Assembly (NCBI GenBank): GCA_039589035.1
Contig: JBDHIC010000002.1
Location: 1 to 36,540, forward strand
DNA length: 36,540 nt
Origin: Gemmatimonadota bacterium
Lineage (GTDB): Bacteria; Gemmatimonadota; Gemmatimonadetes; JACCXV01; JAHWKZ01
Direction: 5' to 3'
The position numbers were made by a program, and so were the translations under genes. The notes under the pieces were generated by a model that did not search any database, had not been told where the DNA came from, and was given only the letters and a program-made list of their open reading frames with translations. This document shows positions 1-36,540 of this stretch, piece after piece; positions within the stretch are counted from its first letter, which is position 1; the number at the start of each line of letters is the position of its first letter.

Positions 1-34
1 TCGGCTGCGCAGCGTCGGGACCGGGGAGCCGGCA

Positions 35-250
35 TTGAACCGAGTACACGAGGAGGACAGCTTGGCTGCAAAGCGAAAGGTGGAGGTGTTTAGCGCTGGT
101 TGCCCGGCGTGTCAGACCGTGATCGACCTGGTGAACCGCGTCGCTTGTTCTTCGTGCGAGGTGTCGGTCGTCGATATGAACGACGCCAAAGTCGTGCGCC
201 GCGCCGCGCTACTCGGTATCCGCTCCGTCCCCGCTGTCGTCATTACATAA
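35..250 (+). CDS. Small thioredoxin-fold redox protein (stand-alone CxxC, Thioredoxin_3-like); possibly C-terminally truncated
   Basis: 71-aa ORF with 'KVEVFSAGCPACQ' (CxxC right after the first beta-strand) and 'IRSVPAVVI', typical of ~80-90 aa stand-alone thioredoxin-like proteins. It stops directly after VPAVVIT. The frame is open to the window edge, so the start is uncertain (TTG 35 or GTG 80). Confidence 0.5.
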   Translation: MNRVHEEDSLAAKRKVEVFSAGCPACQTVIDLVNRVACSSCEVSVVDMNDAKVVRRAALLGIRSVPAVVIT

Positions 251-402
251 GCAGCAGGACCAGGTGCGCACATAGCTCGCAGTTGGAGGGGCCTGGGTTT
301 GACCGTTCAACGCTTTTCGTGGTAGGCTCGATCTAGGCACGGGATTGTTTTTGAGAGTTTGGGTCCGGTTTGACAGAATATGAAGCCAGAAAAGGGGGAG
401 TT

Positions 403-873
403 ATGCGTCAACTTGAGCATCTGTCAGTCGCCCTCGCCGTCGTGTTCACCATGACCGCACTTTTTGCATGTAGCTCGAGACAAGCCCGCCAACAGGAGGG
501 CGAGCAGTGGCACGGTCGCGTTTATCCGGCAGTAGGTGGGGAGCAGTTCGCCGAGGAGAACTCGGTGGCCAATGCAACGATGACGCGGCTCCCAGACTAC
601 TCGGTCCGAGCTACTCTTACGCTGCGGGGAGGCCTTGCTGCGGGAAGCTATCCGTGGCATGTCCACGTGGGCCGATGCGGCTCCGATGGGCCGATAGTGG
701 GCAATCCTGACGACTACCCGCCGCTCGTTCCGAGCTCGACCGAGGGACAAGACAACGCCACGGCGAGGTTTGAAGCCACGCTCGAGCCAGGAGCCGACTA
801 CTACGTCAATGTGCACGAGTCCGAGGAAGAGATCGGTAACATCGTCGCCTGCGGAAATCTAGAAATCGGCTGA
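403..873 (+). CDS. Lipoprotein with CHRD-like domain (HxH ... YVNVH motifs)
   Basis: ATG at 403 preceded by GGGGGAG. Signal peptide with lipobox LFAC. 'YPWHVHVGRCGSDGPIV' and 'YYVNVHESEEEIGNIVACGNL' resemble CHRD (and distantly Cu/Zn-SOD) signature strands. Confidence 0.6.
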   Translation: MRQLEHLSVALAVVFTMTALFACSSRQARQQEGEQWHGRVYPAVGGEQFAEENSVANATMTRLPDYSVRATLTLRGGLAAGSYPWHVHVGRCGSDGPIVGNPDDYPPLVPSSTEGQDNATARFEATLEPGADYYVNVHESEEEIGNIVACGNLEIG

Positions 874-948
874 TGTAGAGCGGCGCACGGTGACCGCGTG
901 CTCCTCGAACTCAAGGGGCTCCGGGCGGGAACCCGGGTGCGACGGGAA

Positions 949-2142
949 CTACGCGGCCTCGCCCGGGGTCGCTGATGGTTCCCGATCGAGCCACGGAGGC
1001 AGGATCTTCACCAGGCCCCAGAGGATGACGAAGGGAAGGATGAGGAGCCCTGCGGACATGAGCAGGCCCTCTAGCCCAAACAGCTCAAGCCTGTAGAGGG
1101 TCAACCCTCGCAGGCTCTTAGAGAAGAGCTGCCCTCCGATTACCACGTTCCAACGAATGCTGAAGATTCCGATGAGCACGAAGACGCCGCACATCAGATA
1201 GATGAGCCGCCGCAACTCCGGGCTCGTCTTGTCGACCCCTCTCTTCGTCAGGGCCGGCGAAAAGAAGCCCAGCAAGGTCATGGGCAAAAGCGTTCCGAGC
1301 ACCATCTGGAGGACGATGAGGCTGATGAATAGGCGGCCTCGAACCAACTGCGAGAGGATCTCGATAGACTCCTCCGACTCGTATAAGCGATGCACGAAAT
1401 CGAGCGATTCCAACGAGAAGTCGACCACCATCGCAAAGAAGAGAAACACCGCGAGTTTGTCGAGACACTCCATGTCCAGCGGTTTCCACCGGATCATACT
1501 CGCCACCATGTAGAGAAGCAGTACCAGCGCGATCCCGGATACGATGGCCGAGAACAGGAACACCACCGGCATCAGCACGCTGCTCCACCACGGGTTCGCC
1601 TTCACGGATCCGAAAATGAACCCCACATAGCCGTGCAGCAGAAACGCCGAGGGGATCCCGATGATCGTGATCCAGCGGCCGGCCCGGTCGTCGAATCGCA
1701 GCGACTTCTCGGAGAGGTCCGTCGCCCCGAGGGTCAAGGCGTAATGGGTCCACTTCTTGATTCCCCGCTCGTTTTGGGCCCACAGGACGAGGTCCTTGCG
1801 ATACTCGAACCAGATCTCCAGTAGCAGCACGACCGCGAGGTACCACAGGTAGACGAAGCCGAACATGGCCATGGCGGACTTGGTGTTGGGCGTGAGGAAG
1901 ATCTCGAATGAGCGCTCCGGGTGTCCGAGGTGCGCCAACAGCGGCAGCGGAGCGACGAGGAGAAACGCCAGGGCCGTGAGCAGCGCCAGGCGATAGGTGG
2001 GCTCCACCTCCTTCACGTTGAACACGCGTTCCAGCGACGCGAGGATGAAAGCCCCGGCCACCAACCCCGTCACGAAGGGGTAGACGACTATGAGCAAGCC
2101 CCAGGGGAGTTCGAACTCGTTCGGGTACATGTAGCCCTGCAT
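949..2142 (-). CDS. NrfD/PsrC-family polytopic membrane (quinol-interacting) subunit
   Basis: 397-aa highly hydrophobic ORF with about 8-10 TM segments. N-terminus 'YPNEFELPWGLLIVVYPFVTGLVAGAFILASL' is typical of the NrfD/PsrC/DmsC family. It starts 3 nt after the upstream FeS gene, with a GAGGTGAG RBS. Confidence 0.85.
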   Translation of the reverse strand: MQGYMYPNEFELPWGLLIVVYPFVTGLVAGAFILASLERVFNVKEVEPTYRLALLTALAFLLVAPLPLLAHLGHPERSFEIFLTPNTKSAMAMFGFVYLWYLAVVLLLEIWFEYRKDLVLWAQNERGIKKWTHYALTLGATDLSEKSLRFDDRAGRWITIIGIPSAFLLHGYVGFIFGSVKANPWWSSVLMPVVFLFSAIVSGIALVLLLYMVASMIRWKPLDMECLDKLAVFLFFAMVVDFSLESLDFVHRLYESEESIEILSQLVRGRLFISLIVLQMVLGTLLPMTLLGFFSPALTKRGVDKTSPELRRLIYLMCGVFVLIGIFSIRWNVVIGGQLFSKSLRGLTLYRLELFGLEGLLMSAGLLILPFVILWGLVKILPPWLDREPSATPGEAA

Positions 2143-2145
2143 GGC

Positions 2146-2958
2146 TTAGCTCACCTCGCCGTCCAGATTGGCGTAGTAGACCTTCGGCTTCGTGTTCAGG
2201 TGCGGTTTGAGCACCTGTATCTCGTTGAGGCGCGTGAACCGGCCGAGAGGCGTGACCCGCTGCTTGACCTCGCCGAAGATCCGGGCTCCGGTCGGGCACA
2301 CCTCGACGCAGGCCGGCTCGAGACCGCGAGTCAGGCGGTGGTAACAGAAGGTGCACTTGGCGGCGACGTGCTTCTCGGGGTGGAGCCAACGCGCCCCGTA
2401 CGGGCACGCCTGGATGCAGTAGCGACAACCGATGCAGTAGTCGTCGTCCACGAGCACGACTCCGTCCGGGGTCGTGAAGGTCGCCCCCACCGGGCACACC
2501 TGGACGCAGGGCGGGTTGTCGCAGTGGTTGCACAGCTTCGGTACAAAGAACGTACGCCGGATGCCCCCCGCGCTGACCGTGGCCGGAAAGCCCTCCATCC
2601 CGCCGTTCGGGCTGTCGACCGTCACCTCGCCTTCGGTGTCAATGACGTAACGCTCCACCCACGTATTGAAGTAGTGGGGCTCCAGCGGCACGTCGTTCTC
2701 GATCTTGCAGGCTTGTACGCACCGGCCACACCCGATGCATTTGGAGGTGTCGACGCCCATGCCGTAATAGTGCTCGGTCGGATCGTACCCCTCCTGCTTT
2801 GGCTCTTGCGCGTCCAGCTCCGGCAAGCGCACGATGCCCAGCAGGATTAGACCGCCGAGGCTGCACGCCCCGAGGGCCTCGGCGAGGAACTCGCGCCGCG
2901 CCAACGTTTCGTTGGTCGTGGGGGACGCTCCGACCTTCTCGTCCGCGTCCGTCATCAT
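2146..2958 (-). CDS. Tat-exported 4Fe-4S ferredoxin-type subunit (NrfC/PsrB/HybA-like)
   Basis: Twin-arginine motif 'RREFLAEA'. Four Cys clusters: CIGCGRCVQAC, CNHCDNPPCVQVCP, CIGCRYCIQACP, CTFCYHRL...PACVEVCP. The ATG at 2958 overlaps the stop of the cytochrome gene (ATGA); the ORF track's start at 2988 is an alternative. Confidence 0.9.
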   Translation of the reverse strand: MMTDADEKVGASPTTNETLARREFLAEALGACSLGGLILLGIVRLPELDAQEPKQEGYDPTEHYYGMGVDTSKCIGCGRCVQACKIENDVPLEPHYFNTWVERYVIDTEGEVTVDSPNGGMEGFPATVSAGGIRRTFFVPKLCNHCDNPPCVQVCPVGATFTTPDGVVLVDDDYCIGCRYCIQACPYGARWLHPEKHVAAKCTFCYHRLTRGLEPACVEVCPTGARIFGEVKQRVTPLGRFTRLNEIQVLKPHLNTKPKVYYANLDGEVS

Positions 2959-3683
2959 TCCGTCTCGGGGTAGTGGGGGTAGTGGCACTGCCAGCAGAGG
3001 TAGTCGTCACCGTGCGACGACAGTTCCACCTTCGGGATCGTCGCCGGAGTCAGTGCATCTTCGGCGTGACAAGTGCCGCAGAAGCTTCGTTCCGTGGGTT
3101 TCGTGGGGCGTACGGAACGCGGAGAGGTCTTGTGTGCTTCGTCGGCCGCATGACAAGTGACGCAAGGCAGGCGGGCGTGGTGAGACACGCCCATCTGGTT
3201 GGCGATCTGGCCGTGACAGGCGGCGCATTCCTCCGGGACGGTGGGAGGCTCGGGCGTGTGCGGGTCGTGGCACGACATGCAGGGTGTCAGCGCGTTGTGC
3301 GTGACCGGGTTGATCTGCGGGAACCCGGTCGGGCGCGACGGATCGTATCCGTGGCAGAGGGGACAGAATCCACGTTCTCTGGGAGCCGGTGGCTTCTTGT
3401 CGAGAGGGGCCTTGGCGTGTTCGGCCGCAGGGCCGTGACACACCTCGCACACGACTCCGCGGTGATTGGACGCGAGGCGTCGCTCGGCTATTCCGCGATG
3501 GCAGGTCGAGCAGACCTCGTGGCCGGCGTACTTGACCTCGTGGGCGACGACCGCATCCACCGCGGCGGCGCGGTATGGACCATCATCACCAAAGGTCTCG
3601 GGAACGAGGAGGATTCGAGCAGCCACGAACGCGGCCACGATCAACGCGAATATCGCAGCAAGGCGGACAGCCTGTTGTGGCAT
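2955..3683 (-). CDS. Membrane-anchored multihaem (8 x CxxCH) c-type cytochrome
   Basis: Eight CxxCH motifs: CSTCH, CEVCH, CPLCH, CMSCH, CAACH, CVTCH, CGTCH, CWQCH. Start chosen at ATG 3683 (MPQQAVRLAAIFALIVAAFVAA, one N-terminal TM helix) with an AAAGGAAG RBS. The 59-aa upstream extension in the ORF track looks non-coding. Confidence 0.85.
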   Translation of the reverse strand: MPQQAVRLAAIFALIVAAFVAARILLVPETFGDDGPYRAAAVDAVVAHEVKYAGHEVCSTCHRGIAERRLASNHRGVVCEVCHGPAAEHAKAPLDKKPPAPRERGFCPLCHGYDPSRPTGFPQINPVTHNALTPCMSCHDPHTPEPPTVPEECAACHGQIANQMGVSHHARLPCVTCHAADEAHKTSPRSVRPTKPTERSFCGTCHAEDALTPATIPKVELSSHGDDYLCWQCHYPHYPETE

Positions 3684-3888
3684 GGCAGCTCGCTTCCTTT
3701 GAATAGACGCCTTCGCCTGACTCAGGCTAACGACCTCCCCCTCATCCGTGTTGTCAGAGAAATGCCGCACTCGAGTGTAGGGGATCTCCTCACGATCAGG
3801 CCTAGCGTATGTTGCTCTTTTGTTAGATAGTGATAGCCGATGTAAGCGTCCGGGCAGCACGTCAGTGAAAACGCTTCAAGGGATTGGG

Positions 3889-4407
3889 ATGAAAAGAATC
3901 GGTTTGTGGCTGGGAATGCTCTCGCTCGCGCCGGCGACACTGTGGGGACAAGCTCCTCCCTGCGGGGAAGAGGACGGGTTGAGACGGCTGGACTTCTGGT
4001 TGGGCAATTGGGTGGTGAGTGTGAACGAAGAACAGGTCGGGACGAACCGGATCGAGAAGATCCTGGACGGCTGTGCGATCATGGAGCACTGGACATCTGC
4101 GAGGGGCGGACAGGGGAAGAGCTTGTTTTACTACCAGCCGGTTACCAAGACCTGGAAGCAAGTTTGGGTCACCCAGTTTGCCCTCGGCCCCGGCGGCGTA
4201 AAGGAGAAGGAGCTCATAGAGGGGTACGATGGCCCGGGTGTACGGTTCCGAGGAGAGATCCCGCTTGCCGAGGGCGGATCCTACCTGGATCGAACCACTT
4301 TGACGCCACAGCCCGATGGCACCGTGCGGCAGGTCATCCAGATCTCGCGTGATGGGGGTGAGAGTTGGGAGACGACGTTCGACGCGGTCTATAGCCATCA
4401 AGAGTAG
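3889..4407 (+). CDS. Secreted protein, NTF2/DUF1579-like fold (uncharacterised)
   Basis: ATG 3889 gives signal peptide MKRIGLWLGMLSLAPATLWGQ. 'LDFWLGNWVV...LDGCAIMEHW...GKSLFYY...WKQVW' resembles DUF1579/SnoaL-like exported proteins. Confidence 0.6.
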   Translation: MKRIGLWLGMLSLAPATLWGQAPPCGEEDGLRRLDFWLGNWVVSVNEEQVGTNRIEKILDGCAIMEHWTSARGGQGKSLFYYQPVTKTWKQVWVTQFALGPGGVKEKELIEGYDGPGVRFRGEIPLAEGGSYLDRTTLTPQPDGTVRQVIQISRDGGESWETTFDAVYSHQE

Positions 4408-4429
4408 GCAGGAAAGAGAGATAAGCGCG

Positions 4430-4777
4430 TTGCGCATCGTGCTCCTGGCGGCCGTGCTTTCGATCGCGTGTGTAACAGGTCGCGAGGAGCCCACCGAGGT
4501 TCGCATCCGCAACGTCAGCGGTTTTGATTACGACGGTCTTCAGGTCGGTAACGAGACGTTCGGCAGGCTACCGGCAGGCGCGGAAACGCGGTACCGTGAG
4601 TTTGATACCGCCTACCGTTATAACTACGTCCGGCTCGAGATCGAAGGCGACGAGATGATTCTCCAGCCGATCGATTATGTCGGCGAGATGCCACTCGGGC
4701 CGGGGCGCTTCACCTACGAAGTGAGGGTGATTGACCGTACAGCGGGTCAGCTCGACATCCAAGCTGTCGAAGACTAG
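4430..4777 (+). CDS. Small lipoprotein, unknown function
   Basis: In-frame TTG at 4430 after a GGAAAGAGAG RBS gives (M)RIVLLAAVLSIAC lipobox. Coding-like composition. The upstream part of the ORF (4316-4429) overlaps the previous gene and looks spurious. Confidence 0.5.
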   Translation: MRIVLLAAVLSIACVTGREEPTEVRIRNVSGFDYDGLQVGNETFGRLPAGAETRYREFDTAYRYNYVRLEIEGDEMILQPIDYVGEMPLGPGRFTYEVRVIDRTAGQLDIQAVED

Positions 4778-6131
4778 AGCGGCCAGCAGGGCGGGATTAT
4801 ATACCCTTCTGGGCGTGATGCTTGTCATATGTCAGCTCACGTTGGATCTCAGCTTATTGGCGGCGCAGACCAACGCGGCGGGGGAAAGCGGCACCGCCCC
4901 GGAGTTGATCTTCGAGGCTCAGTTCCGCACGCGTAGTGAGCACTGGACCGACTTCGGTTTTGGTTCCGGTCCAGAGCGAGACGACACGTTCGTACTCGGA
5001 CGGATCATGCTAGGGGCGGACCTCCGCGTCGGCCCTCACTTGCGCAGCTACATCCAGGTGCGATCGTCGTTCTTGACCGATCGGGATCTGCCGGGTGGGA
5101 AGCGAGCGATCGATGCCGACCATCTCGATTTCCAGAACGCCTTCGTTGATGTCATTATCCCCATCGAGAAGAGCTCGCGCGTGACGATCAGGGCGGGTCG
5201 GCAAGAGCTTCTTTTTGGCCGGCAACGATTGGTGAGCCCGCTGGACTGGGCTAATACAAGACGCACCTTTGACGGCGGGCGGGCGATAGTTGAGGCTGAT
5301 GATTGGAAAATCCACGCGTTCTTCGTGAGACCGGTGCTGGTTGAGAAATCGGAGCTCAACTCGAGCGATGACGATACAGATTTTTTTGGCGTCCACGCCA
5401 ATCATCCGGTAGCCGCCAAAGAGCTCGAGTATGATCTGTACTGGTTGGCTCTCGACCGAGAAACGGTCTCGTTCAATGAGACCGCGGGTCACGAGCGGCG
5501 CCACACGTTTGGTTTTCGCCTGAACGGCAAGGTTCCAGACACAGGCTGGGACTACGACGGCGAGGTCGCCTACCAGATCGGCGATGTGTCGGACGCCGAC
5601 ATCTCAGCGTTCATGATCGGCGCCGTACTTGGGCACACGTTCTCGGGGACACCCACGGCTCCACGGCTGCATTTTGGGTTCGATTCGGGAAGTGGGGATG
5701 ATGAGCCCGGTGGCGACGTCGGCACATTCAACCAACTATTTCCTCTGGGTCACGCTTATTTAGGATGGATCGATCTCATCGGCCGACAGAATGTCCTGGC
5801 GATCAACAGTGGGGTCCGATTGAAGCCGGTGCAACGCCTCACGATCATGCTGAGGGGACACCGGTTCTGGCGAGCGAGCGATGAGGACGCTCTCTACAAC
5901 GCCGGCGGTGGAGTTGTCAGGCAATCTCAACCGGATGGATCGAAGGCGGTGGGAAGCGAGTTGGACTTTTTGGCCCGCTATACATTTCACCCAACGCTCA
6001 CGGGGCTGCTTGGTTACAGCCGTTTCTTTGCCGGCGAATTCATCGAAGAGACAGGGGATGACGAGGATCCCCAGTTCTTCTACTTGTCGTTGGAGTGGAA
6101 GCCGAAGAAAGTCAAGCTTCCAGGTGATTAA
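4731..6131 (+). CDS. Alginate-export-family outer-membrane beta-barrel protein
   Basis: 'FRTRSEHW...DTFVLGRIMLGADL...HLDFQNAFVDV...RAGRQELLFGRQRLVSPLDWANTRRTFDGGR' matches the alginate_exp/AlgE-like family pattern from memory, with alternating beta-strand periodicity to the C-terminus. Start uncertain (TTG 4731 with a long signal peptide, or ATG 4818). Confidence 0.7.
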   Translation: MTVQRVSSTSKLSKTRAASRAGLYTLLGVMLVICQLTLDLSLLAAQTNAAGESGTAPELIFEAQFRTRSEHWTDFGFGSGPERDDTFVLGRIMLGADLRVGPHLRSYIQVRSSFLTDRDLPGGKRAIDADHLDFQNAFVDVIIPIEKSSRVTIRAGRQELLFGRQRLVSPLDWANTRRTFDGGRAIVEADDWKIHAFFVRPVLVEKSELNSSDDDTDFFGVHANHPVAAKELEYDLYWLALDRETVSFNETAGHERRHTFGFRLNGKVPDTGWDYDGEVAYQIGDVSDADISAFMIGAVLGHTFSGTPTAPRLHFGFDSGSGDDEPGGDVGTFNQLFPLGHAYLGWIDLIGRQNVLAINSGVRLKPVQRLTIMLRGHRFWRASDEDALYNAGGGVVRQSQPDGSKAVGSELDFLARYTFHPTLTGLLGYSRFFAGEFIEETGDDEDPQFFYLSLEWKPKKVKLPGD

Positions 6132-6167
6132 GCTTACGAGTTCTTGGTTTGGGAAAGGGGAAAGCCG

Positions 6168-6314
6168 ATGATCCTTCATCTTCTGCTCGGAGCTGCGATC
6201 GGGGCTGTCATAGGTGTAGCGCTCGGGAGTCTTTGGAAGGGCGCGCTCATCGGGGCCGTCATCGCAGGCGGAATCCACTGGTGGCGCGGTCGTGCCGGAC
6301 AGATGGGTTCCTAG
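6168..6314 (+). CDS. Small glycine-zipper membrane protein (GlsB/YeaQ/YmgE-like), 48 aa
   Basis: Not in the ORF track (<60 aa). ATG 6168 after GGGAAAGGGGAAAG. Translates to MILHLLLGAAIGAVIGVALGSLWKGALIGAVIAGGIHWWRGRAGQMGS, with TAG at 6312-6314. Confidence 0.45.
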   Translation: MILHLLLGAAIGAVIGVALGSLWKGALIGAVIAGGIHWWRGRAGQMGS

Positions 6315-6318
6315 GTCG

Positions 6319-6852
6319 ATGCGCGTGGATCTGAATCGCGGCCGCTTCGTTGTCCCGGTGGTGCTTTGCCTTTGTCCCAACGCATCGATCAGCGCGCAAA
6401 CTCCATCCGGCAACGTGCTTCAGAGCCCGGATGGGTTGGTGAGACACATCTACGACCTGGTCACATTCGAGGCCGGCACAACGCCCGACTGGGATAAGGT
6501 CAGATCCATGTTCATCGAGGATGCTGTCATCGTTCTACGAACCAGTAGGGATAGTACAACGGTGTTCTCAGTGGATGGTTTTGTCGATGACTTCGTAGCG
6601 TTTATCGAGCGGGCCGATGCCGAACGCACGGGCTTTACGGAAAACGTCATCCGCACGGAGTCGATGGAATTCGGCGACATGGCTCACGTCCTGGTGCTCT
6701 ACGAGGCCAGTATACCGGGCTCTGAAAGACCACCACAACAGGGAGTTGACAGCTTCCAGTTAATCAAGAGGGCCGATCGTTGGTGGATCGTCTCGATTAC
6801 CAATGAGATCCCCACGACAGATAGGCCGATTCCGGCAGCGCTCCGGGAGTGA
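6319..6852 (+). CDS. Exported NTF2-like (SnoaL/DUF4440-like) protein
   Basis: ATG 6319 gives MRVDLNRGRFVVPVVLCLCPNASISAQ signal. 'HIYDLVTFEAG...WDKVRSMF...DSFQLIKRADRWWIVSI' is typical of NTF2-fold proteins. Confidence 0.55.
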   Translation: MRVDLNRGRFVVPVVLCLCPNASISAQTPSGNVLQSPDGLVRHIYDLVTFEAGTTPDWDKVRSMFIEDAVIVLRTSRDSTTVFSVDGFVDDFVAFIERADAERTGFTENVIRTESMEFGDMAHVLVLYEASIPGSERPPQQGVDSFQLIKRADRWWIVSITNEIPTTDRPIPAALRE

Positions 6853-6882
6853 CCGGCAAGCCCGTCCCGAAACTCGTCTAGG

Positions 6883-7443
6883 TCATTGCGGCCACAACCA
6901 ACCGAAGACACCGGCCGTCAGCAGCGCGTAGACCAAGCCATCGACGATGCTCTTGATGGTGGCGCTCCACGCCTGTCCCATCCAAATCGCGTCCTGCGCA
7001 AAGGCGCCAGCGTAGCCAAGAAAAGCGGCCGTGCCTACAACGCGGAATACCTGCAAGTACTCCTCTCCGGGACTCAAGGTGCGGCCGGCGACATAGGCGG
7101 CAAAAACCCCGATCACCAGGCAGTAGATGAACCAGTTCGTCAACGACTTGCCCGTGGCCGGCGGACCGTTCTGCATTACTGTCATCATCCCGACCGGACC
7201 CTGGTTGTACTTCTCGATCATCTCGGGGGAGCTCATGTCCTTGTAGTTTGCCGCGCGAGGAAACGCGTATGTGCCACGCGGAACGCCGACGGTTCGCATG
7301 GCTTCCAGCAACTTGGCCTCATCGGGCAGCTTTTTGTACTCGCTCTGATGATACTTGAGCAACATGTGGATGACTGAGCTGGCGACGAAAACGAACACCG
7401 CCGAGATGATGACTGCGAGCCACAATTGCGTGAGCGGGACCAT
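6883..7443 (-). CDS. Conserved integral membrane protein, unknown function
   Basis: 186-aa ORF with an N-terminal TM, a soluble loop and 3 C-terminal TM helices. Good coding composition. No family recognised. Confidence 0.6.
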   Translation of the reverse strand: MVPLTQLWLAVIISAVFVFVASSVIHMLLKYHQSEYKKLPDEAKLLEAMRTVGVPRGTYAFPRAANYKDMSSPEMIEKYNQGPVGMMTVMQNGPPATGKSLTNWFIYCLVIGVFAAYVAGRTLSPGEEYLQVFRVVGTAAFLGYAGAFAQDAIWMGQAWSATIKSIVDGLVYALLTAGVFGWLWPQ

Positions 7444-7541
7444 CCGTGCCCCCTTGTGTCGAGGAATGGTTGCGAGTCTTGACTCCGGTCAGAGTAGGCG
7501 GGGCGATGGGCGATCGCAAGGCTTCATCAGTATGAGTTCCC

Positions 7542-8414
7542 ATGCCCGGCTGTGACTTCGGAACCCTGCGCAGCGTGTTGCTGAAGCGACCCGAGGAGGC
7601 GTTCGTCAGCCAACCGGCGATCGACCGCCAGTGGGAGACCCTCCACTACAGCGATCGACCCGTCCTTGGAAACGCGATTCGTGAGCACCACCGGTTCTCC
7701 GCGTTGCTCGAAAACCTGGGCGTCGATACGCACTATCTGCCGCGCGACGATTCGGTTGGGCTCGACTCGATCTACGTAAGAGACGCTTCGGTTGTGTGCG
7801 ATCGGGGGGTTGTGCTGGGTCGGATGGGAAAGGATGCGCGAGAGGCCGAGCCCGAGGTCCAGCGGGCGTTCCTTCAAGAGCTTGGCTGGCCAATCGCGGG
7901 GATGATACATGGGGAAGGACGACTCGAGGGTGGTGACGTCGTGTGGATCGATCTCAAGACGCTGGCGGTTGGACTTGGCTATCGGAGCAATGCCGAAGGT
8001 ATCCGACAACTTTCCGAGATCCTGGGTGATACGATCGATGAGTTGTTGACCGTGCCGCTCCCGCACTGGCGCGGTCCCGATGACGTCTTTCACCTGATGT
8101 CGATTCTCAGCCCGCTCGATCACGACTTGGCGTTGGTCTACTCACCGCTGCTCCCGGCGGTGTTTAGAGCGGAACTTCTGGCAAGTGGATTCGAGTTGGT
8201 TGATGTGCCGGACGGCGAGTTCGAGACGATGGCATGCAACGTTCTCGCCGTTGCCCCGCGCCAATGCGTCGCATTGGCGGGCAATCCAGAAACCCGCCGG
8301 CGGCTGGAAGCAGCTGGTGTTGTGGTCCACGAGTACGGAGGAGATGAGATCAGCGTCAAAGGGGCCGGCGGCCCAACCTGCCTCACCCGTCCGTTAGTCA
8401 GGGATCCCGCGTAG
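7542..8414 (+). CDS. Amidinotransferase-fold enzyme (dimethylarginine dimethylaminohydrolase / arginine-deiminase-like)
   Basis: 290 aa. 'DSIYVRDA', 'LEGGDVVWI', 'HLMSILSP' and C-terminal 'GGPTCLTRPL' (catalytic Cys) fit the guanidino-group modifying enzyme superfamily. Confidence 0.75.
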   Translation: MPGCDFGTLRSVLLKRPEEAFVSQPAIDRQWETLHYSDRPVLGNAIREHHRFSALLENLGVDTHYLPRDDSVGLDSIYVRDASVVCDRGVVLGRMGKDAREAEPEVQRAFLQELGWPIAGMIHGEGRLEGGDVVWIDLKTLAVGLGYRSNAEGIRQLSEILGDTIDELLTVPLPHWRGPDDVFHLMSILSPLDHDLALVYSPLLPAVFRAELLASGFELVDVPDGEFETMACNVLAVAPRQCVALAGNPETRRRLEAAGVVVHEYGGDEISVKGAGGPTCLTRPLVRDPA

Positions 8415-8520
8415 GGGATCGCGACTACGCCCGTAGAGGGAATCCCCCTACAGACATCGCCGTCCGTTCGGCGCTACGGTTGTTATGGTGTCAGTGAGGA
8501 CATCATAGGAGGCGATTACC

Positions 8521-9858
8521 ATGCGAAAAGAGCGAAAGCCACCCGCTGTCAAGCTAAAGGGAAAGCGGCCCGAGTCGTTGATGATGAGCTACGGTTATCA
8601 CCCTGAATGGTCAGAGGGCGCGGTCAAACCGCCCGTTTTTCAGACCTCCACGTTCGCCTTCCGCTCGGCGGAAGAAGGGAAGGAGTACTTCGCCTGCGCG
8701 TACGGCTTGACTGAGGAGGATCCCGAGCATCCGATCGGTTTGATCTACAGTCGGTTGAACAACCCCGACCTGGAGATCTTGGAAGACCGTTTGAACCTGT
8801 GGGACGACGCGGAGGCGAGCGTCGTTTTTGCATCGGGTATGGCGGCGATCTCGACCACCTTGCTGACACTCGTGCAGCCGGGTCATGCGATCGTTTTCTC
8901 GCGACCCCTGTATGGGGGCACGGACTTCCTCTTGGAGGAGATGGTGCCCGCAATGGGAATCGCGACACGTGAGTTTGAGGCCGGCGCTGAGCCTGCCGAA
9001 GTAGAACGCATCTGCCGTGAGCTCGAGGCCGCTGGAACGCCCTGCGGGGTGGTCTTCCTGGAGACGCCTGCCAACCCGACGACGACGCTCACCGACATCG
9101 AAAGAATGTCAGAAGTAGCCCACCGATTCGATGCGCTCTGTGCCGTCGACAACACGTTGCTGGGGCCGCTCTATCAACAGCCGCTGCAATGTGGCGCTGA
9201 TCTGGTCCTCTATTCTGCAACCAAGTACCTGGGGGGCCATAGCGATCTGGTGGCGGGGGTGTGTCTCGGCGCGAAAGAGCACATCGATCGCATAAAGATG
9301 TTTCGAACGATTTTGGGCACCATGCTCGACCCGCACTCGGCATGGTTGCTGATGCGGTCGCTCGAGACAGCCAAGTTGAGGATGACCTGTTCGCGGAAGA
9401 ACGCGGAAACGATCGCAAGGTGGCTGCTAGAGCAGCCGTGGGTTGGTAAGGTGAATTTCCCGGGCCTCTTGACATCGGGGGAGCAGAAAGAGATCTACGA
9501 CCGGCAATGTTCTGGCCCAGGGGCGCTGCTGTCGTTCGAGCTCGTTGGCGGCGATGAGGCCAAGGCGTTTCGTTTTCTCAACGCGGTTCGACTGATCAAG
9601 CTGGCCGTCAGCCTAGGCGGTAACGAGTCGCTGATTGAGCATCCGGCGACGATGACCCACGCTGACGTGCCGCCGGAAGAGCAACTGGCAATAGGCATCA
9701 CACCAGCATTGATTCGCTTGTCGGTTGGCATCGAGCACCCGGACGACCTGATTGCTGATCTCAGTCGCGCCGCCGAGCAGCTGGAGGTCCCGAATGACGT
9801 ACCAGTTGAGACACCAGGTCCCCCCGCCGACCCCGTTCTATCCGGAGAGGTGGTATGA
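8521..9858 (+). CDS. Cys/Met-metabolism PLP-dependent enzyme (methionine gamma-lyase / cystathionine gamma-synthase family)
   Basis: RBS AGGAGG 8 nt upstream. 'PPVFQTSTF', 'IYSRLNNP', 'VDNTLLGP' and the PLP-lysine motif 'YSATKYLGGHSD'. Has a Pro-rich C-terminal tail. Confidence 0.85.
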   Translation: MRKERKPPAVKLKGKRPESLMMSYGYHPEWSEGAVKPPVFQTSTFAFRSAEEGKEYFACAYGLTEEDPEHPIGLIYSRLNNPDLEILEDRLNLWDDAEASVVFASGMAAISTTLLTLVQPGHAIVFSRPLYGGTDFLLEEMVPAMGIATREFEAGAEPAEVERICRELEAAGTPCGVVFLETPANPTTTLTDIERMSEVAHRFDALCAVDNTLLGPLYQQPLQCGADLVLYSATKYLGGHSDLVAGVCLGAKEHIDRIKMFRTILGTMLDPHSAWLLMRSLETAKLRMTCSRKNAETIARWLLEQPWVGKVNFPGLLTSGEQKEIYDRQCSGPGALLSFELVGGDEAKAFRFLNAVRLIKLAVSLGGNESLIEHPATMTHADVPPEEQLAIGITPALIRLSVGIEHPDDLIADLSRAAEQLEVPNDVPVETPGPPADPVLSGEVV

Positions 9859-9885
9859 GTCGCTGACCCACGGGCGGTCCGCAGC

Positions 9886-12003
9886 ATGAGCGACTCGCTC
9901 TCGGACCGTCCACTCGACCCTATCTTCTCACCCCGATCGATCGCGGTAATCGGTGCTTCGCGTCGTCGCGACTCTATCGGGTTCGCGCTACTTCACAATC
10001 TCGTCGTCAATGAGTTCAACGGGACGATTTTCCCCGTTAATCCGCATGCCCAAGTCATCCACTCGCTGAAGACGTACCCCCGAGTGGGCGATATCCCCGA
10101 CCCAATCGACCTGGCGATCGTCATGGTGCCGCGTGACGCCGTTCTCGACGTGATTGAGGAATGCATCCAGCACGGGGTAAAGGGGCTGGTGGTAATCACC
10201 GCGGGGTTTGCCGAAGTGGGCCCGGTTGGCGCCACGCTAGAGACCCAACTTGGCGAGAGGATTCGTCACGCCGGCGTGCGGATGATCGGACCCAACTGTA
10301 TGGGTGTCATCAACACTGATGAGAGTGTGCGCATGGAGGCCACATTCGCTCCGACGCCAGCCGAGCGCGGGACGATCGGTTTTGTCAGTCAATCCGGCGC
10401 CCTCGGGGTGGCGATTCTGAATGCCGCCGCTGACTTGGGTATCGGGCTCACACAGTTTGTTTCGATGGGCAACAAGACCGATGTCTCGGGCAACGATCTG
10501 CTCGAGCACTGGGAGGACGACGATGCAACCCGGGTGATCTGCATGTACTTGGAGTCGTTCGGGAACCCGAGAAATTTTACGACAATCGCCAAGCGGGTCG
10601 GACGTAAGAAGCCGATTCTGGTGGTGAAATCAGGTCGCACCGCGGAGGGGGCTCGCGCGGCGACAAGTCATACCGGAGCGATTGCGGGAACCGATGTCAC
10701 CGTGTCGACATTTCTCCGACAGTGTGGCGTGTTGCGGGCCAACACGATCGAAGAGCTGTTCGATACGGCCCGGGCGCTAGATCGGTGCCCACTGCCGGCT
10801 GGTGATCGGGTCGGCATCCTAACCAACGCTGGCGGCCCCGCGATCATGGCCACTGACGCCTGCGTAAACCTCGGGTTGCGGATCGCCGACATATCACGGG
10901 AGACCCGTCAGGAGCTCGGCTCGTTCTTGCCAGCTGAAGCGAGCATCGCCAATCCAGTCGACATGATCGCGTCGGCAGGGCCGGCAGATTACCACCGCTC
11001 GCTGGCTTGCCTTTTGGCCGACCCCGGCGTGGACATGATTCTGGCGATCAACGTCACACCGCTCCTGTCGCATCCGACCGATGTTCTGGATGCGATTCGC
11101 CGAGGTGCGTCCGAAGGTCCTGACAAGCCGGTCCTGGCCGTGATGATGGCGACCGAGGAGTTCTACGACGAGGTGCTCGGACATCGGGATCAACCTCCGG
11201 TCTATCGGTTTCCCGAGTCCGCGGCTCGAGCACTATCCCAGCTGCATCGCTACGCATCGTGGCGCCGGCGCCCGGCGGACGTTCCGACACCGGAGTTCTT
11301 GGTAGACGATGCTCGGGTGTCTGCGATACTCGATGAGATCCCAGATGGATACCTGCCGGCACCCCAGGCCGTCCGGGTGCTAGAACTGTACGGCGTGCCG
11401 GTGGCCGCGTGGAGCCAGGTAGGCGATTTGGAAGGCTTGCGATCAGCAGCGGAGGAGCTCGGTTACCCTGTGGTCGTAAAGGCCGAGGTACCAGCGCTTG
11501 TTCACAAGAGTGACGTCGGTGCCGTAAAGGTCGACATACGAAACGCTGATGATCTCGCACATGCGGTCGACGAGATCGATGCGTCGTTGAGCGCAGCGGA
11601 TCATAAAGCCACAGGATACCTGATCCAGGAGATGGTCAGTGGTGGGGTGGAGACGATCTACGGCATCTCAAGCTATCCACAGTTCGGGCCGTTGCTCATG
11701 TTTGGACTCGGTGGCCGCTACGTGGAAGTGCTGGGCGACGTCCGCTTTGGCGTCACTCCACTGGAGCCGGCTGAAGCGGAGGCCATGGTGAAGGGGATTA
11801 GAGGATTCCAGCTCCTAGAAGGTGTCCGGGGCGATCCCGCGGCTGATACAGAGTTCCTCGTCCAGGTGCTGTTACGGATCGCACAGCTCGCCCAGCGCCA
11901 CCCGCGGATTCAGGAGCTCGACATCAACCCGTTCCTGGCGGCTCCTGAGGCAGCTGGCTCGAAGGCGCTGGATGTGAGGATTCGAGTCGGTGACCCCGTT
12001 TGA
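9886..12003 (+). CDS. Fused ADP-forming acyl-/acetyl-CoA synthetase (CoA-binding + succinyl-CoA-ligase-like + ATP-grasp domains)
   Basis: 705 aa. 'PRSIAVIGASRR', 'GPNCMGVIN', 'SQSGALG' and 'SHTGAIAG' (phospho-His loop), then a C-terminal ATP-grasp ('GYPVVVKA...HKSDVGAV'). No GNAT domain, so not a Pat-type acetyltransferase. Confidence 0.85.
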   Translation: MSDSLSDRPLDPIFSPRSIAVIGASRRRDSIGFALLHNLVVNEFNGTIFPVNPHAQVIHSLKTYPRVGDIPDPIDLAIVMVPRDAVLDVIEECIQHGVKGLVVITAGFAEVGPVGATLETQLGERIRHAGVRMIGPNCMGVINTDESVRMEATFAPTPAERGTIGFVSQSGALGVAILNAAADLGIGLTQFVSMGNKTDVSGNDLLEHWEDDDATRVICMYLESFGNPRNFTTIAKRVGRKKPILVVKSGRTAEGARAATSHTGAIAGTDVTVSTFLRQCGVLRANTIEELFDTARALDRCPLPAGDRVGILTNAGGPAIMATDACVNLGLRIADISRETRQELGSFLPAEASIANPVDMIASAGPADYHRSLACLLADPGVDMILAINVTPLLSHPTDVLDAIRRGASEGPDKPVLAVMMATEEFYDEVLGHRDQPPVYRFPESAARALSQLHRYASWRRRPADVPTPEFLVDDARVSAILDEIPDGYLPAPQAVRVLELYGVPVAAWSQVGDLEGLRSAAEELGYPVVVKAEVPALVHKSDVGAVKVDIRNADDLAHAVDEIDASLSAADHKATGYLIQEMVSGGVETIYGISSYPQFGPLLMFGLGGRYVEVLGDVRFGVTPLEPAEAEAMVKGIRGFQLLEGVRGDPAADTEFLVQVLLRIAQLAQRHPRIQELDINPFLAAPEAAGSKALDVRIRVGDPV

Positions 12004-12074
12004 CGAGCATCCGGCTCGCTGCGATCGTCGAGTTTTAGGCTGGCCGACTCGCCGCAAGGACATGTCTGGCGCAA

Positions 12075-12108
12075 AACGGCCCCCGACCAAAGGCGATCGG
12101 GGGCCGTT
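12075..12108 (-). terminator. Stem-loop downstream of the 5'-nucleotidase gene (possible intrinsic terminator)
   Basis: Perfect 12-bp inverted repeat AACGGCCCCCGA / TCGGGGGCCGTT with a 10-nt loop. On the minus strand it runs into TTTTGC, a short U-tract that partly lies in the stem. Confidence 0.4.
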
Positions 12109-12134
12109 CGATAAAGGCCAAAGCGAGTTGATGG

Positions 12135-13997
12135 CTACGGAAGCTCTGTGATGCGGCCCTCTCCGCCGAACGGGTACTGAGCGGCAGTGATCAAGCTACC
12201 CAACCCGTTCTGGATGTAGTTCGACAGAGCCTGCTGATAGGTCACGCCCAGCGTCGTAAAGGGCGCACCTCCGAACGGGTACTCGTCGCCACCCTTGGCC
12301 AGGAAGTCGATCGTTGCGACGGTGAGGTCGGTGCCGGCTACGACGGCACCACCGGTGACGATCATCGTCCCGTCGTCCAAGGTGACTTCCTTGACCCGCG
12401 CGCCGGGTGGATCCGAGCGCACGTAGACAAAGCTGAAGCCCGACACTTGGGCGAAACGGCCGTTGCCCGGCAACGCGCTCACTGCGTTCTCGAGAATATC
12501 CTTGAACTGCGACCGAGGGATGTTCTCGAGCACCGTCACGAAGTTCGGGAAGGGGACCATGCTGAATGTCTGCAGCTCGGTGATGTTGCCCGCGGGAATG
12601 ACGGAGTCGTTGCGGATTCCACCACCGTTCTGGAGTGCCACGTCGGGTGGTGCGACACCGAAGCTGGCGGCGAGTTGCTCAGCCTGCCACTTGAGCGCAT
12701 CGGCGATCAGGTTGCCTTCGTTGGTCTCGAAGTTCCGGACCGAGGACCGGAGACCGTCGAGATCGACCTCGGAGACCCCGATGACGTTCGAAGCGAGGTC
12801 GGCCAATCCGGCCACCACCGGGTCGACGACCCGCGACTGCACGAGCGGGTCGGGTGACACGGCGTCAGGGTAGCCGCCGCCTGCCACACGGACGGGTCCG
12901 CTGTCGTCATCGATGGCGATCAACTCACCGGCCTTGTTGAACCCGACAATCAGTCGTCCGACGTACTTGTAGTTACCCGATGTGGTAACGACCGGCACCG
13001 GCGTTCCGTCCATGTCGGTGGCGATGACCGGGTACCCTCGCGGATCGGCGACGTCTCCAGGAATCAGCAGATCGTCGGGGTTTGCGAGCAGCTCGTCGCC
13101 ACCACCGGCAACGACGATATCGACCCCGTCCAACATCGGAATCAACGTCAGGTCCTCATCCAAGCTCTGCAGGTGAGCGATCAGGATGATCTTGTTGATC
13201 CCCATCATTTCGAGCTTGTCCACCTCGTTCTGGATCTCCCCGGCCACATCGCCGAGGACGATCACATCGCGGGGGCTGGAGATAAAGGGCAGGTCCGGCG
13301 TGGTGGCCCCGATGACGCCGACCTCCTGGCCTCGCTTTACAACGACTGTGCTCTCGGCGATCAGGCCCGCACCAAAAAGTCCCTGCAGACGCGGTTCGCC
13401 GGAGAAGTCGAGGTTGGCGCTCAAGAACGGGGGGTTGGTGAAGCTGAACGACTCGATGAAATCGGCTAGAACATCAGGCCCGAAATCGAACTCGTGGTTT
13501 CCGATCGCTAGCGCGTCGTAGCCGATCAGATCGAGCCCTATCGCGTCGAAGAACGGGACTCCGTTCTGAATACTCAGGTTGAATTCCGGGCCCGCCAAAT
13601 AGTTGTCGCCGGACGTTAACAGAATGGCAGCAGCTCCGGGGTTACTGGTGTTTCGGGGTGGCGGTCCGGTAGCGCCCTTGTCCGCCAGCATCATCGAAGA
13701 GCTGGCTAGCGGTGCGTTCCCGGCCCGCGGGCCTCTCTTTGCTTCGAGCTTGAGGTTCTCGACCACCGTGGCGAAGCGGGCGATGCCGCCAAAGTCCGCC
13801 AGCACTCCATCTCCGGCGTCGATGAGCTGCGACTCACCATCGTTGTTGTGCAGCATGGTGAGCCAAAAATGGATGTTGGCGTCATTTCTGCCTTCGGTGA
13901 GACTGATGATGCCGCCGGATTCTGACGGCGGCCCAGCCACATCGTCGCTACAGCCGACAAACAGCAGAATGGCAGCCAGAGCACACAGACGTCTCAT
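12135..13997 (-). CDS. Lipoprotein bifunctional metallophosphatase / 5'-nucleotidase (UshA-like)
   Basis: 620 aa. Lipobox LLFVGC. Metallophosphoesterase motifs 'LHNNDGES', 'GDNY', 'GNHEFD', 'IAHL'. C-terminal 5'-nucleotidase substrate-binding domain ('NGGGIR', 'FLAKGGDEY'). Confidence 0.85.
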   Translation of the reverse strand: MRRLCALAAILLFVGCSDDVAGPPSESGGIISLTEGRNDANIHFWLTMLHNNDGESQLIDAGDGVLADFGGIARFATVVENLKLEAKRGPRAGNAPLASSSMMLADKGATGPPPRNTSNPGAAAILLTSGDNYLAGPEFNLSIQNGVPFFDAIGLDLIGYDALAIGNHEFDFGPDVLADFIESFSFTNPPFLSANLDFSGEPRLQGLFGAGLIAESTVVVKRGQEVGVIGATTPDLPFISSPRDVIVLGDVAGEIQNEVDKLEMMGINKIILIAHLQSLDEDLTLIPMLDGVDIVVAGGGDELLANPDDLLIPGDVADPRGYPVIATDMDGTPVPVVTTSGNYKYVGRLIVGFNKAGELIAIDDDSGPVRVAGGGYPDAVSPDPLVQSRVVDPVVAGLADLASNVIGVSEVDLDGLRSSVRNFETNEGNLIADALKWQAEQLAASFGVAPPDVALQNGGGIRNDSVIPAGNITELQTFSMVPFPNFVTVLENIPRSQFKDILENAVSALPGNGRFAQVSGFSFVYVRSDPPGARVKEVTLDDGTMIVTGGAVVAGTDLTVATIDFLAKGGDEYPFGGAPFTTLGVTYQQALSNYIQNGLGSLITAAQYPFGGEGRITELP

Positions 13998-14109
13998 AGG
14001 GGGGACCCTCCGAATTGTGTGTAAAGACCGCTCTCTGGCCTGGGAGAGAGTACGATGGGGGATGAGTTAACTCGTGTGGACGGTTTCGGCTAGCCTGGGT
14101 GGGCTGGCA

Positions 14110-16266
14110 CTAGGCTGAGCGCTCGAACTGGTCGGTGGCCTCCGACTGAGGCGGGGGCGCCTCCTTGCGATCGCTCCACATGGCCTCAAAACGGTGGCGC
14201 GGCATCGGTTGCGCAATCAGGTAGCCCTGAACTACGTCGCACCCTTCGGCGCACAAGTAGTCGTACTGCTCCTGGGTCTCGACACCTTCGGCGACGACCT
14301 CCAACCGTAGCTCGTGTGCCATCGCGATGATCGCCGACACAATGCTGGCCTCGGTCGAGTCCTGGATCAGGTCGCGCACGAACGATCGGTCGATCTTGAG
14401 GCGGTCGAGTGGAAACCGTTTCAGATAGCTCAGCGAAGAGTAGCCGGTACCGAAGTCGTCAATCGCAATACGGACGCCCAGATCCTTCAGGTTTGTCAGT
14501 TGGGTTCGGCTCGTTGCCGTGTCCTCCATGAGAACGCTCTCGGTGAGTTCGAGCTCGAGATACGAAGGATCGAGCCCCACCCCCATGATGGCGTTGGCGA
14601 CCTTGATTACGAGATCTGAATCGCGAAATTGTCGCGCTGACAGGTTTACCGAAAGGCGCAGGGGACCGATCTCAGCCTCGACCCATGACGCCGCCTGCGC
14701 GCAGGCTTCTTCGAGCGTCCATTCGCCCATGGGCAGAATCAGGCCCGTCTCCTCGGCCACCGGGATGAACCTTCCCGGGAGCACCATCCCGTGCTCTGGG
14801 TGGTTCCACCGCATGAGGGCTTCGACGCCGGTAATCTGGTGGTTGTTGAGCGATACGAGTGGCTGATAGAAGAGCCCGAGCTCACTGCGCTCGATCGCGT
14901 GCCGAAGATCGTTCTCGATCTCAAACCGTTTTTGATCCCGATCGTCGAGATCCTCCGTGTAGAACTGGTAGTTGTTTCGACCCGCGTCCTTGGCACGGTA
15001 CAAGGCGTTGTCCGCCTTCATGAGCAAGGCCTCAGGGTCCGATTCCTCCGAGAAGAGAATGAGCCCGATGCTGAACGACACGAAGATCTCGGCTTCATTG
15101 ATGTTGAACGGGAATGAGACGTTTTTCAGTATCCGTTCTGCCACCATAGACGCCTCTTTCTCGTTCTGAATGTCCGAGACTAGGATGATGAACTCATCCC
15201 CACCGATGCGCGCCACCATGTCTTCACTTCTCGAGATTCCTCGATCCTCGGTCGGATTATGGCGCACGCACTTTGTCAATCGGGAGGCCACCAAGCGCAG
15301 CAGTTCATCACCAGCCGAGTGGCCAAGGGTGTCGTTGACGCGCTTGAATCGATCGAGATCCAAGTACAGAATCGCTCCGGCTCCCAACGAATCCCTAGGC
15401 TTTAGAGCGGCTTCCAAGGCTGCTTTAAACGAACGCCGGTTTGGAAGGCCGGTCAGCAGGTCGTTATACGCCAGATGCTCCAACTTTTGCTCCAGCCGCC
15501 TTCGTTCGCTGACGTCCTGGATTGTGCCCACGATGCCGGTTGGCTTGCCTTCCTTGTCGAGTTGAACCTCGGCTTGTTCGTGAATGAAGGAAACGTTGGC
15601 GTCCGGCCAAAGAAGTCGATAATGGATCTCGTACGGATCGCCTACTGTCAGTGCTCGATCCCGAGCATCGCTAATCAACTGCAGATCTTCAGGATGGATC
15701 GATTTCGAAAAAGTCTCCAGCGTCAGCGGTTCTTCCTCGGCGAGACGGAATACTTCTCGCGTTTCATCCGATATGTGAGTCACGGTTCCAGCGAGATCGA
15801 TCTCCCAGCTCCCAAGCCTGGAGATGCGCTGCGCGTCCGCGAGACGGGCTTGGCTACGAACGAGGTTTCGCGTGTTCTCGCTCGCCCGCTGGATATACTG
15901 GAGGCGTTGATTGAGTATTTGCCAATTCACGGGCTTGGTGATGAAGTCTGTTGCGCCGGCCTGGTAGGCGCGCTGGATCGAATTGGTGTCCTCCAGCCCC
16001 GTCAGCATGACGATCGGTATGTTCTTGGACCACTCGTCCTCGCGGAGCTTTGCGCAGATCGTGAACCCATCGACGTGAGGTAAAATAACGTCAAGCAAGA
16101 CGATATCCGGCATGACTCTGCGCACGACGTGAACGACGTGGGCACCGTCGGCTACCTCTTCCACAAGAAAACTGTTCTTTTCCAGCGCGCGACGGAGCAG
16201 GGCGCGCTGCGTCGCATCGTCGTCGACGACTAGGATTAGCGGCGCTTGACGCCCGGTCTCGCTCAT
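14110..16266 (-). CDS. Response regulator with REC-PAS-GGDEF-EAL architecture (c-di-GMP synthesis/turnover)
   Basis: Start at ATG 16266 (MSETGRQAPLILVVDDD) overlaps the kinase stop as ATGA. Phospho-acceptor 'VLLDVILP'. PAS region. Intact 'GGDEF', 'EAL' (GVEALMRW) and 'DDFGTGYSSL' motifs. Confidence 0.9.
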   Translation of the reverse strand: MSETGRQAPLILVVDDDATQRALLRRALEKNSFLVEEVADGAHVVHVVRRVMPDIVLLDVILPHVDGFTICAKLREDEWSKNIPIVMLTGLEDTNSIQRAYQAGATDFITKPVNWQILNQRLQYIQRASENTRNLVRSQARLADAQRISRLGSWEIDLAGTVTHISDETREVFRLAEEEPLTLETFSKSIHPEDLQLISDARDRALTVGDPYEIHYRLLWPDANVSFIHEQAEVQLDKEGKPTGIVGTIQDVSERRRLEQKLEHLAYNDLLTGLPNRRSFKAALEAALKPRDSLGAGAILYLDLDRFKRVNDTLGHSAGDELLRLVASRLTKCVRHNPTEDRGISRSEDMVARIGGDEFIILVSDIQNEKEASMVAERILKNVSFPFNINEAEIFVSFSIGLILFSEESDPEALLMKADNALYRAKDAGRNNYQFYTEDLDDRDQKRFEIENDLRHAIERSELGLFYQPLVSLNNHQITGVEALMRWNHPEHGMVLPGRFIPVAEETGLILPMGEWTLEEACAQAASWVEAEIGPLRLSVNLSARQFRDSDLVIKVANAIMGVGLDPSYLELELTESVLMEDTATSRTQLTNLKDLGVRIAIDDFGTGYSSLSYLKRFPLDRLKIDRSFVRDLIQDSTEASIVSAIIAMAHELRLEVVAEGVETQEQYDYLCAEGCDVVQGYLIAQPMPRHRFEAMWSDRKEAPPPQSEATDQFERSA

Positions 16267-19200
16267 GCCGTGTTCGCCAGTCGAGCCGGGTCTGGCACCG
16301 GCGGCTGCACTTCGGCCCGCAACGCGACGATGACAGCCGCGAACTCGCTCTCGATCTGAACCACAATCGATTCCGCTGGCTCGACGGAACCATCGGCGGC
16401 CAACGCTTGGACCTCCTTGCAAAGCGCGGACAGGTCAGTCGCGCCGAGGCTGGCGCTGCTCGATTTCAGGGTGTGGGCGGCAACCTTGAGCGCGGGAGCA
16501 TCGTTGGCCCGCAGCGCGGCCTTCATCTCCTGGATCAGGTCTCCGGTGTCGCTGATAAACTGTTCGATGATGTTCTGCAAGAACTCCGAGTCGTCATCCG
16601 TCATGAGTGAGCGGATCTCGGCAAGCCTGCTGGCGTCGAGCACGACCGCTTGCGCAGGAGCCTGAACCGGCTGCACTTGGTCGTCTTGCTCGTCAATTTG
16701 CGGATCCAATCCGTTGGGCATCCAGCGCTTGAGAGTCTCTGCCAGATCGTTGAGTCGGAAAGGCTTCCTCAGGTAGTCGTTCATGCCAAAGGGAAGCCCG
16801 CCTTCCGATTGACTGTTTAGCTCATGACCGGTGACGGCAATGATCGGAATGGGCTCTTTGTCGGTGATCGTGATCTCCCTGGCGCGTAACGCCCGCGCCG
16901 CCTCAAAACCGTCCAACCCGGGCATCTGGCAATCCATCAGAATGACGTCGTACTCAGCCTTGCCCACGACATCGAGCAGTTGAGCACCGTCTCTGACGAC
17001 GTCTACTTCGCAACCCAGTTTCTTCACCATGATCGAGATCAAGTCCTGGCTCGTGGTGTTATCCTCCGCCAAGAGGACCCGAAGGCCCAGGGACTCTCGC
17101 TCTTGAGTGTCGCTTGGCTCTGACGTCTTCATTGGCGATTCCTCTCTTGGCTGTTGACCAATCCAACGGACGATCGTTTCTTGCAGTTCATTGCAGCTGT
17201 ACGGCTTGCTCAGGAAGTCATTCATACCAGCCGCGAAGCATGCGTCGCGCGTTCTCTGTAACGCGTATGCGGTCAGGGCGATAATCGGGATGGGCTGGTC
17301 TCCATTCTGTGTTTCGTGTTCGCGGATCCGTCGGGTGGCCTCGAACCCATCCATCTCTGGCATCTCGCAATCCATCAGAATCAGATGAAAGCTCTCTTTG
17401 TCAAATGCTTCAAGCGCCGCGATTCCTGTCCCTACCACTGTCGTTTCGCACCCGAGTTTTCCGAGCATGGCGAGCGCCACCTGCTGATTGACGGCATTGT
17501 CTTCTGCCAGCAGGACGCGCACCCCGGTGGTGTCGTCGTTTCTGAGTGAGCCCTGTGCACCGCCAAGCTCTGATCTGGCCAGCTGCTGCTCCGACGATGG
17601 GGACACGTAGGCCGCCAGTTTCTCGAAGAGTTGGGTTTGGGATACGGGCTTGGTTAGGCAGCACAGAACGCCTTGATCCCGCAGCAACTGTGAGTCACGC
17701 TCGAACCCGAGAGAAGTCAGCAGAACGAGCTGCGTTTTGGCCAAGCTCGGATCAGATCGGATCGCATAGGTGAGCTCCAACCCGTCCATGCCGGGCATCT
17801 TCATGTCGAGGATCGCGAGGTCAAAGGGGTCGTCTGCTGAGACAGCCCTTCTGAGCATAGCGATGGCCTCGAAACCATCCGCTGAGCAGTCGGTCCGCAT
17901 GCCCAATGAACGCAGCTGGTTTTCCAGGATTTCACGGTTCGTCTGGCTGTCGTCGACTACCAGAACATGAAGCCCCCTGAGCTGCAGGTAGTCGGCTCGC
18001 CCGGTCTCGGTCTCGAGTCCGGCGACGTTTGCCAGTTGAATCCTGAACCAGAATGTGGATCCACCGCCTTCCTTGCTGTCGGCGCCGATCTCGCCGCCCA
18101 TTGCCTCAGCAAGCTGTTTGGAGATGGCCAGACCCAAACCTGTGCCCCCGAACCTTCTAGATGTCGAGCTGTCTGCTTGGTCGAAGAGGTTGAAGACGCG
18201 CTCACGCGCCTCAGGAGAGATGCCGACGCCGGTGTCCTTGACTTCAACCTGAAGCGTCGTATGGCTATCATATTGCTGCGGGCACCAGGCGCTTACGACG
18301 ACCTCACCTTCCTGGGTAAACTTGATCGCATTGCTGGTGAGGTTGACGATCACCTGGCGCAAACGACCGGGGTCCCCGACGACCCGCCGGGGCACCTCGC
18401 TCGCGATTTCGCATGCCAACTCGATATCCTTTTTGTAGGCCTCCTCGGCGAACATGCCGACGGCTTCGTCGATCAACATCCACAGGTCGAACTCAACCTC
18501 CTCGAGGACAAGCTTTCCGGCCTCGATCTTCGAAAAGTCCAGGATGCTGTTGATTAACTCGAGCAACGTTTCACCCGACTTGCGGACAGTGGTCGCGAGC
18601 TCGTGCTGAGATTCGCTCAACTCGGTCTGAAGAAGCAGCTCAGTCATTCCGAGGACACCGTTCATCGGGGTCCGGATCTCGTGGCTCATCTTGGCCAGAA
18701 AGTCCGACTTCGCGTTGTTGGCGGCGTCCGCTGATTCTTTTGCCTGTTGGAGCTCAACGTTGGCTTGGGTGCGCTTCTCAACTTCGTTCTCCAGAAAGTC
18801 ACTGTGTTGTGCCAGCTGTATGCTCTGCGCCTGAATGTGGCTCAGCATTTGGTTGAACCCGCTGATCAGCGTACCGATCTCGTCCTTTGACTTTCTCGCC
18901 TCTGCTTGAACGCTGTAGTCCCCATCGATCGAGATCTTCTTCATGACATTCGTCAGCGAGCGGATCGGGTCCGAGATACGTCGCTGAAACATGGCCGACA
19001 GAATGAAGGCCAAAAGCGAAAGGGAGATCAGCACGATGCCGCCAACGTCTCCATAAGACTCGATGCGAGAGCGAAGAACTCCGAGGTCGGATCGGATCCA
19101 AAGGGTACCGACCGTCTGCCCGTCGACGACGATCTTTTTGGTAAGGTCTAACGCGTCTCTCGAGAACCGATGGTGGACAGCTCCGGCGAGTAGCTGTGGG

Positions 19201-19568
19201 TCAGCGTCCAGAATGGCCTGGATCAGATCTTGATCGGCTGAAGGGTCGTGATCGGGGTCGCTCCGGACGTAGCTGGCGAAGACCTCATCGTGGGCCGTTA
19301 CGATAAACGCCGAGATTACATGGGGGTCGTTTCTGAGGTTGGCCAGGTGCTCTTCGGCAGCTCTGTCGTCTTCGCGGATTAGATCTTGCCCGGTACCGCT
19401 GGCGACGATCTCGGCGATCGTAGAGACATCTTCGACGAGATCCTTGCGCTGTCCGACTATATCGGTGATCAGGTAGACCGCGGAGGCCAGCAGCAGCACG
19501 ATTATGCTGGTGGCCACCATGATGGCGGTGAGCTTGAACCGGATCGACACGGTTGGTACGAAGCGCAT
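16263..19568 (-). CDS. Hybrid sensor histidine kinase: TM - periplasmic/CHASE8-like sensor - TM - HAMP - HisKA - HATPase - REC x3 - HPt
   Basis: 1101 aa. H-box 'SHEIRTPMNG'. ATPase 'GGTGLGLAISKQL'. Three receivers ('VLVVDDSQ..ILDMKMP', 'VLLAEDNAVN..LMDCEMP', 'VLLAEDNTTS..LMDCQMP'). C-terminal HPt 'AAHTLKSSSASLG'. Confidence 0.9.
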   Translation of the reverse strand: MRFVPTVSIRFKLTAIMVATSIIVLLLASAVYLITDIVGQRKDLVEDVSTIAEIVASGTGQDLIREDDRAAEEHLANLRNDPHVISAFIVTAHDEVFASYVRSDPDHDPSADQDLIQAILDADPQLLAGAVHHRFSRDALDLTKKIVVDGQTVGTLWIRSDLGVLRSRIESYGDVGGIVLISLSLLAFILSAMFQRRISDPIRSLTNVMKKISIDGDYSVQAEARKSKDEIGTLISGFNQMLSHIQAQSIQLAQHSDFLENEVEKRTQANVELQQAKESADAANNAKSDFLAKMSHEIRTPMNGVLGMTELLLQTELSESQHELATTVRKSGETLLELINSILDFSKIEAGKLVLEEVEFDLWMLIDEAVGMFAEEAYKKDIELACEIASEVPRRVVGDPGRLRQVIVNLTSNAIKFTQEGEVVVSAWCPQQYDSHTTLQVEVKDTGVGISPEARERVFNLFDQADSSTSRRFGGTGLGLAISKQLAEAMGGEIGADSKEGGGSTFWFRIQLANVAGLETETGRADYLQLRGLHVLVVDDSQTNREILENQLRSLGMRTDCSADGFEAIAMLRRAVSADDPFDLAILDMKMPGMDGLELTYAIRSDPSLAKTQLVLLTSLGFERDSQLLRDQGVLCCLTKPVSQTQLFEKLAAYVSPSSEQQLARSELGGAQGSLRNDDTTGVRVLLAEDNAVNQQVALAMLGKLGCETTVVGTGIAALEAFDKESFHLILMDCEMPEMDGFEATRRIREHETQNGDQPIPIIALTAYALQRTRDACFAAGMNDFLSKPYSCNELQETIVRWIGQQPREESPMKTSEPSDTQERESLGLRVLLAEDNTTSQDLISIMVKKLGCEVDVVRDGAQLLDVVGKAEYDVILMDCQMPGLDGFEAARALRAREITITDKEPIPIIAVTGHELNSQSEGGLPFGMNDYLRKPFRLNDLAETLKRWMPNGLDPQIDEQDDQVQPVQAPAQAVVLDASRLAEIRSLMTDDDSEFLQNIIEQFISDTGDLIQEMKAALRANDAPALKVAAHTLKSSSASLGATDLSALCKEVQALAADGSVEPAESIVVQIESEFAAVIVALRAEVQPPVPDPARLANTA

Positions 19569-19650
19569 TCGAACGAGGTTGGTGACCCAACCCTCCGTCG
19601 GAGGAGAGTTAACCGCTAAACCAGGCGGGGGATTTCCGCTCTATCTATGG

Positions 19651-19665
19651 GCAAGCAACGTGCCA
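19651..19665 (-). promoter_or_regulatory. Sigma54 (-24/-12) promoter for the kinase/GGDEF-EAL operon
   Basis: The minus strand reads CTGGCACGTTGCTTGCC, i.e. TGGCAC-N5-TTGC with correct spacing, about 85-95 nt upstream of the kinase ATG (19568). Confidence 0.55.
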
Positions 19666-19710
19666 GTGGTGCGAAGCGTCACAACAGTGGCAACAGCGGT
19701 CATCTATCGA

Positions 19711-19724
19711 GGCAATTCATTGCC
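19711..19724. repeat. 14-bp inverted repeat GGCAAT-TC-ATTGCC (candidate regulator/UAS site), with a further GGCAA half-site at 19689-19693
   Basis: Perfect 6+6 palindrome read directly, lying about 50-60 bp upstream (minus sense) of the sigma54 -24 element. Confidence 0.3.
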
Positions 19725-20084
19725 ACAGGCTGAAATCGGGTACCCGGATGAGGCCTGTCGGCGTCGCGTTGCTACTGGTGGATTTCTTCGGTCTGCGTGG
19801 CTTTTGGGGATTCGCGGCAGGGTCGTTTGGTCGCAGTCCGGTACTATGCCGATTTCGACCACGTGCGGTCGAAACGCTCTATGTGTACGGGATTCTGAAA
19901 AATCGTTGCGCCGTCGGGTCACTAGTCTCGATTTCTGATCTGCAAATGGCCCCTAGAATGGGCCCCCGAAGTCGCGACTCGTTAGGAGGGCGTGACTCGC
20001 CACTAATCCGTGCATTTTGAGATAGCAGAGCTACTGACGGTGTTGCCGTAAATTGTTGAGTACGAATCGTTTTAGCGTTGCTGT

Positions 20085-20098
20085 GGAAAAGGTTTTCC
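20085..20098. repeat. 14-bp inverted repeat GGAAAA-GG-TTTTCC abutting the -35 box of the lipoprotein promoter
   Basis: Perfect 6+6 palindrome ending 12 nt upstream of TTGACT (20110). Candidate operator or activator site. Confidence 0.3.
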
Positions 20099-20109
20099 TA
20101 ACAAATATC

Positions 20110-20138
20110 TTGACTTTTTACGCCCATAGCGGTCTAAT
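20110..20138 (+). promoter_or_regulatory. Sigma70-like promoter (TTGACT - 17 nt - TCTAAT)
   Basis: -35 TTGACT at 20110-20115, 17-nt spacer, -10 TCTAAT at 20133-20138, in an AT-richer stretch. The predicted TSS near 20145 lies just upstream of the riboswitch-like element. Confidence 0.5.
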
Positions 20139-20150
20139 ACTAGCGTAATA

Positions 20151-20236
20151 CCCCATCCGATAAGGGCGATCCGGCCGGGAGGTCGGTCCGCAAAGCTACG
20201 GGTCTCGTCGAGATGGCCGGGCTGCCGAACATGGGG
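20151..20236 (+). promoter_or_regulatory. Candidate c-di-GMP-I (GEMM-I) riboswitch aptamer
   Basis: Closing helix CCCCAU(20151-56)/AUGGGG(20231-36). GGGCGAUCC junction. GNRA-capped hairpin CCGGCC-GGGA-GGUCGG (20171-86). Invariant-looking CGCAAAGC (20189-96). Second hairpin GGUCU-CGUCG-AGAU. 3' box GCCGGGCUGCCGA (20216-28). Same order as in Vc2-type GEMM-I RNAs as I recall them. Not verified with a covariance model. Confidence 0.6.
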
Positions 20237-20278
20237 TTGTCGGCCGACGACCTCAACACTTCACTGAAGAGGCAAATC

Positions 20279-21349
20279 ATGAATCGCACTGCAGGTTGGG
20301 TCCTAGGACTCGCCGTCCTGGGGTGGCTTACCGTGGGCTGTTCGGATAACTCGGGTCCGGTTGGAATATCATCGTTCGAGTCGAACGGGATCACGCTGGC
20401 TGCGGTATCTGAAGTGATCGATTTTGAGGGTGTACCGGAGGGAACTCAAAACCCGGTTGTATTTGGCGACGGTGGGAGCGGGCCGATCGCGACATCGGCG
20501 GGACCGGCCACGGCCTCGTGTCCCGACGCCGACACGGCGATCATCTACGACACGTCGGCAGGACCGGGTGCTGACCCCGATCTCGATGCTCAACCGGCGC
20601 AAGCGAATGTCCTCATCGTCGAGGAGGACTTGGCAGACACCGACGGTGATGGTGACCCCGACGATTGCTTCGACGGGGGGAACCTGACGATCGACTTCTC
20701 TGGCGTGGATGCCGCAGGGGTGACGGCCGAGTCGGTGGTGGTGCTGGACATCGAACAGGCCACTGGAGCCAACACGATCGACCTGTTGGGTCCAGGTGAC
20801 GCATTTATTACCTCGATTGACATCCCCTTCACTGGTGATGGAGGGATCACTGGACCAATCAACCTCGGTCCGACCGCTGGCGTCGTGAAGATGGTCTTCC
20901 ACTTCGTGACCTCGGGCGCAGTTGATGACCTCGTCTTCACACCACCCGATCGCGGGAATCAAGGGTGCACGCCAGGGAAGTGGAAGAACTGGACCGGCCT
21001 CAAGAGCCAGGCAAACATCTGGCCACCGACTGGTTACTCGCAGGGTCAATCGGTTGGTTCCGTGTTTACGGGTGTTCACGCGACTCTCGCCGGGACTACG
21101 CTCCTCGACGCGTTGGATGGTGGCGGTGGCCCTGGAATCATAGGCAAGCAGAAGATCCTCTTGCGGGCGGCTGTTGCGGCTCTCCTCAACGCGTCACACC
21201 CGGGAGTTGCCTATCCGCTCACCGAGGCAGAGGTCATCGCCATGGTCAATGCGGCACTGGCGGCGGGCACAGAAGGCGCATTGACGGACCTGGCGACCGA
21301 GCTTGACGACTACAACAACCTTGGTTGCCCGAGTGGTGATTTGACCTAG
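20279..21349 (+). CDS. Acidic lipoprotein of unknown function (riboswitch-controlled candidate)
   Basis: ATG 20279 six nt after GAAGAGG. Signal peptide and lipobox 'LGWLTVGC'. Asp/Gly-rich 'EEDLADTDGDGDPDDCFDGG'. C-terminal Cys-containing domain 'GCTPGKWKNWTG...LGCPSGD'. No family recognised. Confidence 0.75.
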   Translation: MNRTAGWVLGLAVLGWLTVGCSDNSGPVGISSFESNGITLAAVSEVIDFEGVPEGTQNPVVFGDGGSGPIATSAGPATASCPDADTAIIYDTSAGPGADPDLDAQPAQANVLIVEEDLADTDGDGDPDDCFDGGNLTIDFSGVDAAGVTAESVVVLDIEQATGANTIDLLGPGDAFITSIDIPFTGDGGITGPINLGPTAGVVKMVFHFVTSGAVDDLVFTPPDRGNQGCTPGKWKNWTGLKSQANIWPPTGYSQGQSVGSVFTGVHATLAGTTLLDALDGGGGPGIIGKQKILLRAAVAALLNASHPGVAYPLTEAEVIAMVNAALAAGTEGALTDLATELDDYNNLGCPSGDLT

Positions 21350-21399
21350 GTCATCGATTTCTGCGGTCGGAACGGCCGCAGCACTTCAATCCCCCGTGC

Positions 21400-21440
21400 G
21401 AAGGGGCCCTCGATTCGAGGGCCCCTTCTTTTTGTGTTTG
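21400..21440 (+). terminator. Rho-independent terminator of the lipoprotein gene
   Basis: Perfect 13-bp stem GAAGGGGCCCTCG / CGAGGGCCCCTTC with a 3-nt loop, followed by TTTTTGTGTTTG. Confidence 0.85.
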
Positions 21441-21443
21441 ACG

Positions 21444-24005
21444 CTAACTGGGAAGCTTGGCTTGCAGTCGCTTGAGGGCGGCCAGCAGATCGGGCGAGTC
21501 TTGCAGCACACCGCGAAAGGGATCGCTCTTCAGTTGACCTACACGTCGCGGCACCGAGCGGATGGTGTAGCGGTGGATGTCCAACCCCAACTTGATCTCG
21601 CTCCACTTGAGCGGCGTCGACACCGGGGCGCCGGCGATCGGCCGGATGCTGAATGGTGCTACAAGTAACTGCCCGCGGCGATTCTGTAAGTAATCCAGGT
21701 ACACCTTGCCCTCGCGATCGGCGATCGTGCGGGTGAGGGTGGCGATGTCGGAGTGGCGGGCGACGACGACCTGCGACAAGAGCTCGCCCAAGGCTCGCGA
21801 CATCGCATAGTCAAAGCGACCATCGAGCGGGACCAGCACGTGGAGCCCGGTCGACCCGCTCGTCTTCACGTAGGCTGGTAGCTCGATCTCTTTGCATAAA
21901 CTGTGGATAGCCCGTGCGACTTCGACCACGTTCTCAAATGGAGCATCCTTGGGATCGAGGTCCAGGATGCACCAGTCGGGGTAGTCGAGCGACTCAACCC
22001 GGCTGGCCCAGATGTGAAGCGGGATCGTGGCCATGTTGGCCAGATACAGCAGAGTCGGGAGATCGTCGCACACCACGTAAGCGAGCTCGCGCTCGGAGTG
22101 CTCGCTCCAGATCGGGACGGTGCGGATCCAGTCGGGGACGAAACCTGGGGTGTTCTTCTGGTAGAACGAGTCGCCTTCGATTCCGTCCGGAAAACGGGTC
22201 AGGACCAGCGGTCGATCGCGAAGGTAGGGGAGTAATGCCGGGGCGATCTTCCGGTAGTACTCGAACAAGTCGCGCTTGGTGTACCCATCGTCCGGCCAGA
22301 AGACCTTGTCGGGGTTCGATAAGCGCACTTCACCGGTCGCCGGTTGTTCGATTTCACTGTTCGTAGCATCGGACCTCCGGACAGGCGCGGCCGACGCTGC
22401 CGCCTGATCCTCATCGGACCACGGCAGCTCGCATTCGGTGGGCTGCTTGTCATCGCGCAGGCGTAGAAACGCCGGTTGCCGGAGCAGCCCCTCCTCGGTC
22501 GCCTCGAGATACCGGACCTCGCAAATCAGATCGGGCTCGACCCAACGGTGGGCGGCTCCGGGTGGTGTCGGTCCGGTGAAGGGTGGGGTCTCGCGGTGGA
22601 GTTCATCCAGTGTCTCACGCAGGGAACGGAGCAAAACGTTGCTGAACCCGGTCCCGACTCGGCCTGCGTAACGCAACTCGTCATCTCGGTAGCCGCCGAG
22701 GTGCAACGCACCGAATCCGGTCCGTGACCCCTTGGGCAATGTGTAGCCGACGATCACGAAATCAGCGGTACGATCGGCGCGGACCTTGATCCAGTCACCC
22801 GATCGAGCACCACGATAGCGGCTGTCGGCCTTTTTGCCGACGACACCTTCGAGCCCCAGGCCGACGATCTGATGATAGAGATCCTCGCCGGTTTCGTCGA
22901 AATGCTCGACGTAGCGGAGCGGTCCAGTGGGGGGCAGAACCGTCTGCAGCAGTTGCTTGCGCTCGGTCAGCGGAAGTGACCGCAGGTCGTGACCCAACGC
23001 GGCCAGAATATCGAATACGTAGAACGTCGTCGGCTGATGTCGCGAGGTGCGCTGGATGTCGATCGCTCGCGTCAGCCGGGCGCGCTTCTGAAGCTGCTGA
23101 AAGCTGGGCAGCCCGGCGTCGTCGTGGGCGACGACCTCGCCGTCCAGGATTAGCTCGTCGTACGGCAACGCGGCGATCGCCGCAGCCAGCTCGGGGAAGC
23201 TCGGCGTCGCGTCGTTGCCATTTCGGGTTATCAGCTCGACGCCAGCGGCCGATCTGCCGCCCAGCATCCGATAGCCGTCGAGCTTGAGCTCGAAGACCCA
23301 CCCCGGTTTGGAGAACGGCTCTCGACGCGAGCGGGCCAGCATCATCTTGACCGTCGGTGCGCGCAGTGCGCGTCGCGGCGCTCCTAGTTCCTCCAAGCGT
23401 CGTTTCAGGTCTGCACCGGGATCGTACTCCTCGCCCAGCTGTTCGACCGTGAGCCCCGAGTGGACCGATTCTGGCGGCAGATCGTCCACACCTCCGGGGT
23501 CGTCTGGAGCGCGTTGGGCGTACTTCTTTTCACGGATCATCAACCATTCGTTTTCGCTCTTCTTGAGCTTCACCAGCGTCCACACTCCGCGCAGCTTGTA
23601 ACCGCGGAGCTCGAACAGGAGCTTGCCGGCTTCCAGTCCCTCGATCGGATCGTCCAGTGGGCGCCAAATGCCAAGGTCCCAAATGATCATTGCGCCGGCG
23701 CCGTAGCTGCCAGCCGGAATGACGTCCTCGAAGTCGATGTACTCGATGGGGTGATCTTCGACGTGCACGGCGAGGCGCTTGTCGGCTGGGTCCAACGATG
23801 GGCCCTTGGGGACAGCCCACGATTTGAGAACGCCGCCCATCTCGAGTCGCAGGTCGTAGTGCAGTCTGCGGGCCGCGTGTTTGTGAACGACAAACCCGCC
23901 ACCAGCTAACTGGCTGTCCGGCCGGGAGGCTAGCCCCGCGGGTTCCGGCGTCTTCGCGGCCGTTCGTTTGGCCTTGTACTCGCCTAGAGGATCGCGTTTT
24001 GGCAC
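21444..24005 (-). CDS. ligD: Multidomain NHEJ DNA ligase D (3'-phosphoesterase - ATP-dependent ligase - primase/polymerase)
   Basis: 853 aa. N-terminal PE domain 'FVVHKHAARRLHYDLRLE...SWAVPKGPS'. Ligase motif I 'ELKLDGYR'. C-terminal LigD polymerase domain 'LSNPDKVFWP...YYRKIAP...LTRFPDGI...DLDP'. GTG start. Confidence 0.9.
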   Translation of the reverse strand: MPKRDPLGEYKAKRTAAKTPEPAGLASRPDSQLAGGGFVVHKHAARRLHYDLRLEMGGVLKSWAVPKGPSLDPADKRLAVHVEDHPIEYIDFEDVIPAGSYGAGAMIIWDLGIWRPLDDPIEGLEAGKLLFELRGYKLRGVWTLVKLKKSENEWLMIREKKYAQRAPDDPGGVDDLPPESVHSGLTVEQLGEEYDPGADLKRRLEELGAPRRALRAPTVKMMLARSRREPFSKPGWVFELKLDGYRMLGGRSAAGVELITRNGNDATPSFPELAAAIAALPYDELILDGEVVAHDDAGLPSFQQLQKRARLTRAIDIQRTSRHQPTTFYVFDILAALGHDLRSLPLTERKQLLQTVLPPTGPLRYVEHFDETGEDLYHQIVGLGLEGVVGKKADSRYRGARSGDWIKVRADRTADFVIVGYTLPKGSRTGFGALHLGGYRDDELRYAGRVGTGFSNVLLRSLRETLDELHRETPPFTGPTPPGAAHRWVEPDLICEVRYLEATEEGLLRQPAFLRLRDDKQPTECELPWSDEDQAAASAAPVRRSDATNSEIEQPATGEVRLSNPDKVFWPDDGYTKRDLFEYYRKIAPALLPYLRDRPLVLTRFPDGIEGDSFYQKNTPGFVPDWIRTVPIWSEHSERELAYVVCDDLPTLLYLANMATIPLHIWASRVESLDYPDWCILDLDPKDAPFENVVEVARAIHSLCKEIELPAYVKTSGSTGLHVLVPLDGRFDYAMSRALGELLSQVVVARHSDIATLTRTIADREGKVYLDYLQNRRGQLLVAPFSIRPIAGAPVSTPLKWSEIKLGLDIHRYTIRSVPRRVGQLKSDPFRGVLQDSPDLLAALKRLQAKLPS

Positions 24006-24106
24006 AGCCCTAGCTTATATTCTTGCGTTCCATCCTTCACGAGTCACAGCTCCGGGTGCGTGTCGACCACCCGAGCTGGCGGACGATCAACCAGGAGGAA
24101 TCGCAT

Positions 24107-24964
24107 ATGGCGGCGCGCCCCATGGGATCGGCGACTATTTCGTTCGGGCTGGTTTCGGTGCCGGTCAAGCTCTACTCGACCTCGGAGAGTTCTCGCCGCA
24201 TTGCGTTCAACTGGATCCACGCTGAGTGCAATTCGCGCGTCCAGCAGCGATTCTGGTGTCCGGTGGACGAACAGATCGTTGAGCGGGATGAGCTCATGAA
24301 GGGCTATGAGTTTGCCAAGGATCAGTACGTGCTCTTCTCGCCCGAAGAGCTCAAGGTGCTCGACGCGCAGGCGACCAACAGCATCGATATCGCGGAGTTC
24401 GTTCCGCTCGAGAAGGTCGAACGGCTATACCTTGATCGAGCGTACTATCTCGGTCCCGAAGGCGGGGGCGAGCGGGCGTACCGGCTGTTGAGCGCGACGC
24501 TTCGCGAGACCGGCCGCGCGGCCCTCGGGAGCTACGCCGCGCGGGGCAAGCAGTATCTCGTCCTGGTGCGACCGATCGAAGACGGACTCGTGATGGAGCA
24601 GCTTCGATACGCGGACGAGATCCGCCCCTTCTCCGAGGTCCCGATCGGTGACGGCGAGGTAAAGAAGGAAGAGATGAAGCTCGCCGTTCAGCTGGTCGAG
24701 CAGGGATCGAATGACGAATACGATCCCAAGCAGTACACGGACGAAGTGCACGGACGGGTCATGGCGCTGATCGAGCAGAAGATCGAGGGTGAGGAGATCA
24801 CCGCCGCCCCGGAGCCCAAGGCGGATACGAAGATCATCGACCTCATGGATGCTTTGAAGGCCAGCCTCTCGGAGCCCGAGAAGCCGCAAAAGAAGGCCCG
24901 CAAGTCGGCCAAGCGAACGGCGAGTCGGAAAAAGACGAAAGCACGCAAGTCGAGTGGAGGCTGA
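24107..24964 (+). CDS. ku: Ku DNA end-binding protein with basic C-terminal tail
   Basis: AGGAGGAA RBS 6 nt before ATG 24107. 'ISFGLVSVPVKLYS...' Ku core. Lys/Arg-rich tail 'KPQKKARKSAKRTASRKKTKARK'. Divergent from ligD. Confidence 0.9.
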   Translation: MAARPMGSATISFGLVSVPVKLYSTSESSRRIAFNWIHAECNSRVQQRFWCPVDEQIVERDELMKGYEFAKDQYVLFSPEELKVLDAQATNSIDIAEFVPLEKVERLYLDRAYYLGPEGGGERAYRLLSATLRETGRAALGSYAARGKQYLVLVRPIEDGLVMEQLRYADEIRPFSEVPIGDGEVKKEEMKLAVQLVEQGSNDEYDPKQYTDEVHGRVMALIEQKIEGEEITAAPEPKADTKIIDLMDALKASLSEPEKPQKKARKSAKRTASRKKTKARKSSGG

Positions 24965-24998
24965 CCAGGGCGGGGAACAGGAGGCCAAGGTCCCCGAG

Positions 24999-25844
24999 AT
25001 GGAACACTTCACGACCCGCGATGTCACCCGGATCTTAGACCTTCCGGCGGACAAAGTGCGGCGCTACGCGAGGGCCGATTTCATGGCCCCCGAGCGTGGC
25101 CCGCACAACGAGTACCGCTTCACATTCCACGATTTGGTTCTGATGCGAACAGCCCGGGAGCTCGAAGTGGCCGACGTGTCGCCGCGCCGTATCCATCGCG
25201 TACTACGGGATTTGAGAAGCCAGCTTCCAGCCGAGAGGTCACTCACGGCGCTCAGAATTGTCGCCGACGGCGACCGGATCGTAGTCCGAGAGGGTGAGAC
25301 GACCTGGAGTCCCGAGTCGGGCCAGGTCCAGATCGATTTTCGCGTCGCCGATTTCGCTGCTGACGTCGAGCCGTTTGTTGCCGACACAGGGAAGCGACCC
25401 TGGGACGGCGACGATCGAACCGCCGACGACTGGTACGAGCTCGCGTTCTCGCTCGAGGGATCGTCCCCCGACGAGGCCCGCGAGATGTACGCGCGAGCGC
25501 TGGAGCTCGATCCCGATCACGCTGACGCACTGGTGAATCTGGGGCGCCTGTTTCACGAGGACGGGGCCTTCGAGGAGGCCCGCGAGCACTACGAACGGGC
25601 GTTGGGGGTCAATCGAACGCATGCGACCGCGGCCTTCAATCTCGGCGTCGTGCTCGAAGACCTGGAGCAAACCGAGTCAGCCGCCGATGCGTACCGAAAG
25701 GCGATCGAAACTGATCCTGGAATGGCTGACGCCTACTACAACTTGTCCCGGTTGTGCGAGGAGTTTGGGGATCGCTCGGCGGCGCTCAGATACCTGCGCA
25801 GCTACGACCAGCTTACCCGCACGCGCGGGCCACGACCGGGATGA
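24999..25844 (+). CDS. MerR-type HTH protein fused to TPR repeats
   Basis: 'FTTRDVTRILDLPADKVRRYARADFMAPERGPHNEYRFTFHDLVLMRTAREL' (MerR HTH), then three or more TPR units ('ARALELDPDHADALVNLGRLF...', 'AYRKAIETDPGMADAYYNLS'). The stop overlaps the kynA ATG (ATGA). An alternative GTG start at 24954 overlaps the ku end. Confidence 0.7.
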   Translation: MEHFTTRDVTRILDLPADKVRRYARADFMAPERGPHNEYRFTFHDLVLMRTARELEVADVSPRRIHRVLRDLRSQLPAERSLTALRIVADGDRIVVREGETTWSPESGQVQIDFRVADFAADVEPFVADTGKRPWDGDDRTADDWYELAFSLEGSSPDEAREMYARALELDPDHADALVNLGRLFHEDGAFEEAREHYERALGVNRTHATAAFNLGVVLEDLEQTESAADAYRKAIETDPGMADAYYNLSRLCEEFGDRSAALRYLRSYDQLTRTRGPRPG

Positions 25845-26596
25845 CGTTTGCCTACACGAGCTATTTGAAGATCGACGAGTTGCTCGCGCTCCAGGACCCA
25901 CAGAGCGACGAGCACGACGAGATCCTGTTTATCATCATCCACCAGGTGTACGAGCTGTGGTTTAAGCAGCTCCTCCATGAGCTCGATCGTCTATGCCGCT
26001 TGTTGCGTGAGGGGGAAGTGGCGCCCGCGCTTCACACGCTCAAGCGGATCCTGACGATTCTCAAGCTTGCCGTGGCCCAGACCGATATCCTCGAGACGAT
26101 GACGCCACTCGAATTTGTCGCTTTCCGCGATCGATTGGAGACGGCGAGCGGCTCGCAGTCGTTTCAATTCCGCGAGATCGAGTTCTTGCTCGGCCTGAAG
26201 CGGTCTGCTGTGTTAGAAGACTTTGCTCCCGACAGTGAGGATCGGCGCCGATTGAACGCGCGATTGATTGAACCCACCGTTTGGGACGCTTTGGGGAGCT
26301 ATTTGTTGACCGATCTGCTGCAACGCGATGTGACTCAGCCGGTGGAGCCGTCGCCGGGCATGCAGGCGGTGCTGCTGCGGGTATACCGAGAGGACCCGGA
26401 GGCGATGCAGCTCTGCGAGCGGTTGGTGGATCTCGATGAAGGGGTCCAGGAGTGGCGCTACAGGCACGTAAAGATGGTCGAGCGCACGATCGGGGCAAAA
26501 CAGGGAACTGGAGGCTCGAGCGGAGTTCGGTTCTTGCGGCGAACGCTGTTCAACCCGGCATTCCCAGATTTGTGGGCCATTCGGAGCGAGCTCTGA
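25841..26596 (+). CDS. kynA: Tryptophan 2,3-dioxygenase
   Basis: 'YTSYLKIDELLALQDPQSDEHDEILFIIIHQVYELWFKQLLHEL...FRDRL..ASGSQSFQFREIE...WRYRHVKMVERTIGAKQGTGGSSG' is the bacterial TDO pattern. Confidence 0.88.
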   Translation: MTFAYTSYLKIDELLALQDPQSDEHDEILFIIIHQVYELWFKQLLHELDRLCRLLREGEVAPALHTLKRILTILKLAVAQTDILETMTPLEFVAFRDRLETASGSQSFQFREIEFLLGLKRSAVLEDFAPDSEDRRRLNARLIEPTVWDALGSYLLTDLLQRDVTQPVEPSPGMQAVLLRVYREDPEAMQLCERLVDLDEGVQEWRYRHVKMVERTIGAKQGTGGSSGVRFLRRTLFNPAFPDLWAIRSEL

Positions 26597-26600
26597 CGCG

Positions 26601-27797
26601 GTGATTCAAGCCGCGGATCTGTACCATCACCCCAACGCATTGGCGCCCGACTACTCCGAGTTTCGCGTCGGGGAACGGTTACTACTCACCGGGCACTCCC
26701 ACCAAGCGTGGCCCGATCGCGGGTTTGAAGGGCAGCTCCAGGCGTGGCGCGACGCCGCACAACACGTGGACGGGAAGTGGGAGCGTGCGTTCGCAGCTGC
26801 CGAGCGTGTCCGACAAGGTTACGCCGTGTTGCTCGACGACGCGCCAGAGCGGATCGCGTTGGGCGCCAACACCCACGAGCTCTTGGTGCGGTTTCTGTCC
26901 GGGCTGGCGCTACGAGAACGGCCGCGCATCGTGACCACGGATGGCGAGTTTCACACCTTGAGACGACAGCTCGATCGGCTGGCCGAGGAGGCGATCGAGA
27001 TCGTCAAGGTCTCGAGCGCAGCGCCAGACGAGATACCAGAGCGATTGATCGAAGCGGTCGACGACCGAACCGCGGCGGTGTTCGTTTCGTGCGTGCTCTA
27101 CGAGAACGCCCGCATCGTAGCCGGCCTCGGTGATGTGCTCGCAGCCACGCAGCGGGTCGGGGCCGAGCTGGTCGTCGACGCGTATCACGCGCTCAACGTG
27201 GTGCCGTTCTCGCTCGCCAGGGAGGGCTTGGCCGGGGCTTACGTAGTTGGTGGAGGGTATAAGTACTGCCAGCTCGGAGAGGGGAATGCGTTTCTGCGGT
27301 TCCCGGCCGAGTGCGCGATGCGGCCGGTCGTCACCGGCTGGTACAGCGAGTTTTCAGCGCTGTCGGAGGGTTCAGCGCAGGCCGTCGTCTACGGCCGGGG
27401 ACCCGACCGCTTTGCGGGCGCGACCTACGATCCGACCAGCCATTATCGGGCTGCCGCGGTGTTCGATTTCTTCGAGGAGCGACGTTTGACACCGCAGCTT
27501 CTCCGGGAAGTCAGCCAGCACCAGGTGGGATTTCTCGCTGGAGCGTTCGATAGGCTGGACCTGGAGCCGGAACTCGTGACCCGTGATCGGACGACGTCGC
27601 TCGACGGGACGGGTGGCTTCCTGGCGCTGGAGACGCCATACGCCGGTGACATGTGGCGATCTCTGCTCAATCGTGGTGTGCATACCGATTACCGACAGAC
27701 GACGCTACGACTGGGACCCGCGCCCTACCTGTCAGATCATCAGCTTGTCATGGCGATGGACGCGCTCGCCGAGGTCGCGTTCGCGATGCGCGGCTGA
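26601..27797 (+). CDS. kynU: Kynureninase-family PLP enzyme (class V aminotransferase fold)
   Basis: 'VVDAYHALNVVPFSL...GGGYKYCQLGEGNAFLRF' (PLP Lys in YKY), 'TGWYSEF' and 'GVHTDYRQTTLRLGPAPYL' align by eye with Pseudomonas KynU blocks. The N-terminus is divergent. Lies directly downstream of kynA. Confidence 0.7.
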   Translation: MIQAADLYHHPNALAPDYSEFRVGERLLLTGHSHQAWPDRGFEGQLQAWRDAAQHVDGKWERAFAAAERVRQGYAVLLDDAPERIALGANTHELLVRFLSGLALRERPRIVTTDGEFHTLRRQLDRLAEEAIEIVKVSSAAPDEIPERLIEAVDDRTAAVFVSCVLYENARIVAGLGDVLAATQRVGAELVVDAYHALNVVPFSLAREGLAGAYVVGGGYKYCQLGEGNAFLRFPAECAMRPVVTGWYSEFSALSEGSAQAVVYGRGPDRFAGATYDPTSHYRAAAVFDFFEERRLTPQLLREVSQHQVGFLAGAFDRLDLEPELVTRDRTTSLDGTGGFLALETPYAGDMWRSLLNRGVHTDYRQTTLRLGPAPYLSDHQLVMAMDALAEVAFAMRG

Positions 27798-27802
27798 GAC
27801 GA

Positions 27803-29332
27803 CTACGGTGAGTGGTCGCGGCGTAGCTGTCCGCGATCGACCTTGCCGAGGTGGGTTCGCGGCAACGCTTCCAAGAATACAACCGCGCGTGGGTACTTGT
27901 ACGGGTCGAGGCGGTGGCGTACGAACTCTTGCAGTTCGGTGCCCAGCTCTGTGCCCGGTTCGCTGGCGACCACGAAGGCGTGTGGTTTGATGAGGCCGGT
28001 GCCGTCCTGAATACCCACCACCGCCACGTCTTCCACGGCCGAGTGCTCGCGGAGACAGCTCTCGACCTCCTGCGGCGAGAGCCACTTTCCCGACACCTTG
28101 AGCATGTCGTCGGAGCGGCCGGAGTAGATAAATGTCCCGTCCCGATTGCGACTCACCATGTCGCCGGACACGTACCACTCACCGCGAAACGCACGTTGGG
28201 TTTTTTCCATCGCTTGCCAGTAGCCGATTGCCCGCGACCCACCGCGCACCCAGAGCCAACCGATCTCGCCGTCTGCGAGCTCGTTTCCGTCGTCGTCGCA
28301 GACCTGGACCTCGAACCCAGGCACAGCCCTGCCCAGCGTGCCGGGCCGCACATCACCGGGTCGATTCGAGATAAAGATGTGCCACATCTCAGCCGTGCCG
28401 AGTCCATCCAGAAGCTCGACACCGAACAACTCGTTCCAGCGCTCATGCAGCGGGATCGGCAGCGCCTCGCCGGCCGAGGTAGCGAACCGGAGGCACGACA
28501 AGTCCTCGTCGGCGGCTGACGGATGATTGACCATCCGATCGACCATCGTGGGCACATTGACGAGAATCGTCGGTCTAAAGCGGCTGACCCTCTCGAACAG
28601 CGCTTCAGGCGTGCACCGATCGGGAAACAAGACCGTGGCTGCGCCGACAGCAAACGGAAACAACAGATTCGAACCGGTGGCATAACCGAAGAACAGCTTG
28701 GGGACCGACAGGGTGACGTCATCCGGTTTGTAACCGAGCGTTTGCTTGGCATAGCACTCGGTGGTGTTTGCAAACGACCGATGGGTCTGCACGACCGCCT
28801 TGGGTTGGCCCGTCGTTCCACCGGAGAAGAGCCAGATCGCAGGATCGTCACAATGGGTGTGGAAGTTCTCGAGCGTCGGAAGAGCGTCCTTCAGCTGATC
28901 GGCAAAATAAGGGCGGCCGACGACGAGCATCGTGTCCAGGTGCGGTGCCGTCTCGGCGGCCGAGGCGAACCGCTGGTGCGCGTCTTCATGCACGATCGCG
29001 AGTCGGGCTCGCGTGTAGTTGAGGAAGTACGTGATGGCTTCTGGTTTGAGGTCCGGGTTGACCATCACGACCACCGCGCCAATCTTGAGGATGCCGAATA
29101 GAGCGGCGACGAACTCGGGTCCGTCGGGTAAACCGATGATGACCCGCTGCTCGGGCTCGACTCCGGCTTGACGAAGTAGGTTCCCGAACTTGTTGGCGAG
29201 GGCTTGGATCTCAGCGTAGGTGTACCGCGCGTCGTCGGTCAGCACCGCTTTGCGATCTCCTAGCCCTTCTGCGGTACGGGCGTCCAGGAAGTACTCAGCG
29301 ATGTTGAGATCCGGTGGTGGTCGGTACGACAT
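27803..29332 (-). CDS. Benzoate-CoA-ligase-family aryl-CoA ligase (probable 2-aminobenzoate/anthranilate-CoA ligase)
   Basis: Start at ATG 29332 (MSYRPPPDLNIAEYFLD). AMP-binding motifs 'LFSGGTTGQPK', 'GYATG', 'GTAEM', 'YVSGD...GRSDDMLKVSGKW'. Context next to kynAU and the aminobenzoyl-CoA oxygenase. Confidence 0.8.
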   Translation of the reverse strand: MSYRPPPDLNIAEYFLDARTAEGLGDRKAVLTDDARYTYAEIQALANKFGNLLRQAGVEPEQRVIIGLPDGPEFVAALFGILKIGAVVVMVNPDLKPEAITYFLNYTRARLAIVHEDAHQRFASAAETAPHLDTMLVVGRPYFADQLKDALPTLENFHTHCDDPAIWLFSGGTTGQPKAVVQTHRSFANTTECYAKQTLGYKPDDVTLSVPKLFFGYATGSNLLFPFAVGAATVLFPDRCTPEALFERVSRFRPTILVNVPTMVDRMVNHPSAADEDLSCLRFATSAGEALPIPLHERWNELFGVELLDGLGTAEMWHIFISNRPGDVRPGTLGRAVPGFEVQVCDDDGNELADGEIGWLWVRGGSRAIGYWQAMEKTQRAFRGEWYVSGDMVSRNRDGTFIYSGRSDDMLKVSGKWLSPQEVESCLREHSAVEDVAVVGIQDGTGLIKPHAFVVASEPGTELGTELQEFVRHRLDPYKYPRAVVFLEALPRTHLGKVDRGQLRRDHSP

Positions 29333-29380
29333 CCGCCGATGATACGCAGTAGGTGAGCGCGGGGAAAGGCGAGTGCGGTG

Positions 29381-30139
29381 ATGCGGCGATTGGCAGAAGT
29401 AACGTGGGAAGAGGCGCGGGAGCTGGGTCAGGAGAGGGCGATCGCCATCCTCCCAGTGGGCGCGATCGAGGCCCACGGTCCGCACCTACCGTTGATGACC
29501 GATGTTGTGATCGCCGACGCGATGGCTGTCGCCGCCGCCGAGGAGTTGGTGGATCGCGGCCGGCGGGTCGTGGTTTTGCCACCGCTCTGCTACACGGCGG
29601 CCGGTTTCGCGGTCGGCTTTGCGGGAACGATATCGGTATCGCCCGCGACCGTGACTGCGACGATCGTCGATGTCGCGCGGAGCCTCGCTCGTCACGGGTT
29701 CCCAACGCTGGCGATAGCCAACGCGCATCTCGATCCAGACCACGTCGCAGCGCTGCATGCTGCAGTCGACGCGTGCGGCGATGAGGCGATTCAAGTCATC
29801 TTCCCGGATATCACTAGAAAACCGTGGGCACTCGAGCTGACCGAGGAGTTCCAGAGTGGCGCGTGTCACGCGGGTCGGTACGAGAGCTCGATCGTGATGG
29901 CTGCGGATCCGAGCCTCGTGGCGGATGATCGCCGCCGCGGGCTGGCGCCAAACCCGACCTCGCTCTCCGCGGCGATCCGGGCCGGTCAGAAGACGTTCGA
30001 GAAAGCCGGTGGTCCGGCGGCTTATTTTGGCGATCCGGCGGCAGCCAGCGAAGAAGAGGGCCAAAGCACGATTCACGTATTGGGGTCGATCTTGGTGCAA
30101 GCGATCGAAGAGGGGAGCGAACACGCCGATGCGACTTGA
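29381..30139 (+). CDS. Creatininase-family metal-dependent amidohydrolase
   Basis: 'ILPVGAIEAHGPHLPLMTD', 'IANAHLDP' and 'CHAGRYESS' correspond to the creatininase/ArfB/MftE family metal-ligand blocks. Confidence 0.8.
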   Translation: MRRLAEVTWEEARELGQERAIAILPVGAIEAHGPHLPLMTDVVIADAMAVAAAEELVDRGRRVVVLPPLCYTAAGFAVGFAGTISVSPATVTATIVDVARSLARHGFPTLAIANAHLDPDHVAALHAAVDACGDEAIQVIFPDITRKPWALELTEEFQSGACHAGRYESSIVMAADPSLVADDRRRGLAPNPTSLSAAIRAGQKTFEKAGGPAAYFGDPAAASEEEGQSTIHVLGSILVQAIEEGSEHADAT

Positions 30140-30905
30140 CGGCAAGACCGCAGTGGTAACGGGTGGCGGGCGCGGGATCGGTGCGGCTATCGCCCGAGCG
30201 CTCGCCGAGGCTGGAGCAGCGGTGGTGGTAGCGGCTCGTTCGGAGGCCGAGGTCGAGGCGGTTGCGGCCGAGATCACCCAGGGGGGCCATACCGCTTCGG
30301 CGATGACGTGTGATGTGACCGACCGCGAGAGTGTAAAGCGTTTGGCAGACGGGGCTGCCGAGGCCGGAGATGGCGTTGAGATCTTGATCAACAACGCCGG
30401 CATCGCGGAGGCCGCACCGCTGGCGAAAACCACACTCGAGGATTGGAACCGCGTGCTGGCGAGCAATGCCAGCGGGACGTTTCTATGTACCCGCGCGTTT
30501 GTGGGTTCGATGGTCGACCGTGGCTGGGGGCGGATCGTCAATGTCGCATCGATCGCCGGGCTCAGCGGGGCGAAGAACATCGCGGCTTATGGGGCCGCGA
30601 AGCATGCCGTCGTCGGTCTGACCCGCAGCGTAGCGGTCGAGCTGGCTGCGACCGGCGTCACAGTCAATGCGTTGTGTCCGGGTTATGTGAACACCGACAT
30701 GACGGCGGCCTGGCTCAAGCGCAACATGAAGCAGACCGGTTGTTCACGCGAGGATACCCTGGCGGCGATGTTGAAATCGGCCCGGCAAACCAGGCTGATC
30801 GAACCGATGGAGGTCGCCGATGCAGCCGTCTGGCTGTGTGGTGAGGGCGCGAGGGGCGTCAATGGCCAAGCGATCGTCATCGACGGTGGAGGGTTGGTGG
30901 CTTGA
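30129..30905 (+). CDS. Short-chain dehydrogenase/reductase (3-hydroxyacyl-CoA / 3-oxoacyl reductase-like)
   Basis: 'GKTAVVTGGGRGIGAAIA', 'NNAG' and 'SIAG...YGAAKHAV' (catalytic YxxxK). The start overlaps the previous gene by 11 nt. Confidence 0.85.
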   Translation: MRLDGKTAVVTGGGRGIGAAIARALAEAGAAVVVAARSEAEVEAVAAEITQGGHTASAMTCDVTDRESVKRLADGAAEAGDGVEILINNAGIAEAAPLAKTTLEDWNRVLASNASGTFLCTRAFVGSMVDRGWGRIVNVASIAGLSGAKNIAAYGAAKHAVVGLTRSVAVELAATGVTVNALCPGYVNTDMTAAWLKRNMKQTGCSREDTLAAMLKSARQTRLIEPMEVADAAVWLCGEGARGVNGQAIVIDGGGLVA

Positions 30906-31318
30906 GCTTCGAGGTCGTAAACCCAGATGAACTAGGACGGCCCAAGGGGTGGAACAACGGCCTGCTCGCACCAGCGGGTGGGCGAATCCTGTTTGTCGCC
31001 GGACAAGTCGGGAGTGATCGGGCGGGGCAAGTCGAACCTTCCGGATTTGTCGAGCAGTTCGGCCGAGCCCTCGAGAATGTGTTGACCGTCGTGCGCCATG
31101 CCGGTGGGGAACCCGAGGACATCGGGCGGCTGACGATCTACGTCACCGATCGCGAGGAGTACCTGGCCAGCCGCAAACCCCTGGGTGAGAGGTACAGAGC
31201 GCTCATGGGGACCCACTACCCGGCGATCGCACTGGTCGAGGTGGACGGCTTGGTCGAGGAAAACGCGGTTGTCGAGATCGAGGCGACCGCGGTCCTATCG
31301 GAAAAAGGGGTGTCGTGA
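30902..31318 (+). CDS. RidA/YjgF/RutC-family enamine/imine deaminase
   Basis: 138 aa. 'ILFVAGQVG...' and 'PAIALVEVDGLVEENAVVEIEATAV' are typical of the YjgF fold. TTGA overlap with the SDR stop. Confidence 0.75.
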   Translation: MSFEVVNPDELGRPKGWNNGLLAPAGGRILFVAGQVGSDRAGQVEPSGFVEQFGRALENVLTVVRHAGGEPEDIGRLTIYVTDREEYLASRKPLGERYRALMGTHYPAIALVEVDGLVEENAVVEIEATAVLSEKGVS

Positions 31319-32118
31319 TGTTGGACCCCGGATCGTTTCTGTACGCGGTCGATAGTGATACCGGGGTGGCGACGATCACGCTCAATCGTCCCGATCGTCT
31401 GAATGCGCTGACGTTCGAAGTGTACGAAGAGCTGACCGACACGTTCCGGCGCATCGACCAGGAGATAGATGTAAGAGTTGTCGTCATCACTGGTGCTGGA
31501 CGAGCGTTCTGTTCAGGTGGTGACGTTGAAGACATCATCGGCGGGTTGTTCGATCGTGACGCCGAGGGGCTGTTGGCGTTTACGCGTTTGACGTGTGATC
31601 TGATAGAGGCGATTCGGTCGTGCAAGCGACCGGTAATCGCTGCCTTAAACGGCACGGTTGCCGGCGCCGGCGCGGTGATCGCGACCGCATGTGACGTTCG
31701 TATCGCCGACGAATCAGCCAAGATCGCATTCCTGTTCACCAAGGTCGGGTTATCGGGAGCGGACATGGGTGCGGCGTGGCTGCTGCCGCGGGTGGTCGGC
31801 TGGGGTCGAGCGACTGAGCTATTGATGACCGGCGACTTCATTGACGCCCACGAGGCGTATCGGATCGGCCTCTACAATCGCGTTATTGCAGGCGGCTCTG
31901 ACGTCGTGGCCGAGGCGCAGTCGTTCGCGGCCCGCTTGGCGGCTGGTCCGTCAGAGGCGCTGGCGGTTACCAAGGCGGCGCTCAACACCGAGGCGTCGAT
32001 GGATCTCGGCGCGGCTCTGGAGGCGGAGGCTCGGGCTCAAGCTGGCTGCATGCAACACCCCAACTTCAAGGAAGCATACGCGGCGTTCCGTGAAAAGCGG
32101 AAGCCGCGCTTCACGTAA
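31315..32118 (+). CDS. Enoyl-CoA hydratase/isomerase (crotonase) family
   Basis: 'ATITLNRPDRLNALT', 'VVVITGAGRAFCSGGDV' and 'AALNGTVAGAGAVIATACD'. GTGA overlap with RidA. Confidence 0.88.
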   Translation: MMLDPGSFLYAVDSDTGVATITLNRPDRLNALTFEVYEELTDTFRRIDQEIDVRVVVITGAGRAFCSGGDVEDIIGGLFDRDAEGLLAFTRLTCDLIEAIRSCKRPVIAALNGTVAGAGAVIATACDVRIADESAKIAFLFTKVGLSGADMGAAWLLPRVVGWGRATELLMTGDFIDAHEAYRIGLYNRVIAGGSDVVAEAQSFAARLAAGPSEALAVTKAALNTEASMDLGAALEAEARAQAGCMQHPNFKEAYAAFREKRKPRFT

Positions 32119-32123
32119 TCGGC

Positions 32124-33272
32124 GTGCCCGACGTCGCCACGGTCCGAGCGTTTCTCGAAGACGAACACGTGCAGCTGGCGGAAGACGTTTCACGGTTCGT
32201 GGGCGCGGAACTCGCTCCGTTTCCTGAACCACCCGATGACCCGGCTTGCCGTCTGCAAGCGCGCGAGATACTCGCGCTGGTGGGTGAGGCCGGCTGGTTC
32301 CGACCGATCGAGCGTCAGGATCTACGCGGTTGTTCGCTTGTGCGGGAGGCGTTGGCTAGCGTGTCGCCGCTCGCGGATGCGGTTTTCGCCCTCCAAGGGT
32401 TGAGTGCAACTCCGATCCTGTTGGCTGGCAGTAAAGGACTGCGAGAGAAGTGGCTCGAGCCCGCCTGTGCGGGCCGTGTGATGGGCGCTTTCGCAATGAC
32501 TGAGACCGAGGCCGGCTCGGATGTATCGTCGCTGGCGACCACCGCTCAGCGTGATGGCGACGAGTACGTCCTGGACGGGGCCAAGACGCTGATCTCCAAC
32601 GCCGGCATCGCCGACTTCTATACCGTGTTCGCGGCTACTGATCGCGATCGTGGCGCCAAAGGGATCTCGTGCTTCGTCGTGGGGGCCGATCAATCGGGAT
32701 TCGAGTTTGTCGGGCCTCAGATCATGAGCGCGCCTCACCCACTGGGCGAGATCCGATTTGATGGCTGCCGTGTCAGCAGGGACGCTCGTCTGGGAGAGGA
32801 AGGGGAGGGGTTCAAGCTTGGGCTAGCGACCCTCGATCAGCTGCGGACCACCGTGGGCGCCGCGGCGTGCGGCATGGCTGAGCGCGCCCTCGCAGAAGCC
32901 CGCGGACACTCGCTCGAGCGGGTCCAGTTCGGCAAGCCGCTGGCCGAGTTCCAGATCGTGCGTCAGAAGCTGGCGCGGATGGCGGTTGGACTCGCCGCAT
33001 CGCGACTGCTCGTCTACCGCGCCGCATGGGAAAAGGATCGAGGCGCCGCCCGCGTGACGGTTGAATCGGCGATGGCCAAGGCGTTCGCCACCGAGGAAGC
33101 CCAGCGCATCGTCGATGACGCGGTGCAGTTGGTAGGCGGTCGCGGTGTGGTCGCCGACCATCCGGTTGACCGGCTCTATCGGTCCGTTCGAGCGCTTCGG
33201 ATTTACGAGGGTACGACCGAGATCCAGCACCTCATCATCGCCCGCCACCTGTTGCAAGACGAAGGCTCGTGA
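32124..33272 (+). CDS. Acyl-CoA dehydrogenase
   Basis: '[15 protein letters not shown]', '[12 protein letters not shown]' and C-terminal '[19 protein letters not shown]'. Confidence 0.88.
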
Positions 33273-35496
33273 GAGTAAAAGTCGTTGGCGGCGGTCCGGC
33301 GGGGCTCTACCTGGCCATCCTAATGAAGCGAGCCGATCCGGCGCATTGGATCACCGTTTACGAGCGCAACCGACTGGACGACACGTACGGGTTCGGGGTC
33401 GTCTTCTCGGATGCGACGCTCGACAACCTGGCCGCTGCCGACCCGGACACACACGCCCGAATTCTGGCCGAGTTCGCGCATTGGGACGACATCGAGATCC
33501 ACTATCGGGGCGAGGTGATCCGCTCGACGGGTCACGGATTCGCCGGCCTCGATCGCCAACGCTTGCTCGAGATCCTGGGTGAGCGGTGCGACGAGCTGGA
33601 TGTCGAGCTGGAGTTCGAGTCTGAACTCACGACCGTCAAGCAGATGAGCGACGTCGATCTGGTGGTGGCCGCGGACGGTGCGAATTCGATGCTTCGCGAG
33701 CAGCATGCAGCCGATTTCCAGCCCGTCATCGACTGGCGCCCGAACCGCTTCGTCTGGCTGGGCACGACGCGCCCGTTTCCGGCCTTCACGTTTTACTTTA
33801 GGCACGATGGTCATGGGCTTTGGCGTGTACACGCTTACCGATATGCGGAGGGTCGGTCGACGTTTATCGTTGAGACCACCGAGGAGACGCTTGGCGCGGC
33901 CGGGCTAGAAGACGCCTCCGAGAGGGAAACCGTGGCCTTTTGCGAGGCGATGTTTGCGAGCGAGCTGGAGGGTCACCGGCTGATCTCGAATCGCTCGATC
34001 TGGCGCCGGTTTCCGACTGTGAGGAATGGTTCGTGGTCGGTGCGCAACATCGTCCTGATCGGCGATGCCGCACACACCGCCCACTTCTCGGTTGGGTCGG
34101 GGACAAAGCTGGCCATGGAGGATGCCATCGCGCTCAGTGACGCGCTCCGCGTAGAGACCGACGTGCCGACGGCGCTGGCCGCCTACGAGGAGGAGCGACG
34201 CCCCCTGGTCGAGAGCCTGCAACGAGCGGCACAAGCCAGCTTGCAGTGGTTCGAGGGCACAGAGCGCTACATGGAGACCGAGCCCGTCCAGTTCGGCTTT
34301 AACCTGCTGACCCGAAGCCTGCGCATCACGCACGAAGATCTGCGAGTACGCGACCCCGAATTGACGGCGCAGATCGATCGGTGGTTCGCTGAGGAGGCGA
34401 GTCGACAAAGCGGCGTGCCGATCGACCTTGACGACCCGCCACCGCCCCTCTTCACACCGTTCAAGCTGCGGGAGATGGTGTTGGCCAATCGGGTCGTCGT
34501 CTCGGCGATGTGCCAGTACTCAGCCGAAGATGGCAGCCCGACCGACTGGCACTTCGTTCATCTCGGGAGCCGAGCCGTCGGTGGCGCCGGGTTGGTGTTT
34601 TCGGAGATGACTGATATCAGCCGCGAGGCACGGATCTCGCCCGGCTGCGCCGGCATGTATCGACCCGAACACGTCGCGGCCTGGAAGCGAATCGTCGACT
34701 TCGTGCACGACAACACCGAGGCCAAGATCGGTCTACAGCTCGGTCATGCCGGCCGGAAAGGGTCGACTCGGTTGGCGTGGGAGGGGATGGACGAGCCGCT
34801 CGAAAGCGGAAACTGGGAGATCGTGGGTCCATCACCGATCCCGTACTTCCCGCACAGCCAGGTGCCGCGGGAGATGGATCGCGACGACATGGACGCGATC
34901 CGGGACGACTTCGTGCGCGCCGCGAAGATGGCCGAGGAAGCCGGGTTCGACATCATCGAACTCCACTTCGCGCACGGCTATCTGCTGGCCAGCTTCGTGT
35001 CACCGTTGACCAACCAACGTCGTGACGAGTATGGGGGATCGCTCGAGAATCGGTTGCGGTTTCCGCTCGAGGTGTTGGACGCTGTCCGCGCGGTGTGGCC
35101 CGAGCACAAACCGATCTCGGTCCGGATCTCGGCGGTCGATTGGGCACCCGGCGGGACCGAGGTAACCGACGCGGTCGAGATCGCGCGGACGCTCAAGGCT
35201 CACGGCTGCAGACACTGCCCGACGCCAAGCCAATCTACGGCCGTCAGTTTCAAACCCCGTTCAGCGACCGGATTCGTCACGAGGCAGAAATCCCGACGAT
35301 GGCGGTCGGCAACATCTCGTCGTACATGGACGTGAACACGATCCTGGCCGCCGGTCGGGCCGATCTGTGTGCACTCGCCCGGGCTCACCTGTGGGATCCG
35401 TACTGGACACGGAACGCGGCGCAGAAGCTGGGATACTCGTTGCCGTGGCCCAAGCCCTATTCGGTGCTCGACGACTATCGACCACGTTTCGAGTGA
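33269..35496 (+). pseudogene. Fused FAD aromatic monooxygenase / OYE-type FMN reductase (2-aminobenzoyl-CoA monooxygenase/reductase-like; also annotated in databases as salicylyl-CoA 5-hydroxylase), frame-disrupted near 35209
   Basis: N-terminal 'VKVVGGGPAGLYLA...GDAAHTAHFSVGSGTKLAMEDA'. OYE domain 'CQYSAEDG...HAGRKGS...IELHFAHGYLLASFVSPLTNQR'. After '..ARTLKAHGC' the frame decays, while the conserved continuation '[36 protein letters not shown]...[16 protein letters not shown]' is in the +1 frame (ORF 35095..35496). Confidence 0.75.
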
Positions 35497-35509
35497 TCGC
35501 GGTGGTCCG

Positions 35510-35937
35510 CTAGGCGGTGGCCTCCCGCACCCAACCGAACGACCGAAACGCCTGGATCGTCACCGCTAGATACCACAGGCCGAGCAGCGGGCCGAGGTCA
35601 AACCGGATGGCATAGCATAGCCCAAGCGAAGAGGAACGTGCCCTCACCGATGTAGACATCCCACCCGACGTCTAGCCCGAGCTGCACGCGCCAGACCAAC
35701 CCTTTGAACTCATCGCCGATCCCATTACCTGCCTCCAGCCAGTACGATCGGATCGCCGCTCAACAGATGGTACAAGCCGAGGCTCGCGATGCTGAGGCTA
35801 ACGGCGAAAACGCAAGCGATCGTCACGATCAACGGGATGGGCAGCGGAACGAAGATCAACGTCGGGTAGGCGACTGTGGCTGCCAGCCCGGAAAAAGCGC
35901 CAACCTGGACCCAACGGAGAGCCATCTCGGTCGACAA
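35510..35937 (-). pseudogene. Small polytopic membrane-protein gene broken by two frameshifts
   Basis: Three consecutive hydrophobic coding-like pieces lie in different frames: '...AYPTLIFVPLPIPLIVTIACVFAVSLSIASLGLYHLLSGDPIVLAGG', then 'GNGIGDEFKGLVWRVQLGLDVGWDVYIGEGTFLFAWAML', then 'AIRFDLGPLLGLWYLAVTIQAFRSFGWVREATA*'. The second break coincides with a GCTATGCTATGC pentanucleotide repeat. Confidence 0.4.
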
Positions 35938-36017
35938 CTTACCGCGCCACCATGGAACGAGTCGAGCAATTGGAGGCCCAGGTTTAACAACCCGACGGTG
36001 AGCACCGTCACATGTCT

Positions 36018-36540
36018 ATGCGAGCAATCTCGAGCCCCGTGACGCTTGGTATGCTGGTCTTCACATTCATCGGATGCGATGGCGATTCCCCCGGCGGCGC
36101 GCCGGTCGATCCAGACCCTCCGGTCGGCAACGCCACGCTTGGCGCTACGGCGTTTGTCGAGAGCTGCGCCGAATGCCACAGCTCCCGCGATGCGTTTGAT
36201 CTCGCTTTCTTCAGCTTTCCCGATTCAACGATCATTCGTCGAGCGGTCTTCCACGTCGATTCGGCGACGGCACGCGACATCGCTGCCCACGTGCGGAGCC
36301 TGCACATGGAGACGGTTGGTCGCGGAACCCGGGTGTTCCAACCCGGCGGTCGGATGGTAGTTGGCGATGTGGCGTTCGCGCTCGAGCTGTTCGGTGCCGA
36401 TGAATGGCCGGTGGGTTTGACAACCGCGGACTTGTTGGCCATCGATCCGCTTGAGGTTTCGGTTGCGGTCCCGATGCCACTGTGGTCGGACGAGATCACC
36501 AATCGCGATTGGATGCCCGACCGACCGCTCACCGCTCAGG
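36018..36540 (+). CDS. Lipoprotein c-type cytochrome (5' partial, runs off the window)
   Basis: Not in the ORF track (no stop in the window). ATG 36018 gives MRAISSPVTLGMLVFTFIGC (lipobox), then 'FVESCAECHSS' (CxxCH). Open to 36540. The listed antisense ORF 36008..36532 is its shadow. Confidence 0.6.
   Translation, partial: MRAISSPVTLGMLVFTFIGCDGDSPGGAPVDPDPPVGNATLGATAFVESCAECHSSRDAFDLAFFSFPDSTIIRRAVFHVDSATARDIAAHVRSLHMETVGRGTRVFQPGGRMVVGDVAFALELFGADEWPVGLTTADLLAIDPLEVSVAVPMPLWSDEITNRDWMPDRPLTAQ

What the first reader, a model, noticed from the sequence alone, without database searches (positions are those of the whole stretch)
14110..21349. Apparently self-contained c-di-GMP circuit: sigma54 promoter, phosphorelay kinase, GGDEF-EAL regulator and riboswitch-gated lipoprotein in one divergent locus
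A hybrid kinase (three receivers plus HPt) is translationally coupled (ATGA) to a REC-PAS-GGDEF-EAL regulator with intact GGDEF, EAL and DDFGTGYSSL motifs. The operon is transcribed divergently from a gene whose leader looks like a c-di-GMP aptamer. Sensor, second-messenger enzyme, RNA receptor and a single effector gene are rarely this tightly co-localised. If real, the unknown lipoprotein is the dedicated output of this pathway, which gives a direct handle on its function. This linkage is inferred from synteny only.
Basis: inference. Interest (0 to 1): 0.65.

Follow-up and report, generated by a model that had tools for sequence, protein, structure and literature searches.

The report
Kinase–cyclase operon beside riboswitch-controlled lipoprotein

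Summary
On the minus strand, a CHASE8-HAMP hybrid kinase with three receivers and an HPt domain overlaps by ATGA a REC-PAS-GGDEF-EAL regulator whose catalytic motifs are all intact. A conserved sigma54-type -24/-12 element lies upstream. On the plus strand, a sigma70-type promoter precedes a canonical c-di-GMP-I aptamer (Rfam 52 bits against a cut-off of 35). This is followed by one monocistronic lipoprotein gene and a terminator.

The interpretation as a dedicated circuit does not hold. Among relatives sharing the same backbone (86-94% protein identity):
- Four lineages carry both cassettes.
- One (L169) keeps the kinase-regulator but cleanly lacks the 1.57 kb riboswitch-lipoprotein cassette.
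- One (L008) keeps the riboswitch-lipoprotein but has deleted the kinase-regulator, leaving a 108-nt remnant.
- One (L004) has a second riboswitch gene facing the lipoprotein gene.

More distant kinase-regulator pairs never carry the riboswitch or the lipoprotein. The riboswitch therefore most likely reads the cell-wide c-di-GMP pool.

The lipoprotein is predicted to have a lectin/CBM-like beta-sandwich plus a widespread C-terminal helical domain with no match to any solved fold. That C-terminal domain also sits directly behind c-di-GMP riboswitches in Thermoanaerobaculia.

Verdict: ordinary components, a new member of known kinds, modest interest.

The parts
14110..16266 (-). Response regulator REC-PAS-GGDEF-EAL (718 aa). 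Phospho-acceptor D59. I-site RSED346, GGDEF355, EAL482, DDFGTGYSSL603.
   Evidence: Pfam. Motifs. ATGA overlap with the kinase stop.
16263..19568 (-). Hybrid (unorthodox) histidine kinase: CHASE8-HAMP-HisKA(H296)-HATPase-REC(D588)-REC(D733)-REC(D879)-HPt(H1032).
   Evidence: Pfam. Residues. BarA/TorS-like but below every NCBIfam cut-off.
19650..19665 (-). Sigma54-type -24/-12 element TGGCAC-N5-TTGC, 82-97 nt upstream of the kinase ATG.
   Evidence: Core invariant and spacer variable in L001, L002 and L009; the element is identical in L169.
19880..21448 (+). Extent of the riboswitch-lipoprotein cassette: upstream control region, promoter, aptamer, CDS and terminator. This is the segment missing from L169.
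   Evidence: blastn break-points. Sequence of the L169 junction.
20085..20098 (.). Palindrome GGAAAAGGTTTTCC centred about 54 nt upstream of the inferred transcription start. Candidate transcription-factor site.
   Evidence: Read. GTGGAA-N5/6-TTCC is conserved in six loci, including those without the kinase. A regulatory function is inferred only.
20110..20138 (+). Sigma70-type promoter TTGACT-17 nt-TCTAAT. The inferred start, near 20145, is just before P1.
   Evidence: Read. Both hexamers are invariant in six loci. The scan tool missed it because it requires A at position 2 of the -10 hexamer.
20150..20237 (+). c-di-GMP-I aptamer including the P1 helix (20150-56 paired with 20231-37). The Rfam core is 20155-20229.
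   Evidence: Rfam, 52.1 bits. Own covariance model, 91.3 bits. 96% of cells paired and 10 of 20 pairs with double changes across 20 distinct sequences. Equivalents of G20, A47 and C92 are retained.
20232..20255 (+). 10-bp alternative hairpin UGGGGUUGUC-GGCC-GACGACCUCA. It shares 20232-37 with the 3' strand of P1 and contains the CCUC tract (20251-54). No U-tract follows it.
   Evidence: MFE folds. It forms in all six orthologous leaders (9-11 bp). An extra G on the 5' arm is matched by an extra U on the 3' arm in L004 and L008.
20267..20281 (+). Shine-Dalgarno AAGAGG (20267-72) and start codon ATG (20279-81).
   Evidence: Conserved in six leaders.
20279..21349 (+). Lipoprotein gene (356 aa). 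Signal peptide with a lipobox-like TVGC. Residues about 45-225 form a jelly-roll beta-sandwich with the acidic loop DTDGDGDPDDC. Residues 229-350 form a helical domain (GCTPGKWKNW ... NNLGCP).
   Evidence: Translation. No Pfam or NCBIfam hit. AlphaFold2 models. Foldseek.
21400..21428 (+). Intrinsic terminator (13-bp stem followed by TTTTTGTGTT) that closes the monocistronic unit.

Best explanation
Two separable cassettes lie back-to-back in a Gemmatimonadota-like genome.

Cassette A is an operon with a sigma54-type promoter. A periplasmic CHASE8 sensor drives a multi-step phosphorelay: H296, then a receiver Asp, then HPt H1032, then D59 of the regulator. The regulator has both a GGDEF domain (with I-site) and an EAL domain that look catalytically competent, so phosphorylation should shift its balance between making and degrading c-di-GMP, and with it the cellular pool.

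Cassette B is a sigma70-type promoter whose transcript begins with a canonical c-di-GMP-I aptamer. Ligand binding stabilises P1 and excludes a conserved 10-bp alternative hairpin. No U-tract follows that hairpin, so the output is most likely translation initiation and not termination. There is a weak lean towards OFF, because releasing the CCUC tract could mask the GAGG of the ribosome-binding site.

The product is a fast-evolving exported lipoprotein with a lectin/CBM-like beta-sandwich and a helical C-terminal domain of unknown fold. It is probably a glycan- or matrix-binding surface protein.

A can influence B only through the shared c-di-GMP pool. B is neither the dedicated output of A nor dependent on A.

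Shown here: the domain architectures, motifs, aptamer, competing helices, terminator and the presence/absence pattern among relatives. Inferred: the phosphorelay path, the enzyme activities, the sign of the switch and the function of the lipoprotein.
For: Components.

Separability:
- L169 (HK 90%, RR 86%, PLP enzyme 94%, LigD 90% identical to the window) has the kinase-regulator and the sigma54 element. Window 19880-21448 is replaced by about 35 bp next to LigD. There was no credible covariance-model hit with filters off (best 12.1 bits, E = 0.04, inside the 5'-nucleotidase gene) and no tblastn hit to the lipoprotein.
- L008 (PLP enzyme 90%, CoA ligase 89.5%) has an intact riboswitch (88 bits) and lipoprotein facing the 5'-nucleotidase gene. 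A 108-nt remnant of the regulator's 3' end shows a secondary deletion of about 5.8 kb.
- L004 has a second riboswitch-controlled signal-peptide gene at that position.
- Kinase-regulator pairs at 42-48% identity (L089-L096) have no riboswitch or lipoprotein. There were 0 aptamer hits in 79 independent loci covering 946 kb.

Kinase-to-regulator partnership: ATGA overlap and fusion proteins P0143, P0163, P0213, P0214 and P0235.

Riboswitch-to-lipoprotein link: present in the window, L001, L002, L004, L008 and L009.

Fold.
Against: - The two cassettes were probably neighbours in the ancestor of this clade and remain so in four sampled lineages. Some selective advantage of linkage therefore cannot be excluded.
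- The relatives are metagenome contigs or MAGs, so a missing cassette could sit elsewhere in the genome. That would break adjacency but not co-occurrence.
- The sign of the switch is not resolved. Computed ribosome-binding-site accessibility drops in four of six leaders when the P1 3' strand is blocked (0.48 to 0.39, 0.38 to 0.16 twice, 0.49 to 0.14) and does not in L004 and L008.
- No enhancer-binding protein for the sigma54 element was seen among the ORFs annotated in the window.
Confidence: 0.72

Rival explanations
1. Dedicated local circuit. The kinase-regulator pair is the main or only source of the c-di-GMP signal read by the neighbouring riboswitch, and the lipoprotein is its specific output. 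Divergent arrangement would ensure co-inheritance and co-expression.
For: The cassettes are adjacent and divergently arranged in the window, L001, L002/L003 and L009. They share a 580-bp intergenic region. The regulator has both catalytic domains intact.
Against: Each cassette persists intact without the other in equally close relatives (L169; L008). L004 carries a second riboswitch-controlled gene, so the riboswitch regulon in this genus has more than one member. Distant kinase-regulator pairs never carry the cassette. The lipoprotein gene has lesions at its lipobox in two lineages that keep the kinase (L001 and L009). An aptamer cannot discriminate the source of its ligand (established knowledge).
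Confidence: 0.15
2. The regulator acts essentially as a phosphorylation-controlled phosphodiesterase, with the GGDEF domain serving as a regulatory or GTP-sensing module. In that case kinase activation lowers c-di-GMP. With an OFF-type riboswitch this would induce the lipoprotein in the low-c-di-GMP state. This is a variant of the best explanation that differs in sign.
For: The best NCBIfam resemblances are to phosphodiesterases (DibA, PRK10060, DosP; all below cut-off). All EAL catalytic motifs are present. There is a weak computational lean towards an OFF switch.
Against: GGDEF and the RxxD I-site are both canonical. A comparable regulator, Legionella Lpg0277, is reported to be bifunctional (bioRxiv 10.1101/604611).
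Confidence: 0.3
3. The aptamer senses a different ligand: either it is the GGC variant class, or it is a cGAMP-type GEMM-Ib aptamer.
For: Related aptamers in L004, L011, L037 and L063 score best against RF03167, c-di-GMP-I-GGC.
Against: The RF03167 consensus has CGCGAAG at the A47 position, whereas all 21 aptamers collected here, including the window, have CGCAAAG. The G20 equivalent (GGGC) and C92 equivalent (GCCGAA) are also retained. G20-to-A is the cGAMP signature, from my own knowledge of the Vc2 and GEMM-Ib literature. The window itself scores best against RF01051.
Confidence: 0.04

Closest known systems
Vibrio cholerae Vc1 c-di-GMP-I riboswitch upstream of gbpA (PMC4744006)
   Same: A class I aptamer at the 5' end of the leader of a single gene for an exported protein. 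In Vc1 that protein is a carbohydrate-binding colonisation factor; here a carbohydrate-binding role is predicted only.
   Different: Vc1 is reported to be a positive (ON) element with a leader of roughly 225-244 nt. Here the platform is only about 40 nt and its sign is unresolved. The product is a lipoprotein with a different, uncharacterised domain set, and its glycan binding is a fold-level prediction (Foldseek E about 4e-4).
Clostridioides difficile c-di-GMP riboswitch regulon of surface proteins and the ZmpI protease (PMC6200980)
   Same: Riboswitches control cell-surface composition. The reported C. difficile pattern, in which adhesins and the metalloprotease that cleaves them are both under c-di-GMP riboswitches, resembles the Pseudomonas loci found here. 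In those loci, riboswitch-controlled M11-like metalloprotease genes flank a DUF7507-repeat protein that carries the same C-terminal domain.
   Different: Different phyla, protein families and expression platforms. No substrate relationship has been shown here.
Legionella pneumophila Lpg0278-Lpg0277 and Xanthomonas RavS-RavR two-component systems (bioRxiv 10.1101/604611; PMC6707612)
   Same: A histidine kinase phosphorylates a response regulator that carries GGDEF and EAL domains and so tunes c-di-GMP. Lpg0277 is reported to be bifunctional.
   Different: The kinase here is an unorthodox CHASE8 hybrid with three receivers and an HPt domain. Its promoter is sigma54-type (the Legionella operon is RpoS-dependent). 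It passes none of the named NCBIfam equivalog cut-offs.
BarA/TorS/ArcB-type unorthodox hybrid kinases
   Same: HisKA-HATPase-REC-HPt phosphorelay logic. BarA is the best NCBIfam hit (580 bits).
   Different: The score is below the BarA cut-off of 890 bits. The kinase has three receivers instead of one and a CHASE8 sensor. Its partner is a c-di-GMP enzyme, not a DNA-binding regulator.

Membership tests
c-di-GMP-I riboswitch (Rfam RF01051, GEMM-I) | Covariance-model score at or above the curated gathering score | tested here: met
   52.1 bits against 35, E = 1.6e-7, full-length match 1-87.
c-di-GMP-I riboswitch (Rfam RF01051, GEMM-I) | Ligand-contact nucleotides equivalent to Vc2 G20, A47 and C92 | tested here: met
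   GGGC, CGCAAAG and GCCGAA align to the consensus positions. Assigning these positions to G20, A47 and C92 rests on my own numbering of the Vc2 sequence. The contrast with RF03167 (CGCGAAG) comes.
c-di-GMP-I riboswitch (Rfam RF01051, GEMM-I) | Helices supported by covariation | tested here: met
   96.3% of cells paired, 10 of 20 pairs with changes on both sides, 0 of 500 shuffles reach the observed score, and slid controls give 9-43% paired. The alignment was fitted to the model, which favours the structure.
c-di-GMP-I riboswitch (Rfam RF01051, GEMM-I) | Located in the 5' leader, on the same strand as the controlled gene, with a competing expression-platform helix | tested here: met
   The promoter ends 12 nt before P1 and the ATG lies 42 nt after P1. 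A 10-bp hairpin overlaps the P1 3' strand in all six orthologous leaders.
c-di-GMP-I riboswitch (Rfam RF01051, GEMM-I) | Binds c-di-GMP and changes gene expression | not testable with these tools
   Requires in-line probing or ITC, and reporter assays.
Unorthodox hybrid histidine kinase phosphorelay | H-box His, ATPase domain, receiver Asp and HPt His all present | tested here: met
   H296 (SHEIRTP), HATPase_c, D588/D733/D879 and H1032 (HTLKSS).
GGDEF diguanylate cyclase | GG(D/E)EF active site, and RxxD I-site five residues upstream | tested here: met
   RSED346-MVARI-GGDEF355. Pfam GGDEF, 146.8 bits. Activity was not tested.
EAL phosphodiesterase | EAL, the N-loop, ExxE, DDFGTGYSS, KID, EGVE and QGY catalytic and metal-binding motifs | tested here: met
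   All were found, at residues 482-680. Pfam EAL, 260 bits. Activity was not tested.
Sigma54-dependent promoter | GG-N10-GC spacing (TGGCAC-N5-TTGC), conserved in orthologs | tested here: met
   (one mismatch at the last position). Core invariant and spacer variable in the aligned loci L001, L002 and L009; the same element is present in L169. By itself a match this good is expected 0.65 times per window.
Sigma54-dependent promoter | A cognate enhancer-binding protein and upstream activator sites | tested here: inconclusive
   No Sigma54_activat domain was found in the window ORFs scanned, but not every ORF was scanned. The partial palindrome GGCAATTCATTGCC at 19711-19724 is only a candidate site.
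Bacterial lipoprotein | Signal peptide ending in a lipobox with an invariant Cys | tested here: met
   LGWLTVG-C21 in the window, and GWVTVGCS in most orthologs. The fit to L-[AS]-[GA]-C is loose. The lipobox is deleted in L001, frameshifted in L009 and absent from distant homologs.
   Both cassettes are present in four lineages. Only the kinase-regulator is present in L169. Only the riboswitch-lipoprotein is present in L008. L004 has a different neighbour. Distant kinase-regulator pairs are never joined to the cassette.

The most novel reading that the evidence does not exclude
The C-terminal helical domain of the lipoprotein (GCTPGxWK ... LLRAAVAALLNA ... NNLGCP, about 125 aa) may mark a cross-phylum family of secreted surface proteins that is repeatedly placed under c-di-GMP-I riboswitch control.

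Evidence so far:
- The model is confident (pLDDT 85, pTM 0.82) and has no match among solved structures.
- Directly behind a riboswitch: the Gemmatimonadota lipoprotein, and three Thermoanaerobaculia proteins with different N-terminal parts.
- In 9 of 10 Pseudomonas loci, the domain-carrying gene lies beside riboswitch-controlled M11-like metalloprotease genes.

If this holds, it is an unrecognised c-di-GMP-regulated surface or matrix module, possibly an adhesin-protease pair like C. difficile CD2831/ZmpI.
Probability: 0.3. Interest if true: 0.55.

Novelty: new member of a known kind. Interest (0 to 1): 0.3.

Why it matters
As a "self-contained circuit" it would have given a clean, one-input, one-output model of c-di-GMP signalling. 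The comparative data show that it is not that.

What remains useful:
- A well-defined, short, probably translational c-di-GMP-I riboswitch in Gemmatimonadota, a phylum for which a full-text search here returned no paper dealing with c-di-GMP riboswitches (only two incidental mentions).
- A natural set of relatives that keep both cassettes, or the kinase-regulator alone (L169), or the riboswitch-lipoprotein alone (L008). This could serve as a built-in genetic control for testing coupling.
- An uncharacterised, widespread C-terminal domain whose association with c-di-GMP riboswitches gives a first functional handle on it.

Tried and rejected
1. GGC-variant riboswitch: rejected. RF03167 is the top family for several related aptamers, but all 21 sequences have A at the variant-defining position.
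2. The paper that defined the variant classes (PMC5358364) is not held. The position numbering is therefore my own derivation from the Vc2 sequence.
3. Terminator-type expression platform: rejected. The 10-bp hairpin has no U-tract, whereas the gene's own terminator has a canonical one.
4. Thermodynamic prediction of ON versus OFF: inconclusive.
5. Pfam, NCBIfam and PDB sequence searches for the lipoprotein found nothing. PF27764.1 is listed in the precomputed annotations of homologs but is absent from the local Pfam copy, so its description could not be read.
6. Foldseek with the full-length model matched only the N-terminal beta-sandwich, weakly. The C-terminal domain alone gave no hit below E = 3.
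7. The sigma70 promoter scan found nothing. The promoter was read by eye and from its conservation.
8. Distant full-length homologs (L005-L007, L010, L021, L078) have neither the riboswitch nor kinase neighbours.
9. The metagenome scan with the regulator returned only one true ortholog, which is the same contig as L002.


Full report
**1. What is in the sequence**

Minus strand. ORF 16263-19568 encodes a 1101-aa protein with CHASE8, HAMP, HisKA, HATPase_c, three Response_reg stretches and an Hpt domain. The phospho-sites are all present: H296, D588, D733, D879 and H1032.

Its TGA overlaps the ATG of the next gene as ATGA at 16263-16266. The mechanical ORF list extends that gene to a TTG at 16422, but the coupled ATG is the sensible start.

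The second protein (14110-16266, 718 aa) is REC-PAS-GGDEF-EAL. It has:
- the acceptor Asp D59;
- a canonical I-site five residues before GGDEF (RSED346 ... GGDEF355);
- the full EAL motif set: EAL482, ELELTE571, DDFGTGYSSL603, KID624, EGVE660 and QGY680.

Neither protein reaches the cut-off of any named NCBIfam equivalog. The best resemblances are BarA for the kinase and DibA for the regulator.

The sequence TGGCACgttgcTTGCc at 19650-19665 (minus strand) lies 82-97 nt upstream of the kinase ATG. A match this good is expected 0.65 times per window, so alone it proves little. However, in the aligned orthologous loci L001, L002 and L009 both core elements are invariant while three spacer positions vary, and L169 carries the identical element.

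Plus strand. Rfam finds one family above its gathering score in the whole window: c-di-GMP-I at 20155-20229, with 52.1 bits against 35.

- Extending the match gives a 7-bp P1 helix (20150-56 paired with 20231-37).
- TTGACT (20110-15), 17 nt, then TCTAAT (20133-38) lies immediately upstream. This puts the likely transcript start about 5 nt before P1. Both hexamers are invariant in six loci.
- The scan tool did not list this promoter because it requires A at position 2 of the -10 hexamer.
- The listed ORF starts at 20213, inside the aptamer, and some public gene calls make the same error (P0005 and P0012).
- The real start is the ATG at 20279, six nucleotides after AAGAGG. The product begins MNRTAGWVLGLAVLGWLTVGC|SDNSG.
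- A 13-bp stem with a T-run at 21400-21428 ends the unit before the convergent LigD gene.

**2. The aptamer is canonical**

Several related aptamers score best against RF03167 (c-di-GMP-I-GGC). That model's consensus has CGCGAAG, whereas all 21 aptamers collected here, including the window, have CGCAAAG. The window also keeps GGGC and GCCGAA at the positions that I map to Vc2 G20 and C92. The numbering is my own derivation, because the defining paper was not available.

On 20 distinct sequences, 96% of cells form standard pairs and 10 of 20 pairs show changes on both sides. No shuffle reached the observed score, and slid controls collapse to 9-43% paired. One caveat is that the alignment was fitted to the model.

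**3. Expression platform**

The 3' strand of P1 is also the 5' arm of a 10-bp hairpin: UGGGGUUGUC-GGCC-GACGACCUCA (20232-55).

- The hairpin forms in the minimum-free-energy fold of all six orthologous leaders (9-11 bp).
- In L004 and L008 an extra G on the 5' arm is matched by an extra U on the 3' arm.
- No U-tract follows, so this is not a classical terminator, and translational control is the likelier output.
- Blocking the P1 strand lowers the computed accessibility of GAGG in four of six leaders but not in L004 or L008.

I therefore give only a weak lean to an OFF switch.

**4. Is this a conserved unit?**

Lipoprotein homologs were collected and their contigs read.

- L001 (79% identity), L002/L003 (70%) and L009 have the same kinase, regulator, riboswitch and lipoprotein. 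They also share the whole backbone: PLP enzyme, CoA ligase, 5'-nucleotidase, then LigD, Ku, a TPR protein and kynurenine-pathway genes. That is plain collinearity and says nothing about function.
- L008 has backbone proteins as close to the window as those loci do (PLP enzyme 90%, CoA ligase 89.5%, 5'-nucleotidase 70.5%). It has an intact promoter, aptamer (88 bits) and lipoprotein gene directly facing the 5'-nucleotidase gene. blastn shows that window ~14249-20054 is missing and that a 108-nt remnant of the regulator's 3' end survives at 73% identity. The kinase-regulator operon was therefore deleted there.
- L169 is the closest relative found through the kinase (HK 90%, RR 86%, 5'-nucleotidase 84%, PLP enzyme 94%, LigD 90%). 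It keeps the kinase, the regulator and the identical sigma54 element. Window 19880-21448 is replaced by about 35 bp. The covariance model with filters off gave no credible hit (best 12.1 bits, E = 0.04, inside the 5'-nucleotidase gene), and tblastn with the lipoprotein gave none.
- L004 (LigD 90%) has the riboswitch-lipoprotein. On the other strand it has a sigma54-like element (TGGTACgtgacTTGCC), a second c-di-GMP-I aptamer and a different signal-peptide gene that runs off the contig end.

Further away:
- Regulator homologs at 43-48% identity still have a hybrid CHASE8 kinase immediately upstream at 42-45% identity. None has the aptamer or the lipoprotein: 0 hits in 79 independent loci covering 946 kb.
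- Single polypeptides that fuse the two architectures exist (P0143, P0163, P0213, P0214 and P0235).
- Full-length lipoprotein homologs at 32-44% identity have neither the aptamer nor kinase neighbours.

Conclusion: the kinase-regulator pair is one conserved module and the riboswitch-lipoprotein is another. They were neighbours in the ancestor of one narrow clade, and each has since been lost while the other stayed intact.

One caveat applies. These are contigs and MAGs, so a missing cassette might be elsewhere in the genome.

**5. The lipoprotein**

It has no Pfam or NCBIfam family.

The AlphaFold2 model built on 40 sequences has pLDDT 80.9. It shows a beta-sandwich at residues 45-225 and a helical domain at 229-350.

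- Foldseek matches the sandwich, weakly but consistently, to lectin and carbohydrate-binding modules: F-type lectins and CBM4, CBM6, CBM29 and CBM32, with E values around 4e-4 to 4e-3.
- The helical domain modelled alone (pLDDT 84.8, pTM 0.82) has no structural match below E = 3. It has no significant PDB sequence match either (best E = 0.054).

That domain is widespread. At least 507 tblastn-confirmed stretches were found among GTDB species representatives, from Acidobacteriota, Pseudomonas, Chloroflexota, Actinomycetota and other groups. It always sits at the C-terminus, behind variable parts such as DUF7507/DUF11-like repeats, DUF3344 and SdrD_B.

My covariance model found aptamers directly upstream of three such proteins in Thermoanaerobaculia: L011, L063 and L079. 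Rfam confirmed them.

In 9 of 10 Pseudomonas loci, aptamers precede genes of about 770 aa for M11-like metalloproteases with cadherin-like domains. These genes flank the domain-carrying gene.

The lipoprotein evolves much faster than its neighbours (54-80% identity against 86-94%). Its lipobox region is deleted in-frame in L001 and frameshifted in L009.

My inference is a surface-exposed, glycan- or matrix-binding accessory protein.

**6. Comparison with known systems**

- The riboswitch half resembles V. cholerae Vc1-gbpA, a class I aptamer before a carbohydrate-binding colonisation factor (PMC4744006).
- It also resembles the C. difficile riboswitch regulon of surface proteins and the ZmpI protease (PMC6200980).
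- The enzyme half resembles Legionella Lpg0278-Lpg0277 (bioRxiv 10.1101/604611) and Xanthomonas RavS-RavR (PMC6707612).

All membership features that could be tested for the aptamer, the kinase, the GGDEF and EAL domains and the lipoprotein were met.

**7. Verdict**

The parts are real and well formed, and each is an ordinary member of a known kind. The proposed dedicated circuit is not supported.

The most interesting residue is the recurrent link between c-di-GMP riboswitches and an uncharacterised C-terminal domain with no match among solved structures. Interest is 0.3.

Noticed in passing
L020, L024, L035, L037, L044, L046, L061, L066, L070 (e.g. L037: aptamers 6523-6611 and 13007-13095, minus strand; genes 4199-6466 and 10663-12951, minus strand; gene 7238-10402, plus strand): In several Pseudomonas species, c-di-GMP-I aptamers precede genes of about 760-790 aa for secreted M11/reprolysin-like zinc metalloproteases with cadherin-like C-termini. 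These genes flank a 1054-aa DUF7507-repeat protein that ends in the same C-terminal domain as the window's lipoprotein. The 3' strand of P1 (AAGGAGA) looks like the ribosome-binding site. The layout recalls the C. difficile adhesin/ZmpI arrangement.
   Followed up: partly
L011 8184-8309, L063 1703-1795, L079 7579-7695 (all plus strand): Three Thermoanaerobaculia proteins (429-876 aa) with different N-terminal parts end in the GCTPGYWKNH ... NNLGCP domain. Each sits directly behind a c-di-GMP-I aptamer.
   Followed up: partly
L004 132-280 (minus strand): A second c-di-GMP-I aptamer lies about 28 nt downstream of a sigma54-like TGGTACgtgacTTGCC element. It precedes a signal-peptide gene (MNYLRPTLVAMVVLGLA...) that is cut by the contig end. 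It faces the lipoprotein gene where the kinase sits in the window.
   Followed up: partly
window 20085-20098 and 19880-20110: The palindrome GGAAAAGGTTTTCC and about 150 bp upstream of the riboswitch promoter are conserved in all six loci, including those without the kinase. This suggests a transcription-factor layer of control on the lipoprotein gene in addition to the riboswitch.
   Followed up: partly
window 19711-19724: An inverted repeat, GGCAATTCATTGCC (TGGCA-N6-TGCCA type), lies about 50-70 bp upstream of the sigma54-type element. It is only partly conserved in orthologs. It may be an enhancer-binding-protein site.
   Followed up: no
L001 about 10109-10115; L009 about 10040-10050 (aligned to window 20331-20371): The segment encoding the lipobox (GWVTVGCSxSSxPVG) is missing. 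It is a 39-nt in-frame deletion in L001 and a frameshifting deletion in L009, between the short repeats GTCCTGG and GTCCGG. This could be decay or alteration of the export signal, or an assembly artefact.
   Followed up: partly
window 20213-20278: Mechanical ORF calling, and some public gene calls (P0005 and P0012), start the lipoprotein at an ATG inside the aptamer. This adds a spurious MAGLPNMGLSADDLNTSLKRQI extension.
   Followed up: yes
window 13998-14109: Only 112 nt and no terminator-like site separate the regulator's stop from the 5'-nucleotidase gene on the same strand (12135-13997, minus strand). The operon may therefore read through into it. In L008 that gene has its own upstream region.
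   Followed up: partly
L168 870-6828: The next-closest kinase homolog (54% identity) is followed by a TonB-dependent receptor and a DUF4154 (YfiR-like) gene, not by a GGDEF-EAL regulator. This fits the window kinase's below-cut-off match to the NCBIfam domain 'HK near YfiR-like' (166 bits against 194).
   Followed up: no
window 949-6131 and 21444-24964: Other window content: an NrfD / 4Fe-4S / multihaem cytochrome c cluster (949-3860, minus strand), an AlgE-type alginate-export porin (4731-6131, plus strand), and a LigD gene with a probable Ku gene forming an end-joining pair (21444-24964; the Ku call is by synteny with L001, not scanned here). No other c-di-GMP-related gene was seen among the ORFs scanned.
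   Followed up: partly
L007 12535-12688; L079 10463-10558: Incidental Rfam hits in unrelated loci: a glmS ribozyme, and a tRNA-Sec immediately after the riboswitch-controlled gene in L079.
   Followed up: no

Follow-up and report, generated by a model that had tools for sequence, protein, structure and literature searches.

The systems closest to the locus described here are the class I c-di-GMP (GEMM-I) riboswitches, typified by Vc2 of Vibrio cholerae, and, for the expression platform, the TPP riboswitch of E. coli thiM. In the thiM platform, the 3' strand of P1 acts as an anti-anti-Shine-Dalgarno (anti-anti-SD) element, and once the ligand locks P1, the anti-SD is free to mask the SD, so that translation is switched OFF. 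The c-AMP-GMP (GEMM-Ib) variants of the GEMM-I fold carry A at the position of Vc2 G20. In Vc2, G20 contacts one ligand guanine and C92 is the Watson-Crick partner of the second (PMC4744006, PMC5888326), and C44 and G83 form a universally conserved interhelical Watson-Crick pair (PMC4744006). The linker between the two hairpins of GEMM RNAs is virtually always AAA, and almost 50% of them have a likely tetraloop receptor, usually together with GAAA loops (PMC1950547); the AAA-linker and GNRA-loop criteria for GEMM used here were taken from the same paper. The c-AMP-GMP riboswitches are rare specificity variants of c-di-GMP-I (PMC7266159).

We searched a 36.5-kb stretch of Gemmatimonadota DNA, hereafter the window, against 4227 Rfam families and identified a match to RF01051 (c-di-GMP-I) at 20155-20229 (+), scoring 52.1 bits (gathering score, 35) with an E-value of 1.6e-7 computed on the whole window and all of these families. 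The alignment spans the full model (positions 1-87 of 87), and RF01051 was the sole family to reach its gathering score anywhere in the window. The match is far beyond chance, and the aptamer agrees with the family model in both sequence and structure. RF01786 (c-di-GMP-II) was without a match within 19900-20400 even at E <= 10, and a c-di-GMP-II riboswitch was rejected on that ground. The GGC variant (RF03167, c-di-GMP-I-GGC) was rejected as well, its model, P1 included, scoring 56.1 bits on the window leader against a gathering score of 59, with A and not G at position 47; after the GC clamp the window reads CGCAAAG, whereas the variant consensus is CGCGAAG. From the consensus lines of the models, the "GGC" of the family name appears to denote positions 20, 47, and 92. 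The original prediction, a candidate c-di-GMP-I (GEMM-I) riboswitch in the leader of a lipoprotein gene, to be checked with RF01051 and compared with RF01786, is thus upheld by the full-length RF01051 match and by the retention of the aptamer in orthologous leaders. Judged from its sequence, the segment 20151-20236 encodes an aptamer of the class I c-di-GMP riboswitches (GEMM-I, RF01051), within the 5' leader of a lipoprotein gene that forms a monocistronic unit, and we are highly confident that a genuine c-di-GMP-I aptamer lies upstream of this gene.

All elements of the aptamer lie on the + strand, and P1, P2, both boxes, and the second hairpin had each been placed correctly beforehand. P1 is formed by CCCCAU (20151-20156) and AUGGGG (20231-20236), the latter doubling as the 5' end of a competing hairpin. 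The first hairpin (P2, 20166-20191) comprises a GC/GC clamp, a GAU bulge, the core CCGGCC-GGGA-GGUCGG (20171-20186) with its GNRA loop (GGGA, 20177-20180), and C20189. The core is preceded by the junction GGGCGAU; the earlier transcription of this stretch as "GGGCGAUCC-[CCGGCC" had counted CC twice, and the actual reading is GGGCGAU-CCGGCC. The motif CGCAAAGC (20189-20196) includes the invariant AAA linker (20192-20194), in which A20192 is the equivalent of Vc2 A47. The second hairpin (P3, 20194-20223) is short and carries a GG bulge at 20215-20216, and GCUGCCGAA lies at 20221-20229. Alignment to the RF01051 model places G20165 (model position 11) at Vc2 G20 and C20225 (gCCgaa in the alignment) at Vc2 C92, so that the ligand-contact trio G20165, A20192, and C20225 corresponds to the canonical G20, A47, and C92. 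C20189 and G20216 of the GG bulge are the equivalents of Vc2 C44 and G83, and by homology they would form the same tertiary pair.

Apart from the window itself, the orthologous leaders comprised 11 distinct sequences, several contigs sharing the same one in some cases, and in every one recovered an aptamer match of the same clan precedes the orthologous gene; those orthologues that were identified, at 77-88% identity, belong to Gemmatimonadota MAGs. RF01051 was reported in six leaders (L001-L004, L008, and L015; 39-52 bits) and RF03167 in five (L007, L016, L017, L019, and L021; 49-62 bits), the clan filter having given the overlapping RF03167 match in place of RF01051 in the latter five. The equivalents of G20, A47, C92, C44, and G83, along with the AAA linker, are invariant in the 11 leaders. 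The alignment for covariation that the original prediction had proposed gave 99.3% of pair cells paired over the 26 aptamer pairs, against 26-47% with the partners slid, and compensatory changes at two pairs, both sides being altered. One of these is among the 8 pairs of P2 (C-G to U-A), and the other is C20196-G20221 of P3, which is U-A in 5 of the 11 leaders and belongs to a set of 12 pairs that are all paired. P1 was paired in 98.5% of cells with zero variation, and neither P1 nor the platform hairpin showed a compensatory substitution among the orthologous leaders. We regard the covariation support as modest, the signal being thin because the leaders are close to one another (86% mean column identity). 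More distant homologues (L010, L012, and L013) were without the aptamer, and a metagenome scan for a wider leader set returned mostly paralogues sharing only the C-terminal domain of the protein, with an aptamer in 2 of 80.

The first junction is indeed non-canonical, as originally noted (GCGAU against GCAAA), but it is also variable among the orthologues (GCGAU, GCCAG, and GCCAU), whose P2 loops read GGGA, GCGA, or GGAA; the divergence from the consensus AAA leaves the ligand-contact nucleotides untouched. No tetraloop receptor was found in P3, the receptor positions being deleted in the RF01051 alignment. These two features could be read as the cause of a changed specificity, with an RNA of the GEMM-I fold that no longer senses c-di-GMP or senses another cyclic dinucleotide, as the rare c-AMP-GMP variants do (PMC7266159). 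The junction is unlike the strongly conserved GGCAAACC, P3 is without the receptor bulge, and the GGC-variant score is near its threshold (56.1 against 59), but about half of GEMM RNAs also are without a receptor (PMC1950547). Further, nucleotides of the c-di-GMP type (G, A, and C) occupy all three contact positions and are invariant across orthologues, and the leader is strongly conserved throughout, which points to its being functional. With A at position 20 of the c-AMP-GMP variants and G here, we consider a lost or altered ligand very improbable, and the absent receptor and divergent first junction are inside the known variation of the family.

The aptamer is flanked upstream by a promoter-like footprint and downstream by the SD and ATG, all of them conserved. 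The sigma70-like promoter proposed earlier (TTGACT-17-TCTAAT) was found in place, with the -35-like box TTGACT at 20110-20115 (+) invariant in all 12 orthologous leaders and the -10-like box TCTAAT at 20133-20138 (+), 17 nt further on, falling in a conserved block TnTAATAC. Both boxes are kept in the 12 leaders, and the spacer between them varies. A generic promoter scan did not call TTGACT-17-TCTAAT because it demands A at position 2 of the -10 box, which here is C; it is the phylogenetic footprint that suggests a promoter function, and the predicted transcription start would lie at about 20145. The SD GAAGAGG (20266-20272, +) and the ATG at 20279 were likewise present as predicted, with AAGAGG conserved in every leader at 5-6 nt upstream of the ATG. 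The SD plus ATGAATCG are conserved, unlike the upstream in-frame ATGs at 20213 and 20231. A start at ATG 20213 was rejected since orthologues have ACA or ATA in its place, and one at ATG 20231 was rejected since its frame is broken in L004 and L007, by our own count from the leader sequences.

The putatively regulated gene (20279-21349, +) encodes a 356-aa predicted lipoprotein with a signal ending in LTVGC, of which G20 and C21 are nearly invariant. No match was obtained in Pfam, NCBIfam, or the PDB sequence search, in agreement with its earlier description as uncharacterised. The AF2 model (pLDDT 80) consists of a beta-sandwich (residues 45-222) and a helical C-terminal domain (233-346), and the fold search returned only weak jelly-roll CBM/lectin matches. 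The product is predicted to be a cell-envelope lipoprotein. An intrinsic terminator (21400-21440, +), with a 13-bp stem followed by UUUUUGUGUUU, ends the monocistronic unit.

Between P1 and the SD, the minimum free energy folds contain a platform hairpin, UGGGGUUGUC-GGCC-GACGACCUCA (20232-20255, +), in which U20232-C20241 pairs with G20246-A20255 (10 bp, -14.7 kcal/mol, predicted). A hairpin GGUUGUC-GGCC-GACGACC (20235-20252) sharing two G residues with P1 had been described previously; it is present, but with the 10-bp pairing the overlap with P1 grows from two nucleotides to five. P1 and the platform hairpin are mutually exclusive, with UGGGG common to both. The hairpin is present and fully paired in all 12 leaders; of the 6 leaders that carry an extra, fifth G in its 5' arm, 4 also have one more U in the 3' arm, against 0 of the 6 with four G. 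In the 3' arm, CCUC (20251-20254, +), a candidate anti-SD, is the exact complement of GAGG at 20269-20272, and a CUUC tract lies at 20259-20262. The pairing of such tracts with the SD had been anticipated, and both tracts were located; with the aptamer enforced, CCUC is predicted to pair with GAGG, and this "bound" fold shows the pairing in 7 of 12 leaders and a preference for CUUC-type pairing in the other 5.

On these elements, the platform would act at the initiation of translation through three competing segments, as in E. coli thiM. In the absence of c-di-GMP, the P1 3' strand UGGGG (20232-20236) would pair with CCUCA (20251-20255) and extend the short hairpin to 10 bp, burying the anti-SD CCUC, leaving the SD largely free, and keeping the gene ON. 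With c-di-GMP present, P1 (CCCCAU/AUGGGG) would be locked, CCUC would be released beside the remaining 5-bp hairpin, and its pairing with GAGG of the SD (20269-20272) would turn the gene OFF. Several observations bear on this scheme. The CCUC:GAGG helix has 4 bp only, the predicted accessibility of the SD differs little between the two states, in either of which the SD can be covered by a weak CUUC:GAGG hairpin, and the leader as a whole folds no more stably than shuffled sequences do (z = -0.31). Since CCUC and GAGG are each conserved on other grounds, their complementarity may be incidental. The OFF polarity of a thiM-like translational switch, drawn by analogy, stands at about an even chance.

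The opposite polarity was weighed on the same hairpin. As an ON switch, the GC-rich 10-bp stem would cut the transcript short or make it unstable in the absence of c-di-GMP, as a non-canonical terminator, a pause, or a processing site, and P1 stabilised by the ligand would prevent the hairpin and allow expression. The strength and conservation of the hairpin fit this proposal, as does the sharing of the P1 3' strand with the hairpin's 5' arm, the classic layout of ON-type transcriptional riboswitches; among 322 GEMM RNAs, terminator stems overlap and compete with the 3' stem of the aptamer in 78 (PMC1950547). However, the stem is followed by AACACUUCAC (AACACUUCACUG) with no U-tract, as the original prediction had noted, and a terminator scan of 19600-20600 revealed no terminator-like site, whereas the genome does use U-tract terminators elsewhere, including the canonical hairpin and UUUUU directly after the lipoprotein gene. 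An intrinsic-terminator platform was rejected as the main model for these reasons, and we consider an ON switch unlikely. The same contrast favours the earlier idea that the platform is translational and not of the terminator type, and we consider it likely that expression is controlled at the level of translation and not through intrinsic termination.

A further possibility is that the same aptamer acts through Rho or RNA decay, with ligand binding opening the G-poor, C-rich CCUCAACACUUCAC (20251-20264) to entry by Rho or an RNase, the effect being either secondary to blocked translation or independent of it. The segment 20251-20265 is without any G and is conserved in most leaders, and the hairpin buries half of it, though only while P1 is open; yet the tract is far shorter than typical rut sites, and the linker differs substantially in L008 and L019. 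We regard this mode of control as improbable. Taken as a whole, a c-di-GMP-I aptamer with a thiM-like translational OFF platform is the reading that we hold to be on balance probable.

The lipoprotein family is conserved beside LigD and Ku. In L007 and L015 the histidine kinase upstream has a second, divergent riboswitch; in the window, no second riboswitch was identified in 19450-20160 at E <= 10, where only chance CRISPR-repeat matches appeared. The unannotated C-terminal domain (GCTPGxWKN...GGGGPG...NNLGCP) belongs to a large family, and in two unrelated paralogue loci (L095 and L060) it likewise stands downstream of c-di-GMP-I aptamers. We tentatively propose, as a possibility short of probable, a c-di-GMP-repressed surface-lipoprotein module in Gemmatimonadota, in which a lectin/CBM-like beta-sandwich and the unannotated helical domain would be placed under a dedicated receptor-less, GCGAU-junction switch with a thiM-like platform. 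On this view, c-di-GMP signalling could repeatedly act through the C-terminal-domain family, as an output that has so far gone unrecognised.

The c-di-GMP riboswitch in this leader is a genuine, though ordinary, representative of class I and probably acts on translation. It leaves the knowledge of riboswitches unchanged, and standard Rfam annotation would detect the aptamer. Its value lies in adding a confidently assigned c-di-GMP-I riboswitch for Gemmatimonadota, a poorly studied phylum, and in tying an uncharacterised lipoprotein family to c-di-GMP signalling, from which work on the role of the protein can start. Further, a leader so short and well conserved lends itself to tests of whether a GEMM-I aptamer controls translation.

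Compared with the described systems, the window aptamer shares with Vc2 the two-hairpin architecture closed by P1, the GNRA-capped first hairpin, the AAA linker, and the equivalents of the contact nucleotides and of the interhelical pair, and with the c-di-GMP-I class in general a location in the 5' UTR of an envelope or surface gene and a score well above the curated threshold. It differs in the bulge of the first hairpin (GAU, not AAA), in the loop (GGGA, not GAAA), in the short P3 without the tetraloop-receptor motif, in its host phylum, and in having an uncharacterised lipoprotein gene downstream. RF03167 belongs to the same clan (CL00126) and has the same fold, and the aptamer departs from it in scoring under 59 and in carrying A where the variant has G. 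The c-AMP-GMP riboswitch (GEMM-Ib) of Geobacter also has the GEMM-I fold, whereas the window has G20165, invariant in orthologues, where GEMM-Ib has A, and membership in that group was rejected. Compared with thiM, the leader differs in aptamer class and ligand and in a putative anti-SD:SD helix of about 4 bp, while the proposed logic of anti-anti-SD, anti-SD, and SD would, by analogy, be the same.

We identified the element in the leader of the lipoprotein gene as a c-di-GMP-I riboswitch aptamer. In the whole-window Rfam scan, RF01051 (c-di-GMP-I) matched 20155-20229 (+) over its full length (model positions 1-87 of 87) at 52.1 bits (gathering score, 35; E = 1.6e-7), in line with the GEMM-I riboswitch claimed in the original prediction, and was the sole family at gathering threshold in the 36.5-kb window. 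RF03167 (c-di-GMP-I-GGC), a sister model that includes the closing helix P1, scored 56.1 bits in a permissive scan of 19900-20400, under its gathering score of 59, and has the consensus CGCGAAG, whereas both RF01051 and the window have CGCAAAG; the element is therefore of the canonical type, and the GGC variant was ruled out by score and box. The c-di-GMP-II family gave no match even at E <= 10 in the permissive scan of that interval. The original observation holds and its interpretation is supported: the element belongs to the family by model score, structure, and defining nucleotides, and it is conserved before the orthologous gene; by homology, its ligand would be c-di-GMP. The class is well known; this new member of it had not been described before, and standard Rfam annotation would pick it up.

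On the + strand, the leader reads from a -35-like box TTGACT (20110-20115) through a 17-nt spacer to a -10-like box TCTAAT (20133-20138), followed by the P1 5' strand CCCCAU (20151-20156), GGGCGAU and the first hairpin P2, CCGGCC-GGGA-GGUCGG (20171-20186), CGCAAAGC and the second hairpin P3 (ending at 20223), the 3' box GCUGCCGAA (ending at 20229), the P1 3' strand AUGGGG (20231-20236), a further hairpin GGUUGUC-GGCC-GACGACC (20235-20252), the Shine-Dalgarno (SD) sequence GAAGAGG (20266-20272), and the ATG at 20279. When the sequence was re-read, all these features, including the CCUC and CUUC tracts, lay where the original prediction had placed them, and its transcription erred at 1 point only, a doubled CC in 'GGGCGAUCC-[CCGGCC'. 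A generic sigma-70 scan did not call the TTGACT-17-TCTAAT promoter because of the C at position 2 of the -10 hexamer. All 12 leaders retain TTGACT and the block TnTAATAC around a 17-nt spacer that diverges freely, a pattern that, judged from the alignment, is a promoter's phylogenetic footprint. Beyond the end of the gene at 21349, a canonical intrinsic terminator, a perfect 13-bp GC-rich hairpin and then UUUUUGUGUUU, follows at 21400-21440 (+), so the predicted unit consists of promoter, riboswitch, 1 gene, and terminator. This terminator separates the lipoprotein gene from LigD, the two being convergent.

The reading frame assigned to the lipoprotein by ORF finders and gene callers runs back into the aptamer (20213-20278), and in-frame ATGs at 20213 and 20231 account for the longer calls (378 aa from 20213; 365 aa in the orthologous locus L021, at L021:2001). 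Both were rejected as starts, the former as the ATG is not conserved and the latter as the frame is broken in loci L004 and L007 (hand count). AAGAGG of the SD and ATGAATCG are conserved among leaders, 5-6 nt apart; the conserved SD and ATG place the start at 20279, which means that protein P0005 and similar database entries probably carry a wrong start.

The 356-aa lipoprotein has one database entry at 100% identity; its orthologues share 47-88% identity, those at 77-88% (database protein P0006 and loci L001-L003) being from Gemmatimonadota MAGs. The aptamer was present, at the same distance to the start codon, in all recovered orthologue leaders (L001-L004, L007, L008, L015-L017, L019, and L021), with RF01051 scores of 39-52 bits in L001-L004, L008, and L015, and an overlapping RF03167 match reported in its place, as an outcome of the clan filter, in L007 (61.6 bits), L016, L017, L019, and L021 (49-52 bits). 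No aptamer was found by the distant homologues L010, L012, and L013, which are 36-44% identical and do not adjoin LigD. Where contigs reach, the order is hybrid histidine kinase (-), riboswitch-lipoprotein (+), LigD (-), and Ku (+). In the window, the kinase is a 1101-aa CHASE8-HAMP protein (16263-19568, -), and LigD (21444-24964) is a full three-domain enzyme (phosphoesterase, ligase, primase-polymerase) divergent from the adjoining Ku, this NHEJ pair being syntenic with the riboswitch-lipoprotein unit in orthologous loci with long enough contigs. The ~540 nt of non-coding sequence between kinase gene and lipoprotein promoter (19569-20109) had no Rfam match at E <= 10 save chance CRISPR-repeat matches at 20022-20063. 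A second, divergent c-di-GMP-I-type aptamer with a GAAA loop and CGCAAAG box lies upstream in L007 (139-230, -) and L015 (1334-1425, -), scoring 67-68 bits on RF03167; that of L015 precedes a different 249-aa lipoprotein-like gene (MNYLRPTLVAMVVLGLVAC...), of which tblastn found no counterpart in the window, nor was a second aptamer found there.

Across the alignment of 11 leaders (A1), the 26 pairs of the aptamer structure were 99.3% paired, against only 26-47% when the 3' partners were slid 1-3 columns as a control. Both sides changed in the P3 pair C20196-G20221 (U-A in 5 leaders) and the P2 pair C20175-G20182 (U-A in 1 leader), several pairs switch between G-C and G-U, and P1 is invariant. 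Because the leaders are close (mean column identity 86%), covariation lends modest support rather than proof.

The downstream hairpin of the original prediction is present at 20235-20252 and extends further, as the free fold lengthens it to 10 bp (U20232-C20241 with G20246-A20255, GGCC loop, -14.7 kcal/mol). Its 5' arm is the P1 3' strand, so P1 and the full hairpin are mutually exclusive. The end of its 3' arm, CCUC(A), is the exact complement of the SD GAGG, and in folds that enforce the aptamer the hairpin shrinks to its inner 5 bp and CCUC pairs with GAGG directly beside them, a pairing already suggested for this tract. The hairpin occurs fully paired in every leader with 0 compensatory substitutions; the sole covariation signal is an indel, a five-G 5' arm going with CCUUC in 4 of 6 leaders and a four-G arm with CCUC in 6 of 6 (one-sided Fisher p ~0.03 by hand arithmetic, for leaders that are not phylogenetically independent).

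As noted from the outset, the hairpin has no U-tract, and a scan of 19600-20600 for terminators found no such site; in a genome demonstrably using U-tract terminators, this favours control of the lipoprotein gene at translation. The element may instead be an ON switch acting through a non-canonical terminator or pause, against which the missing U-tract speaks, or may engage a Rho/RNase route via the G-free tract 20251-20265. Under the favoured translational control, the logic would resemble the anti-anti-SD/anti-SD/SD arrangement of E. coli thiM: without ligand, the anti-anti-SD GGGG would hold the anti-SD CCUC and the gene would be ON, and with ligand, P1 would take GGGG, leaving CCUC to cover the SD and turn the gene OFF. 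We rate this OFF polarity only slightly above an even bet, for three reasons: the CCUC:GAGG helix is short (4 bp); in both states the SD can also be masked by a weak hairpin, CUUC:GAGG, which 5 of 12 leaders prefer in the 'bound' fold; and the stability of the whole-leader fold is unexceptional (z = -0.31).

The regulated protein begins with a lipoprotein-type signal (MNRTAGWVLGLAVLGWLTVGC), which we take to fit the lipobox, with G20 and C21 nearly invariant; searches against Pfam, NCBIfam, and PDB sequences gave no match. Its AlphaFold model (mean pLDDT 80) comprises a beta-sandwich (residues 45-222), weakly like jelly-roll carbohydrate-binding/lectin modules in a fold search (best E = 3.5e-4, target-normalised TM ~0.5), and a helical domain (233-346). 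The conserved motifs of this C-terminal domain (20966-21316, +; residues 230-346), for which the Pfam and NCBIfam copies used held no model, are GCTPGxWKN, GGGGPG, LLRAAVAALLNA (ILLRAAVAALLNA), and NNLGCP, and conserved C230 and C350 at its 2 ends suggest a disulfide. At 55-60% identity it recurs in hundreds of proteins (more than 200) of ~430 aa, where it comes after DUF3344, SdrD_B, or DUF7507/DUF11 domains of the adhesin type. The lipoprotein may bind glycans or act in adhesion at the surface or envelope, which would be in keeping with the 'environment, membranes, motility' genes of the GEMM regulon (PMC7266159).

A metagenome scan gave 80 loci, nearly all paralogues with only the C-terminal domain in common, which were screened with a custom covariance model (80 of 80) and Rfam (20 of 80), with agreeing results. 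The c-di-GMP-I aptamer was found in 2 of them (L095:67-148 and L060:77-153), where it precedes, by ~140 nt, 430-aa paralogues of the DUF3344 type that carry the domain; the link between domain family and riboswitch therefore recurs and is not general. Both leaders have CUGGGG ... CCCCUCC ... GGAGG tracts. The Rfam alignment places a C instead of G at the G20 equivalent of L060, which may be a specificity variant.

Numbered through the RF01051 alignment, the Vibrio cholerae Vc2 residues G20, A47, and C92 correspond to G20165, A20192, and C20225 (+), and the universally conserved interhelical pair C44:G83 to C20189:G20216 (+), residues whose roles have been described (PMC4744006, PMC5888326); the ligand-contact positions are invariant throughout the 11 aligned leaders. 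Like GEMM-I RNAs, the window has a GNRA loop (GGGA) on the first hairpin and an AAA linker between hairpins, which in GEMM is virtually always AAA (PMC1950547). Unlike the consensus, the first-hairpin bulge is GAU, not AAA, and the second hairpin is short and without the tetraloop-receptor motif; since no more than about one GEMM RNA in two has the receptor, mostly together with a GAAA loop (PMC1950547), a receptor-less second hairpin falls within the known range of the family.
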